Source: Escherichia coli
GTDB lineage: Bacteria > Pseudomonadota > Gammaproteobacteria > Enterobacterales > Enterobacteriaceae
NCBI RefSeq assembly: GCF_016026235.1
Contig: NZ_CP065613.1
Length of the DNA stretch: 64,000 bases
Direction: 5' to 3' (one strand)
The notes under the pieces: model-generated
The model's input: the letters and a program-made list of their open reading frames with translations, nothing else
Databases searched by the model: none
Told to the model about the DNA's origin: nothing
Program-made: the position numbers and the translations under genes
Shown: positions 1 through 64,000 of the stretch, piece after piece
How positions within the stretch are numbered: the first letter of the stretch is position 1
Layout of the letters: every line of letters begins with the position of its first letter

Positions 1-12448: not shown

Positions 12449-14683
12449 ATGGTTGCGGTAAGAAGTGCACATATCAATAAGGCTGGTGAATTTGATCCGG
12501 AAAAATGGATCGCAAGTCTGGGTATTACCAGCCAGAAGTCGTGTGAGTGCTTAGCCGAAACCTGGGCGTATTGTCTGCAACAGACGCAGGGGCATCCGGA
12601 TGCCAGTCTGTTATTGTGGCGTGGTGTTGAGATGGTGGAGATCCTCTCGACATTAAGTATGGACATTGACACGCTGCGGGCGGCGCTGCTGTTCCCTCTG
12701 GCTGATGCCAACGTAGTCAGCGAAGATGTGCTGCGTGAGAGCGTCGGTAAGTCGGTCGTTAACCTTATTCACGGCGTGCGTGATATGGCGGCGATCCGCC
12801 AGCTGAAAGCGACGCACACTGATTCTGTTTCCTCCGAACAGGTCGATAACGTTCGCCGGATGTTATTGGCGATGGTCGATGATTTTCGCTGCGTGGTCAT
12901 CAAACTGGCGGAGCGTATTGCTCATCTGCGCGAAGTAAAAGATGCGCCGGAAGATGAACGCGTACTGGCGGCAAAAGAGTGCACCAATATCTACGCGCCG
13001 TTGGCGAACCGTCTTGGGATTGGGCAACTGAAATGGGAGCTGGAAGATTACTGCTTCCGTTATCTCCACCCGACCGAATACAAACGCATCGCAAAACTGC
13101 TGCATGAACGCCGTCTCGACCGCGAACACTATATCGAAGAGTTTGTCGGCCATCTGCGCGCTGAGATGAAAGCTGAAGGCGTTAAAGCTGAAGTGTATGG
13201 TCGTCCGAAACACATCTACAGCATCTGGCGTAAAATGCAGAAAAAGAACCTCGCCTTTGATGAGCTGTTTGATGTGCGTGCGGTACGTATTGTCGCCGAG
13301 CGTTTACAGGATTGCTATGCCGCACTGGGGATAGTGCACACTCACTATCGCCACCTGCCGGATGAGTTTGACGATTATGTCGCTAACCCGAAACCAAACG
13401 GTTATCAGTCTATTCATACCGTGGTTCTGGGGCCAGGTGGCAAAACCGTTGAGATCCAAATCCGCACCAAACAGATGCATGAAGATGCAGAGTTGGGTGT
13501 TGCTGCGCACTGGAAATATAAAGAGGGCGCGGCAGCTGGCGGCGCACGTTCGGGACATGAAGACCGGATTGCCTGGCTGCGTAAACTGATTGCGTGGCAG
13601 GAAGAGATGGCTGATTCCGGCGAAATGCTCGACGAAGTACGCAGCCAGGTCTTTGACGACCGGGTGTATGTCTTTACGCCGAAAGGTGATGTCGTTGATT
13701 TGCCTGCGGGATCAACGCCGCTGGACTTCGCTTACCACATCCACAGTGATGTCGGACACCGCTGCATCGGGGCAAAAATTGGCGGGCGCATTGTGCCGTT
13801 CACCTACCAGCTGCAGATGGGCGACCAGATTGAAATTATCACCCAGAAACAGCCGAACCCCAGCCGTGACTGGTTAAACCCAAACCTCGGTTACGTCACA
13901 ACCAGCCGTGGGCGTTCGAAAATTCACGCCTGGTTCCGTAAACAGGACCGTGACAAAAACATTCTGGCTGGGCGGCAAATCCTTGACGACGAGCTGGAAC
14001 ATCTGGGGATCAGCCTGAAAGAAGCAGAAAAACATCTGCTGCCGCGTTACAACTTTAATGATGTCGACGAGTTGCTGGCGGCGATTGGTGGCGGGGATAT
14101 CCGTCTCAATCAGATGGTGAACTTCCTGCAATCGCAATTTAATAAGCCGAGTGCCGAAGAGCAGGACGCCGCCGCGCTGAAGCAACTTCAGCAAAAAAGC
14201 TACACGCCGCAAAACCGCAGTAAAGATAACGGTCGCGTGGTAGTCGAAGGTGTTGGCAACCTGATGCACCACATCGCGCGCTGCTGCCAGCCGATTCCTG
14301 GAGATGAGATTGTCGGCTTCATTACCCAGGGGCGCGGTATTTCAGTACACCGCGCCGATTGCGAACAACTGGCGGAACTGCGCTCCCATGCGCCAGAACG
14401 CATTGTTGACGCGGTATGGGGTGAGAGCTACTCCGCCGGATATTCGCTGGTGGTCCGCGTGGTGGCTAATGATCGTAGTGGGTTGTTACGTGATATCACG
14501 ACCATTCTCGCCAACGAGAAGGTGAACGTGCTTGGCGTTGCCAGCCGTAGCGACACCAAACAGCAACTGGCAACCATCGACATGACCATTGAGATTTACA
14601 ACCTGCAGGTGCTGGGCCGCGTGCTGGGTAAACTCAACCAGGTGCCGGATGTTATCGACGCGCGTCGGTTGCACGGGAGTTAG
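12449..14683 (+). CDS. relA: GTP pyrophosphokinase RelA, (p)ppGpp synthetase I
   Basis: 744-aa ORF MVAVRSAHINKAGEFDPEKWIASLGITSQ..., matches RelA. Confidence 0.95.
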   Translation: MVAVRSAHINKAGEFDPEKWIASLGITSQKSCECLAETWAYCLQQTQGHPDASLLLWRGVEMVEILSTLSMDIDTLRAALLFPLADANVVSEDVLRESVGKSVVNLIHGVRDMAAIRQLKATHTDSVSSEQVDNVRRMLLAMVDDFRCVVIKLAERIAHLREVKDAPEDERVLAAKECTNIYAPLANRLGIGQLKWELEDYCFRYLHPTEYKRIAKLLHERRLDREHYIEEFVGHLRAEMKAEGVKAEVYGRPKHIYSIWRKMQKKNLAFDELFDVRAVRIVAERLQDCYAALGIVHTHYRHLPDEFDDYVANPKPNGYQSIHTVVLGPGGKTVEIQIRTKQMHEDAELGVAAHWKYKEGAAAGGARSGHEDRIAWLRKLIAWQEEMADSGEMLDEVRSQVFDDRVYVFTPKGDVVDLPAGSTPLDFAYHIHSDVGHRCIGAKIGGRIVPFTYQLQMGDQIEIITQKQPNPSRDWLNPNLGYVTTSRGRSKIHAWFRKQDRDKNILAGRQILDDELEHLGISLKEAEKHLLPRYNFNDVDELLAAIGGGDIRLNQMVNFLQSQFNKPSAEEQDAAALKQLQQKSYTPQNRSKDNGRVVVEGVGNLMHHIARCCQPIPGDEIVGFITQGRGISVHRADCEQLAELRSHAPERIVDAVWGESYSAGYSLVVRVVANDRSGLLRDITTILANEKVNVLGVASRSDTKQQLATIDMTIEIYNLQVLGRVLGKLNQVPDVIDARRLHGS

Positions 14684-14698
14684 GCAGAAATTTGCTCG

Positions 14699-14745
14699 TA
14701 TCTACAATGTAGATTGATATATACTGTATCTACATATGATAGCGG
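14699..14745 (+). promoter_or_regulatory. mazEF promoter region with alternating palindrome (autoregulation site)
   Basis: TCTACAATGTAGATTGATATATACTGTATCTACATATGATAGC directly upstream of mazE; matches the known mazEF promoter palindrome from memory. Confidence 0.7.
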
Positions 14746-14760
14746 TTTGAGGAAAGGGTT

Positions 14761-15009
14761 ATGATCCACAGTAGCGTAAAGCGTTGGGGAAATTCACCGG
14801 CGGTGCGGATCCCGGCTACGTTAATGCAGGCGCTCAATCTGAATATTGATGATGAAGTGAAGATTGACCTGGTGGATGGCAAATTAATTATTGAGCCAGT
14901 GCGTAAAGAGCCCGTATTTACGCTTGCTGAACTGGTCAACGACATCACGCCGGAAAACCTCCACGAGAATATCGACTGGGGAGAGCCGAAAGATAAGGAA
15001 GTCTGGTAA
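14761..15009 (+). CDS. mazE: antitoxin MazE (type II TA)
   Basis: 82-aa [40 protein letters not shown]... Confidence 0.95.
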
Positions 15010-15344
15010 TGGTAAGCCGATACGTACCCGATATGGGCGATCTGATTTGGGTTGATTTTGACCCGACAAAAGGTAGCGAGCAAGCTGGACATCGTCCAGC
15101 TGTTGTCCTGAGTCCTTTCATGTACAACAACAAAACAGGTATGTGTCTGTGTGTTCCTTGTACAACGCAATCAAAAGGATATCCGTTCGAAGTTGTTTTA
15201 TCCGGTCAGGAACGTGATGGCGTAGCGTTAGCTGATCAGGTAAAAAGTATCGCCTGGCGGGCAAGAGGAGCAACGAAGAAAGGAACAGTTGCCCCAGAGG
15301 AATTACAACTCATTAAAGCCAAAATTAACGTACTGATTGGGTAG
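15009..15344 (+). CDS. mazF: endoribonuclease toxin MazF
   Basis: 111-aa [40 protein letters not shown]...; start overlaps the mazE stop. Confidence 0.95.
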   Translation: MVSRYVPDMGDLIWVDFDPTKGSEQAGHRPAVVLSPFMYNNKTGMCLCVPCTTQSKGYPFEVVLSGQERDGVALADQVKSIAWRARGATKKGTVAPEELQLIKAKINVLIG

Positions 15345-15414
15345 TGTTACTAACTCACTTCTATTCTGGTCACAGGTTTCCACCTGACAGACCCGCAATT
15401 TTCAGGACAATTCA

Positions 15415-16206
15415 ATGAATCAAATCGACCGTTTGCTCACTATTATGCAGCGCCTGCGCGATCCGGAAAACGGCTGCCCGTGGGATAAAGAGCAGACATT
15501 TGCCACCATTGCGCCTTACACCCTTGAAGAAACCTACGAAGTGCTGGACGCCATCGCCCGTGAAGATTTTGACGATCTTCGCGGTGAACTGGGCGATCTG
15601 CTATTCCAGGTGGTGTTTTACGCGCAAATGGCTCAGGAAGAAGGGCGCTTTGACTTTAATGATATTTGCGCTGCTATTAGCGATAAATTAGAGCGTCGCC
15701 ATCCGCATGTTTTTGCTGATAGTTCTGCCGAAAACAGTAGTGAAGTGCTTGCCCGTTGGGAGCAAATCAAAACCGAAGAGCGCGCGCAGAAAGCGCAGCA
15801 TTCGGCGCTGGACGATATTCCTCGTAGTTTACCGGCTTTAATGCGGGCGCAAAAAATCCAGAAACGTTGCGCCAACGTTGGCTTCGACTGGACGACGCTT
15901 GGCCCGGTGGTTGATAAAGTCTACGAAGAGATCGACGAGGTGATGTACGAGGCGCGGCAGGCTGTTGTCGACCAGGCTAAACTGGAGGAGGAAATGGGGG
16001 ACCTGCTGTTTGCCACGGTTAATCTGGCTCGCCATTTAGGGACGAAAGCAGAAATCGCATTGCAAAAAGCGAACGAAAAATTCGAGCGTCGTTTTCGCGA
16101 AGTGGAGCGTATTGTTGCCGCGCGTGGACTGGAAATGACAGGTGTTGACCTCGAAACAATGGAAGAAGTCTGGCAACAGGTAAAACGGCAGGAAATTGAT
16201 CTCTAA
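15415..16206 (+). CDS. mazG: nucleoside triphosphate pyrophosphohydrolase MazG
   Basis: 263-aa ORF MNQIDRLLTIMQRLRDPENGCPWDKEQTF... Confidence 0.93.
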   Translation: MNQIDRLLTIMQRLRDPENGCPWDKEQTFATIAPYTLEETYEVLDAIAREDFDDLRGELGDLLFQVVFYAQMAQEEGRFDFNDICAAISDKLERRHPHVFADSSAENSSEVLARWEQIKTEERAQKAQHSALDDIPRSLPALMRAQKIQKRCANVGFDWTTLGPVVDKVYEEIDEVMYEARQAVVDQAKLEEEMGDLLFATVNLARHLGTKAEIALQKANEKFERRFREVERIVAARGLEMTGVDLETMEEVWQQVKRQEIDL

Positions 16207-16418
16207 GGGAATTACGCGGTCAAGCGCCATTTGTGTCATTTTTTAAATGACAAGCGCTTGATTTGCGTCAAAAACATTTACCCCAAAGGGGCTATTTTCT
16301 CACTCCTGATTTCAATAGTGCGCTGGCGAAGAGGAGGGATAATGAAAGTTTGTGGCACAGGTCATGTTCGGGTATACTGCTTTCCCGTCCTGGTTATTCC
16401 ATCGTCTTTTCAACCTAA

Positions 16419-18071
<1,653 letters not shown>

Positions 18072-18143
18072 GTAAAAAAGTTAGAACGGCAACGCGTACC
18101 CTGGGTACGCGTTGTTTGTCTGGAGTTTCAGTTTAACTAGTGA

Positions 18144-19457
<1,314 letters not shown>

Positions 19458-19482
19458 GACTGACTTTATCTGATTTAAAAAT

Positions 19483-19507
19483 GCCAGCCTCCGGGCTGGC
19501 ATTTTTT
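19483..19507 (+). terminator. Rho-independent terminator after eno
   Basis: Hairpin GCCAGCCTCCGGGCTGGC followed by ATTTTTT. Confidence 0.8.
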
Positions 19508-19516
19508 ATGGTTGAG

Positions 19517-20422
19517 TTACCAGCGGCCGGATGCGCCGCCACCTCCAGAAGAACCGCCACCGCCGCTAAATCCGCCGCCACTTGAGCCTCCACCGGAAGA
19601 GGATGAAGAAGAACCTTTTCTTGAAGCTCTTTCTTTACTGAGTTTTTTGTATTTGGCGCGTAGCTTTTTATTGACGATAAGCCAAAAAATAACCAGTGGT
19701 ACGATCGCAAAAGGCGTTAACATACCGCAGGCAACGATTAAATTGGTCCATGGTCCTGGCTCGGCAACATAGAGGAATACCATCCCGTAAATGGCGCCAG
19801 TGAGAGTGATCTAGGGTAAATTCGACGGATCGGTAAAAACAATAAAATATGAAAGTACCGCCAGCAATATAATTACAGCAAGCGATAATGGAATAGGGGG
19901 ATTGATACTGTAATAATCCCCCCTGTCTTCCGGTAATTCACCATTTAACAGAAGCGCGCCGATATTTTCGCTTGCCAGTGTTAATCCACCCATCAGGTCA
20001 TCACTTTTGAAGGCAGGGATCAATATATCCCTGATAATCTTCGCCGCTTGCAGGTCGGTAACCACCCCTTCCAGCCCGTAGCCAACCTCAATACGAACAG
20101 CATGATCCTCCTAGGCAACCAGAAGTAAAATACCATCGTTTCTCTGCTTATCTCCCAGTTTCCAGCTATCAAAAACCCTTGTAGCATATTGTTCAATGGA
20201 ATCGTCTCCGGTGGACGGCACTACTAATACAGCGACCTGCGCCCGTGTTTTATGTGTAATATCCTGCAGTTGCTGTGTCAGTGATTGTTGTTCAGAAGTG
20301 CTTAACGTACCAGTAATATCGGTCACCTGTTGGCGCAGTTCCGGCACAGCAATTTGCTGGGCAAGCCCAGGAAGGCACCACAAAGTGAATAGAATAAAGA
20401 TTAAGCGCATTACGATCACCAA
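19517..20422 (-). pseudogene. TPM-domain (YgcG/UPF0603-like) protein, third tandem paralog, disrupted
   Basis: Three consecutive minus-strand ORFs (20111-20422, 19811-20065, 19517-19783) together align to the full-length paralogs upstream. In-frame TAG at 20111-20113 where the paralogs have Trp (LLLVA-W-QDH), plus a frame change near 19784-19815. C-terminus retains the GGGSSGGGFSGGGGSSGGGGASGRW tail. Confidence 0.75.
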
Positions 20423-21564
20423 CGGCCGGATGAACCGCCGCCTCCTGAAGAACCGCCACCACCGCGGAAAGAATTTCTCGACGAAGAGCGAGAATGAGCA
20501 TTACGATTCCCCGTTTTCCTGTTGCTTTTTTCTCCTGACCCCAGCTTAAGATTGCCAGTAAATTTGGCCACAATGATCAGCAGAACGATGCCAGCAATGG
20601 TTATTGGGCCGATAAAATGATCAATTAACCCAATAATTGTTGAGATGAATGCAATATCTTTATTACTGGCGAACACCAGGCACCATCCCACAATAATTAT
20701 CAGCATCACGACAAACAATGAATTTCGTCCTGATTCACGAACCTGCGGAGTCTTCTTTTGTTTTTTCACTTTAGCGTTTTTATTTTTTGGGGGCAGCATC
20801 ATAGGAAATACGCGGCACATATTAAAAACTACCGCGAGACGCTGCTTGCAGGTTGTTGCTAACAATAAACTAAAACAAACGACCGATACCCGCCGAATGA
20901 TGACATCGTCCTGAAAGGAGAAAAACCAGACCATAGGGGTAATCATCGATATCATCCATATGCCACGCCGTGGGCGGCTGGCAAATCGCCAGAGGACAAC
21001 GATGGCAACGATCATCAGCAGTGTCCAGGCAAGACATGGCAGCGAACGTTGCGGATTAGCAAACAGATGATTGGCTAAAGCATCCAAAGGGCTAAGGTTC
21101 GCTTTGATATGGGTAAACTGTGCGATGCTTTCAATTCCGCCCGTTAATCCAGCAAAGAGATTGTTTTTTTCGAATTCTGGCTGCATATGGTAACGAACAA
21201 TTTGCGCAGCTTGTTCCGGCGGCAACATCTCTTCCAGTCCATGTCCAATCTTCATTGACGCCAGCCCTTCCGGCCAAACGACGAGAATTAAGATACCTTC
21301 GCCATATCGCTTCTCTCCAACGGGTTTCCAGTGATATACCCCGTAGCTCTGCGAGGCTGCAAGTTTAATGTTTTTGCCCCCTGTTGTCGGCGTAACCAAC
21401 ACGGCCACCTGGAAGTGGTTTTGCTGCTCGAGAGTCTGTAATTGTTGATTTAAAGCACTTTGTTCTTCTGTCGTTAATGTCCCGGTTAAGTCAGTCACTG
21501 AAGGCAATCGTTCAGCGAATACCTGAAAACCGCATAGCATCAGAAGTAAGAGAAAAATACGCAT
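20416..21564 (-). CDS. TPM-domain membrane protein, second tandem paralog, 382 aa
   Basis: N-terminal signal-like segment, TPM-like core (LTGTLTTEEQSALNQQLQTLEQQNHFQVAVLV), several hydrophobic segments, Gly/Ser-rich tail ...FRGGGGSSGGGGSSGRW. Confidence 0.75.
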   Translation of the reverse strand: MRIFLLLLMLCGFQVFAERLPSVTDLTGTLTTEEQSALNQQLQTLEQQNHFQVAVLVTPTTGGKNIKLAASQSYGVYHWKPVGEKRYGEGILILVVWPEGLASMKIGHGLEEMLPPEQAAQIVRYHMQPEFEKNNLFAGLTGGIESIAQFTHIKANLSPLDALANHLFANPQRSLPCLAWTLLMIVAIVVLWRFASRPRRGIWMISMITPMVWFFSFQDDVIIRRVSVVCFSLLLATTCKQRLAVVFNMCRVFPMMLPPKNKNAKVKKQKKTPQVRESGRNSLFVVMLIIIVGWCLVFASNKDIAFISTIIGLIDHFIGPITIAGIVLLIIVAKFTGNLKLGSGEKSNRKTGNRNAHSRSSSRNSFRGGGGSSGGGGSSGRW

Positions 21565-21578
21565 ATCAATTCCTTTTG

Positions 21579-22472
21579 TTACCAGCGCCCGGAAGCGCCA
21601 CCGCCACCAGATGAACCGCCACCACCGCTAAAATTGTCATTGTCGAATGAAGAGGATGACGATGATGAATAGTGGGAGGAAGAATTGCTTCTTGTATGGC
21701 GTGATGGCTGGTTGGCATCACGCATCGAATCTCGAACCTTTTTGCCGAAGGGGGTAAAAGCGATGGCAACTGCCAGGAACGGTGTGGCGAAGCAGAGTAA
21801 TGTTGCGAGTACTCCCCAGCTTCCGCTGAAACCTGCTATAGGTAAAACAAAGGCCAGTACAATAGCTGCGAAACAAATTACTCCCAGCGTTTTGATATAT
21901 CCTCTGGCAGAAATAAACGTCAGTACTATCGCCCAGACTAACAAAGCCCACCAACCGCTAAAGGGTAAAGGGTGATCGGTCGGTGTTATCGTTGCTAAAT
22001 TATTCCCCGTCAGACGACTTTCAAGATCGCTGATCCCCTTTTGTAAACCGACAGCAAGATCGCCCTTTTTAAACGCTGGAATAATACTGTTGCGTATAAT
22101 TTGCCCGGACTGCGCATCCGTAATAATACCTTCCAGTCCGTAACCAATTTCAATACGCACGGTATGATCCTGCCAGGCGACTAACAGTAGAACGCCATCA
22201 TCGCGGTCTTTATCACCCGGTTTCCAGCTATCGAATACCCGCGTTGCGTACTGCTCGATGCTTTCATCGCCTGTTGTTTCAACCACTAACACGACCAACT
22301 GTGCGTGGTTTTTTTGCGTCAGGGCTTTGATCTGGTTGGTCAGGGTGTTTACTTCGCTATTTGTTAATGTGCCGGTTAAGTCATTCACATACCTGGGTGA
22401 TTCAGGTACTGGAATTTGTGTGGCAAACACAGATGAACAGAAGAAAGCCATAAGGAAGATAAAATTTCGCAT
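21579..22472 (-). CDS. TPM-domain protein, first tandem paralog, YgcG-like
   Basis: Starts MRNFIFLMAFFCSSVFATQIPVPESPRYVNDLTGTLTNSEV... (297 aa from the ATG preceded by GGGGAAG), ends ...FSGGGGSSGGGGASGRW. Which paralog corresponds to K-12 ygcG is uncertain. Confidence 0.75.
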   Translation of the reverse strand: MRNFIFLMAFFCSSVFATQIPVPESPRYVNDLTGTLTNSEVNTLTNQIKALTQKNHAQLVVLVVETTGDESIEQYATRVFDSWKPGDKDRDDGVLLLVAWQDHTVRIEIGYGLEGIITDAQSGQIIRNSIIPAFKKGDLAVGLQKGISDLESRLTGNNLATITPTDHPLPFSGWWALLVWAIVLTFISARGYIKTLGVICFAAIVLAFVLPIAGFSGSWGVLATLLCFATPFLAVAIAFTPFGKKVRDSMRDANQPSRHTRSNSSSHYSSSSSSSFDNDNFSGGGGSSGGGGASGRW

Positions 22473-22485
22473 AGAACTTCCCCGC

Positions 22486-23088
22486 TTAATGAGCACTAGC
22501 ATTCTGGCTAAAATCTATTGTTGGTGCTTTACTCACAGCGGCGACATCATCCGGCAAATAATTTTTCTTTGGTGTGTAATCCATGACCTTTGCGGTTAAC
22601 ACAGCGGGGAATTTGCGGATAGTGACATTATATTGTTCAATGGCTTTAATATATCTTCCTCGCGCAACGGCAATCCGATTTTCACTTCCTTCAAGCTGTA
22701 CCATTAAATTTTGATAGAGTTCCTGAGATTTTAACTCAGGGTAACGCTCACTAATTATCGTTAACTGACCGAGAGTGCGAGTCACCTGCGCTTGAGCCTG
22801 TTGCCAGGCTTGTAATTTTTGTTCATCTCCCGGAGTTTGCTGAAGATCGCTACTGGCGCGATTAGCCTGGCTACGAGCCAATGTTACGGCTTCCAGTACA
22901 TCTCGTTCATGGCTGGAATAACCTTTAATACTGGCGACAAGATTAGGAATAAGATAGGCGCGACGTTGATATTGATTCAATACCTCAGACCAGGAGGCGT
23001 TAACCTGCTCATCATAGGTTTGAATATCGTTATATCCACAGCCTGATAAATTGAAAATAAATATAATTACGATGAATATTCTGAGCAT
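22486..23088 (-). CDS. LemA family protein
   Basis: 200-aa ORF with N-terminal hydrophobic segment and LemA-like core (RRAYLIPNLVASIKGYSSHERDVLEAVTLARSQA...RYPELKSQELYQNLMVQLEGSENRIAVARGRY); first gene of an apparent operon with the TPM genes, divergent from queE. Confidence 0.7.
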   Translation of the reverse strand: MLRIFIVIIFIFNLSGCGYNDIQTYDEQVNASWSEVLNQYQRRAYLIPNLVASIKGYSSHERDVLEAVTLARSQANRASSDLQQTPGDEQKLQAWQQAQAQVTRTLGQLTIISERYPELKSQELYQNLMVQLEGSENRIAVARGRYIKAIEQYNVTIRKFPAVLTAKVMDYTPKKNYLPDDVAAVSKAPTIDFSQNASAH

Positions 23089-23260
23089 GTTTAAATCCCT
23101 TTTAATTAATTCCTTAAAACATAATACTCTGCTTCATTTTATTCTTTATGATCTAATCCACTTTTTGCCATAAACCTGCCTGTAACAGAATGTTAATAAG
23201 ACATGATTGTTGTGGCAGGATCTGCAATAATTAACAATTATCCACTTCACAGAGAATGCT

Positions 23261-23932
23261 ATGCAGTACCCGATTAACGAGATGTTCCAGACCCTGCAAG
23301 GTGAGGGTTACTTTACCGGCGTCCCCGCCATTTTTATTCGTTTACAGGGATGCCCGGTTGGCTGTGCCTGGTGCGACACCAAACACACCTGGGAAAAGCT
23401 TGAGGATCGGGAAGTCTCCCTTTTCAGCATTCTGGCGAAGACCAAAGAGAGTGATAAGTGGGGGGCGGCGAGCAGTGAAGACTTGCTGGCTGTCATTGGT
23501 CGCCAGGGATATACCGCGCGGCATGTGGTGATTACGGGTGGTGAGCCTTGCATTCATGATTTGCTGCCACTGACTGACCTGCTCGAAAAGAACGGTTTTA
23601 GCTGCCAGATCGAAACCAGTGGTACTCATGAAGTACGCTGTACACCGAATACCTGGGTTACCGTATCGCCAAAGCTGAACATGCGCGGCGGCTATGAAGT
23701 GTTGTCACAGGCACTGGAGCGAGCCAACGAAATCAAGCATCCAGTGGGACGCGTACGTGATATTGAAGCACTGGATGAACTTTTGGCGACGCTGACCGAT
23801 GATAAACCGCGAGTCATTGCACTGCAGCCGATTAGCCAAAAGGATGATGCCACACGTTTGTGCATTGAAACCTGCATTGCGCGTAATTGGCGTTTGTCGA
23901 TGCAAACCCATAAATATTTAAATATTGCCTGA
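23261..23932 (+). CDS. queE: 7-carboxy-7-deazaguanine synthase QueE (YgcF), radical SAM
   Basis: 223-aa ORF MQYPINEMFQTLQGEGYFTGVPAIFIRLQGCPVGCAWCDTKH... Confidence 0.92.
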   Translation: MQYPINEMFQTLQGEGYFTGVPAIFIRLQGCPVGCAWCDTKHTWEKLEDREVSLFSILAKTKESDKWGAASSEDLLAVIGRQGYTARHVVITGGEPCIHDLLPLTDLLEKNGFSCQIETSGTHEVRCTPNTWVTVSPKLNMRGGYEVLSQALERANEIKHPVGRVRDIEALDELLATLTDDKPRVIALQPISQKDDATRLCIETCIARNWRLSMQTHKYLNIA

Positions 23933-23939
23933 TTAAACA

Positions 23940-24270
23940 TTTATAAGCGTTATAAATGGGGGGAACCTGTAAAGACTTCTACTCATTTATATTCTTTGTC
24001 GCCTCTGAAAAAGCTCCATTTTGCCCATCCTGGACTAATCATTATCATTCTCTACAAATTCTGTGGCGTTAATTTTTTGTTGGAGTGAAAATTATTGCGG
24101 TAAAGTTTGGTAGATTTTAGTTTGTATAGAATTATTTTAAATATTTACCTTTTTAATCAATGAGTTAAGTGCTCTTTAACATAATGGATGTGTTGTTTGT
24201 GTGATACTGTAAAGTTGGTAGATTGTGACTGGCTTAAAAAATCATTAATTAATAATAGGTTATGTTTAGA
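23940..24270 (+). promoter_or_regulatory. AT-rich CRISPR leader
   Basis: AT-rich non-coding stretch ending ...CTGGCTTAAAAAATCATTAATTAATAATAGGTTATGTTTAGA directly abutting the first repeat. Confidence 0.65.
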
Positions 24271-24521
24271 GAGTTCCCCGCGCCAGCGGGGATAAACCGA
24301 TGACAAAAATTTGCAGGTGCTGGCAGAGGCCGAGTTCCCCGCGCCAGCGGGGATAAACCGTCAGGTGGGATGGTCAGCGCGAAACACACGCCGAGTTCCC
24401 CGCGCCAGCGGGGATAAACCGAGCGCGCAGTTATCAGCCGCGACAACATGAAAGAGTTCCCCGCGCCAGCGGGGATAAACCGCTCATATACGTTACAGCG
24501 TCGGAAATGGAGGCGAGTTCC

Positions 24522-34785: not shown

Positions 34786-36585
34786 ATGACGACACAGGTC
34801 CCACCTTCCGCGTTGCTTCCGTTGAACCCGGAGCAACTGGCACGCCTTCAGGCGGCCACGACCGATTTAACTCCCACCCAGCTTGCCTGGGTTTCTGGCT
34901 ATTTCTGGGGCGTGCTCAATCAGCAGCCTGCTGCGCTTGCAGCAACGCCAGCGCCAGCCGCAGAAATGCCGGGTATAACTATTATCTCCGCCTCGCAAAC
35001 CGGCAATGCGCGCCGGGTTGCTGAAGCATTACGTGATGATTTATTAGCGGCAAAACTGAACGTTAAGCTGGTGAACGCGGGCGACTATAAATTCAAACAA
35101 ATCGCCAGCGAAAAACTGCTTATCGTGGTGACGTCAACGCAAGGAGAAGGGGAACCGCCGGAAGAAGCCGTCGCGCTGCATAAGTTCCTGTTCTCCAAAA
35201 AAGCGCCGAAGCTGCAAAACACCGCATTTGCCGTGTTTAGCCTCGGCGATAGCTCTTATGAATTTTTCTGCCAGTCCGGGAAAGATTTTGACAGCAAGCT
35301 GGCGGAACTGGGCGGTGAACGCCTGCTCGACCGTGTCGATGCCGACGTTGAATACCAGACCGCTGCCAGCGAGTGGCGCGCTCGCGTGGTTGATGCGCTT
35401 AAATCGCGTGCGCCTGTCGCGGCACCTTCGCAATCCGTCGCTACTGGCGCGGTAAATGAAATCCACACCAGCCCGTACAGCAAAGACTCGCCGCTGGTGG
35501 CGAGCCTCTCTGTTAACCAGAAAATTACCGGGCGTAACTCTGAAAAAGACGTTCGCCATATCGAAATTGACTTAGGTGACTCGGGCCTGCGTTACCAGCC
35601 GGGTGACGCGCTGGGCGTCTGGTATCAGAACGATCCGGCACTGGTGAAAGAACTTGTCGAACTGCTGTGGCTGAAAGGCGATGAACCTGTCACCGTCGAG
35701 GGCAAAACGTTGCCTCTGAACGAAGCGCTACAGTGGCACTTCGAACTGACCGTCAACACCGCCAATATTGTTGAGAACTATGCCACGCTTACCCGCAGCG
35801 AAACGCTGTTGCCGCTGGTGGGCGATAAAGCGAAGTTACAGCATTACGCCGCGACTACGCCGATTGTCGATATGGTGCGCTTCTCTCCGGCGCAACTGGA
35901 CGCCGAAGCGCTGATTAATCTGCTGCGCCCGCTGACGCCGCGTCTCTATTCCATCGCCTCCTCGCAGGCGGAAGTCGAGAACGAAGTACACGTCACCGTT
36001 GGTGTGGTGCGTTACGACGTGGAAGGCCGCGCCCGTGCCGGTGGTGCCTCCAGCTTCCTCGCGGACCGCGTGGAAGAAGAGGGCGAAGTTCGCGTATTTA
36101 TCGAACATAACGATAACTTCCGCCTGCCCGCTAACCCGGAAACCCCGGTGATTATGATTGGCCCAGGCACCGGCATCGCGCCGTTCCGCGCCTTTATGCA
36201 GCAGCGCGCCGCTGACGAAGCGCCGGGTAAAAACTGGCTGTTCTTTGGCAACCCGCATTTTACGGAAGATTTCCTCTACCAGGTGGAGTGGCAGCGCTAC
36301 GTCAAAGAGGGCGTGCTGACACGTATCGATCTCGCCTGGTCGCGCGATCAAAAAGAAAAAGTTTACGTACAAGACAAACTGCGCGAACAGGGCGCGGAGC
36401 TGTGGCGCTGGATCAATGACGGTGCCCACATTTATGTCTGCGGCGACGCTAATCGCATGGCGAAAGACGTTGAGCAGGCACTTCTGGAAGTGATTGCCGA
36501 ATTTGGTGGCATGGACACCGAAGCGGCGGATGAATTTTTAAGTGAGCTGCGCGTAGAGCGCCGTTATCAGCGAGATGTCTACTAA
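34786..36585 (+). CDS. cysJ: sulfite reductase [NADPH] flavoprotein alpha subunit CysJ
   Basis: 599-aa ORF with flavodoxin-like and FAD/NADPH-binding regions. Confidence 0.96.
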
Positions 36586-38297
36586 TGAGCGAAAAACATC
36601 CAGGGCCTTTAGTGGTCGAAGGAAAACTGACAGACGCCGAGCGCATGAAGCTTGAAAGCAACTACCTGCGCGGCACCATTGCGGAAGATTTAAACGACGG
36701 TCTGACCGGCGGCTTTAAGGGCGACAACTTCCTGCTGATCCGCTTCCACGGCATGTATCAGCAGGATGACCGCGACATCCGCGCCGAACGTGCTGAACAG
36801 AAGCTGGAGCCGCGCCACGCGATGCTGTTGCGCTGCCGTCTGCCGGGTGGGGTGATTACCACTAAACAGTGGCAGGCGATCGACAAATTTGCCGGTGAAA
36901 ACACCATCTATGGCAGCATTCGCCTGACCAACCGCCAGACGTTTCAGTTCCACGGCATTCTGAAAAAGAACGTCAAACCGGTGCACCAGATGCTGCACTC
37001 GGTCGGTCTTGATGCGCTGGCGACCGCTAACGACATGAACCGTAACGTACTCTGCACCTCGAACCCTTACGAGTCGCAGCTACACGCGGAAGCGTATGAA
37101 TGGGCGAAGAAAATCTCTGAACATCTGCTGCCGCGTACCCGCGCGTATGCGGAGATCTGGCTCGATCAGGAAAAAGTCGCCACCACCGATGAAGAACCGA
37201 TCCTCGGCCAGACCTACCTGCCGCGTAAATTCAAAACCACGGTAGTGATCCCGCCACAGAACGATATCGATCTGCACGCCAACGACATGAACTTCGTGGC
37301 AATCGCCGAAAACGGCAAGCTGGTGGGCTTTAACCTGCTGGTGGGCGGTGGGCTTTCCATCGAACACGGCAACAAGAAAACCTACGCCCGCACCGCGAGT
37401 GAGTTTGGCTATCTGCCGCTGGAGCATACGCTGGCAGTGGCGGAAGCCGTCGTGACAACTCAGCGTGACTGGGGTAACCGAACCGATCGTAAAAATGCCA
37501 AAACCAAATACACGCTGGAGCGCGTGGGGGTTGAGACGTTTAAAGCGGAAGTGGAGCGTCGCGCGGGGATCAAATTCGAGCCGATTCGCCCGTATGAGTT
37601 TACCGGACGCGGAGATCGTATTGGCTGGGTTAAGGGCATTGATGATAACTGGCACCTGACGCTGTTTATCGAAAATGGTCGCATCCTTGATTATCCGGGG
37701 CGTCCGCTGAAAACCGGCCTGCTGGAGATCGCGAAGATCCACAAAGGCGATTTCCGCATTACGGCGAACCAGAATCTGATCATCGCCGGTGTGCCGGAAA
37801 GCGAGAAAGCGAAGATCGAGAAGATCGCTAAAGAGAGCGGGTTAATGAATGCCGTCACGCCGCAGCGTGAAAACTCAATGGCCTGCGTGTCATTCCCGAC
37901 TTGCCCGCTGGCGATGGCGGAAGCGGAGCGTTTCCTGCCGTCTTTTATCGACAACATCGATAATTTAATGGCGAAACATGGTGTCAGCGATGAGCATATC
38001 GTGATGCGTGTAACAGGCTGCCCGAACGGTTGTGGTCGCGCGATGCTGGCGGAAGTGGGCCTGGTGGGTAAAGCGCCGGGTCGCTACAACCTGCATCTTG
38101 GCGGCAACCGTATTGGGACACGTATCCCACGGATGTATAAAGAAAACATCACCGAGCCGGAAATCCTGGCGTCGCTTGATGAACTGATAGGGCGCTGGGC
38201 GAAAGAGCGCGAAGCGGGTGAAGGCTTCGGCGACTTTACGGTGCGTGCGGGCATCATTCGCCCGGTGCTCGATCCGGCGCGCGATTTGTGGGATTAA
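36585..38297 (+). CDS. cysI: sulfite reductase hemoprotein beta subunit CysI
   Basis: 570-aa [39 protein letters not shown]...; start overlaps the cysJ stop. Confidence 0.96.
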
Positions 38298-38313
38298 CCA
38301 TCAGCCCGGTCTT

Positions 38314-38350
38314 GTAGGCCTGATAAGACGCGTGAGCGTCGCATCAGGCA
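38314..38350. repeat. REP element in the cysI-cysH intergenic region
   Basis: GTAGGCCTGATAAGACGCGTGAGCGTCGCATCAGGCA. Confidence 0.75.
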
Positions 38351-38370
38351 AGGCAAACAGTGAGGAATCT

Positions 38371-39105
38371 ATGTCCAAACTCGATCTAAACGCCCTGAAC
38401 GAACTGCCGAAGGTAGATCGCATTCTGGCGCTGGCGGAAACTAACGCCCAACTGGAAAAACTGGACGCTGAAGGCCGCGTAGCTTGGGCGCTGGATAATC
38501 TGCCCGGTGAATATGTACTTTCTTCCAGCTTTGGCATTCAGGCGGCGGTGAGCCTGCATCTGGTGAATCAAATTCGCCCGGATATTCCGGTGATCCTCAC
38601 CGATACCGGTTACTTGTTCCCGGAAACCTACCGCTTTATTGACGAGTTAACGGACAAACTCAAGCTCAACCTGAAAGTGTACCGTGCTACCGAAAGCGCA
38701 GCCTGGCAGGAAGCACGCTACGGAAAACTGTGGGAACAGGGCGTTGAAGGCATTGAAAAGTACAATGACATCAACAAAGTCGAACCGATGAACCGGGCGC
38801 TGAAAGAACTTAACGCGCAAACGTGGTTTGCTGGCCTGCGCCGTGAACAATCCGGCAGCCGCGCCAATTTACCGGTGCTGGCAATTCAGCGTGGCGTATT
38901 TAAAGTGCTGCCGATTATCGACTGGGATAACCGAACGATATATCAGTATCTGCAAAAGCATGGCCTGAAATATCACCCATTATGGGACGAAGGATATTTA
39001 TCGGTGGGCGATACCCATACAACCCGTAAATGGGAACCCGGCATGGCGGAAGAAGAAACGCGTTTCTTTGGCTTAAAAAGGGAATGTGGGTTACACGAAG
39101 GGTAA
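38371..39105 (+). CDS. cysH: phosphoadenosine phosphosulfate reductase CysH
   Basis: 244 aa from [43 protein letters not shown]... Confidence 0.95.
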
Positions 39106-39368
39106 ATATTGCCGGATAAATTAAACGCCTCTGTCAGAAATGATGGGGGCGTTTTTATTTTGCGAGCAGCATTCCTGATTTTAAACGTGAACGCCGCTGG
39201 AAGAATTATCAGGTATAGAATGGCGTCGGGTGCTTGAGGCTGTCTGGCGTTAAGCATTCGCGAGGTTCCAGATGGACAAAAGCCCCAGGCGATATTTCTA
39301 TCAACCTGAGGCTCGCGTTCGAACGTAGCAATTCGAATGTTAGTCTCTTCTTTGCAGGGAGGCAAGAC

Positions 39369-39521
39369 ATGCTGACAAAATATGCCCTTGTGGCAATCAT
39401 AGTGCTGTGTTTTACAGTACTGGGATTCACGCTGATGGTAGGCGACTCGTTGTGTGAGTTGAGTATCAGAGAACGTGGTATGGAGTTTAAGGCTGTTCTC
39501 GCTTACGAATCGAAGAAGTAG
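39369..39521 (+). CDS. Hok/Gef-family type I toxin-like small membrane protein, 50 aa
   Basis: [51 protein letters not shown]-terminal TM helix plus Hok-family signature SLCEL-IR...A-LAYES-K (compare Hok ...[25 protein letters not shown], from memory); GGGAGG Shine-Dalgarno 6 nt upstream. Confidence 0.75.
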
Positions 39522-39542
39522 CCACCACGCGGGGGTAAAACC

Positions 39543-40303
39543 CCTGAGGAATCCCCAGAAAACAAGACAGGCATAGTGAGATGTGATCTAATTGATTGTG
39601 CTAACAATTTCAAGGAGATCACCACTATGCCTGCACGTTCATTATGCCAAAATTTCCTTAACAATATACTGGCCCCTTTGCATCTTTACCGTCAAAAATC
39701 ACTGATTGACGCAACTAATGCTGTAATAAATGGCGCTTCCCTCACACTTACCAGTATCGGGCGTCATTTAACCGGTACGGCATCAGTTAAAAACAAAATA
39801 AAGCGGGTGGATCGACTGTTGGGGAATCGACATTTGCAAAATGAGGTTTCCACCATTTTTCAGCGAATTACCCAAAAGATTACGCGGGGAATGTCTCGTG
39901 TTGTGATACTCATTGACTGGAGTGCTTATCATGCCTCTCGTTTTCAGCTTTTGCGGGCAAGCCTGGCATGTGACGGGCGTTCTTTACCGTTGATGAGTTG
40001 TGTCGTTCCATCATCACAGACAGCGAATGCAGATGTACATGAGCGTTTTCTGGAATCGCTTGCTGAGTGCTTTTCCCCCGGGACTGATGTCATTGTTATT
40101 ACAGATGCCGGTTTTCAGGGGCGATGGTTCCAACAGCTCCGCTCCCGTGGCTGGACCTATATTTGCCGGGTACTGGGCAATCATTATTACAATGTTGGTA
40201 ATGGCTGGGAAAAGGTGTCGGACTCAGGCACAAAAGCATCAACGACAGCAATTTATTTAGGTGAAGGCCTGCTGGGTCGAGATAAAAATGCACAACATGA
40301 AGG
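39543..40303 (+). mobile_element. IS10-like insertion sequence (copy 3), left 761 bp only, truncated by IS4
   Basis: Begins CCTGAGGAATCCCCAGAAAACAAGACAGG 22 bp after the Hok-like stop; transposase frame (MPARSL... from 39627) is identical to copy 1 through ...KNAQHEG, then IS4 begins at 40304. Confidence 0.85.
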
Positions 40304-41729
40304 TAATGCCGATCAGTTAAGGATCAGTTGACCGATCCAGTGGCTGTGTAAGAATCCGGAAACGCTCACTTGTTTCCGGATTTTTTTATGCACATTGGAC
40401 AGGCTCTTGATCTGGTATCCCGTTACGATTCTCTGCGTAACCCACTGACTTCTCTGGGGGATTACCTCGACCCCGAACTCATCTCTCGTTGCCTTGCCGA
40501 ATCAGGTACTGTAACGCTACGCAAGCGCCGTCTTCCCCTCGAAATGATGGTCTGGTGTATTGTTGGCATGGCGCTTGAGCGTAAAGAACCTCTTCACCAG
40601 ATTGTGAATCGCCTGGACATCATGCTGCCGGGCAATCGCCCCTTCGTTGCCCCCAGTGCCGTTATTCAGGCCCGCCAGCGCCTGGGAAGTGAGGCTGTCC
40701 GCCGCGTGTTCACGAAAACAGCGCAGCTCTGGCATAACGCCACGCCGCATCCGCACTGGTGCGGCCTGACCCTGCTGGCCATCGATGGTGTGTTCTGGCG
40801 CACACCGGATACACCAGAGAACGATGCAGCCTTCCCCCGCCAGACACATGCCGGGAACCCGGCGCTCTACCCGCAGGTCAAAATGGTCTGCCAGATGGAA
40901 CTGACCAGCCATCTGCTGACGGCTGCAGCCTTCGGCACGATGAAGAACAGCGAAAATGAGCTTGCTGAGCAACTTATAGAACAAACCGGCGATAACACTC
41001 TGACGTTAATGGATAAAGGTTATTACTCACTGGGACTGTTAAATGCCTGGAGCCTGGCGGGAGAACACCGCCACTGGATGATACCTCTCAGAAAGGGAGC
41101 GCAATATGAAGAGCTCAGAAAACTGGGTAAAGGCGATCATCTGGTGAAGCTGAAAACCAGCCCGCAGGCACGAAAAAAGTGGCCGGGACTGGGAAATGAA
41201 GTGACAGCCCGCCTGCTGACCGTGACGCGCAAAGGAAAAGTCTGCCATCTGCTGACGTCGATGACGGACGCCATGCGCTTCCCCGGAGGAGAAATGGCGG
41301 ATCTGTACAGTCATCGCTGGGAAATCGAACTGGGATACAGGGAGATAAAACAGACGATGCAACTGAGCAGGCTGACGCTGAGAAGTAAAAAGCCGGAGCT
41401 TGTGGAGCAAGAGCTGTGGGGTGTCTTACTGGCTTATAATCTGGTGAGATATCAGATGATTAAAATGGCGGAACATCTGAAAGGTTACTGGCCGAATCAA
41501 CTGAGTTTCTCAGAATCATGCGGAATGGTGATGAGAATGCTGATGACATTGCAGGGCGCTTCACCGGGACGTATACCGGAGCTGATGCGCGATCTTGCAA
41601 GTATGGGACAACTTGTGAAATTACCGACGAGAAGGGGAAGGGCCTTCCCGAGAGTGGTAAAGGAGAGGCCCTGGAAATACCCCACAGCCCCGAAAAAGAG
41701 CCAGTCAGTTGCTTAACTGACTGGCATTA
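40304..41729 (+). mobile_element. IS4, 1426 bp, complete, no target duplication
   Basis: Termini TAATGCCGATCAGTTAAGGATCAGTTGACCG ... CTTAACTGACTGGCATTA; length matches IS4 from memory. Left flank is IS10-like interior, right flank is lysS 3' intergenic; flanks are unrelated. Confidence 0.9.
40388..41716 (+). CDS. insG: IS4 transposase InsG
   Basis: [40 protein letters not shown]... about 442 aa. Confidence 0.9.
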
Positions 41730-41764
41730 CGACATTTGCCGGGGTTATGAGCATAACGTAATGC

Positions 41765-43282
41765 TTATTTCACCGGACGCATCGCCGGGAACAGAATAAC
41801 ATCGCGGATGGTATGGCTGTTGGTGAACAGCATTACCATACGGTCGATACCAATCCCCAGACCTGCTGTCGGCGGTAAGCCATGTTCCAGTGCGGTAACG
41901 TAATCTTCATCGTAGAACATCGCTTCGTCGTCACCTGCGTCTTTCGCGGCAACCTGATCCAGGAAGCGTTGCGCCTGATCTTCCGCGTCATTCAGCTCGC
42001 TAAAGCCGTTACCGATTTCACGACCACCGATGAAGAACTCAAAGCGGTCTGTGATTTCCGGGTTAATGTCGTTACGACGCGCCAGCGGAGAAACTTCTGC
42101 CGGATATTCAGTAATAAAGGTCGGCTGAATCAGATGTGCTTCTGCCACTTCTTCGAAGATCTCGGTAACGATACGGCCCAGACCCCAGCTCTTCTCAACG
42201 TGGATACCGATAGATTCAGCAATCGCTTTCGCAGAGTCGAAGTTATCCAGATCCGCCATGTCGGTTTCTGGGCGATATTTCTTGATCGCTTCACGCATGG
42301 TCAGTTTTTCGAACGGTTTACCGAAGTCCAGCGTCACGTCGCCGTAGGTCACTTCCGTCTTACCGAGAATATCCTGTGCCAGAGTACGGAACAGCGATTC
42401 GGTCAGCTCGATCAGATCTTTGTAATCTGCGTAAGCCATGTAGAGTTCCATCATGGTGAACTCTGGGTTATGACGTACGGAGATACCTTCGTTACGGAAG
42501 TTACGGTTGATTTCGAATACACGCTCGAAGCCACCGACCACCAGACGCTTGAGGTACAGTTCCGGCGCGATACGCAGGTACATGTCGAGATCCAGCGCGT
42601 TATGGTGGGTGATAAACGGACGCGCAGCGGCACCGCCAGGGATCACCTGCATCATCGGCGTTTCAACTTCCATAAAGCCGCGGTTCACCATGAACTGGCG
42701 AATACCAGAGAGGATCTGCGAGCGTACTTTAAAGGTGTTACGGGATTCATCGTTAGAGATGAGATCCAAATAACGCTGACGATAGCGCGCTTCCTGATCC
42801 TGCAAGCCGTGGAATTTATCCGGCAGCGGACGCAGTGCTTTGGTCAGCAGACGCAGCTCGGTACAGTGGATAGACAGTTCGCCGGTTTTGGTTTTGAACA
42901 GTTTACCTTTCGCGCCGAGGATGTCGCCGAGGTCCCATTTTTTGAACTGCTCGTTGTAAACGCCTTCCGGCAGATCGTCACGGGCAACGTACAGCTGAAT
43001 GCGGCCCCCCACATCCTGCAGGGTAACGAAAGACGCTTTACCCATAATACGACGGGTCATCATGCGGCCAGCAACGGCGACTTCGATGTTCAGCGCTTCC
43101 AGTTCTTCGTTCTCTTTACCGTCGAATTCTGCGTGCAATTGGTCAGAGGTATGATCGCGACGGAAATCGTTCGGGAAGGCAATCCCCTGCTCGCGCAGGT
43201 TCACCAGCTTCTCACGACGCGTTTTCAGTTCATTGTTAAGATCGACTACCGCGTCAGCGCCCTGTGCGTGTTGTTCAGACAT
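41765..43282 (-). CDS. lysS: lysine--tRNA ligase LysS
   Basis: 505-aa [47 protein letters not shown]... Confidence 0.96.
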
Positions 43283-43291
43283 GTTGGTTCC

Positions 43292-44390
43292 TCATAACCC
43301 TGCTTTCAAACTTGCTTCGATAAATTGATCCAGGCTGCCGTCCAGCACGGCCTGCGTGTTGCGGGTTTCTACCCCGGTACGCAGATCTTTAATGCGGGAG
43401 TCATCAAGGACATAAGAACGAATCTGGCTGCCCCAGCCGATGTCAGATTTGTTATCTTCCATCGCCTGTTTCTCAGCATTTTTCTTCTGCATCTCCAGTT
43501 CATAAAGCTTCGCTTTCATCTGCTTCATGGCCTGGTCTTTGTTCTTGTGCTGGGAACGGTCGTTCTGGCACTGGGTCACGATCCCGGTCGGGATGTGGGT
43601 AATACGCACCGCAGATTCGGTACGGTTAACGTGCTGACCGCCCGCGCCGGACGCGCGATAAACGTCAATGCGCAGATCCGCCGGGTTGATTTCGATATCA
43701 ATATCATCATCAACTTCCGGATAAACAAACGCGGAGCTGAACGACGTGTGGCGACGACCGCCGGAGTCAAACGGGCTTTTACGCACCAGGCGGTGAACGC
43801 CGGTTTCTGTACGCAGCCAGCCGTAAGCGTAATCGCCGGAGATTTTGATAGTCACGGATTTAATACCCGCCACTTCACCTTCCGACTCTTCGATGATTTC
43901 AGTTTTGAAACCACGCGATTCTGCCCAGCGCAGATACATACGCTCAAGCATGCTCGCCCAGTCCTGTGCTTCCGTACCGCCAGACCCCGCCTGAATATCG
44001 AGGTAGCAGTCGGCGCTGTCATATTCGCCAGAGAACATACGGCGGAACTCAAGCTGCGCCAGTTTTTCTTCCAGGGCGTCGAGTTCAGCAACGGCTTCGT
44101 TAAAGGTTTCTTCGTCGTCAGCTTCTACAGCCAGTTCCAGCAGACCAGAAACATCTTCCAGCCCCTGTTTCATTTGGTCGAGGGTGTCGACAACGGCTTC
44201 GAGGGAGGAACGCTCTTTACCCAGCGCCTGTGCGCGTTCGGGTTCGTTCCAGACATCCGGCTGTTCCAGCTCGGCGTTTACTTCTTCCAGACGCTCTTTC
44301 TTGGCGTCGTAGTCAAAGATACCCCCTAAGAACGTCGGAGCGTTCCGTGAGGTCCTGAATGCGATTATTTACCGGATTAATTTCAAACAT
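43292..44390 (-). CDS. prfB: peptide chain release factor 2 (programmed +1 frameshift)
   Basis: Main frame 43292-44173 (293 aa, ...[16 protein letters not shown]...). N-terminal 25 codons from ATG at 44388-44390 ([25 protein letters not shown]) end at in-frame UGA in context CUU UGA C preceded by AGGGGG. Confidence 0.93.
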
Positions 44391-44480
44391 GGTCTGATTT
44401 CTTTTATTGAGCTAGTCAAAATGCGGTGATAAGAGCGGGATTGTACCCAATCCACGCTCTTTTTTATAGAGAAGATGACG

Positions 44481-46214
44481 CTAAATTGGCCAGATATTGT
44501 CGATGATAATTTGCAGGCTGCGGTTGCCGCGAAACTCGTTGATATCGAGCTTGTAAGCCAGTTGCACTTCGCGCACGCCGTTATCCGGCCAGAGGGCGGT
44601 ATCGACATTAAAAGCAATACCATCCAGCAGTGGACCGCCGCCGACCGGTTCGACCATCACCTTCAAATGACGTTCGCCCACCAGCCGCTGTTGCAGCAGA
44701 CGGAAATGACCGTCAAACAGCGGCTCCGGGAACATCTGCCCCCACGGGCCAGCATCGCGCAGCAGCTGCGCCACTTCCATGGTCATTTCGGCTGGACTTA
44801 ACGGACCGTCTGACACCACTTCGCCTTGCAATAGCGAAGGGTCCAGCCACTCAGTAACCAGTTCGCCAAACCGTTGTTGAAAGAGTTCGAATTTATCCTC
44901 TTCCAGCGACAAACCCGCCGCCATCGCATGACCGCCAAACTTCAGCATCATGCCAGGGTAGAGTGTGTCTAATCGCTCCAGTGCATCACGCATATGCAGC
45001 CCCTGAATGGAGCGACCTGAACCTTTCAGTGTACCATCACCTGCTGGCGCAAAGGCGATAACCGGACGGTGAAAACGCTCTTTGATGCGCGAAGCCAGAA
45101 TACCGACAACGCCCTGATGCCATTCGGGGTGATACATTGCCAGCCCGCCGGGTAGCGAGTCGCGGCTGCGCTCCAGTTTCTCGCACAGGGTCAGGGCTTC
45201 AACTTGCATTCCTTGTTCGATCTCTTTTCGCGTCTGGTTTAGCGCATCGAGTTCATTTGCCAGCACGCGCGCTTCGCCGATGTTGTCGCACAGCAACAGC
45301 GCCACACCGACGGACATATCGTCCAGTCGTCCGGCAGCATTGAGACGTGGCCCCAGCGCAAAACCTAAATCGCTGGCGGCGAGTTTTTGTGCATCACGGT
45401 TTGCCACTTCAAGCAGCGCTTTAATCCCCGGACGGCACTTTCCGGCTCGGATGCGACTCATCCCCTGCCAGGTCAGAATGCGATTATTAGCGTCCAGCGG
45501 CACGACGTCCGCCACTGTCCCCAGCGCGACCAGATCCAGCAGTTCTGCCAGGTTAGGAATTGCGATGTTACGCTCATCAAACCAGCCCTGATCGCGCAAA
45601 AAGGTGCGCAGCGCCAGCATCAGATAAAACGCCACACCCACGCCTGCCAGTGATTTCGACGGGAAATTACAGTCGCGCAAGTTAGGGTTAATGATCGCTT
45701 CCGCTGCGGGTAATGTGTCGCCTGGCAAATGGTGATCGGTAACAATAACCGGGATGCCCAACGAGCGAGCGTGCTCAACCCCCGCATGGGAGGAAATACC
45801 GTTATCCACCGTGACAATTAACTGCGCGCCACGGGCATGGGCCTGATCGACCACTTCCGGGCTTAAGCCGTAACCGTCTTCGAAACGGTTTGGTACCAGG
45901 TAGTCGATATTGCTGCAACCAAGCGAGCGCATCGCCAGCACGCTTAGAGCCGTGCTGGTCGCACCGTCGGCGTCGAAATCACCGACCACAATAATCCGCG
46001 TTCCTTCGCGAAAAGCGTTGTAAAGGATCTCAACGGCCTTTTCGACGCCGCTCAGTTGCTGCCAGGGCAACATACCTTTAACACTGCGTTCCAGTTCTTG
46101 CGCACTGCGTACTCCCCGGCTGGCGTATAAACGGCGCAGCAAGGGAGGCAATTCAGCGGGCAAGTCTGCCGTTTCATCGACTTCACGGCGACGAAGTTGT
46201 ATCTGTTGTTTCAC
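44481..46214 (-). CDS. recJ: single-stranded-DNA-specific exonuclease RecJ
   Basis: 577-aa ORF with DHH motifs. Confidence 0.95.
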   Translation of the reverse strand: MKQQIQLRRREVDETADLPAELPPLLRRLYASRGVRSAQELERSVKGMLPWQQLSGVEKAVEILYNAFREGTRIIVVGDFDADGATSTALSVLAMRSLGCSNIDYLVPNRFEDGYGLSPEVVDQAHARGAQLIVTVDNGISSHAGVEHARSLGIPVIVTDHHLPGDTLPAAEAIINPNLRDCNFPSKSLAGVGVAFYLMLALRTFLRDQGWFDERNIAIPNLAELLDLVALGTVADVVPLDANNRILTWQGMSRIRAGKCRPGIKALLEVANRDAQKLAASDLGFALGPRLNAAGRLDDMSVGVALLLCDNIGEARVLANELDALNQTRKEIEQGMQVEALTLCEKLERSRDSLPGGLAMYHPEWHQGVVGILASRIKERFHRPVIAFAPAGDGTLKGSGRSIQGLHMRDALERLDTLYPGMMLKFGGHAMAAGLSLEEDKFELFQQRFGELVTEWLDPSLLQGEVVSDGPLSPAEMTMEVAQLLRDAGPWGQMFPEPLFDGHFRLLQQRLVGERHLKVMVEPVGGGPLLDGIAFNVDTALWPDNGVREVQLAYKLDINEFRGNRSLQIIIDNIWPI

Positions 46215-46219
46215 GCGAA

Positions 46220-46930
46220 TTATTTACCGCTGGTCATTTTTTGGTGTTCGTCGAGGAATTCTTTCATCTCTTTCGGCGGCTGGTAACCCGGAACAAGTGT
46301 GCCATTGCTCAGCACAACTGCCGGAGTACCGCTAACGCCAAGCTGGACGCCAAGTGCGTAATGGTCGGCAATATCCACGTCGCAGCTGGCTGGTGCGACG
46401 CTTTTACCTGCCATCACATCATCAAACGCTTTGTTTTTATCTTTCGCACACCAGATAGCTTTCATTTCTTTCTCTGCATCGCTGTCCAGCCCCTGGCGCG
46501 GGAAAGCAAGATAACGCACGGTGATCCCCAGCGCGTTATAGTCTGCCATTTGCTCATGCAGTTTGTGGCAGTAACCACAGGTAATATCAGTAAACACGGT
46601 GATGACGTGTTTTTCCTGCGGCGCTTTATAAACGATCATCTCTTTTTCAAGCGCATTCAACTGCTTTAACAGCATCTTATTGGTGACATTGACCGGAGCC
46701 GTGCCGCTAACGTCATACATTGGCCCCTGAATGATATGTTTACCATCATCGGTGATGTACAACACGCCGCTGTTAGTCAGAACTGTCTTCATGCCAGCTA
46801 CGGGCGCGGGCTGAATATCGCTGCTTTTGATGCCCATTTTGGCTAACGTTTGTTGAATTGCCGCGTCATCAGCCTGAGCAAAACCTGAAAACGCTGCTAA
46901 CAAAGTAAACAACATAAAACCTTTCTTCAT
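46220..46930 (-). CDS. dsbC: thiol:disulfide interchange protein DsbC
   Basis: 236-aa ORF with signal peptide and CGYC active site. Confidence 0.95.
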   Translation of the reverse strand: MKKGFMLFTLLAAFSGFAQADDAAIQQTLAKMGIKSSDIQPAPVAGMKTVLTNSGVLYITDDGKHIIQGPMYDVSGTAPVNVTNKMLLKQLNALEKEMIVYKAPQEKHVITVFTDITCGYCHKLHEQMADYNALGITVRYLAFPRQGLDSDAEKEMKAIWCAKDKNKAFDDVMAGKSVAPASCDVDIADHYALGVQLGVSGTPAVVLSNGTLVPGYQPPKEMKEFLDEHQKMTSGK

Positions 46931-46954
46931 AAATCTTCCCGTTCTTTTCAGACA

Positions 46955-47851
46955 TCACGCCCGCGGGTGATGCTGTTGATGAAGTTGCCGCAGACGCTCG
47001 GTAGCGACATGCGTATAAATTTGCGTGGTGGAGAGATCGCTGTGGCCCAGTAGCATCTGCACCACGCGTAAATCCGCACCATGATTTAATAAATGAGTGG
47101 CAAAAGCGTGACGCAACACATGCGGTGACAGCTTTTCGCTGTCGATACCCGCCAGCACGGCATAATGTTTAATACGGTGCCAGAAGGTCTGTCGCGTCAT
47201 CTGCTGCGCACGCTGGCTGGGAAACAACACGTCAATTGACACACCATTCAGCAGCCACGGACGCCCATGTTCCAGATAGGTCTCCAACCAGTAAACCGCC
47301 TCTTCACCTAACGGCACCAGGCGCTCTTTGTTGCCTTTACCAATGACCCGCACTACGCCCTGACGCAGGCTGATATCACTCATTGTCAGTCCGACCAGTT
47401 CAGAGACACGCAGCCCGGTAGCATACAACACTTCAAGCATGGCTTTATCGCGTAGCTCCAGTGGCTGATCAATTAATGGTGCCTGTAATAAACGTTCAAC
47501 CTGCGCTTCGCTTAAATCTTTTGGCAAACGCTGGGGCAATTTCGGTGAAGCGAGATGCGCACTGGGATCGTCTTCACGAAACTTTTCGCGATAAAGATAC
47601 TGGAACAATCGGCGCACTGCACTCAGCAAACGCGCTGAGCTGGTGGCTTTATACCCGCCCTCCAGCCGTTCTGCCAGTAATGCCTGCAAATCGTCACTTT
47701 GCGCCGTCGCCAGCGTCAACCCGCGGTGATGCAACCACTCCACCATCATTGACAGATCGCGACGGTAAGCGTTCAACGTATTTTCAGCCAGATTTTTTTC
47801 CAGCCACAGAGCATCAAGAAACTGCTCGATGCGTGCCAGATCCTGTTTCAC
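46955..47851 (-). CDS. xerD: tyrosine recombinase XerD
   Basis: 298-aa ORF MKQDLARIEQFLDALWLEKNLAENTLNAYRRDL... with the conserved R-H-R-Y tyrosine recombinase residues. Confidence 0.95.
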   Translation of the reverse strand: MKQDLARIEQFLDALWLEKNLAENTLNAYRRDLSMMVEWLHHRGLTLATAQSDDLQALLAERLEGGYKATSSARLLSAVRRLFQYLYREKFREDDPSAHLASPKLPQRLPKDLSEAQVERLLQAPLIDQPLELRDKAMLEVLYATGLRVSELVGLTMSDISLRQGVVRVIGKGNKERLVPLGEEAVYWLETYLEHGRPWLLNGVSIDVLFPSQRAQQMTRQTFWHRIKHYAVLAGIDSEKLSPHVLRHAFATHLLNHGADLRVVQMLLGHSDLSTTQIYTHVATERLRQLHQQHHPRA

Positions 47852-47962
47852 TTGCGCCCCTTATGGTCACTCATTTGATCCATTATGCCTTATTGTGCCG
47901 TGACTAAAGCGATTCTGATACACTAGCTGCAAAAGCCACAGCAGAATCGAGAAGCTTACGTT

Positions 47963-48484
47963 ATGAATATGGGTCTTTTTTACGGTTCCAGCACCTGTTA
48001 CACCGAAATGGCGGCAGAAAAAATCCGCGATATTATCGGCCCAGAACTGGTGACCTTACATAACCTCAAGGACGACTCCCCGAAATTAATGGAGCAGTAC
48101 GATGTGCTCATTCTGGGTATCCCGACCTGGGATTTTGGTGAAATCCAGGAAGACTGGGAAGCCGTCTGGGATCAGCTCGACGACCTGAACCTTGAAGGTA
48201 AAATTGTTGCGCTGTATGGGCTTGGCGATCAACTGGGATACGGCGAGTGGTTCCTCGATGCGCTCGGTATGCTGCATGACAAACTCTCGACCAAAGGCGT
48301 GAAGTTCGTCGGCTACTGGCCAACGGAAGGATATGAATTTACCAGCCCGAAACCGGTGATTGCTGACGGGCAACTGTTCGTGGGTCTGGCGCTGGATGAA
48401 ACTAACCAGTATGACCTTAGCGACGAGCGTATTCAGAGCTGGTGCGAGCAAATCCTCAACGAAATGGCAGAGCATTACGCCTGA
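47963..48484 (+). CDS. fldB: flavodoxin 2 FldB
   Basis: 173-aa [38 protein letters not shown]... Confidence 0.93.
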
Positions 48485-48523
48485 TCTCACTGACGGCTTA
48501 GCGCATATGCTTTGCCGTCATCT

Positions 48524-49190
<667 letters not shown>

Positions 49191-49420
49191 TCACGAAAAT
49201 CCAGTACCAGGGTATTGTAACGTGTTTTTCGACTTCTTTTACGGGAATATCAGTAAACACAATCGCGATCGCGAAATTAATTCACAACAATTCAAGGGCT
49301 TCATTTTTTTGGAAGTCGCCTCGCAGAAGGCACAGATCGCGTAGTGAAAGCACTTGCATTGCCTCATAGCTCTTTTACCATTAGTTATTAATACGCCGTT
49401 AAGCAACTCAGGACTCTATT

Positions 49421-50401
49421 ATGGCTTTTACACCTTTTCCTCCACGTCAGCCTACGGCTTCTGCCCGTTTACCGCTGACGCTGATGACGCTTGATGACTG
49501 GGCGCTTGCCACCATTACTGGCGCGGACAGCGAAAAATATATGCAGGGCCAGGTGACAGCAGATGTCAGCCAGATGACAGAAAATCAGCACCTGCTCGCC
49601 GCCCATTGCGACGCCAAAGGTAAAATGTGGAGCAATTTACGTCTGTTCCGCGACGGCGATGGCTTTGCGTGGATTGAACGGCGCAGCGTGCGTGAATCGC
49701 AGCTGACTGAACTGAAAAAATATGCGGTGTTCTCTAAAGTGACCATCGCGCCAGACGACGAGCGTGTGCTGCTTGGTGTTGCCGGTTTTCAGGCGCGCGC
49801 CGCGCTGGCTAATCTCTTTAGTGAACTACCTTCGAGAGAAAAACAGGTAGTTAAAGAAGGCGCGACCACTTTGCTATGGTTTGAACACCCGGCAGAACGT
49901 TTCCTGATCGTAACCGATGAAGCTACTGCCAATATGCTGACCGATAAACTGCGCGGTGAAGCGGAACTGAACAATAGCCAACAGTGGCTGGCATTAAACA
50001 TTGAAGCGGGTTTCCCGGTGATTGATGCCGCCAACAGCGGGCAGTTTATTCCACAGGCGACCAATCTCCAGGCGCTGGGCGGTATCAGCTTTAAGAAAGG
50101 CTGCTATACCGGACAAGAGATGGTGGCGCGAGCAAAATTCCGTGGTGCCAACAAACGCGCGCTCTGGTTGCTGACAGGTAGTGCCAGCCGACTGCCGGAA
50201 GCTGGTGAAGACTTAGAGCTGAAAATGGGCGAGAACTGGCGTCGTACCGGTACGGTGCTGGCTGCGGTAAAACTGGAAGATGGTCAGGCCGTGGTACAGG
50301 TCGTCATGAATAACGATATGGAACCGGACAGCATCTTCCGCGTGCGTGACGATGCGAATACACTGCATATCGAACCGCTGCCGTATTCGCTCGAAGAGTA
50401 A
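49421..50401 (+). CDS. ygfZ: tRNA-modifying folate-binding protein YgfZ
   Basis: 326-aa [52 protein letters not shown]... Confidence 0.92.
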
Positions 50402-50410
50402 ATCTCTGTA

Positions 50411-50465
50411 TCGCATCAGGCATTTATCGCCTGATGCGACGCTGGCGCGTCTTATCAGGCCTACA
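50411..50465. repeat. REP-type palindromic elements after ygfZ
   Basis: TCGCATCAGGCATTTATCGCCTGATGCGA followed by CGCTGGCGCGTCTTATCAGGCCTAC. Confidence 0.7.
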
Positions 50466-50477
50466 AAGGCATACCCA

Positions 50478-51140
<663 letters not shown>

Positions 51141-51300
51141 TTACTCCGGAGAAACGTACACGCACATGTATACCTCTCCAGCGTAACTGAGAATAGTTCC
51201 AGTGAACACCTGTTAGCTAAAATAAATTCTGATTTGAGACTAATCTCCTAAAAATCATGAAATTAAATGCGAAATTTCAACTAACAGGCGTGAGTTCAAT

Positions 51301-51612
51301 TTAAAGACATTTAAATTCAATCACATAAAACTGTGTCTGACCGGGATAGATGTCGGCAATGACCTTTTTCAGTTCAGTCAGGGTCATATTTTCCTGCTCT
51401 GCATGTTTTTCCGTCAGCGTATCCAGCGTTACGGTTGAGGTTGCGGTGACTTCAATCGTGCAAAAATAACCGTCATCTTCAAAACGCCCGACACAAAGCA
51501 CATCACCCGTTTTGAAGTGCGATTCAGACTCGTCGCGGATGGTGATGGTTTTACGCCCAGCCAGAATGTCATCCTGGAAACGTTGAAAAAAAGTGATGTC
51601 GTTTGGCTGCAT
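51301..51612 (-). CDS. yqfB: ASCH-domain protein YqfB
   Basis: 103-aa [36 protein letters not shown]... Confidence 0.88.
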
Positions 51613-51629
51613 GGTACTATTTCCTGTAA

Positions 51630-53090
<1,461 letters not shown>

Positions 53091-53211
53091 TTAGCCGATG
53101 TGCCTGATGCGATACGCTCATCAGGCCTGGCACTCTTTTAATATATTGAGCTCGCAAGATTTTATATTACGCCTCAGCCGAAACACACAAAGCGCACTTT
53201 ATTAACAAGCT

Positions 53212-53236
53212 AAAAAGGCGCCGAAGCGCCTTTAGA
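53212..53236. terminator. bidirectional terminator hairpin between convergent bglA and gcvP
   Basis: AAAAAGGCGCCGAAGCGCCTTT palindrome flanked by A-run and T-run; REP-like sequence lies just upstream at about 53097-53130. Confidence 0.7.
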
Positions 53237-53255
53237 AGATAGTCGAATCAGTGAA

Positions 53256-56129
53256 TTACTGGTATTCGCTAATCGGTACGCAGGAGCAGAACAGGTTACG
53301 GTCGCCGTAAACATCATCCAGACGTTTCACTGTCGGCCAGTATTTGTCTGCCACGCCTGCCGGGAATACCGCAACTTCACGGCTGTACGGATGCGCCCAC
53401 TCGGCGACCAGTTCGTTCTGAATGTGCGGCGCGTTCACCAGCGGGTTATCTTCCAGCGGCCAGACACCGGCTTTAACCTGGTCGATTTCTGCGCGGATAG
53501 CCAGCATCGCGTCGATAAAGCGATCCAGTTCCACTTTGCTTTCAGATTCAGTCGGTTCAACCATCAGCGTACCCGCCACCGGGAACGACATCGTCGGCGC
53601 GTGGAAACCGTAGTCGATCAGGCGCTTGGCAATATCCAGCTCGCTGATGCCGGTTTCTTCTTTCAGCGGGCGAATATCGAGAATACATTCGTGCGCCACG
53701 CGACCGTCGCGACCGGTATACAGCACCGGGAAGGCATCCTGCAGGCGGCTGGCAATATAGTTGGCGTTGAGGATTGCCACCTGGCTTGCTTTTTTCAGCC
53801 CTTCTGCGCCCATCATGCGGATGTACATCCAGCTGATTGGCAGGATAGAGGCGCTACCGAACGGTGCCGCAGAAACTGCGCCCTGACGGGTTAACATGCC
53901 TTCGATTTGCACCACGCTATGACCCGGTACAAACGGTGCCAGATGCGCTTTCACACCGATCGGTCCCATACCCGGACCACCACCGCCGTGCGGAATGCAG
54001 AAAGTTTTATGCAGGTTGAGGTGCGAAACGTCCGCGCCAATAAAGCCCGGCGAGGTGATGCCAACCTGGGCGTTCATGTTCGCGCCATCAAGGTAAACCT
54101 GACCGCCGAACTGATGCACGACTTCACACACTTCACGGATCGTTTCTTCATACACGCCGTGGGTAGAAGGATAAGTCACCATGATACAGGAGAGGTTATC
54201 GCCCGCCTGTTCCGCTTTCGCGCGCAGATCAGTCAGATCGATGTTGCCGTTTTTATCACACGCCACAACCACCACCTGCATTCCTGCCATATGTGCAGAA
54301 GCGGGGTTAGTTCCGTGCGCAGAAGCCGGGATCAGGCAGATATCGCGATGCCCTTCGTTGCGGCTTTCATGATAATGACGAATCGCCAGCAGGCCCGCGT
54401 ATTCGCCCTGTGCGCCGGAGTTCGGCTGCATACAAACGGCGTCGTAACCGGTCAGTTTCACCAGCCAGTCAGCCAGCTGCGCAATCATCTGCTGATAACC
54501 TTCAGCCTGTTCCGGCGGACAAAACGGGTGCAGTTCGGCAAATTCCGGCCAGGTGATTGGGATCATCTCGGCGGCGGCGTTCAGTTTCATGGTGCAGGAA
54601 CCCAGCGGGATCATCGCCTGATTCAGCGCCAGATCTTTACGCTCCAGCGAGTGCATATAGCGCATCATTTCGGTTTCGCTGTGGTAGCGATTAAACACCG
54701 GATGGGTGAGGATTTCGTCGTCGCGCAGCATCGCAGGCTGGATAGAGCGGCTGTCGTGAGCCACGTCTTTGTCCAGCGTGTCGATGTCCAGGCCGTGGTT
54801 ATCGCCCAGCAGCACGTTGAAAAGCTGCATTACGTTTTCACGCGTGGTTGTTTCATCAAGGGTGATCCCAACCGCGTTCAGAATATCGCTACGCAGGTTG
54901 ATTTCAGCCGCTTCGGCACGCGTCAGTACGCCCGCTTTGTCGGCCACTTCCACACACAAGGTGTCGAAATAGTGCGCATGGCGCAGTTTCAGACCTTTTT
55001 GTTGCAGGCCCGCCGCCAGGATATCGGTCAGACGGTGAATGCGGTTAGCGATACGTTTCAGGCCAACCGGGCCGTGATAAACGGCATACAGGCTGGCGAT
55101 GTTTGCCAGCAGTACCTGGGAAGTACAAATGTTGGAGTTCGCTTTCTCACGGCGGATATGTTGCTCGCGAGTCTGCATCGCCATGCGCAGCGCGGTATTG
55201 CCAGCTGCATCTTTCGATACACCGATAATACGGCCCGGCATTGAGCGTTTGTATTCATCTTTCGCCGCAAAGAATGCCGCGTGTGGGCCACCGTAGCCCA
55301 TCGGCACGCCGAAGCGTTGCGCCGAACCAAAAACAATATCCGCGCCCTGTTTACCCGGCGCAGTTAACAGCACCAGCGCCATAATATCGGCGGCAACGCT
55401 GACCACAATTTTGCGTGATTTCAGTTCGCTAATAAGCGCAGTGTAGTCGTGAATTTCACCGGTAGTGCCTACCTGCTGTAACAGCACGCCGAAGACGTCC
55501 TGATGGTCGAGCACTTTTTGCGCGTCATCGACAATCACTTCAAAACCAAAGGTTTCGGCACGAGTACGGACCACATCCAGCGTTTGCGGATGCACATCGG
55601 AAGCCACGAAGAAGCGGTTGGCATTTTTCAGTTTGCTGACGCGTTTCGCCATCGCCATTGCTTCGGCGGCAGCGGTGGCCTCGTCCAGAAGAGAAGCAGA
55701 GGCCATATCCAGTCCAGTCAAATCCAGCGTTACCTGCTGGAAGTTGAGCAGTGCTTCAAGGCGGCCCTGGGAGACTTCAGGTTGATACGGAGTGTACGCG
55801 GTATACCAGCCCGGATTTTCCAGCATGTTACGCAGGATAACCGGCGGTAGCTGCACGGCGGTGTAACCCATGCCGATGTAAGACGTGAAGCGTTTATTGC
55901 GACTGGCAATAGCCTTGAGTTCTGCCAGTGCGGCGTATTCGGTCGCCGGTGCGCCAACCTGCGGCGGGGTCGCAAGCTGAATATCTTTCGGTACAATCTG
56001 GCCGGTCAGCGCGTTTAACGATTGTGCGCCAACGGCATTCAGCATTTCTTGCTGTTGCGCGGCGTCCGGTCCGATATGGCGTTCAATAAAAGCGCCGCTG
56101 TTTTCAAGCTGGCTTAACGTCTGTGTCAT
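53256..56129 (-). CDS. gcvP: glycine dehydrogenase (decarboxylating), glycine cleavage P protein
   Basis: 957-aa [41 protein letters not shown]... Confidence 0.97.
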
Positions 56130-56247
56130 GAGCGATGGTTCCTGAAACGTGCAGTGAATTGTGAACCTCTCTCCTTACGAAGAGAGTGAGGGTGAGGCAT
56201 AAATTTTCCTCACCCTGATCCTCTCCCGCAGAAGAGGAATAAAGCCG

Positions 56248-56637
56248 TTACTCGTCTTCTAACAATGCTTCGTATGCGGTCGCATCCAGCAGTGATTCCA
56301 GTTCGCTTTCATCGCTGGCTTTGATTTTAAAGATCCAGCCACCTGCATACGGTTCGCTGTTCACCAGTTCCGGGGAATCGCTCAGTGCGTCGTTTACCGC
56401 CACGATTTCACCGCTTACTGGCGCATAAATGTCTGACGCCGCTTTTACTGATTCGGCAACCGCGCAGTCATCGCCCGCGCTAACCGTTGCGCCCACTTCC
56501 GGCAGGTCAACAAACACCATATCGCCTAACAGCTCCTGAGCATGTTCGGTAATACCAACGGTGTAAGTGCCGTCGGCTTCTTTACGCAGCCATTCGTGTT
56601 CTTTGCTGTATTTCAGTTCTGCTGGTACGTTGCTCAT
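56248..56637 (-). CDS. gcvH: glycine cleavage system H protein (lipoyl carrier)
   Basis: 129 aa from [34 protein letters not shown]... Confidence 0.96.
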
Positions 56638-56660
56638 CAATCAATCTCCAAAAAAGTAAA

Positions 56661-57755
56661 TCACGCGACGGCTTTGCCGTTACGCACAAAAACAGGTTTT
56701 GTCACTTTAACCGGCATTTCACGGTTGCGAATTTGCACAATCGCCGTTTCGCCAATACCTTCCGGCACGCGCGCCAGCGCAATGCTGTAACCCAGCGTCG
56801 GGGAGAAAGTACCGCTGGTGATAATGCCTTCATGCTGGTTGCCCTGCGCATCGGTAAAGCGTACCGGCAGTTCATTACGCAGCACGCCTTTTTCGGTCAT
56901 CACCAGACCAACCAGTTTTTCTGTACCATGCTCACGCTGCACTTCCAGGGCTTCACGACCGATAAAGTCACGATCTGCCGGTTCCCAGGCGATAGTCCAG
57001 CCCATGTTGGCGGCTAAAGGAGAAATAGTTTCGTCCATCTCCTGACCATAAAGATTCATGCCCGCTTCCAGACGCAGCGTGTCACGCGCGCCCAAGCCAC
57101 ATGGCTTAACACCCGCTTCCACCAGCGCACGCCAGAAATCGGCCGCTTTTTCATTGGGCAGCGCAATTTCATAGCCCGCTTCACCGGTATAACCAGTGGT
57201 GGCAATAAACAGATCGCCCGCCTGCACGCCAAAGAACGGTTTCATCCCTTCCACCGCCTGACGCTGGGCGTCATTAAACAGTGTGGCAGCTTTTGCCTGC
57301 GCATTCGGCCCTTGCACGGCAATCATGGAAAGGTCATCACGAACGGTAATTTCGATGCCGAAAGGTTCAGCGTGTTGGGTAATCCAGGAGAGGTCTTTTT
57401 CGCGGGTGGCGGAGTTAACAACGAGGCGGAAGAAATCTTCAGTAAAGTAGTAGACGATGAGGTCATCTATCACACCGCCAGAGGCATTCAACATCCCCGA
57501 GTAAAGGGCTTTGCCGCTTTTGGTGAGCTTCGCCACATCGTTCGCCAGCAGATAACGCAGAAACTCCCGGGTGCGGCTGCCGCGAAGATCGACGATGGTC
57601 ATATGTGACACATCAAACATTCCGGCATCGGTACGTACCGCATGATGTTCGTCGATTTGCGAACCGTAATGCAGCGGCATCATCCAGCCGTGGAAATCCA
57701 CCATGCGAGCGCCGCAAAGCGTGTGTTGTTCGTACAAAGGAGTCTGTTGTGCCAT
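56661..57755 (-). CDS. gcvT: aminomethyltransferase, glycine cleavage T protein
   Basis: 364 aa from [38 protein letters not shown]...; the longer 418-aa ORF is an upstream in-frame extension. Confidence 0.95.
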
Positions 57756-58201
57756 CTTGTCCTCATTGAATAAGCGGGGCTGACAACTTTTCATGGTGAA
57801 ATTATCACCACGAAACCCAGCATCGGAGCCACTCCCGGTCCCCAACGCAATCGTTCTCTTTTGCCTGAACTTACCACCGAAACAGACTGTTAACCATAAG
57901 GTAAAATTGATCATCACATTAGCTTATGGTTAAAAAATGCAAAAATCGCGACAGAATAAAAAACCAAAAAACACACCAGTTTCTATACAAAGATGATGTG
58001 ATGAGAAAGTCAATTTGAATAAGACAATATTAAGAGCTAAAAAAATGTCAAAAAACACTAAATCAAAAAATCATGGCATTAGAAAATATAATGCGAAAAC
58101 GGAGGTGAAATTAGTTTATTTCAAATGAGGAAAATCTCCCGGCGAAAAAACCGGGAGATGAAAGTGTGATGGGTATCAAATAAACAGCAGAAGAGAAATT
58201 T
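57756..58201 (-). promoter_or_regulatory. gcvTHP promoter/regulatory region
   Basis: About 450-bp AT-rich non-coding region upstream of gcvT with no supportable ORF; in E. coli this region carries the gcv promoter and GcvA/Lrp/PurR/CRP sites (from memory; individual sites not mapped). Confidence 0.5.
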
Positions 58202-59404
58202 TTAGCGCAGCCATTCAGGCAAATCGTTTAATCCCATTGCCTGGCGGATAAGTTGTGGTTTAACGCCAGGAAGCGTGTCGGCCAGTTTCAAACCAATATC
58301 ACGCAGCAGTTTTTTCGCCGGATTGGTACCGGAAAACAGATCGCGGAATCCCTGCATACCAGCCAGCATCAGCGCCGCACTGTGCTTGCGGCTACGCTCA
58401 TACCGGCGCAGGTAAATGTACTGCCCGATGTCTTTCCCCTGACGATGCAACCGTTTCAGTTCAGCAATCAGCTCTGCAGCATCCATAAAGCCGAGATTTA
58501 CTCCCTGCCCCGCTAGCGGGTGAATGGTATGCGCGGCGTCGCCCACCAGCACCAGACGGTGCGCGGCAAACTGGCGCGCATAACGCCCCGTCAGTGGGAA
58601 CACCTGACGCGCGCTCTCAACCTTGCATAAGCCCAGGCGATTATCAAAAGCGATATTTAACGCGCGATTAAATTCATCTTCACTTGCCTGCTGCATCCGC
58701 TGCGCTTCCTCTGGCGACAGTGACCAGACAATTGAGCAAAGATGCGGATCGCTAAGCGGTAAAAAGGCCAGAATGCCTTCGCCATGGAAAACCTGCCGCG
58801 CCACCGCATCATGCGGTTCTTCCGTGCGAATGGTCGCTACCAGCGCGTGATGCTGATAATCCCAGAAAGTCAGCGGAATATCTGCTTTGTTGCGCAACCA
58901 GGAATTAGCACCGTCCGCGCCAATCACCAGACGCGCCGTTAACATGCTGCCATCTTTCAGCGTCAGGAAAGTTTCATTTTCTCCCCAGGCGACCTGCTGT
59001 AATTCTGCGGGGGCCAACAGAGTGATATCTGACGACTGCTGCGCTTTGTTCCACAGCGCGTAGTGAATCACTGAGTTTTCAACGATATGCCCAAGATGGC
59101 TATAGCCCATGCTTTGATCGTCAAACGAAATGTGACCAAAACTGTCTTTGTCCCACACTTCCATACCGTGATAACAACTGGCCCTACGAGAGAGAATGTC
59201 CTGCCAGACGCCAAGACGGGTGAGTAATTTTTCGCTGGCGGCATTGATAGCCGAAACGCGCAGTTGTGGTGGTGCATCCGCCGCCAGAGGTTCCGGTACG
59301 CGCTGCTCCAGTACGGCAACGCGTAAGCCGCTCCCCTGTAAGCCGCAGGCAACCGCCAGCCCCACCATGCCGCCACCAACAATGGCTACATCAACACTTT
59401 GCAT
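58202..59404 (-). CDS. ubiI: FAD-dependent 2-octaprenylphenol hydroxylase UbiI (VisC)
   Basis: 400-aa ORF MQSVDVAIVGGGMVGLAVACGLQGSGLRVAVLEQ... Confidence 0.93.
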   Translation of the reverse strand: MQSVDVAIVGGGMVGLAVACGLQGSGLRVAVLEQRVPEPLAADAPPQLRVSAINAASEKLLTRLGVWQDILSRRASCYHGMEVWDKDSFGHISFDDQSMGYSHLGHIVENSVIHYALWNKAQQSSDITLLAPAELQQVAWGENETFLTLKDGSMLTARLVIGADGANSWLRNKADIPLTFWDYQHHALVATIRTEEPHDAVARQVFHGEGILAFLPLSDPHLCSIVWSLSPEEAQRMQQASEDEFNRALNIAFDNRLGLCKVESARQVFPLTGRYARQFAAHRLVLVGDAAHTIHPLAGQGVNLGFMDAAELIAELKRLHRQGKDIGQYIYLRRYERSRKHSAALMLAGMQGFRDLFSGTNPAKKLLRDIGLKLADTLPGVKPQLIRQAMGLNDLPEWLR

Positions 59405-59426
59405 TGTTTATTCCTTAAAACCGCCT

Positions 59427-60605
59427 TCAACGCGCCACCCAACCGAGGGTGCGCTGCGCCAGCACATCGCGTGCCGGGGTGAATAATTCCATCGTCATCA
59501 GTCCGATGTTGCGCCCGACAACCAGCGGTGCCCAACGGTTGGCAAAAAGATGTACCAGGCTGTCCGTGACGCCGATGGTTGCTTCGCGATCGCTCTGTCG
59601 ACGCTGCTGATAGCGGCACAATATGCCGTAATCACCGATGTCTTCTCCGCGCTCATGCGCCTGAGTCAGGGTTTCCGCAAGGCTCATGACATCTCGCATA
59701 CCGAGGTTAAACCCTTGCCCGGCAATCGGGTGCAGAGTTTGCGCCGCATTGCCCACCAGCACGGTACGATGGGTAATAGCTCTGGCGGCGCGGGTTAACG
59801 CCAGCGGATAAGCACTGCGTTTACCGGCGTGGGTAATTTTTCCAAGTCGCCAGCCAAAGGCCGACTGGAGTTCACGGCAAAACTTCTCGTCGCTCCACGA
59901 CAGCACCTCTTCGCGCCGTTCCAGTGGATGACACCAGACCAGCGAACAGCGTCCGTCAGACATCGGCAACATCGCCAGCGGGCCATGTTGCGTGAAGCGT
60001 TCAAAAGCGCGGCCTTCGTGCGCAACGGAAGTCGCAACGTTGGCAATCACGGCCAGTTGTTCGTAAGGCTCCTGCTGCCAGTCAACGCCGCACGCGGTGG
60101 CTAACGCTGAATGGGTGCCATCAGCTGCTACCAGCACGCGGCCCGTCAGCGTCTCGCCACTCTCCAGCGTCACTTCAACGTGACTCTGAGTACGGGCAAC
60201 GTTAGCTACGCGATCGGGGCAATGCAGCGTTACGCCAGGTGCTTTACGCAGCAATGCAAACAGCCGTTGCCCGACATTGTGCAATTCGACAACCTGTCCC
60301 AGCGCCGCCAGTTGGTAATCTTCTGCGGCGAGGGTGACAAATCCAGCGTGACCACGATCGCTGACATGCACGGTGGTGATGGCAGTTGCGCAATCCGCCA
60401 GAGATTGCCAGACGCCGATGCGCGCCAGTTGCTGACAGGTACCCGCCGCCAGCGCTATCGCTCGTCCATCAAAGCCCGGATGAGCATGTGACTCTGGCGC
60501 AGTCGCTTCAATCAAATGTACCGGCAGCGCCCCGTGACTTAACCGGGAAATAGCCAGCGCCAGCGTCGCGCCCGCCATGCCGCCACCGACGATGATTACG
60601 CTCAT
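59427..60605 (-). CDS. ubiH: 2-octaprenyl-6-methoxyphenol hydroxylase UbiH (VisB)
   Basis: 392-aa ORF MSVIIVGGGMAGATLALAISRLSHGALPVHLIEA... Confidence 0.93.
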   Translation of the reverse strand: MSVIIVGGGMAGATLALAISRLSHGALPVHLIEATAPESHAHPGFDGRAIALAAGTCQQLARIGVWQSLADCATAITTVHVSDRGHAGFVTLAAEDYQLAALGQVVELHNVGQRLFALLRKAPGVTLHCPDRVANVARTQSHVEVTLESGETLTGRVLVAADGTHSALATACGVDWQQEPYEQLAVIANVATSVAHEGRAFERFTQHGPLAMLPMSDGRCSLVWCHPLERREEVLSWSDEKFCRELQSAFGWRLGKITHAGKRSAYPLALTRAARAITHRTVLVGNAAQTLHPIAGQGFNLGMRDVMSLAETLTQAHERGEDIGDYGILCRYQQRRQSDREATIGVTDSLVHLFANRWAPLVVGRNIGLMTMELFTPARDVLAQRTLGWVAR

Positions 60606-61927
60606 TGCTTTCTCGCAGCAGCCATCAACGCTTCGATTTCTTCCGGCTTTTTCACCACGCTGGCGGTGAGGTTTTCGTTACCGGTTTCGGTAATCACAAT
60701 GTCGTCTTCAATACGAATGCCGATACCGCGATATTGTTCTGGCACATCCGCATCCGGCGCGATATACAGACCAGGCTCTACGGTCAGTACCATCCCCGGT
60801 TCCAGAATGCGCGAGCGATCCTGACCATAAACGCCAACGTCATGGACATCCAGTCCTAACCAGTGGCTAAGGCCATGCATAAAGAAAGGACGATGGGCGT
60901 TCTGAGCGATCAGTTCATCAACATCACCTTTCAGGATGCCGAGTTTTACCAGGCCGCTAACCATGATGCGCACCACTTCACCAGTGACTTCCAGAATGGA
61001 AGTTCCCGGACGATACAGGCGCAGGCTGGTTTCGAGAGACTCCAGCACAATGTCGTAGATTTCACGCTGGGCCTGGGTGAATTTGCCGTTGACCGGGAAG
61101 GTGCGGGTAATATCGCCCGCGTAACCTTTGTATTCACAACCCGCGTCAATCAACACCAGGTCACCGTCGCGCAGTTCACTCTCGTTTTCGGTGTAGTGCA
61201 GAATGCAGCCGTTTTCACCGCTGCCGACAATGGTGTTATAGGACGGATAGCGCGCACCGTGGCGGTTAAATTCGTGGTGAATTTCGCCTTCCAGATGGTA
61301 CTCGAACATTCCCGGACGGCATTTTTCCATCGCCCGTGTATGTGCCATGGCGGTGATTTCTCCCGCGCGGCGGAGTACGGCAATCTCTTCTGGCGATTTG
61401 AACAGGCGCATTTCATGAACAACAGGACGCCAGTCGATCATCGTTGCCGGTGCGGTGAGATTTTGCCGCGAACCTTTACGCAGTTTTTCCAGCGCACTGT
61501 TCACGATTTCATCAGCATATGCATATTCGCCCTGGGCATGGTAAACCACATCCAGGCCGTTAAGTAGTTGATAAAGTTGCTGATTGATTTCGCTGAATGC
61601 CAGTGCGCGGTCAACGCCCAGTTTCTCTGGCGCGGCATCCTGGCCTAAGCGACGGCCAAACCAGATCTCCGCCGTCAGGTCGCGAACGCGGTTAAACAGA
61701 ACGCTGTGGTTATGAGTGTCATCGCTTTTAATCAGCACCAGCACCGCTTCCGGTTCGTTAAAGCCGGTGAAGTACCAGAAGTCACTGTTCTGACGATAGG
61801 GGTATTCGCTGTCGGCGCTACGTGTTACTTCTGGTGCAGCAAAAATCAGCGCGGCGCTGCCGGGTTGCATTTGCTCCACCAAGGCCTGACGGCGACGCTG
61901 AAACTCTTGCCGAGATATCTCACTCAT
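60602..61927 (-). CDS. pepP: Xaa-Pro aminopeptidase PepP
   Basis: 441 aa from MSEISRQEFQRRRQALVEQMQPGSAALIFAAPE...; the 512-aa ORF is an upstream in-frame extension. Confidence 0.94.
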   Translation of the reverse strand: MSEISRQEFQRRRQALVEQMQPGSAALIFAAPEVTRSADSEYPYRQNSDFWYFTGFNEPEAVLVLIKSDDTHNHSVLFNRVRDLTAEIWFGRRLGQDAAPEKLGVDRALAFSEINQQLYQLLNGLDVVYHAQGEYAYADEIVNSALEKLRKGSRQNLTAPATMIDWRPVVHEMRLFKSPEEIAVLRRAGEITAMAHTRAMEKCRPGMFEYHLEGEIHHEFNRHGARYPSYNTIVGSGENGCILHYTENESELRDGDLVLIDAGCEYKGYAGDITRTFPVNGKFTQAQREIYDIVLESLETSLRLYRPGTSILEVTGEVVRIMVSGLVKLGILKGDVDELIAQNAHRPFFMHGLSHWLGLDVHDVGVYGQDRSRILEPGMVLTVEPGLYIAPDADVPEQYRGIGIRIEDDIVITETGNENLTASVVKKPEEIEALMAAARKQ

Positions 61928-61952
61928 AACACTCTCCTTACGTTTTTTGTTT

Positions 61953-62531
61953 TTAGTGTAGAGTCGGTTTTTGTACTTCTGGCGCGGTCGGTTGCGGATG
62001 AGTAAAGGTGTCGTGGCATAACAGCGCGGCAACACGAACGTATTCGATGATCTCTTCAAGCGACATTTCAAGCTCTTCCTGATCTTCGTCTTCGTCGTAA
62101 CCCAGTTGCGCAATGTTACGCAGATCGTCGATAGCTTCACCGGTTTCGCCGGTCACTTTATCCAGCTTCGGTTGCGTAACGCCAAGACCAAGCAGGAAGT
62201 GATTGACCCAACCTGCCAATGCATCAGCCCGATCGAAAACGCTGACATCATCGCCATCAGGCAGATAAAGCTGAAAAAGGAAGCCGTCATCCTGCAGGGC
62301 ATCGCTGGTGGCAGAGTGCATTTTACGCAGTGCCTGTGCCAGCTCATGACCGAAAGCCATGCCTTCGTTCGTCAGGTCGTGAAGTAGCGGTAGCCATGAG
62401 CTGTCATCGTTACCGCCACATATCATCCCACTGATTAAACCATGCATCTCAGCAGGGGTCAGACCCGTCCCTTGTTGGTTCAGATACTGGTTCATTTCGT
62501 TGTAACCAGGCATTTCGTTCTGTATAGACAT
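61953..62531 (-). CDS. ygfB: UPF0149 family protein YgfB
   Basis: 192 aa from [40 protein letters not shown]... Confidence 0.88.
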
Positions 62532-62632
62532 AAGCATTCGTCGTCAAAGGGAGGAATATTCATGATATGCTACCACTTTGGGCCCTGGTGGACCAGAAAA
62601 GGGCTTGTCTCTTCTCATCAGGGTAGCTATAG

Positions 62633-63028
<396 letters not shown>

Positions 63029-63069
63029 CACTTTTCGGTTTACTGTGGTAGAGTAACCGTGAAGACAAA

Positions 63070-63255
63070 ATTTCTCTGAGATGTTCGCAAGCGGGCCAGT
63101 CCCCTGAGCCGATATTTCATACCACAAGAATGTGGCGCTCCGCGGTTGGTGAGCATGCTCGGTCCGTCCGAGAAGCCTTAAAACTGCGACGACACATTCA
63201 CCTTGAACCAAGGGTTCAAGGGTTACAGCCTGCGGCGGCATCTCGGAGATTCCCT
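63070..63255 (+). ncRNA. ssrS: 6S RNA (RNA polymerase sigma70-holoenzyme regulator)
   Basis: ATTTCTCTGAGATGTTCGCAAGCGGGCCAGTCCCCTGAGCCGATATTTCATACCACAAGAATGTGGCGCTCCGCGGTTGGTGAGCATGCTCGG... matches E. coli 6S RNA from memory; directly downstream of zapA, upstream of fau. Confidence 0.92.
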
Positions 63256-63327
63256 TCTTATCTGGCACCAGCCATGACGCAACTACCAGAACTCCCACTG
63301 ACATTATCCCGACAAGAAATCCGCAAA

Positions 63328-63876
63328 ATGATTCGGCAACGTCGTCGTGCGTTAACGCCGGAACAACAGCAGGAAATGGGTCAACAAGCCGCTACCCGGA
63401 TGATGACTTATCCCCCGGTGGTGATGGCGCATACGGTCGCTGTATTCCTCTCTTTTGATGGTGAACTCGACACCCAGCCGCTAATAGAACAACTCTGGCG
63501 CGCCGGTAAGCGCGTATATCTTCCAGTTTTGCATCCCTTTAGTGCCGGTAATTTGCTGTTCCTGAATTACCATCCGCAAAGCGAACTGGTGATGAACAGG
63601 TTGAAGATCCATGAGCCAAAACTGGATGTGCGTGACGTGCTACCCCTTTCCCGATTAGACGTGCTGATCACACCGCTGGTCGCCTTTGATGAGTACGGTC
63701 AGCGCCTGGGAATGGGCGGTGGTTTTTATGATCGGACCTTACAAAACTGGCAGCACTATAAAACGCAACCGGTGGGTTATGCGCATGATTGTCAGTTGGT
63801 GGAAAAACTCCCCGTTGAAGAGTGGGATATCCCTCTTCCTGCGGTGGTTACACCGTCGAAAGTCTGGGAGTGGTAA
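63328..63876 (+). CDS. fau: 5-formyltetrahydrofolate cyclo-ligase (YgfA)
   Basis: 182 aa from MIRQRRRALTPEQQQEMGQQAATRMMTYPPVVMAHTVAVFLSFDGELDTQPL...; co-transcribed with ssrS in E. coli. Confidence 0.88.
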   Translation: MIRQRRRALTPEQQQEMGQQAATRMMTYPPVVMAHTVAVFLSFDGELDTQPLIEQLWRAGKRVYLPVLHPFSAGNLLFLNYHPQSELVMNRLKIHEPKLDVRDVLPLSRLDVLITPLVAFDEYGQRLGMGGGFYDRTLQNWQHYKTQPVGYAHDCQLVEKLPVEEWDIPLPAVVTPSKVWEW

Positions 63877-64000
63877 GGGCGATACACCTGCATCGCGCTG
63901 ATTGACATCGTTGATTCTTTAACCTAATTTAGTGAGTAAGGGTAAGGGAGGATTGCTCCTCCCCTGTGACTGACTGTTAATAAGCTGGGAAACTTATGAG

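What the first reader, a model, noticed from the sequence alone, without database searches (positions are those of the whole stretch)
19517..23088. LemA + three tandem TPM-domain paralogs between eno and queE
Four co-directional minus-strand genes, divergent from queE: a LemA-family protein (22486-23088) followed by three TPM-domain (YgcG-like) paralogs. Each has an N-terminal signal-like segment, a TPM core, hydrophobic segments and a distinctive Gly/Ser-rich tail ending GGGGSSGGGG(A/S)SGRW. lemA overlaps the first TPM start and the second and third TPM genes overlap by 7 bp, which suggests one operon. The eno-queE interval here is about 3.8 kb, whereas I recall about 2 kb in K-12, which annotates a single ygcG there, so this looks like a strain-variable, expanded locus. 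LemA/TPM pairs have no firmly established function, and a three-fold tandem expansion with one decaying copy hints at paralog turnover under selection.
Basis: partly seen in the sequence, partly recalled or inferred. Interest (0 to 1): 0.62.

Follow-up and report, generated by a model that had tools for sequence, protein, structure and literature searches.

The report
LemA plus three TPM membrane genes
Between the housekeeping genes eno and queE this E. coli strain keeps an old four-gene envelope operon of unknown function (one LemA lipoprotein, three TPM-domain membrane proteins, the last one dead), which about a fifth of E. coli strains carry and which survives in K-12 only as the stubs yqcG and ygcG; it is real, but already annotated and ordinary.

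Summary
Window 19517-23088 (minus strand) carries lemA and three TPM-domain genes, packed 13, 14 and 5 nt apart, between a queE-divergent promoter region and a bidirectional terminator shared with eno. Pfam assigns all four products.

The third TPM gene is dead. It has two in-frame TGG>TAG changes, both at Dcm sites (CCAGG>CTAGG).

The "expansion" reading is wrong.
- The paralogs are only 35-44% identical, so the duplication is old.
- E. albertii has the same LemA-A-B-C array at the same site, and all four genes are under purifying selection (dN/dS 0.04-0.27).
- K-12 is the reduced form. Its yqcG is a 46-codon vestige of lemA, and its ygcG is a fourth TPM type (D).

Among 5,426 complete E. coli genomes, 72% have the K-12 form, 20% this four-gene form (including O157:H7) and 6% a LemA + A + small-membrane-protein form.

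The operon belongs to a widespread module: a LemA lipoprotein plus a BA41/YgcG-type TPM protein whose cytoplasmic tail ends GGGGASGxW. It lacks the usual third gene, a short cytoplasmic TPM.

Function is unproven. My best guess is a stress-induced envelope maintenance complex. Novelty and interest are both low.

The parts
22486..23088 (-). lemA: LemA-family protein, 200 aa, predicted lipoprotein (lipobox LSGC, Cys17, followed by GYN)
   Evidence: Pfam PF04011, E 3.5e-46. PDB 2ETD LemA, E 1.4e-30. The LSGC-GYN lipobox is present in 80 of 84 LemA ORFs from related loci. AAGGGA Shine-Dalgarno before ATG 23088. dN/dS 0.04 against E. albertii.
21579..22472 (-). TPM-A (first TPM gene), 297 aa: signal peptide, periplasmic TPM domain, 3 TM helices, cytoplasmic Ser/Gly tail ending GGGGASGRW. 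Intact here.
   Evidence: Pfam PF04536, E 4e-40. PDB 7TBR 1e-20, 2KW7, and 5ANP BA41 3.5e-18. GGGGAAG Shine-Dalgarno, then ATG 22472, 13 nt after the lemA stop. Hydropathy and charge bias.
20416..21564 (-). TPM-B (second TPM gene), 382 aa: signal peptide, divergent TPM domain, about 5 TM helices with a Lys/Arg-rich loop, tail ending GGGGSSGRW
   Evidence: Pfam PF04536, E 1.1e-21. Topology. AAGGA Shine-Dalgarno, 14 nt after the TPM-A stop. Present in 1,102 of 5,426 genomes. dN/dS 0.27 against E. albertii.
19517..20410 (-). TPM-C (third TPM gene): pseudogene in this strain, reading frame kept but two premature amber codons
   Evidence: The translation shows stops at codons corresponding to Trp in FDAARGOS_943 and O157. 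The intact allele gives PF04536, E 3.8e-38. ATG 20410 lies 5 nt after the TPM-B stop.
20111..20113 (-). First amber codon in TPM-C (TGG>TAG). The + strand change is C>T at 20112 in CCAGG, a Dcm site.
   Evidence: No complete RefSeq E. coli genome has it (best match 99.4% of 336 nt). Three public assemblies are identical to the window.
19811..19813 (-). Second amber codon in TPM-C (TGG>TAG). The + strand change is C>T at 19812 in CCAGG, a Dcm site.
23089..23260 (.). Divergent lemA/queE control region. It is homologous to the K-12 yqcG-queE intergenic region, which binds sigma-S RNA polymerase and PhoP. A PhoP-box-like TGTTAC-N5-GGTTTA lies at 23171-23187.
   Evidence: Alignment A2: 87% identity to K-12 over the 140 columns upstream of the yqcG ATG (of which the queE-proximal ~92 are identical). 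Published binding data for K-12: PMC4974570, PMC4447067, PMC5493296. The box pattern alone is not above chance.
19477..19506 (.). Bidirectional intrinsic terminator shared by eno and the TPM operon: a 13-bp stem flanked by an A-run and a T-run
   Evidence: RNA fold -20.3 kcal/mol, z = -4.9. The sequence is conserved in K-12 (96.5% over the first 141 nt of the interval).

Best explanation
This is the Escherichia version of a widespread envelope module of unknown function, kept here as a four-gene operon lemA-tpmA-tpmB-tpmC.

Shown by sequence:
- LemA has a lipoprotein signal (LSGC), so its four-helix LemA domain faces the periplasm.
- Each TPM protein has a cleavable signal peptide, a periplasmic TPM domain and an odd number of TM helices (3, 5, 3).
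- Each also has a Lys/Arg- and Ser/Gly-rich tail that should be cytoplasmic and ends in the conserved GGGGxSGRW-COOH.

Shown by comparison:
- The array is ancestral at the eno-queE site in Escherichia and is under purifying selection.
- About 20% of E. coli retain it.
- K-12 carries the reduced remnant. There yqcG is a truncated lemA (stop at the position of lemA Gln42) and ygcG is a fourth TPM type.
- In this strain tpmC has been inactivated by two C>T changes at Dcm methylation sites, which turn Trp codons into amber codons. This allele is fixed in a small natural clade.

Inferred (probability about 0.35): the operon is transcribed from the sigma-S / PhoP / envelope-stress-responsive region it shares with queE. 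LemA and the TPM proteins then form a periplasm-facing membrane complex that helps assemble or repair envelope protein complexes. The TPM domains would act as metal-binding, chaperone-like modules, and the paralogs would be partly redundant, which would explain why single copies are lost.
For: Identity and architecture:
- Pfam, PDB and NCBIfam assignments.
- Tight spacing with Shine-Dalgarno sequences, no credible internal terminator, and a terminal hairpin.
- Lipobox in 80 of 84 homologues.
- Topology from hydropathy and the positive-inside rule.
- Tail: 73 of 92 long TPM ORFs end in GGG[GAS][AS]SGxW, as does Bacteroidota BA41. TPM-A and TPM-C differ by 7 synonymous and 0 amino-acid changes in their last 16 codons.
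- LemA is followed by a long TPM gene in nearly all of 76 proteobacterial loci. No other neighbour is conserved.

Ancestry:
- E. albertii and Entomohabitans have the module at the same site.
- dN/dS is 0.04-0.27, and dS is comparable to that of queE.
- yqcG/lemA homology: local alignment score 41 against a shuffle maximum of 20 in 2,000 trials.
- Haplotype counts.

Amber codons.

Regulation, by homology to the K-12 region:
- PhoP binds upstream of queE, and deleting yqcG raises queE expression (PMC4974570).
- Sigma-S RNA polymerase binds the queE/ygcG intergenic region (PMC4447067 and PMC5493296).
- RefSeq names YqcG a cell envelope stress response protein.

Chaperone-like role of TPM:
- Psb32/TLP18.3 act in photosystem II repair.
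- The PspA partner YdjH has a TPM domain (10.1101/2020.09.24.301986).
- lemA and a TPM gene are both induced in a Flavobacterium sppA mutant with membrane stress (PMC13236525).
Against: - No experiment bears on this operon.
- AlphaFold2 of mature LemA linked to the TPM-A periplasmic domain, with 38 paired rows, gave pTM 0.56. That gives no evidence of a fixed LemA-TPM contact.
- The PhoP-box-like match is not above chance (22 matches found, 14 expected).
- Regulation is extrapolated from K-12, whose sequence diverges from the window (84% identity) just upstream of lemA.
- The +2 rule would send LemA to the outer membrane, so a direct complex with inner-membrane TPM proteins is not assured.
- Repeated loss (K-12 form in 72% of genomes, TPM-A truncated in O157, TPM-C dead here) shows the system is dispensable in many niches.
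- In-vitro ATPase/ADPase and phosphatase activities reported for BA41, BA42 and TLP18.3 favour an enzymatic role instead.
Confidence: 0.6

Rival explanations
1. This would be a recent, strain-specific tandem expansion of the single K-12 ygcG, with paralog birth and death driven by positive or diversifying selection.
For: - The locus is variable among strains.
- There are four TPM types and C/D chimeras joined at the conserved IEQYATRVF box.
- The TM regions are far more divergent than the TPM domains and tails.
- Different copies are inactivated in different lineages.
Against: - Paralogs are 35-44% identical, so the duplication is old.
- E. albertii has the same LemA-A-B-C order at the same site.
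- dN/dS is 0.04-0.27, which indicates purifying selection.
- K-12 yqcG is a lemA vestige, so K-12 lost genes rather than this strain gaining them.
Confidence: 0.07
2. The TPM proteins are periplasmic metal-dependent phosphatases or nucleotidases (ecto-ATPase/ADPase type) tethered to the inner membrane. LemA would be an accessory protein. The operon would then process periplasmic nucleotides or phospho-compounds rather than chaperone complexes.
For: - TPM-A is a clear homologue of BA41 (PDB 5ANP, E 3.5e-18) and has the same tail.
- The D-x4-L-x3-E segment, which corresponds to the metal site described for LMTP1 and Rhom172_1776, is present in all paralogs (my reading of the alignment).
Against: - The reported activities are weak and in vitro. 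The field states there is no consensus on TPM function.
- An enzyme role does not explain the conserved cytoplasmic tail, the obligatory LemA partner, or the cytoplasmic short TPM partner in most bacteria.
Confidence: 0.2
3. The locus is a variable defence or competition cassette (phage exclusion, or colicin/bacteriocin immunity or receptor). That would explain why its alleles are so polymorphic.
For: - There are several alternative cassettes at one site, including a 121-aa membrane protein form in 340 genomes.
- GC content is slightly lower than in the flanks (0.39-0.49 against 0.50-0.53).
- The tails give a weak hit to the Gly-rich YxzE-like bacteriocin family (E 6e-5).
- A CRISPR array lies next to queE.
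Against: - No PADLOC family matches any of the four proteins.
- There are no mobility genes, and the module sits at the same site in other genera.
- The module is conserved across Proteobacteria and Bacteroidota in housekeeping-like contexts with no recurrent neighbours.
- The YxzE hit is low-complexity Gly/Ser sequence.
- The genes are under purifying selection.
Confidence: 0.07
4. The operon is a non-functional relic that is simply decaying in E. coli.
For: - K-12-type reduction is found in 72% of genomes.
- TPM-A carries a nonsense allele in about 300 genomes.
- TPM-C has a double amber here.
- FDAARGOS_943 has an IS1 between lemA and queE.
Against: - dN/dS is well below 1 for all four genes over the E. 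coli-E. albertii distance.
- The tail peptide is identical despite 7 synonymous changes.
- lemA, TPM-A and TPM-B are intact here, and all four ORFs are intact in the close relatives examined (FDAARGOS_943, GF130, E. albertii).
Confidence: 0.06

Closest known systems
E. coli K-12 yqcG-ygcG (b2778 region)
   Same: - Same chromosomal site, same flanks and terminator, and a homologous promoter region.
- YgcG has the same architecture: signal peptide, TPM domain, TM helices and a GGGGSSGGGGASGRW tail.
- yqcG is homologous to the 5' end of lemA.
   Different: - K-12 has one TPM gene of a fourth type (D), only 37-42% identical to the three here.
- K-12 has only a 46-codon stub of lemA.
- The interval is 1,224 bp there and 3,803 bp here.
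BA41/BA42 of Bizionia argentinensis (PDB 5ANP; 4OA3/2MPB), corresponding to the COG1512/YgcG-type and stand-alone TPM proteins
   Same: - TPM-A matches BA41 at E 3.5e-18.
- BA41 also carries hydrophobic segments and ends in GGGGASGGW.
- The proteobacterial loci show the same long-TPM plus short-TPM pairing downstream of LemA.
   Different: - The Escherichia operon has three long, membrane-anchored TPM genes and no short cytoplasmic BA42-like TPM.
- The ATPase/ADPase activity of BA41 has not been tested for these proteins.
LemA family (Thermotoga maritima TM0961, PDB 2ETD; Listeria LemA) and magnetosome protein MamQ
   Same: Full-length PF04011 match, 2ETD at E 1.4e-30, an N-terminal membrane anchor and an extracytoplasmic helical domain.
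   Different: - It is anchored by a lipobox rather than a TM helix.
- It is not a MamQ equivalog (87 bits against a cut-off of 250).
- MamQ is the only LemA member linked to a process, namely magnetosome membrane formation (PMC4902198).
Psb32 / TLP18.3 / LMTP1 (thylakoid lumenal TPM proteins) and Bacillus subtilis YdjH (PspA partner)
   Same: A TPM domain on the non-cytoplasmic side of an energy-transducing membrane, often with a TM anchor and a low-complexity tail. The proposed role is in assembly or repair of membrane complexes.
   Different: - Sequence similarity is only at domain level (Psb32 model 31-32 bits against a cut-off of 160).
- There is no photosystem here, and no pspA or Band-7 gene is linked to the operon.

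Membership tests
LemA family (Pfam PF04011) | Full-length match to the LemA profile or to the solved LemA structure | tested here: met
   PF04011, E 3.5e-46, model positions 1-149 of 149. 2ETD, E 1.4e-30.
LemA family (Pfam PF04011) | N-terminal membrane anchor with the helical domain outside the cytoplasm | tested here: met
   Hydrophobic N-terminus ending in lipobox LSGC (Cys17). The same LSGC-GYN is found in 80 of 84 homologues. Lipidation itself was not tested.
MamQ (NCBIfam NF040966 equivalog) | Score above the curated cut-off | tested here: not met
   87.2 bits against a cut-off of 250. It is a homologue, not an equivalog.
TPM domain (Pfam PF04536) | Profile match in each of the three products | tested here: met
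   E 4e-40 (A), 1.1e-21 (B) and 3.8e-38 (C, intact allele). The AF2 model of the TPM-A domain has pLDDT above 90 with an alpha/beta fold.
YgcG/BA41-type membrane TPM proteins (COG1512-like) | Signal peptide + TPM domain + TM segment(s) + Gly-rich C-terminal tail ending in Trp | tested here: met
   All three paralogs and K-12 YgcG have it. 85 of 92 long TPM ORFs from related loci end in W, as does BA41.
Canonical LemA / long TPM / short cytoplasmic TPM triad | A third gene for a TPM protein of about 165-170 aa without signal peptide or TM helix, ending in NELPDRPxxL | tested here: not met
   It is present in 43 of the related loci but absent from the Escherichia, Entomohabitans, Erwinia and Pseudomonas nitroreducens-type loci.
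Psb32 (NCBIfam NF047379 equivalog) | Score above the curated cut-off | tested here: not met
   32.4 and 31.1 bits against a cut-off of 160.
TPM phosphatase / ATPase activity | Metal-dependent hydrolysis of phospho-substrates | not testable with these tools
   Only sequence conservation of the D...L...E loop was seen. An enzyme assay is needed.
Known anti-phage defence systems (PADLOC-DB 2.0) | Match of any product to a defence-system profile | tested here: not met
   No family matched any of the four proteins at E <= 0.01.
Single operon | Co-transcription of the four genes | tested here: inconclusive
   Spacers of 13, 14 and 5 nt with Shine-Dalgarno sequences, no convincing internal terminator, and a strong terminal hairpin. 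No transcript data.

The most novel reading that the evidence does not exclude
LemA and the membrane TPM proteins would form a trans-envelope sensing or repair device. Its invariant cytoplasmic GGGGASGxW tails would relay periplasmic damage to a cytoplasmic partner, which in most bacteria would be the short TPM protein. In Escherichia the partner has been replaced by extra long paralogs that assemble as heteromers. The K-12 small protein YqcG would then be a neofunctionalised LemA anchor that still modulates the shared PhoP/sigma-S-controlled queE promoter region.
Probability: 0.1. Interest if true: 0.6.

Novelty: already known. Interest (0 to 1): 0.3.

Why it matters
LemA (PF04011) and TPM (PF04536) are very widespread families without an agreed function. 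E. coli offers natural genotypes that could make a function testable in a tractable host. These include the full four-gene set, single-copy knock-outs (TPM-A in O157, TPM-C in this clade) and near-complete loss (K-12).

The comparison also gives an origin for two K-12 orphans. YqcG, annotated as an envelope-stress small protein, is a stub of lemA, and YgcG is the last survivor of a TPM array.

Beyond that, the locus is ordinary accessory/core-variable content that RefSeq already annotates in more than a thousand genomes.

Tried and rejected
1. **LemA-TPM complex prediction.** I ran AlphaFold2 on mature LemA + (GGGGS)6 + the TPM-A periplasmic domain, with 38 genome-paired rows. The result was pTM 0.56, with both domains folded but no sign of confident docking. 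The tool gives no PAE, so the result is inconclusive, and I ran no further search on a shuffled control.
2. **Defence system.** PADLOC gave no hits.
3. **Conserved neighbours.** I clustered all ORFs of 76 loci. No family recurs in more than 16 loci besides LemA/TPM and out-of-frame shadow ORFs overlapping them.
4. **PhoP box.** The KGTTTA-N5-KGTTTA pattern with up to 2 mismatches matches at 23171-23187, but such matches are not above chance in the window (22 found, 14 expected), so I rely on published K-12 EMSA data instead.
5. **Promoter and terminator scan inside the operon.** Counts were at or below shuffle expectation.
6. **Literature.** Searches for LemA + TPM, ygcG and yqcG found no functional study of the pair. 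The hits were one transcriptome paper, incidental mentions and false hits (tPMP, Lemaire, Bacillus yqcG).
7. **K-12 ygcG as a recent A/C recombinant.** Rejected. Both its halves are 38-51% identical to A and C. However, the third genes of GF130 and SCPM are C/D chimeras.
8. **Mutagenesis or artefact origin of the amber codons.** Rejected. Three independent public assemblies carry the identical allele. SNPs against the nearest genome over 40 kb are of mixed types.
9. **Rfam.** Nothing was found inside the locus.

Full report
**What is in the sequence**

The window is E. coli chromosome: pyrG (16434-18071), eno (18159-19457) and queE (23261-23932) lie on the + strand. Between eno and queE four genes lie on the minus strand.
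- lemA is 22486-23088.
- Three TPM genes follow. I call them A (21579-22472), B (20416-21564) and C (19517-20410).

Pfam gives:
- LemA PF04011 at E 3.5e-46 over the whole model.
- TPM PF04536 at 4e-40 for A.
- 1.1e-21 for B.
- 3.8e-38 for the intact allele of C.

The closest solved structures are Thermotoga LemA 2ETD (1.4e-30) and, for A, the TPM proteins 7TBR, 2KW7 and BA41 (5ANP).

**Gene starts and operon structure**

The starts that give the signal peptides MRNFIF, MRIFLL and MRLIFI are ATG 22472, 21564 and 20410.
- ATG 22472 and 21564 are preceded by Shine-Dalgarno sequences (GGGGAAG, AAGGA); ATG 20410 by a weaker GGTGA overlapping the TPM-B stop.
- They lie 13, 14 and 5 nt after the preceding stop codon.

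No convincing internal terminator or promoter stands out above shuffle expectation. A 13-bp hairpin flanked by A- and T-runs at 19477-19506 (-20.3 kcal/mol, z -4.9) ends both eno and the operon. One operon is likely but not shown.

**The decaying copy**

Gene C keeps its reading frame but has two amber codons, at 20111-20113 and 19811-19813. The nearest complete genome, FDAARGOS_943 (99.9% identical), and O157:H7 both have TGG at these positions. On the + strand each change is CCAGG>CTAGG. This is a C>T change at the inner cytosine of a Dcm site. From established knowledge, such sites are the classical 5-methylcytosine deamination hot spots that create amber codons.

None of 5,426 complete RefSeq genomes has either change. 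The best match to a 336-nt probe spanning both is 99.4%. However, three public assemblies (GCA_031665325.1, GCA_001907395.1, GCA_050054195.1) are 100% identical to the window across the locus. A fourth carries the window's LemA allele but lacks the amber codons. So this is a natural pseudogene of a small clade, not an artefact.

**Protein architecture**
- LemA starts MLRIFIVIIFIFNLSGC-GYN. The LSGC lipobox followed by GYN is present in 80 of 84 LemA ORFs from related loci. LemA is therefore a predicted lipoprotein with a periplasmic helical domain.
- Each TPM protein has a signal peptide with a VFA/GLA cleavage motif and a TPM domain.
- Each then has 3 (A, C) or about 5 (B) hydrophobic helices and a Lys/Arg-rich Ser/Gly tail.
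- An odd number of helices plus the positive-inside rule places the TPM domain in the periplasm and the tail in the cytoplasm. This is inferred, not shown.
- A and C differ at 7 synonymous sites and no amino-acid site in their last 16 codons, so the tail peptide itself is under constraint.

**Relatives elsewhere**

A scan of one genome per species with LemA returned 583 relatives, of which the best 80 were kept.
- In nearly all of 76 proteobacterial loci, lemA is followed directly by a long TPM gene.
- 73 of 92 such ORFs end in GGG[GAS][AS]SGxW, and 85 of 92 end in Trp.
- In 43 loci a third gene follows. It encodes a TPM protein of about 165-170 aa without signal peptide or TM helix, ending in NELPDRPxxL.
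- No other gene family recurs in more than 16 loci.
- BA41 of the Bacteroidota species Bizionia argentinensis ends GGGGASGGW, so the module and its tail extend beyond Proteobacteria.
- The Escherichia operon is a variant with three long TPM genes and no short cytoplasmic one.

**History at this site**

The three paralogs are 35-44% identical to each other and to K-12 YgcG, so the duplication is old.
- E. albertii has LemA-A-B-C between queE and eno. Entomohabitans teleogrylli has LemA plus two TPM genes there. An E. fergusonii LemA falls in the same 90% cluster.
- Against E. albertii, dN/dS is 0.04 (lemA), 0.14 (A), 0.27 (B) and 0.13 (C). dS is 0.36-0.71, against 0.52 for queE. This fits long vertical residence under purifying selection.

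At least four TPM types occur at the site: A, B, C and D (D is K-12 YgcG). The third genes of strains GF130 and SCPM-O-B-8794 are chimeras. They are type C (86-90%) before the conserved IEQYATRVF box and type D (92-95%) after it.

In K-12 the interval is 1,224 bp and holds ygcG (type D) and yqcG (46 codons). The yqcG region aligns with the lemA promoter and first ~42 codons.
- It is 87% identical upstream of the yqcG start.
- It is 62.5% identical through the coding part.
- The local alignment score is 41, against a maximum of 20 in 2,000 shuffles.
- The yqcG stop TAA aligns with lemA CAA (Gln42).

**Frequencies in 5,426 complete E. coli genomes**

| Form | Genomes | Share |
|---|---|---|
| K-12 form (yqcG + D) | 3,924 | 72% |
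| Four-gene form, includes O157:H7 | 1,102 | 20% |
| of which carry type C | 782 | 14% |
| LemA + A + unrelated 121-aa membrane protein | 340 | 6% |

In about 300 genomes, mostly O157:H7, gene A is cut to 224 aa by a nonsense codon. Different lineages therefore lose different copies. RefSeq already annotates all of this as "LemA family protein" and "TPM domain-containing/YgcG family protein".

**Function**

Nothing is established.
- A 2025 preprint states there is no consensus on TPM function (10.1101/2024.10.28.620569).
- A 2016 paper states MamQ is the only LemA member tied to a process (PMC4902198).
- PADLOC gives no defence match.

The control region shared with queE is identical to K-12 over the ~92 nt next to queE and 84-87% identical further upstream. 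In K-12 this region binds PhoP, and deleting yqcG raises queE expression (PMC4974570). It also binds sigma-S RNA polymerase (PMC4447067 and PMC5493296). RefSeq names YqcG an envelope-stress protein.

TPM proteins elsewhere accompany membrane-complex repair (Psb32/TLP18.3) and the PspA system (YdjH).

My best guess, at about 0.35, is a stress-induced periplasm-facing LemA/TPM complex that helps maintain envelope protein complexes, with partly redundant paralogs. The main rival (about 0.2) is a tethered periplasmic nucleotidase or phosphatase, as reported in vitro for BA41, BA42 and TLP18.3.

An AlphaFold2 run on a linked LemA-TPM-A construct with paired rows gave pTM 0.56 and does not support or exclude a complex.

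**Verdict**

The feature is real, correctly recognised at domain level, strain-variable and of unknown function. It is ancestral rather than expanded, and it is already annotated in over a thousand genomes.

The small new points are:
- the origin of K-12 yqcG and ygcG;
- the four-type mosaic with C/D chimeras;
- the conserved cytoplasmic tail;
- the double Dcm-site amber allele.

Noticed in passing
L003 (E. coli K-12/C600) 3446-3586, against window 22960-23122: The K-12 small protein gene yqcG ("cell envelope stress response protein") is a 46-codon vestige of lemA. It has the same promoter region, its coding DNA is 62.5% identical to the lemA 5' end, and its stop codon aligns with lemA Gln42.
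   Followed up: yes
L005 2058-2942 and L007 9367-10251: The third TPM genes of strains GF130 and SCPM-O-B-8794 are chimeras. They are type C before the IEQYATRVF box and type D (K-12 YgcG) after it. This implies recombination or gene conversion between paralogs, and possibly an ancestral A-B-C-D array.
   Followed up: partly
L002 5122-6015, L005 4099-5007, L004 3501-4406: PGAP flags the TPM-A gene as "pseudo, missing C-terminus" in several genomes, although the 297-aa ORF with its tail is intact. This is probably because the reference protein is the O157 allele truncated to 224 aa.
   Followed up: partly
L004 3103-3465: 340 genomes carry, in place of TPM-B and TPM-C, an unrelated 121-aa hydrophobic "hypothetical protein" downstream of LemA + TPM-A. 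This is another cassette at the same site.
   Followed up: partly
window 1587-1946 (SNP at 1762): This is the CsrB sRNA gene. The window differs from FDAARGOS_943 inside it by another CCAGG/CTAGG (Dcm-site) change. The direction of the change was not determined.
   Followed up: no
window 24271-24523 and 24507-25796: A short type I-E CRISPR remnant (about 4 repeats of GAGTTCCCCGCGCCAGCGGGGATAAACCG) lies next to queE. It is cut by an IS4-family (ISEc60-like) transposase gene.
   Followed up: partly
window 28480-29248, 31576-32883, 39543-40303, and the boundary at 40303: There are several IS copies (IS1, ISEc60-like). Collinearity with FDAARGOS_943 ends at 40303, at an IS end. Beyond it lie genes from another chromosomal region (6S RNA at 63070-63253, SIB RNA at 63902-64000). 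This looks like an IS-mediated rearrangement or deletion that removed the cas region.
   Followed up: partly
window 39228-39384: A sok antisense RNA of a chromosomal hok/sok locus lies next to cysH.
   Followed up: no
L002 6737-7434, against window about 23125-23138: The nearest complete genome has an IS1A inserted between lemA and queE, in the shared control region. The window lacks it.
   Followed up: no

Follow-up and report, generated by a model that had tools for sequence, protein, structure and literature searches.

The gene next to eno in the stretch of Escherichia coli DNA analysed here (the whole 64-kb stretch is referred to as the window) belongs to a set of three TPM-domain paralogs, and its coding sequence is interrupted, which raises the questions of how many lesions it carries, by what kind of event they arose, and whether its loss was accidental, selected, or only apparent. 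The gene order in the window is queF-syd-CsrB-truC-gudPXD-barA-rlmD-relA-mazEFG-pyrG-eno, followed by an operon on the minus strand with the order lemA-TPM1-TPM2-TPM3, in which TPM3 is the last gene and convergent with eno; beyond the operon lie queE and then a CRISPR remnant and several IS elements. The features concerned are the following:

22486..23088, minus strand: intact LemA family gene (PF04011) of 200 aa that opens the operon
21579..22502, minus strand: intact TPM1 paralog of 297-307 aa, according to which start is taken
20416..21564, minus strand: TPM2 paralog, 382 aa, intact, of the same length as its orthologs
19517..20419, minus strand: TPM3, the eno-proximal TPM-domain (YgcG-like) gene of 300 codons, now a pseudogene by single-frame translation and comparison with an intact allele
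20111..20113, minus strand: amber 1, codon 103, TGG>TAG, in the middle of the TPM domain at a Trp that is invariant among the paralogs
19811..19813, minus strand: amber 2, in-frame TGG>TAG at codon 203, within the C-terminal half that spans the membrane
20111..20115, plus strand: former Dcm site, CCAGG in sister and outgroup, now CTAGG (inner C at 20112, C>T)
19811..19815, plus strand: former Dcm site, CCAGG in sister and outgroup, now CTAGG (inner C at 19812, C>T)

Translation of positions 20422..19517 on the minus strand in a single frame yields a continuous TPM-like protein with two stops inside it, starting from a GTG that overlaps the stop codon of TPM2 (GTGA). The three open reading frames into which TPM3 is now divided (20111-20422, 19811-20065, and 19517-19783) share a common frame, because the stops are spaced by 300 nt (20111-19811) and 294 nt (19811-19517). 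A preliminary description of this DNA had proposed a frameshift near 19784-19815, with the Gly-rich C-terminus read in another frame; frame arithmetic and translation contradict this, since the second lesion is the in-frame TAG at 19811-19813 and the tail of TPM3 continues in the same frame. The first lesion in that description, in turn, is confirmed: the minus-strand codon 20113..20111 reads TAG, the intact ortholog carries TGG at codon 103, and the corresponding Trp is invariant in an alignment of TPM1, TPM2, TPM3, and YgcG of E. coli K-12. The sequence LLLVA-W-QDH that had been given as the surroundings of this Trp in both full-length paralogs is exact for TPM1, while TPM2 has ILILVVWPEG. 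In the same alignment the position of Trp203 falls in a poorly conserved membrane region. Strain FDAARGOS_943 is annotated with an intact TPM3 ortholog, the 300-aa TPM domain protein WP_001362297.1, from which the window allele differs at 2 of 903 bases, both of them TGG>TAG changes. The restored protein matches Pfam PF04536 (TPM domain) over residues 32-155 (E=3.8e-38), next to a weak, below-cutoff match to the NCBIfam Psb32 family, and the 88-aa C-terminal open reading frame is identical to SDY_2995. Judged from its sequence, TPM3 is a true pseudogene with two in-frame ambers and zero frameshifts, and loss of function should be expected from either stop.

The two lesions have a property in common that the preliminary description overlooked, i.e., both are C>T hotspot changes at Dcm sites (CCWGG). 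Dcm is a cytosine-5 methyltransferase that recognizes CCWGG and methylates the inner C; deamination of 5-methylcytosine produces thymine, and the resulting T:G mismatch is normally corrected by Vsr very-short-patch repair. In the ancestral gene both Trp codons are preceded by CC (GCC-TGG at codon 103 and CCC-TGG at codon 203), so that the plus strand reads CCAGG at both sites, and each change is a transition of the inner (second) C of this motif, at 19812 and 20112 (+). The intact gene contains 4 CCWGG sites with 8 target cytosines, only 2 of which can yield a stop, and these are exactly the two that mutated; similarly, the mutated Trp codons are the 2 of 7 in TPM3 that lie within a CCWGG site. 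TPM3 has very probably become a pseudogene through two separate point mutations of the same mechanistic kind, Dcm-site deamination.

The polarity of the changes was determined against a sister, FDAARGOS_943, and two outgroup strains, A16 and 2824. FDAARGOS_943 is the closest complete genome (99.9% identity; the first 23 kb differ by 15 SNPs and 1 indel), and comparison with sister and outgroup places both TPM3 ambers as derived in the window lineage. The first block, with 34.7 kb compared, has 11 SNPs that arose in the window lineage, 3 of them at the inner C of CCWGG (1762, 19812, and 20112), and the second block (window 41730-64000) contains 5 derived SNPs with 1 at such a position (61882). 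Over both blocks, 4 of 16 derived SNPs thus fall on CCWGG inner cytosines, which make up 0.6% of positions; expressed per site, 1.2% of these cytosines have mutated as compared to 0.012% of other positions, a difference of approximately 98-fold. The change at 1762 is a third CCAGG>CTAGG Dcm-site change and is located in the CsrB sRNA (1587-1946, +; Rfam RF00018, 378 bits).

These numbers bear on the simplest alternative, in which TPM3 decayed at random and two ordinary substitutions, irrespective of motif, happened to be nonsense. The number of changes as such is not unusual, as 15 SNPs per 23 kb relative to the sister predicts about 0.6 in 903 nt. However, the probability that 2 of 2 random substitutions are both nonsense is only about 0.001-0.002, both are found on Dcm inner cytosines, and the same changes are encountered on many backbones (see below), which makes random decay very unlikely. 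When both stop-capable positions of TPM3 are assumed to mutate at 1.2% each, the probability of the double hit under neutrality is about 1.5e-4 for this one gene. Among the intact genes of the compared regions (n=48), 31 contain at least one Dcm position that can yield a stop and 21 contain at least two, and a single deamination would produce TAG at roughly one in four Dcm target cytosines of these 48 genes. Scaled to 4500 genes, and if neutral, this predicts a double Dcm stop in about 1 gene and one or more such stops in about 79. A double hit in a dispensable gene is therefore about as expected once per genome, and it is only at this genome-wide level that the TPM3 double stop is unremarkable, because approximately one such gene is expected per genome.

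The stops of TPM3 are not confined to the window. By exact look-up, the 102-aa product of a stop at codon 103 occurs in 46 collection blocks and the 202-aa product of a stop at codon 203 in 35, and among the cluster members listed from a 15-billion-protein collection these two are, of all truncated forms, those with the largest number of contigs. In the DNA of a number of these loci, W203* occurs alone (TGG/TAG, for codons 103 and 203) in L005-L009 and L032, W103* occurs alone (TAG/TGG) in L012-L016 and L018, and both stops are present in the window, L011, and L017; every case of either stop involves the identical CC-TGG>CC-TAG change. Backbones were compared over 3.4 kb with the two amber sites masked and were grouped at zero other differences. 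An O157-type backbone occurs as TGG/TGG (L003), TGG/TAG (L007), and TAG/TGG (L013), a second backbone as TGG/TAG (L006 and L008) and TAG/TGG (L014), and a third as TGG/TGG (L002) and TAG/TGG (L015 and L018). Because the states differ on otherwise identical backbones, W103* must have arisen independently at least 6 times and W203* at least 4 times. In contrast, the complete RefSeq E. coli genomes in which the respective segments occur (733 and 771) all lack both TAGs, every match there having exactly one central mismatch. The stops arise often and stay rare.

The same data address the reality of the two bases. If one or both TAGs had been miscalled and the gene were intact, the general existence of single-base errors would be the sole point in favor of such a sequencing or assembly error. 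The double-stop allele has been seen just on the window's own haplotype, but there it is repeated in assemblies of the lineage that are independent of the window, namely an NCBI draft (L011, GCA_000805835.1) and a Logan assembly of SRR17652784 (L017), both of which match the window without a single difference over 3.4 kb, the two TAGs included, and the double TAG is therefore not a sequencing error. The single-TAG alleles in many unrelated assemblies argue in the same direction, and an error has a negligible probability. With TGG in the sister, the suggestion in the preliminary description that the gene has genuinely decayed is upheld.

Read-through of the stops, which the preliminary description had considered for a suppressor background, would leave the gene functional if a suppressor tRNA or programmed recoding decoded the ambers so that a full-length protein is made. 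There is a superficial likeness to recoding in that both stops are TAG and both replace Trp. However, TAG is the derived state, TGG being present in the sister and in the 733 and 771 complete genomes, and TAG is conserved in no other lineage seen; efficient suppression would be needed twice; and the consistent use of TAG is fully explained by the CCAGG>CTAGG chemistry. Moreover, no tRNA gene was found within the 64-kb window. Functional read-through is thus very improbable.

More weight, albeit still little, can be given to the possibility that one clustered event or an engineering step (base editor or oligo recombineering) made both C>T changes at once. Both changes are on the plus strand, exactly 300 nt apart, in a gene that is otherwise unchanged, and no allele with just one of the two TAGs has turned up on the backbone of the window. 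Against this, each change occurs alone in many natural isolates, the same motif-specific spectrum is scattered over the window as fits a chronic process, and the lineage is represented by about 30 wild assemblies with linked lineage-specific variants; a joint origin of the two changes is accordingly considered unlikely. The variants concerned are the substitutions W20R in TruC, M298I and P359L in GudD, and A27V in LysS, which are found on 15-28 contigs and in about 30 collection blocks, and which identify the window lineage as a small, IS-rich group of wild E. coli; the records from which proteins with these variants come name E. coli as the species. The TruC change (truC codon 20, window 2375) is a lineage-derived T>C that replaces Trp20 of this tRNA pseudouridine synthase by Arg and is non-conservative. 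An engineered or mutagenised strain (base editor, MAGE, or NTG), which was considered since both changes in the gene are TGG>TAG, is rejected in view of these wild assemblies and the natural recurrence of the changes.

Two separate Dcm-site deaminations would have proceeded as follows. The Dcm sites at Trp103 and Trp203 would have been methylated at the inner C, the 5-methylcytosine would have deaminated to T, and mismatches that escaped Vsr repair would have turned CCAGG into CTAGG (dcm and vsr themselves lie outside the 64-kb window). CTAGG on the plus strand would then change TGG to TAG on the coding strand, and it is this CCAGG>CTAGG chemistry because of which a stop at a Dcm site is always amber. 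The first hit, in either order, would have removed TPM3 function, as a stop at codon 103 would halve the TPM domain and a stop at codon 203 would drop the membrane anchor and the Gly-rich tail. The second hit would have been neutral because the first had already removed function, and would subsequently have become fixed in the small, IS-rich lineage. No polar cost of the loss of TPM3 is to be expected, because no operon gene follows it and it is convergent on eno.

Dispensability of TPM3 is plausible in view of its distribution. Of 5,426 complete E. coli genomes, 782 (approximately 14%) have the full-length LemA/3xTPM cassette, and the approximately 86% of complete genomes without it have yqcG-ygcG instead. 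For example, K-12 MG1655 (L049) has yqcG and a single ygcG at the locus that corresponds to window 19400-23300, and this locus shares with the TPM3 region just the Gly-rich tail and the downstream region.

The absence of the cassette from so many genomes can also be taken to mean that inactivation of TPM3 was selected, with the Dcm hotspots as merely the route by which it occurred. The loss of the gene by IS1 insertion in Shigella dysenteriae Sd197 and 1617, and the low neutral probability of a double hit in this single gene, are likewise compatible with such adaptive loss. However, neither TAG is found among the complete region-carrying E. coli genomes (0 of 733 and 0 of 771); stops that are frequent but not spreading look like the outcome of mild purifying selection or drift, and not like that of a general advantage. 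Moreover, the second stop was not selectable once the first was present, and LemA, TPM1, and TPM2 are still intact in the window. Selection may have had a part in the first hit, but it need not be invoked and cannot account for the second, and adaptive loss as the overall explanation is improbable, if somewhat less so than a joint origin of the two changes.

The Dcm sites are not the only positions at which the window lineage has accumulated C>T changes. Three of the 11 SNPs in the first block (6765, 7790, and 33382) are derived C>T changes at the second C of CCGGG, a CCSGG sequence, and Dcm does not methylate CCSGG. This pattern was noticed post hoc in the first block and was tested on the second block, which had been held out. 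There, the inner C of CCSGG is the mutated base in 2 of the 5 derived SNPs (P=2e-4), namely 42269 and, within a minus-strand C[C]CGG, 61913, and for CCNGG inner cytosines together the hold-out gives P=9e-6. CCNGG inner cytosines account for 9 of 16 window-derived and 1 of 10 sister-derived SNPs (Fisher P=0.037), and CCSGG inner cytosines for 5 of 16 versus 0 of 10 (Fisher P=0.12). CCSGG sites mutate approximately 160-fold above background in the window lineage. CCSGG sites are not known to be protected by Vsr.

Methylases of the SsoII/Ecl18kI type are cytosine-5 methylases with CCNGG specificity (PMC6100179, PMC2760811). A plain CCGG (HpaII-type) methylase was considered as well for the CCGGG hits and is disfavoured, as one of the hold-out hits is the second C of CCCGG and all hits at the inner position of CCGG are within CCGGG. 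Searches with a probe sequence for M.SsoII returned genes that are 100% identical on ColE1-type plasmids of 4.2-5.8 kb in Shigella sonnei (4.2 kb), Klebsiella pneumoniae, and E. coli, and the protein is present in 2086 collection blocks. FDAARGOS_943 itself has a 5.8-kb plasmid (NZ_CP065617.1) on which the M.SsoII-type methylase gene adjoins a type II endonuclease gene, and at other loci with the same methylase the partner endonuclease has an EcoRII-C fold. A Dcm probe against plasmids gave at least 5000 EcoRII-like matches, and the small Salmonella plasmid H116, examined as a source of an SsoII-type system, proved not to carry one. No link of SsoII or CCNGG to S. dysenteriae was found in a literature search. 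The distribution of the changes suggests that an SsoII-type CCNGG methylase may have acted in the window lineage, a reading that is put forward tentatively because the sister, which is the plasmid carrier, shows 0 of 10 SNPs at CCSGG. That a mobile methylase of this type, on top of Dcm, has been the main source of point mutations in this IS-rich lineage is conceivable, at slightly less than an even chance in our estimate.

Other parts of the window bear marks of decay and rearrangement. IS copies are present at 24520-25837, 28480-29248, 31576-32883, and 39543-41729, and among them are ISEc60/IS4-like elements and an IS1 by which yqcE is interrupted. A rearrangement bounded by IS elements fuses the cysH-hok/sok region directly to lysS-prfB-recJ, and the cas genes and the iap side that are present in other E. 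coli are missing, with a CRISPR repeat remnant at approximately 24150-24450. Moreover, gudX (5355-6694, +) has a 1-nt deletion at approximately 6537 that causes a frameshift near its 3' end, whereas the gene is annotated as intact in the sister and in A16; by this comparison gudX is another lineage-specific pseudogene. In the sister, frameshifted rpoS and flhA (the latter annotated as formate hydrogenlyase activator) are located at 11471-12464 and 26413-28501 of the FDAARGOS_943 segment (L020).

The decay of TPM3 is ordinary in its mechanism, which is of the textbook kind, because both stops are at a classic bacterial mutation hotspot. The loss itself means one more dispensable gene gone from a decaying genome, and its value is illustrative and practical. 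When two in-frame ambers are found at Trp codons, a Dcm-hotspot signature should be suspected before recoding or suppression. Furthermore, recurrent identical ambers in E. coli and Shigella are expected homoplasies, because stop-capable Dcm positions are common (at least two in 21 of 48 genes), and such homoplasies can mislead phylogenies as well as scans for adaptive loss. What has a modest interest beyond this case, and more than the loss of TPM3, is the possible CCNGG-wide hotspot spectrum. If this spectrum is indeed due to an SsoII-type methylase, a small restriction-modification plasmid would measurably steer the substitution spectrum of a lineage, and methylation-driven mutation would add to gene decay (through Dcm in the case of the TPM3 stops); if confirmed genome-wide, it would be a clear case, in nature, of a host mutation spectrum reshaped by a mobile restriction-modification methylase.

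Compared with the TPM/YgcG proteins that are encoded beside LemA (PF04536, PF04011), TPM3 is alike in its TPM domain at residues 32-155, its membrane-spanning C-terminal half, its Gly/Ser-rich tail ending in GRW, and its position downstream of lemA. It differs from this family in that the window allele is truncated twice, and K-12 has at this locus a single, different paralog, YgcG.

At the level of the genome, the situation resembles the reductive evolution of Shigella and EIEC, as the window lineage and its sister are likewise IS-rich and have several inactivated genes, i.e., a frameshifted gudX and an IS1 in yqcE in the window, and frameshifts in rpoS and flhA in the sister. The rpoS and flhA lesions fit a decaying genome of the Shigella/EIEC kind, though the strain is labelled E. 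coli. S. dysenteriae Sd197 (L025, CP000034.1) and 1617 (L026) are approximately 1.2% divergent from the window and carry TGG at codon 203, and an assignment of the window to Sd197, which the match to SDY_2995 had suggested, was rejected on these grounds; they have lost TPM3 by insertion of IS1 near gene position 553, whereas in the window the gene was lost by point mutation. In S. dysenteriae type 1 the remainder of the LemA/TPM cluster has been shredded by IS elements. S. dysenteriae type 1 and the window lineage thus represent convergent loss in the LemA/TPM cassette.

The closest parallel to the stops themselves is found in the amber hotspots of lacI, which Coulondre, Miller, Farabaugh and Gilbert in 1978 reportedly located at CCAGG sites and attributed to 5-methylcytosine. 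These hotspots share with TPM3 the motif, the inner C, the CCAGG>CTAGG change that creates TAG, and the repeated occurrence at identical positions. In lacI, however, the gene is a laboratory reporter and the codon, CAG (Gln), is read from the motif strand itself, whereas in TPM3 the codon is TGG (Trp), the motif is on the opposite strand, and the genomes are wild; moreover, TPM3 differs from the lacI case in that two hits have been fixed in one gene. For natural populations, a raised mutation rate at Dcm sites is the topic of Cherry (2018, J Bacteriol 200:e00371-18, cited in PMC10710837 and PMC9241588), who reportedly found an excess of C>T changes at the targets of restriction-modification methylases too. 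The TPM3 locus and the window lineage are alike in this respect, with a surplus of C>T changes in natural isolates at cytosines that are methyltransferase targets.

Follow-up and report, generated by a model that had tools for sequence, protein, structure and literature searches.

The junction of the cysH and lysS regions in the analysed window, a stretch of 64,000 nucleotides from the E. coli contig NZ_CP065613.1, marks the end, on the lysS side, of a real inversion that covers about 126 kb from cysH to xdhD and the truncated xanQ. The likeliest history, to which we give roughly even confidence, is inversion by recombination between two inverted ISEc60 copies that form the arms, combined with a deletion between direct copies of IS4. 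At least two recombination events are required.

Junction layout and comparison with K-12

The window was compared with K-12 by BLAST. Positions 1-19598 and 32881-39371 correspond to K-12 positions 2,926,101 down to 2,887,311 in the reverse orientation. Positions 41730-64000 match K-12 from 3,033,622 up to 3,056,913 in the forward orientation, as the sequence-only reading of this DNA had it. The same reading described the upstream block as the exact reverse of K-12; the orientation stands, but the block is not an exact copy. It contains two more ISEc60 copies (24523-25816 and 31588-32881), an IS1-family element (28480-29248) and 3.4 kb of non-K-12 DNA (19598-23054), and it has lost 5.2 kb compared with K-12, from the end of ygcN to ygcU. 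The ISEc60 copy at 24523 is inserted in a CRISPR repeat. In the window the cumulative GC skew has its maximum near 42 kb, which counts as independent support for the inversion.

In K-12, cysH (2,887,578-2,888,312) and lysS (3,033,657-3,035,174) are 145 kb apart, close to the distance of about 150 kb given in the sequence-only reading. No locus covering at least 80% of window positions 38400-42600 turned up in 5,426 complete E. coli genomes, and native adjacency of cysH and lysS is ruled out (0 of the 5,426).

At the fusion point IS4 links cysJIH, a hok gene and the 5' stump of ISEc60 to lysS-prfB-recJ (Table 1). The hok gene separates cysH from the stump. The top NCBIfam profile for its ORF is HokA (NF007290), with 57.7 bits, under the cut-off of 89. 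Its native position is between cysH and cas3, since the arrangement cysH-hok-cas3 is free of IS in three genomes with an empty ISEc60 site. These came from a Cse1 look-up, in which the Mb-scale relatives did not appear.

Table 1. Features around the fusion point (positions in the window)
Feature	Position	Strand	Description or basis
cysH	38371-39105	+	Last gene of the inverted block; reverse-orientation K-12 match; 244-aa PAPS reductase
hok-family type I toxin gene, 50 aa	39369-39521	+	Pfam HOK_GEF
Left target duplication copy of ISEc60 copy A, GGGTAAAACCC	39533-39543		Empty-site comparison
ISEc60 5' part, nt 1-760 of 1294	39544-40303	+	Ends exactly at the IS4 left end
Chimeric ORF, 234 aa	39627-40331	+	N-terminus of ISEc60 transposase plus 28 nt of IS4; translation
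Complete IS4, 1426 bp; transposase 40388-41716	40304-41729	+	Inverted repeats, identity, profile match
Right copy of the 12-bp IS4 duplication from the idi-lysS spacer, CGACATTTGCCG	41730-41741		Same site in GCUET01
idi-lysS spacer remnant, 35 bp	41730-41764		Alignment to K-12 and GCUET01
lysS, first gene of the non-inverted flank, K-12 orientation	41765-43282	-	ORF list and K-12 match

Insertion sequences at the fusion point and their target sites

A complete IS4 without target duplication, lying between a truncated IS10-like element and lysS at 35 bp from the lysS stop codon, had been recognized from the sequence alone, and this description is confirmed. The truncated element is ISEc60, an IS10-like member of the IS4 family (RefSeq 'IS4-like element ISEc60 family transposase') whose right end is gone. 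The stump is 99.9% identical to annotated ISEc60 copies. It keeps the left inverted repeat CTGAGGAATCCCC, which presumably resembles the end of IS10, and lacks the 3'-terminal 534 nt together with the right repeat. As IS4 cuts the element at nucleotide 760, the transposase ends after residue 226; what is left of the protein aligns with positions 1-192 of the 340 in profile NF033591, scoring 190 bits.

The IS4 copy shows at least 99% nucleotide identity to annotated IS4/insG. Its terminal inverted repeats of 18/19 nt, GTAATGCCGATCAGTTAAG and CTTAACTGACTGGCATTAC, are 89% complementary, and its intact transposase of 442 aa scores 303.8 bits against NF033592 (cut-off 115). With the prototype IS4 (insG in K-12) it shares the size of 1426 bp, the 18-nt inverted repeats, the 442-aa DDE transposase and the preferred sites with 12-bp duplications. 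It differs from an ordinary IS4 in that a duplication is missing, the left flank being ACAACATGAAGG and the right flank CGACATTTGCCG, and in that each of these flanks derives from a different IS4 target site. Other IS4 copies have 12-bp duplications (11-13 bp being expected of a simple insertion). Thus the junction copy is a recombinant or fusion product, which does not affect its identity as IS4.

Both parental sites are documented. In E. coli GCUET01 the order is idi-CGACATTTGCCG-IS4-CGACATTTGCCG-lysS, with the same site and orientation as in the window, and this insertion with its 12-bp duplication recurs in unrelated E. coli; CGACATTTGCCG occurs once in K-12. The pINV plasmid of strain VL7S7 contains a complete IS4 with a 12-bp duplication at the identical position of ISEc60. 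Both flanks of the junction IS4 fit the pattern preferred by this element, AAAAA-NNC followed by the duplicated 12-bp core. Judging from these insertions, nucleotides 749-760 of ISEc60 and the idi-lysS spacer appear to be preferred IS4 targets, both of them demonstrated hot spots. The junction has what is expected of a deletion between two such copies, namely one IS4 with half of each parental duplication. The two parental insertions never occur in one lineage among the relatives examined.

Reciprocal junction and parental states in relatives

Over 20.7 kb the window has 100% identity to UGFA01000002.1, a 4.56-Mb contig of GCA_900449985.1. The chimeric ORF, used as a junction-specific probe in an exact-sequence look-up, matches the same contig exactly; in at least four of five 5-kb Logan contigs it stands in another context. 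The reciprocal junction is situated on UGFA01000002.1 about 126 kb away, which identifies the fusion as a genuine inversion end and not a deletion alone, as had been proposed. The gene order there is ygfK-ssnA-ygfM-xdhD-xanQ(first 56 nt)-ISEc60-cas3-cse1..cas2-iap-cysD, where ISEc60 is full-length and encodes a 396-aa transposase. The cas operon is thus found where it was predicted to be. On the other hand, the predicted composition of this junction (the rest of the IS10-like element, IS4 and the idi side) is wrong, as both IS4 and idi are missing from it.

The stump (3,744,081-3,744,840, minus strand) and the full ISEc60 (3,870,614-3,871,907, plus strand) are mutually inverted and 125.8 kb apart in contig coordinates. 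Both outer flanks follow the descending K-12 order and the segment between them is ascending. Reversed collinearity was seen at the two segment ends that flank the central 78 kb, over 39 kb on the window side and over 8.5 kb at the reciprocal junction. Deletion alone is ruled out by the gene order, since the outer flanks share one K-12 direction and the segment runs in the opposite one. What was inverted is cysH..xanQ', which measures 125.8 kb here and corresponds to 137 kb of K-12, and not cysH..idi as had been thought; a further 9.2 kb or so, from the rest of xanQ through idi, is missing at both junctions.

The target duplications of ISEc60 have been exchanged between the junctions. The flanks of copy A are divided: ...GGGGGTAAAACCC precedes ISEc60 in the window, and GGGTAAAACCCCGCGTATTG follows ISEc60 at the reciprocal junction. 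Joined together, they restore a single empty site, GCGGGGGTAAAACCCCGCG, whose duplication is 11 bp long, and the three empty-site loci have ...GCGGGGGTAAAACCCCGCGTATTG between hok and cas3 without ISEc60. The 5' flank of the cas3-side ISEc60 is that of the insertion in xanQ in strain FDAARGOS_943, where the 10-bp duplication AGGATCGCCC is intact. Hence the reciprocal junction carries the left flank of copy B; its right flank is lost with the deletion.

The uninverted state also exists in relatives. In FDAARGOS_943, copies A and B are in inverted orientation to each other at a distance of 134 kb; copy A there lies directly beside a repeat-like sequence, in the place of the lost cas operon. Copy A is in place in GCA_901482675.2 (cysH-hok-ISEc60-cas3), and in GCA_017137395.1, which shows 5 mismatches over 13.5 kb, lysS-idi is free of IS4. 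The same IS in inverted orientation at both junctions, the exchanged duplications and the uninverted relatives with the IS copies are what an inversion by inverted IS copies is expected to leave. A relative with an intermediate structure was not found. The close relatives GCA_002466675.1, GCA_001907535.1 and GCA_001907565.1, available as short-read assemblies only, have the split cas3 or the lysS|IS4 junction in common with this genome. The look-up of truncated XanQ, intended for an intermediate with the inversion and without the deletion, returned three short contigs, all stopping at the IS, and the XdhD look-up, aimed at surveying relatives, was uninformative, as 53,151 blocks contain this allele.

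Both junctions recur, with 100% and 99.994% identity, in the second assembly GCA_031665325.1, so that an assembly join, left open by the sequence-only reading, is very unlikely. The two assemblies have no mismatches in 19.7 kb, and thus may represent the same strain. The genome is probably EIEC/Shigella-like, as suggested by gene decay and by an IS content common to pINV plasmids.

Possible histories and relation to known rearrangements

In the preferred history, copy A would have resided in a hairpin between hok and cas3, and copy B, oppositely oriented, at nucleotide 56 of xanQ. RecA-type homologous recombination of these two copies would flip the intervening segment, so that one end became xanQ5'-ISEc60-cas3 and the other hok-ISEc60-'xanQ..idi-lysS. 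IS4 would have arrived in the same orientation at nucleotides 749-760 of ISEc60 and in the idi-lysS spacer. Recombination between these direct copies would remove the 3' part of ISEc60 and about 9.2 kb containing the rest of xanQ, guaD, ghxQ, ygfS, ygfT, uacT, yqfG, yqfH and idi, so that one IS4 without duplication would stand between the stump and lysS. The deletion might equally well have preceded the inversion.

The single exchange between inverted IS4 copies that had been suggested initially is unable to give the observed genome, because the segment is bounded by ISEc60 and 9.2 kb are missing at both junctions. Such an exchange could at most have been the initial step of two. One alternative, tentative and less probable than the ISEc60 inversion, is that inverted IS4 copies in ISEc60 copy A and in the idi-lysS spacer inverted cysH..idi, after which the 3' part of ISEc60 next to cas3 recombined with the directly oriented copy B in xanQ. 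This second step would delete IS4-idi..'xanQ and rebuild a full ISEc60 at the reciprocal junction. The scheme predicts the structures at both junctions exactly (the orientation logic was checked), it uses two demonstrated hot spots, and it agrees with a junction IS4 that has no duplication and flanks from two loci. However, the lack of IS4 and idi at the reciprocal junction makes an extra deletion necessary, and that deletion has only 534 bp of homology, versus 1426 bp in the preferred model; moreover, an intermediate was not found, and SNPs do not separate the two models. Indeed, the ISEc60 copies have only 5 variable internal sites, none of which marks the crossover. The end product does not tell which two exchanges took place or which came first, as IS4 inversion followed by deletion between direct ISEc60 sequences yields an identical structure.

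It is also conceivable, with a small chance, that the fusion was made by the transposase, a single IS4, initially either in ISEc60 or in the idi-lysS spacer, attacking the other hot spot intramolecularly and deleting 9.7 kb in one step. One prior insertion would suffice, and both flanks of IS4 are demonstrably preferred sequences. However, elements of the IS4 family such as IS10 and IS50 move by cut-and-paste, and adjacent deletions from a single copy are not normal for them. Recombination occurs readily between two direct 1.4-kb repeats at a distance of 10 kb. Finally, the assembler could have flipped or mis-joined the segment between the inverted repeats. In that case the real chromosome would carry the 9.2-kb deletion alone (xanQ5'-ISEc60 stump-IS4-lysS), with cas3-ISEc60-hok in the uninverted order. 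Both junctions do consist of multicopy repeats, of 2.2 kb and 1.3 kb. Nevertheless, two separately deposited assemblies with Mb-scale contigs have the same two junctions about 127 kb apart, and the contigs traverse many IS copies at which the short-read assemblies of relatives break. This implies long reads, which easily span 1.3-2.2 kb, and makes an artefact extremely improbable. The contig is judged to be correctly assembled across the junction.

Among 114 inversions reconstructed for genomes of Shigella and E. coli, 103 were placed on Shigella branches; inversions arise by recombination between inverted repeats, and the high rearrangement rate has been linked to the many IS copies of Shigella (Seferbekova et al. 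2021, PMC8072062). The inversion considered here is similar to those of Shigella/EIEC (PMC8072062) in being large and ended by inverted copies of one IS. The genome also shares with Shigella/EIEC many IS4-family copies, pseudogenes and small IS-flanked deletions, inverted repeats giving inversions and direct repeats giving deletions. Unlike known cases, the breakpoint pair hok/cas3 and xanQ, together with idi/lysS, is present in none of the 5,426 complete E. coli genomes, and one junction is compound, with the ISEc60 stump and IS4, as a deletion is superimposed on the inversion.

In the rrnD-rrnE inversion of W3110, inverted repeats recombined reciprocally and no sequence was lost where they did so. 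It resembles the present case in that a segment was flipped by inverted-repeat exchange, but the repeats are 5-kb rRNA operons there and 1.3-kb IS copies here.

ISEc60 is found at CRISPR-Cas in three cases: the copy at 24523, copy A beside cas3, and copy A in FDAARGOS_943. A speculative and rather unlikely reading is that of a nested network of hot spots, in which ISEc60 carries a preferred IS4 target (nt 749-760) and itself prefers the hairpin-foot motif G-N-N-A/T-T-N-CCCC, which includes the 5' half of the type I-E CRISPR repeat. Breakpoints and erosion of CRISPR-Cas in enteroinvasive lineages would then be largely predetermined by IS target preference and not random.

K-12 coordinates suggest that the inversion, in contrast to that of W3110, lies within one replichore, so that gene orientation would be reversed relative to replication. 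Genes such as eno, pyrG and relA are reversed relative to their flanks, and the purine/urate-uptake and salvage cluster has been lost at the junction together with idi. The rearrangement is ordinary IS-driven recombination, unremarkable for IS-rich genomes of the E. coli/Shigella type, and opens no new question. It cautions that the IS found at a junction need not be the repeat that mediated the inversion, and it adds to the known IS reshuffling of Shigella/EIEC one well-resolved case with both parental states in relatives.

Composition of the cysH-lysS junction

The interval between the cysH and lysS stop codons contains a hok-family toxin gene, a truncated ISEc60 and an IS4 (see the table). 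The junction observed in the window is confirmed: a complete IS4 without target duplication, one flank in a truncated IS10-like element and the other 35 bp from the lysS stop, as the sequence-only reading had noticed. In an NCBIfam search the IS4 transposase scores 303.8 bits to NF033592, and the truncated ISEc60 product 190 bits to NF033591 (profile positions 1-192 of 340); the two fall in NCBIfam's two IS4-family models. The 12 nt bordering IS4 are ACAACATGAAGG on one side and CGACATTTGCCG on the other, and since they differ, this copy has no target duplication.

In BLAST against K-12, the left block corresponds to 2,926,101 down to 2,887,311, reversed, and the right block to 3,033,622 up to 3,056,913, forward. 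The left block had been described as the exact reverse of K-12. The reversal holds and the exactness does not: the block has gained two further ISEc60 copies, an IS1-family element and 3.4 kb of non-K-12 DNA and has lost 5.2 kb. Cumulative GC skew climbs until about 42 kb of the window and drops afterwards. In 5,426 complete E. coli genomes no place covers 80% or more of window 38400-42600, and native adjacency of cysH and lysS, which would have spoken against a rearrangement, is thus seen in none of them.

In the idi-lysS spacer, IS4 targets the loop of a short hairpin with A and T runs on either side, AAAAAACCCCGACATTTGCCGGGGTT (window 41730-41760, K-12 3,033,614-3,033,640). This hairpin is probably the terminator that the convergent idi and lysS genes have in common, and the insertion splits it into its two halves.

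Coordinates of the features at the two junctions and elsewhere in the window
Feature	Location	Strand	Remarks
Interval surveyed	window 39105 (cysH stop) to 41765 (lysS stop)		lysS on minus strand
hok-family toxin gene	window 39369-39521		
ISEc60 stump	window 39544-40303; contig 3,744,081-3,744,840	minus (contig)	first 760 of 1294 nt; IS10-like; named by RefSeq annotators
IS4	window 40304-41729		complete, 1426 bp; 18/19-nt inverted repeats; intact 442-aa transposase
idi-lysS spacer remnant	window 41730-41764		35 bp
Full ISEc60, reciprocal junction	contig 3,870,614-3,871,907	plus (contig)	1294 bp; 396-aa transposase
rpoS, cas7 and cas3 calls near reciprocal junction	L016 (source-contig region) 1-971, 14587-15204, 17412-20100		
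Non-K-12 DNA	window 19598-23054		3.4 kb, adjoining eno/ygcG
Type I-E CRISPR array	window 24263-25850		between queE and ygcE
Full ISEc60 in CRISPR repeat	window 24523-25816		10-bp duplication GCGAGTTCCC
IS1-family element	window 28480-29248		interrupts yqcE
Third ISEc60 copy	window 31588-32881	minus	without target duplication

The reciprocal junction and the inverted segment

A chimeric 234-aa ORF, in which the ISEc60 transposase runs into IS4, served as an exact-match probe and is encoded on UGFA01000002.1 (4.56 Mb) of GCA_900449985.1. Window 29627-50331 is 100% identical to the retrieved 20.7 kb of this contig; therefore window position w is contig position 3,784,384 - w. Look-ups with a lineage-specific Iap protein and a split Cas3 protein located the reciprocal junction on the same contig, in the order ygfK-ssnA-ygfM-xdhD-xanQ (first 56 nt)-full ISEc60-cas3 (split)-cse1..cas2-iap-cysDNC-..rpoS. 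The stump and the full ISEc60 are mutually inverted with 125.8 kb between them. Along the contig, K-12 coordinates descend from serA to lysS, ascend from cysH to the xanQ fragment and descend again from cas3 to rpoS, which amounts to an inversion of K-12 2,887.3-3,024.4 kb. The sequence-only reading was thus correct in deducing an inversion and in placing the cas operon at the other junction. It had expected the rest of the IS10-like element, IS4 and idi there as well; the xanQ fragment, a full ISEc60 and cas3 are found instead.

Both parental states are seen in relatives. On the cysH side, identity to E. coli FDAARGOS_943 is 99.96%, and in that genome a full ISEc60 (copy A) separates cysJIH-hok from iap; in GCA_901482675.2 copy A has hok on one side and an intact cas3 on the other, and in other E. 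coli hok adjoins cas3 in the uninterrupted sequence GCGGGGGTAAAACCCCGCG. Copy B interrupts xanQ of FDAARGOS_943, where its 10-bp duplication AGGATCGCCC is intact and the remainder of the gene is still present. It lies 134 kb from copy A in inverted orientation, and the DNA separating the two copies is arranged as in K-12. Joined, the sequence 3' of the cas3-side ISEc60, GGGTAAAACCCCGCG, and that 5' of the ISEc60 stump, GGGGGTAAAACCC, restore the hok/cas3 empty site with an 11-bp duplication. On its 5' side, the cas3-side copy has a flank identical to that of copy B. This exchange of flanks, with the inverted copies of the relative, is what would be expected of reciprocal homologous exchange between pre-existing insertions; the pattern does not fit a transposase-made junction.

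In FDAARGOS_943 (L002 9145-10470) the whole cas operon is gone and copy A abuts TAGAATTCCCCGCCCCTGCGGTAGAACAC, which looks like a degenerate CRISPR repeat, just before iap, suggesting an ISEc60-mediated cas deletion. The source contig has rpoS split into calls of 146+ and 179 aa, cas3 into overlapping ORFs of 378 and 521 aa, and a cas7 call of only 205 aa versus 357-363 aa in relatives. Such calls point to gene decay or possibly to homopolymer errors in the assembly.

The sequence-only reading had left room for an assembly join. Both junctions recur, about 127.7 kb apart, on a 3.45-Mb contig of another deposited assembly, GCA_031665325.1. Its recJ-prfB-lysS-IS4-ISEc60 stump-hok-cysHIJ region is 100.000% identical to window 35481-55214, and its ygfM-xdhD-ISEc60-cas3-cse1 region matches the source at 99.994% identity. 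Both long assemblies may come from one strain. Assemblies of short-read relatives break at these IS copies (in GCA_001907565.1 a contig runs from gcvP through lysS and ends 191 bp into IS4), from which we infer that the megabase-scale contigs come from long reads that span 1.3-2.2 kb of repeat. The junction and the inversion are real.

IS4, the 9.2-kb loss and the order of events

K-12 3,024,407-3,033,621 (about 9.2 kb: the rest of xanQ, guaD, ghxQ, ygfS, ygfT, uacT, yqfG, yqfH, idi) is absent from both junctions. Both IS4 flanks in the window are sites that IS4 demonstrably favours. Four unrelated E. coli match the IS4-lysS join in both site and orientation, and the one examined, GCUET01, has idi-IS4-lysS with a 12-bp duplication CGACATTTGCCG; GCA_017137395.1, a close relative that shares the RecJ allele and shows 5 mismatches in 13.5 kb, has no IS4 between lysS and idi. 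At the ISEc60 site, the VL7S7 pINV has a complete IS4 that points the other way and whose 12-bp duplication is displaced by one base. The ISEc60(760)/IS4 left junction also occurs in four retrieved 5-kb Logan contigs (five found), whose IS4 allele (about 10 differences) and outer flanks are not those of the window; IS4 at this hot spot has therefore taken part in rearrangement more than once. These contigs (L009-L012, 5005 bp each) have an IS110-family transposase on the left and unrelated sequence on the right, and their IS4 likewise lacks a duplication. AAAAA-NNC precedes three of the IS4 targets examined (idi/lysS, emrR in CE10, ISEc60).

In the simplest reading, IS4 would have inserted twice in direct orientation, into the ISEc60 next to hok or xanQ and into the idi-lysS spacer, and recombination between both copies would have removed the 3' part of ISEc60 and the 9.2 kb. 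Since IS4 and idi are absent from the reciprocal junction and ISEc60 bounds the segment, one IS4 x IS4 exchange is insufficient and at least two exchanges are needed. Three orders of events yield the same end product, with orientations checked for each. Inversion between copies A and B could have been followed by the IS4-mediated deletion, or the deletion could have come first and the inversion have passed through the 760-bp stump. Alternatively, an IS4 x IS4 inversion could have been followed by deletion at the other junction, between a 534-bp ISEc60 3' remnant and copy B. The former two are weakly preferred because the homology used in their deletion step is 1426 bp long and not 534 bp. The ISEc60 copies, which differ at only five internal positions, offer no crossover marker, and protein look-ups in relatives found no intermediate genome. 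The mechanism initially proposed, with two inverted IS4 copies as arms, thus needs correction in part: ISEc60 copies form the arms, and what IS4 marks is a superimposed deletion, or no more than one of the two steps.

Other ISEc60 copies and genomic setting

The third ISEc60 copy marks another IS-associated deletion, standing in for 5.2 kb of K-12 (2,893,804-2,898,987: the end of ygcN, ygcO, ygcP, ygcQ, ygcR, ygcS and part of ygcU). The CRISPR array has repeats GAGTTCCCCGCGCCAGCGGGGATAAACCG with a 61-bp period. All ISEc60 left ends examined (window 24523, 39544, 32881; L021 8526; L007 4004; L009 1188; L002 10439) abut CC, usually CCC or CCCC, and the duplicated targets GCGAGTTCCC, GGAAATTCCC, GGGTAAAACCC and AGGATCGCCC resemble G-N-N-A/T-T-N-CCC, a motif also present in small hairpins and in the I-E CRISPR repeat, there in the 5' half. 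This suggests a target preference. The IS1-family element is 91% identical to the FDAARGOS_943 IS1. On the non-K-12 DNA are genes for a LemA-like protein and for several TPM-domain (YgcG-like) paralogues whose tails are rich in Gly/Ser; identity to K-12 is only 91% in the adjoining queE region.

Genomes of Shigella and enteroinvasive E. coli (EIEC) are expected to change through IS-mediated inversions and deletions: one study assigned 103 of 114 reconstructed inversions to Shigella branches, where the IS3- and IS4-family elements found on pINV have also multiplied (PMC8072062). The source genome is in keeping with this in carrying copies of IS4 and ISEc60 that are almost identical to those of EIEC pINV plasmids, and in its split rpoS and cas3 and short cas7 call. 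The cysH-lysS junction is an ordinary example of this well-known process, a new instance and not a new kind.

Follow-up and report, generated by a model that had tools for sequence, protein, structure and literature searches.

Hok is a membrane-inserting peptide. The hok/sok (parB) system of plasmid R1 shares with the chromosomal locus described here a Hok-family peptide, an antisense RNA over the leader and, as far as the hokX allele free of insertion sequences (IS) is concerned, a tac/fbi pairing between the mRNA ends. In R1, tac/fbi closure stabilises the full-length hok mRNA and shields it from translation and from Sok until its 3' end has been slowly trimmed; the truncated mRNA is the form that can be translated, and Sok rapidly binds the open form, which is then cleaved (PMC9841398). 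For chromosomal hok loci, no post-segregational killing has been shown (10.1101/2025.08.07.668861).

Several chromosomal loci of E. coli are also close to it. The hokE/sokE locus of K-12 has the same leader architecture as hokX. Both hokC and hokE of K-12 carry IS186 in a homologous GGGG-N-CCCC hairpin, where it separates the coding sequence from fbi. They differ from our locus in lying at other chromosomal sites and in keeping, beyond the IS and with a target duplication, an fbi remnant, whereas fbi is deleted here. The remnant past IS186 contains UCAAcGCACCC in hokC, complementary to its own 5' end GGGUGCUUGA, and AGGCACC in hokE, complementary to its own 5' GGUGCCU. The name hokX was first given in E. 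coli B. In strain REL606 the gene occupies the same position beside cysH, encodes an identical protein and has the same leader and sokX region. Its post-stop hairpin is interrupted by IS421 (IS4-family), at most 1 nt from the junction found here, at which ISEc60 stands instead. The leader studied here is without IS150, unlike that of E. coli B, and its hok promoter, tac and sokX stay contiguous. A published account locates a hokX homolog between cysH and iap and describes the E. coli B copy as inactivated by an insertion element (PMC7232551).

The locus analysed here lies in a 64,000-nucleotide stretch of an E. coli genome (RefSeq assembly GCF_016026235.1, contig NZ_CP065613.1), the whole of which we call the window. 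It differs from R1 hok/sok in being chromosomal and in missing the 3' end with fbi. Its open reading frame is very probably hokX, which encodes the toxin of hokX/sokX, a type I toxin-antitoxin locus situated on the chromosome in the interval between cysH and the CRISPR-I region (cas3 or iap; Table 1). An earlier note, made from the letters, had proposed a 50-aa Hok/Gef frame at this place, with a single transmembrane helix followed by the Hok motif and a strong GGGAGG ribosome-binding site; all that it stated about the sequence proved correct. A Pfam profile search agrees, as HOK_GEF (PF01848) matches residues 5-46 of the frame with all of its 42 positions (model 1-42/42; E=3.5e-11, 43 bits), and so does the Rfam match of the leader. 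Residues 5-24 form a hydrophobic stretch ahead of the conserved C-terminal LCE...AY/C motif, and the GGGAGG sequence is in place upstream of the ATG. When HokX is aligned with HokE, HokC and HokA, residue 28, C29, E30 and A45 are invariant. HokE of K-12 is the closest relative of the three compared (78% identity, against 50% for HokA and 39% for HokC). Assignment of HokX to HokA or to PRK09738 was rejected, both scores being under the curated NCBIfam cut-offs: 57.7 bits against 89 for the HokA equivalog (NF007290) and 41 bits against 73 for the Hok subfamily PRK09738 (NF007279).

Table 1. Features of the hokX/sokX locus and its immediate neighbours; positions are those of the window.
Feature	Position	Strand	Basis and details
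cysH, upstream neighbour	38371..39105	+	99.95% identical to FDAARGOS_943 cysH region; ATG and TAA checked
Terminator-like hairpin and T-run between cysH and hok unit	39123..39154	+	Terminator scan; 14-pair stem
-10-like hexamer TAGAAT, putative hok promoter	39216..39221	+	6 nt 5' of mRNA start; read from sequence
hok leader, match to Rfam RF01794 'sok'	39228..39384	+	106.7 bits against gathering 59; E=5.3e-25; model 1-157/157
Retained putative hokX mRNA, 5' end to IS junction (~316 of ~361 nt)	39228..39543	+	Rfam model start; IS-free alleles run ~46 nt further to GCACCCTTTTTT
tac-like 5' element GGGUGCUUGAGGCU	39228..39241	+	Pairs with 3' GGUCUCCUGCACCC in IS-free fold
SokX antisense RNA gene, 58 nt	39272..39329	-	Homology to MG1655 b4701; coordinates mapped by alignment
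Putative Sok promoter: -35 TTGCCT (39365-39360), 17-nt spacer, -10 TAACAT (39342-39337)	39337..39365	-	Read from sequence
12-codon upstream ORF, candidate coupling ORF	39337..39375	+	Translation; stop overlaps hok start (ATGCTGA)
hok Shine-Dalgarno GGGAGG	39357..39362	+	6-nt spacer to ATG; read from sequence
hokX coding sequence, 50 aa and stop	39369..39521	+	Pfam, annotation, likeness to HokE
Codon TAC of Tyr46 and the G after it (UACG), candidate for A-to-I editing (Tyr to Cys)	39504..39507	+	Sequence and predicted hairpin loop
Left part of post-stop GC-rich hairpin, CGCGGGGG-TAAAA-CCC, IS target	39528..39543	+	Compared with IS-free form
ISEc60 left part, 760 bp, truncated (IS4 family, IS10-like)	39544..40303	+	759/760 identical to two full copies in window
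IS4 copy, 1426 bp, cuts ISEc60 and joins lysS	40304..41729	+	Ends TAATGCC...GGCATTA; transpos_IS4_1, 304 bits

A survey of Hok homologs tested 45 of them for toxicity and found 3 to be non-toxic; a HokX variant, F15C (construct 46_982), identical to the peptide of the window at 49/50 positions, is outside these 3 (10.1101/2025.08.07.668861). By analogy with this variant, the HokX peptide of the window would still be toxic if expressed. The same preprint describes A-to-I editing in hokC, hokD and hokE that turns Tyr into Cys at residue 46, and reports that HokB toxicity needs a Cys29-Cys46 disulfide (10.1101/2025.08.07.668861). HokX carries Cys29, and thus it may need the same editing at its Tyr46.

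Distribution counts were obtained by megablast against 5,426 complete E. coli genomes. A match to the cysH-proximal query, leader included, exists in 5,425 genomes, and 4,220 contain the hok coding end; DNA identity is 95-99% in 4,474 genomes. A 'Hok/Gef family protein' is annotated at the cysH locus in every match listed. The annotated HokX of FDAARGOS_943 and of E. coli B REL606 is WP_000956460.1, and the translation from the window is identical to the REL606 copy. The gene order from the end of cysH (39105) to the start of hok (39369) is the same in FDAARGOS_943, REL606, NRG857c and CP026085. It has been reported that hok and sokX adjoin cysH in 90% of 237 urological strains, the remainder having sokX alone in the manner of MG1655 (PMC12736100), and that hok sok is found in all CRISPR-I arrangements except the K-12-type cas-E2 ones (PMC3903273). 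The hokX/sokX pair at cysH is therefore an already described, named and widespread locus. Most genomes have an intact hok frame, and the lone sokX of K-12 is a derived minority state; the opinion of the earlier note that an intact frame at this position is notable does not stand, since 4,220 of the 5,426 genomes carry the frame and hokX has its name already. Beyond correct annotation the relevance of the locus is slight, as it is a known and common one in a common IS-disrupted state.

A terminator-like hairpin stands between cysH and the hok unit. Weak Rfam matches at 39063-39163, to ctRNA_p42d (24.9 against 50 bits) and Spot_42 (19.7 against 80), correspond to this cysH terminator hairpin and were set aside. 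The RF01794 match lies on the hok-sense strand and therefore marks the hok leader, part of which is complementary to Sok. The hok and Sok promoters were placed by homology and by eye, and both of them, like both transcript ends, are putative: a promoter scan of 39050-39700 called neither, and for the hok promoter no good -35 was seen in the sequence.

The predicted fold of SokX (-23.7 kcal/mol, z = -4.05) places a terminator-like, GC-rich stem-loop between a single-stranded 5' tail and a UUUUGU tail. Its putative promoter, with 7 nt from the -10 to the SokX 5' end, agrees with the consensus at 8/12 positions, which is under the scan threshold. The -35 overlaps the hok Shine-Dalgarno sequence, and the whole promoter is conserved in MG1655, where sokX is kept; homology to the annotated K-12 sRNA suggests that it functions as a Sok promoter.

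MG1655 annotates at this place the ncRNA sokX (b4701) alone, which agrees with the statement of the earlier note on a K-12 sokX at the cysH-proximal position. When the two loci are aligned, the leader is near-identical from 5' of the mRNA start to the hok ATG, except for the patch 39313-39328, and MG1655 SokX has the same stem-loop and tail. After the ATG the sequences are unrelated: the hok coding sequence of MG1655 is gone and is replaced by the region upstream of cas3 (E2 variant). Among the window, MG1655, CP026085 and NRG857c, almost all leader variation falls in these ~16 nt and the rest of the leader is invariant; the variable patch corresponds to the single-stranded 5' SokX tail and to its matching stem in hok. 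NZ_CP026085 ('DH5alpha') was considered as evidence of an intact K-12 hokX and rejected, because its cysH-cas3 spacing and sequence differ from those of MG1655. NZ_CP026085.1 carries hokX intact, its cas3 region does not resemble that of MG1655, and its strain label is probably wrong.

The earlier note had asked whether the regulators of the toxin are intact. The answer is divided: the antisense gene and the promoter-like motifs are retained, whereas the 3' fbi is lost to the IS and a mok-type reading frame could not be confidently identified. In hokC, an in-frame mokC with a Shine-Dalgarno sequence is annotated, and alignment with it revealed no counterpart in hokX of its ATG and Shine-Dalgarno sequence (GAGG, 8 nt upstream). 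No 70-codon out-of-frame mok, as in R1, was found at hokX either. What is available is a 12-codon upstream ORF without a Shine-Dalgarno sequence and, at 39234 and 6 nt into the mRNA, an in-frame TTG back to which the hok frame is open. To judge from these reading frames, hokX may thus differ from R1 in its translational control. The 12-codon ORF might stand in for mok, although as a candidate it lacks a Shine-Dalgarno sequence. Since its ATG at 39337 is complementary to the Sok -10 box as well, conservation of this ATG is uninformative. In K-12 hokE, the equivalent ATG is in frame with hokE owing to 4 extra nt. Prediction of Mok has been called ambiguous in the Hok survey (10.1101/2025.08.07.668861).

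The 3' end of the module can be seen in alleles free of IS. As the reference we took CP026085, which is labelled DH5alpha but is not K-12-like at the hokX locus. Its hokX mRNA, from GGGUGC... to ...GCACCCUUUUUU, would be 361 nt long and ends GGUCUCCUGCACCC-UUUUUU. In the minimum-energy and centroid folds, nt 1-6 and 9-14 (GGGUGC, GAGGCU) pair with the 3' GGUCUC..GCACCC (-132.8 kcal/mol, z = -4.26). On these predicted folds, the pairing of the hokX ends corresponds to the tac/fbi closure known from R1 hok. Two IS-free contexts, one with cas3 next and the other with iap directly next (B2 strain NRG857c), are conserved right up to the T-run and then diverge, and therefore the T-run is the 3' boundary of the module.

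In the window this 3' end is gone. The earlier note had seen an IS10-like element 22 bp after the hok stop, and the gap between the stop (ending at 39521) and the inverted repeat CTGAGGAATCCCC, which starts at 39544, is exactly 22 nt (CCACCACGCGGGGGTAAAACCC). The element is ISEc60 (1294 bp when complete), and two full copies of it lie at other places in the window. The ISEc60 transposase matches NCBIfam transpos_IS4_2 (360 bits) and is 36% identical to that of IS10A over 93% of its length, which makes 'IS10-like' a fair description. The junction lies inside the post-stop hairpin, at the slash in CGCGGGGG-TAAAA-CCC/C; the IS-free form of this hairpin, CGCGGGGGTAAAACCCCGCG, has an 8-bp stem. The missing ~46 nt (GCGTACTG...GGTCTCCTGCACCCTTTTTT, the fbi segment) have no match anywhere in the window at <=3 mismatches, which rejects the idea that fbi was merely displaced to the far side of the IS. 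Among the 5,426 complete genomes, only FDAARGOS_943 shares the exact hokX-ISEc60 junction. In that genome, the closest one, ISEc60 borders at its far end on a degenerate CRISPR repeat beside iap, and thus the fbi segment, the cas genes and the CRISPR-I array were lost together in an IS-associated deletion. In the predicted fold of the window transcript, the 5' end folds locally and the end pairing is absent; according to this model, the latent stable mRNA form probably cannot form here.

We propose the following functional state, with less confidence than the identity of the locus. The hok mRNA would begin at ~39228, and SokX (~39329 to 39272, minus strand) would be made from a promoter overlapping the hok ribosome-binding site. 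In the IS-free allele, pairing of the 3' end with the 5' end would keep the full-length mRNA latent, as in R1. ISEc60 has entered the hairpin 22 nt past the stop, fbi has gone with the IS-associated deletion, and the toxin frame, the Shine-Dalgarno sequence, the leader, the SokX gene and its promoter-like motifs are left. The transcript of the window would then read into ISEc60 and could not take the closed latent form, and the open transcript would be immediately accessible to SokX and degraded. As the latent closed mRNA could not form, hokX would have lost here any delayed-killing capacity and would be held silent by SokX, like K-12 hokC and hokE and E. coli B hokX. Pedersen and Gerdes (1999) reportedly saw no post-segregational killing by chromosomal hok loci even when these were intact, and this 'inactivation' may therefore remove little. 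As its hok mRNA has no fbi end, the locus does not qualify as an intact toxin-antitoxin system.

We consider it unlikely that the locus is instead a working toxin-antitoxin pair, in which the hok mRNA without fbi would be constitutively open, only continuous SokX would hold Hok back, and a fall in SokX would free the toxin more quickly than in strains without the IS. The locus does keep the toxin frame with its Shine-Dalgarno sequence, as well as the leader and the SokX gene. The near-identical peptide (49/50) is toxic, and a comparison of the coding sequence with the NRG857c allele shows 4 synonymous changes and 1 non-synonymous change. The truncated mRNA of R1 is the translatable form, but the open form of R1 is also quickly Sok-bound and cleaved, leaving no reservoir of toxin mRNA, and the transcript here has lost its native 3' end and would continue into ISEc60. 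Moreover, ~800 genomes tolerate breaks in the 3' segment, and K-12 hokC and hokE, with an IS at the same hairpin, are reported to be non-functional (PMC7232551).

It is highly improbable that the selected function resides in SokX or the leader, acting on other targets or on neighbouring transcription, with hok as a dispensable passenger. Strains of the MG1655 type do keep the leader, sokX and the hok ATG near-identical while the coding sequence is gone; this retention can nevertheless be explained by the end point of the cas-E2 module replacement. Likewise, the excess of genomes matching the cysH-proximal query with the leader (5,425/5,426) over those with the hok coding end (4,220) would fit such a function, but the leader may persist through its closeness to the cysH terminator. 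The reading as a chance open frame or a decayed pseudogene other than Hok, for which one could cite the length of only 50 aa and the NCBIfam HokA and Hok-subfamily scores under the cut-offs, is practically untenable and is refuted by the full-model Pfam match (E=3.5e-11), the Rfam leader match (E=5e-25) and the 78% identity to HokE, and also by the annotation of the same protein in the inspected genomes, the coding end in 4,220 genomes and the toxic 49/50 variant.

The loss of the hokX 3' end described above, with the toxin frame and SokX retained, has parallels at the same hairpin. The 3' segment is intact in 3,417 of the 4,220 hokX-carrying genomes and broken in ~800, a genome being called broken below 80% coverage of the 3'-segment query. 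The six broken genomes among the matches listed all stop in the hairpin, five of them at the C-run. The homologous hairpin is occupied by IS186A 19 nt after the stop of K-12 hokC, by IS186B 18 nt after that of K-12 hokE, by IS421 after GGGGGTAAAACCC in REL606 hokX and by ISEc60 after GCGGGGAGCAATCCC in RMDEC332 hokE. That K-12 hok loci are often IS-associated had been stated in the earlier note, and IS186 is found in the hairpins of both hokC and hokE. RMDEC332 (NZ_CM177021.1) has two tandem ISEc60 copies 10 bp apart (GGGATTTACC) in the hokE post-stop hairpin, at a position equivalent to the junction in the window. The hairpin is thus a recurrent IS target, hit by IS186, IS421 or ISEc60 in hokC, hokE or hokX. 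GC-rich hot spots at the hok locus and at CRISPR repeats, used by IS186 and by an uncharacterized IS, were reported in a 2014 mBio paper, together with IS-mediated removal of cas-E genes. ISEc60 joins IS186 and IS421 as an element targeting the hok post-stop hairpin and CRISPR repeats. A close relationship between ISEc60 and IS186/IS421 was considered as the reason for their shared target and rejected (BLASTP E=0.008 over 22 aa).

It is tempting to go further, although we regard the following as a doubtful conjecture. The GGGG-N5-CCCC post-stop hairpin would be a convergent landing site of unrelated IS4-family elements (IS186/IS421 and ISEc60) that also hit CRISPR repeats, and hok loci beside CRISPR-I would be recombination anchors that repeatedly delete cas genes. 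A truncated hokX, co-transcribed into ISEc60, might even keep a role, with the hok promoter driving the transposase or the 12-codon ORF replacing mok.

Other rearrangements were seen around the locus. The match to FDAARGOS_943 ends at 40303, where a complete IS4 cuts ISEc60. The genes lysS, prfB and recJ follow directly after IS4; in FDAARGOS_943 they lie ~150 kb from cysH, and their relative orientation is opposite to that in K-12. The ISEc60-IS4-lysS junction was present in 0/5,426 complete E. coli genomes. The hokX-side IS4 junction (39544-41764) looks like the breakpoint of a ~150-kb inversion between inverted IS4 copies, or like an assembly join inside IS4. At 24271-25847 there is a CRISPR array of type I-E, with four perfect 29-nt repeats at 61-bp spacing, and a full ISEc60 (24523-25816) sits inside the next CRISPR repeat with a 10-bp target duplication GCGAGTTCCC. 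The cas genes are absent after hokX on this side, and therefore this array appears orphaned. The second full ISEc60, at 31588-32881, is in inverted orientation, and its flanks are without a target-site duplication, which suggests another IS-mediated rearrangement.

Follow-up and report, generated by a model that had tools for sequence, protein, structure and literature searches.

The interrupted reading frame of prfB, the gene for release factor 2 (RF2), found in the window (the whole 64-kb stretch of DNA that was analysed) is almost certainly the canonical autoregulatory +1 programmed ribosomal frameshift of Escherichia coli, with a probability of about 0.98 as judged from the sequence and its comparison with known genes. 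The site spans positions 44330-44312 on the minus strand and reads CTTAGGGGGTATCTTTGAC. It is an already known, textbook example, identical to the reference, and adds nothing new on recoding. Its consequence is one of annotation only: the two pieces of prfB belong in one joined CDS with ribosomal slippage, and neither a pseudogene nor an assembly error should be flagged. The gene, its two reading frames and the elements of the site are the following:

43292..44390, minus strand: prfB (release factor 2), complete; 1,099 nt, two frames joined by a +1 shift, 365-aa product
44313..44390, minus strand: ORF0 of prfB; ATG plus 24 more sense codons, with an in-frame UGA as codon 26
43292..44314, minus strand: +1-frame ORF of prfB; GAC (Asp26) to Leu365, with the TGA stop at 43294-43292
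44322..44327, minus strand: internal Shine-Dalgarno-like AGGGGG, 3 nt (TAT, 44321-44319) before the CUU shift codon
44315..44318, minus strand: slippery CUU U; CTT at 44318-44316, then T at 44315
44312..44315, minus strand: weak RF2-specific stop signal UGA C; TGA at 44315-44313 and the 3' C at 44312

The region 43200-44520 of the window was read, and the start ATG of prfB was located at 44390-44388 on the minus strand. Translation from this codon gave 25 sense codons before the TGA at 44315-44313, in agreement with the program-made list of open reading frames. From GAC at 44314-44312, the +1 frame is open for 340 sense codons (44314 to 43295) up to the TGA at 43294-43292. The initial annotation had described a minus-strand ATG, a UGA after codon 25 in the context CUU UGA C, a Shine-Dalgarno-like AGGGGG before it and the other 340 codons in the +1 frame, all of which was confirmed by reading and translation. 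The absence of the CUU UGA C motif had been named there as the observation that would speak against the assignment, and on re-inspection the motif was present.

A premature stop in prfB has been reported in 64% of 12,753 bacterial species, with the consensus AGGGGG, 3 nt, CTTTGAC (PMC12421855), and the site in the window matches this bacterial consensus exactly (AGGGGG / 3-nt spacer / CTTT / TGA / C), without any difference. All five elements defined in the literature were found. A premature UGA, readable by RF2, lies near the 5' end of the gene at codon 26, a CUU Leu codon stands directly 5' of this U-initial stop, and a C (44312) follows directly 3' of it, giving the weak UGAC context. The Shine-Dalgarno-like AGGGGG is placed 3 nt upstream of CUU, with the spacing given in PMC12421855, and from the shift site onwards the +1 frame encodes the remainder of RF2 unbroken. 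The 16-mer AGGGGGTATCTTTGAC occurs only once in the 64-kb window with 2 mismatches allowed, about 0.01 occurrences being expected by chance from shuffled sequences. When the whole window was scanned with Rfam at gathering thresholds, no family covered the prfB site, for which Rfam has no model.

Joining the 25 and 340 codons results in a protein of 365 aa. The NCBIfam model for prfB, TIGR00020, matched this joined product with 525.9 bits (cut-off 370), and the match runs unbroken over residues 12-362, across the 25/26 junction. For RF1, the models gave 304-306 bits, under their own cut-offs of 400 and 423. The Pfam domains PCRF (PF03462, residues 31-219, 207.5 bits) and RF-1 (PF00472, residues 228-337, 146 bits) were also recognised, as were the SPF tripeptide, by which RF2 recognises stop codons, at residues 205-207 (in ...RKSPFDSGG...) and the catalytic GGQ motif at residues 250-252 (nt 43642-43634, in ...SGAGGQHVN...). 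The product is thus placed in the RF2 family by a score above both the curated cut-off and RF1, together with the presence of GGQ and SPF. Comparison with the Protein Data Bank showed the joined product to be gap-free over residues 1-365 with the crystallised E. coli RF2 1gqe, and likewise with the K-12 sequence of 1ml5, which also occurs in 5mdv and numerous other ribosome complexes. That both frames together make up a complete RF2, colinear with a solved protein, is a stronger case against chance than the rarity of the 16-mer.

The same alignments bear on whether the region might instead hold two genes, namely one for a leader peptide of 25 aa and one for an RF2 that lacks its N-terminal part and is initiated at an internal ATG (44173-43292, 293 aa). 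Such an ATG-initiated 293-aa ORF does exist in the +1 frame, but residue 25/26 lies inside one unbroken alignment both with the family profile (from residue 12) and with the solved structures (from residue 1). In addition, an internal start would remove the conserved residues 1-72, and there is no stop between 44314 and 44173, the +1 frame being open from the shift site itself. An arrangement of two genes is therefore considered very improbable.

The reference for the base-by-base comparison was prfB of K-12 MG1655 (NC_000913.3, b2891), which is annotated as a CDS joined from two pieces and whose +1 programmed frameshift site was reportedly described by Craigen and Caskey in 1986 and by Weiss et al. 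in 1987. This alignment, which the initial annotation had proposed as a check, gave 1,099 nt in both genes, which differ by 6 substitutions and by no insertion or deletion. Within the recoding region (50 nt around the site) and over the 130 nt that precede the ATG, no difference was found. Both genes also share the 25 + 340 split, the recJ and lysS neighbours and the length of the product. With the +1 shift applied, five of the six substitutions, all elsewhere in the gene, are synonymous, and the only amino-acid difference from K-12 RF2 is Ala246 (GCG, 43654-43652, minus strand) in place of Thr246 (ACG). In FDAARGOS_943, the nearest genome, prfB is 100% identical to the gene in the window; RefSeq labels it 'peptide chain release factor 2; programmed frameshift' and gives it as a two-piece CDS. 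Identity with K-12, the RefSeq label and the five elements of PMC12421855 support the earlier statement that this is an autoregulatory recoding site and that the split ORF is not a pseudogene, and no evidence against the canonical prfB frameshift was found.

The population was surveyed in 5,426 complete E. coli genomes, using as queries the 1,321-nt gene region and 80 nt centred on the site. The gene region was present in exactly one copy in 5,425 of them, always annotated as prfB and flanked by recJ and lysS. The 80-nt site was likewise found once in each of 5,425 genomes at 95-100% identity; it was at least 99% identical in 4,406 genomes and 95-99% identical in the remainder.

Inactivation of prfB by a real 1-nt insertion, which would make it a pseudogene here, has as its sole support the interruption of the frame at codon 26, but the single prfB copy of 5,425 of the 5,426 genomes carries the same interruption, and K-12, which shares it, makes an RF2 that has been crystallised. 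The +1 frame remains open for 340 codons, and the prevalence of synonymous changes (5/6) in the comparison with K-12 also speaks against loss of function. Moreover, RF2 is essential in E. coli. The chance that the gene is inactivated is thus practically negligible.

Three of the 80-nt records that were not identical were inspected. In two of them (98.8% identical over the 80 nt), the lone change was TAC to TAT at Tyr27, synonymous in the +1 frame; a third-position synonymous change of this kind is as predicted by selection on the shifted frame. The third variant, from BH100 substr. MG2014 (NZ_CP024650.2; 1301-1379), shares this change at Tyr27 and, in addition, has GGGG instead of GGGGG in the Shine-Dalgarno-like element. 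Its prfB is consequently in a single frame, with LRGIFD replacing LRGYLD, and RefSeq gives an ordinary unjoined CDS. The GGGG is probably a homopolymer assembly error; if real, it would represent a natural prfB allele without the frameshift. This record indicates that length variation, real or artefactual, occurs at the homopolymer, but a sequencing or assembly error in the window itself (a homopolymer miscall in TTT or GGGGG, the true gene being a single ORF) can be set aside, since every base of the site is the same as in K-12 and in thousands of independent assemblies and the outlier is BH100.

For the canonical frameshift at prfB, the slippage mechanism and the role of the stop context have been described (PMC12421855), and published experiments on the identical K-12 sequence, as summarised in PMC12421855, have demonstrated frameshifting with an efficiency that falls as RF2 rises. 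According to this scheme, ribosomes would initiate at the ATG at 44390 and read 25 codons, which would bring CUU (Leu25) into the P site and UGA-C into the A site. When RF2 is abundant, the weak UGA C would be recognised and a 25-aa peptide released. When RF2 is scarce, the ribosome would pause, and the AGGGGG located 3 nt upstream would pair with the anti-Shine-Dalgarno tail of the 16S rRNA. The peptidyl-tRNA-Leu in the P site would then re-pair from CUU (44318-44316) to UUU (44317-44315), GAC (Asp26) would be decoded in the +1 frame, and translation would go on through 340 codons to the 365-aa RF2. As a net effect, RF2 synthesis would be limited by RF2 itself.

Other bacterial recoding sites include the -1 frameshift of dnaX and those of the IS1 and IS3 transposases. 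Like the prfB site, these have an internal Shine-Dalgarno-like sequence that stimulates the frameshift. They differ from it in the -1 direction of the shift, in the use of a heptanucleotide slippery site and, usually, a downstream structure, and in having no governing stop codon that is read by the gene's own product. As a separate observation, insertion sequences whose transposases are labelled 'programmed frameshift' by RefSeq in FDAARGOS_943 have copies or relatives within the window.

With regard to residue 246, Thr is a known oddity of the K-12 lineage. The canonical residue is Ala or Ser, and the Ala246 form of RF2, found in E. coli B and in other lineages too, is more active than the Thr246 form (PMC5373646). 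The presence of Ala246 indicates that the window does not come from a K-12 strain.

In the window, prfB lies in the conserved order xerD-dsbC-recJ-prfB-lysS, between the following genes:

41765..43282, minus strand: lysS (lysine--tRNA ligase); its ATG (43282) is 9 nt past the prfB stop, as in K-12
44481..46214, minus strand: recJ, the upstream neighbour of prfB

The window is colinear with K-12 from 41730 rightwards, at 97.6-99.0% identity, in the order lysS, prfB, recJ, dsbC, xerD, fldB and onwards to gcvTHP, ubiHI, pepP, zapA, ssrS and sibC. A scan of 41600-44700 with simple promoter and terminator consensus sequences found no sigma-70-like site upstream of prfB, and the counts did not exceed those expected from shuffled sequences. 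The spacer between recJ (stop at 44481) and the prfB ATG (44390) contains an inverted repeat, AAGAGCGTGGATTG/CAATCCCGCTCTT, at 44431-44465, which is identical in K-12; part of it (44438-44453) appeared terminator-like in the simple scan, on the plus strand only.

The Rfam matches in the window were CsrB, 6S RNA, sok and a Sib RNA, and no others. Near the right-hand end, two RNAs were matched on the plus strand: 6S RNA (ssrS) at 63070-63253 (139.8 bits) and, at 63902-64000, a Sib antitoxin RNA (76.4 bits) of which only the 5' part falls within the window. Their arrangement is as in the ssrS-fau-sibC region of K-12. The ssrS-sibC interval has two Ibs toxin genes in FDAARGOS_943 and one in K-12.

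Colinearity ends 35 nt beyond the stop codon of lysS: in place of the idi of K-12, the window has IS4 to the left of 41730. Features on this side include:

about 40304-41729: IS4 element; transposase ORF at 40370-41716, plus strand (NF033592, 303.7 bits)
39541-40303: truncated ISEc60 copy, adjoining IS4 and next to the sokX hit
1587-1946: csrB (CsrB), Rfam match

From 1 to 41729, the window runs in descending K-12 order until it abuts lysS, with csrB, barA, gudP, relA, pyrG, the ygc genes, queD, cysJIH and hokX/sokX. In FDAARGOS_943, the left-hand segments are separated from prfB by about 105-150 kb, and their relative orientation is reversed. Gene order and orientation to the left of 41730 thus point to an inversion of roughly 150 kb, an apparent rearrangement with respect to both K-12 and FDAARGOS_943 that would be bounded by insertion sequences, with IS4 at an endpoint. 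The same IS4-lysS junction is seen in a few other E. coli genomes, e.g., RMDEC465 and MS 21-1.

The recoding site of prfB is untouched by IS4 or by the inversion. A strain-specific shift in prfB-lysS regulation, in which Ala246 RF2 or IS4 would alter, with respect to K-12, the set-point of the frameshift or the 3' terminus of the prfB-lysS transcript, is regarded as unlikely. The effect of Ala246 on the set-point is already known in principle from E. coli B vs K-12.

The sok antitoxin RNA match (RF01794, 106.7 bits) at 39228-39384 on the plus strand lies beside cysH and the truncated ISEc60, a position that fits the chromosomal hokX/sokX locus. In the ygc/cys region, insertion sequences were located at 24520-25816, 28481-29248, 31578-32883 and 39541-40303. 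Three are full or partial copies of ISEc60 (IS4-family) and one is IS1-like, 91% identical to IS1F of FDAARGOS_943. Against other E. coli, the ygc genes align only in fragments, 6 of which together cover 70% of the query. Like Shigella genomes, this genome is rich in insertion sequences, and the ygc/cys stretch has 35 matching places in FDAARGOS_943.
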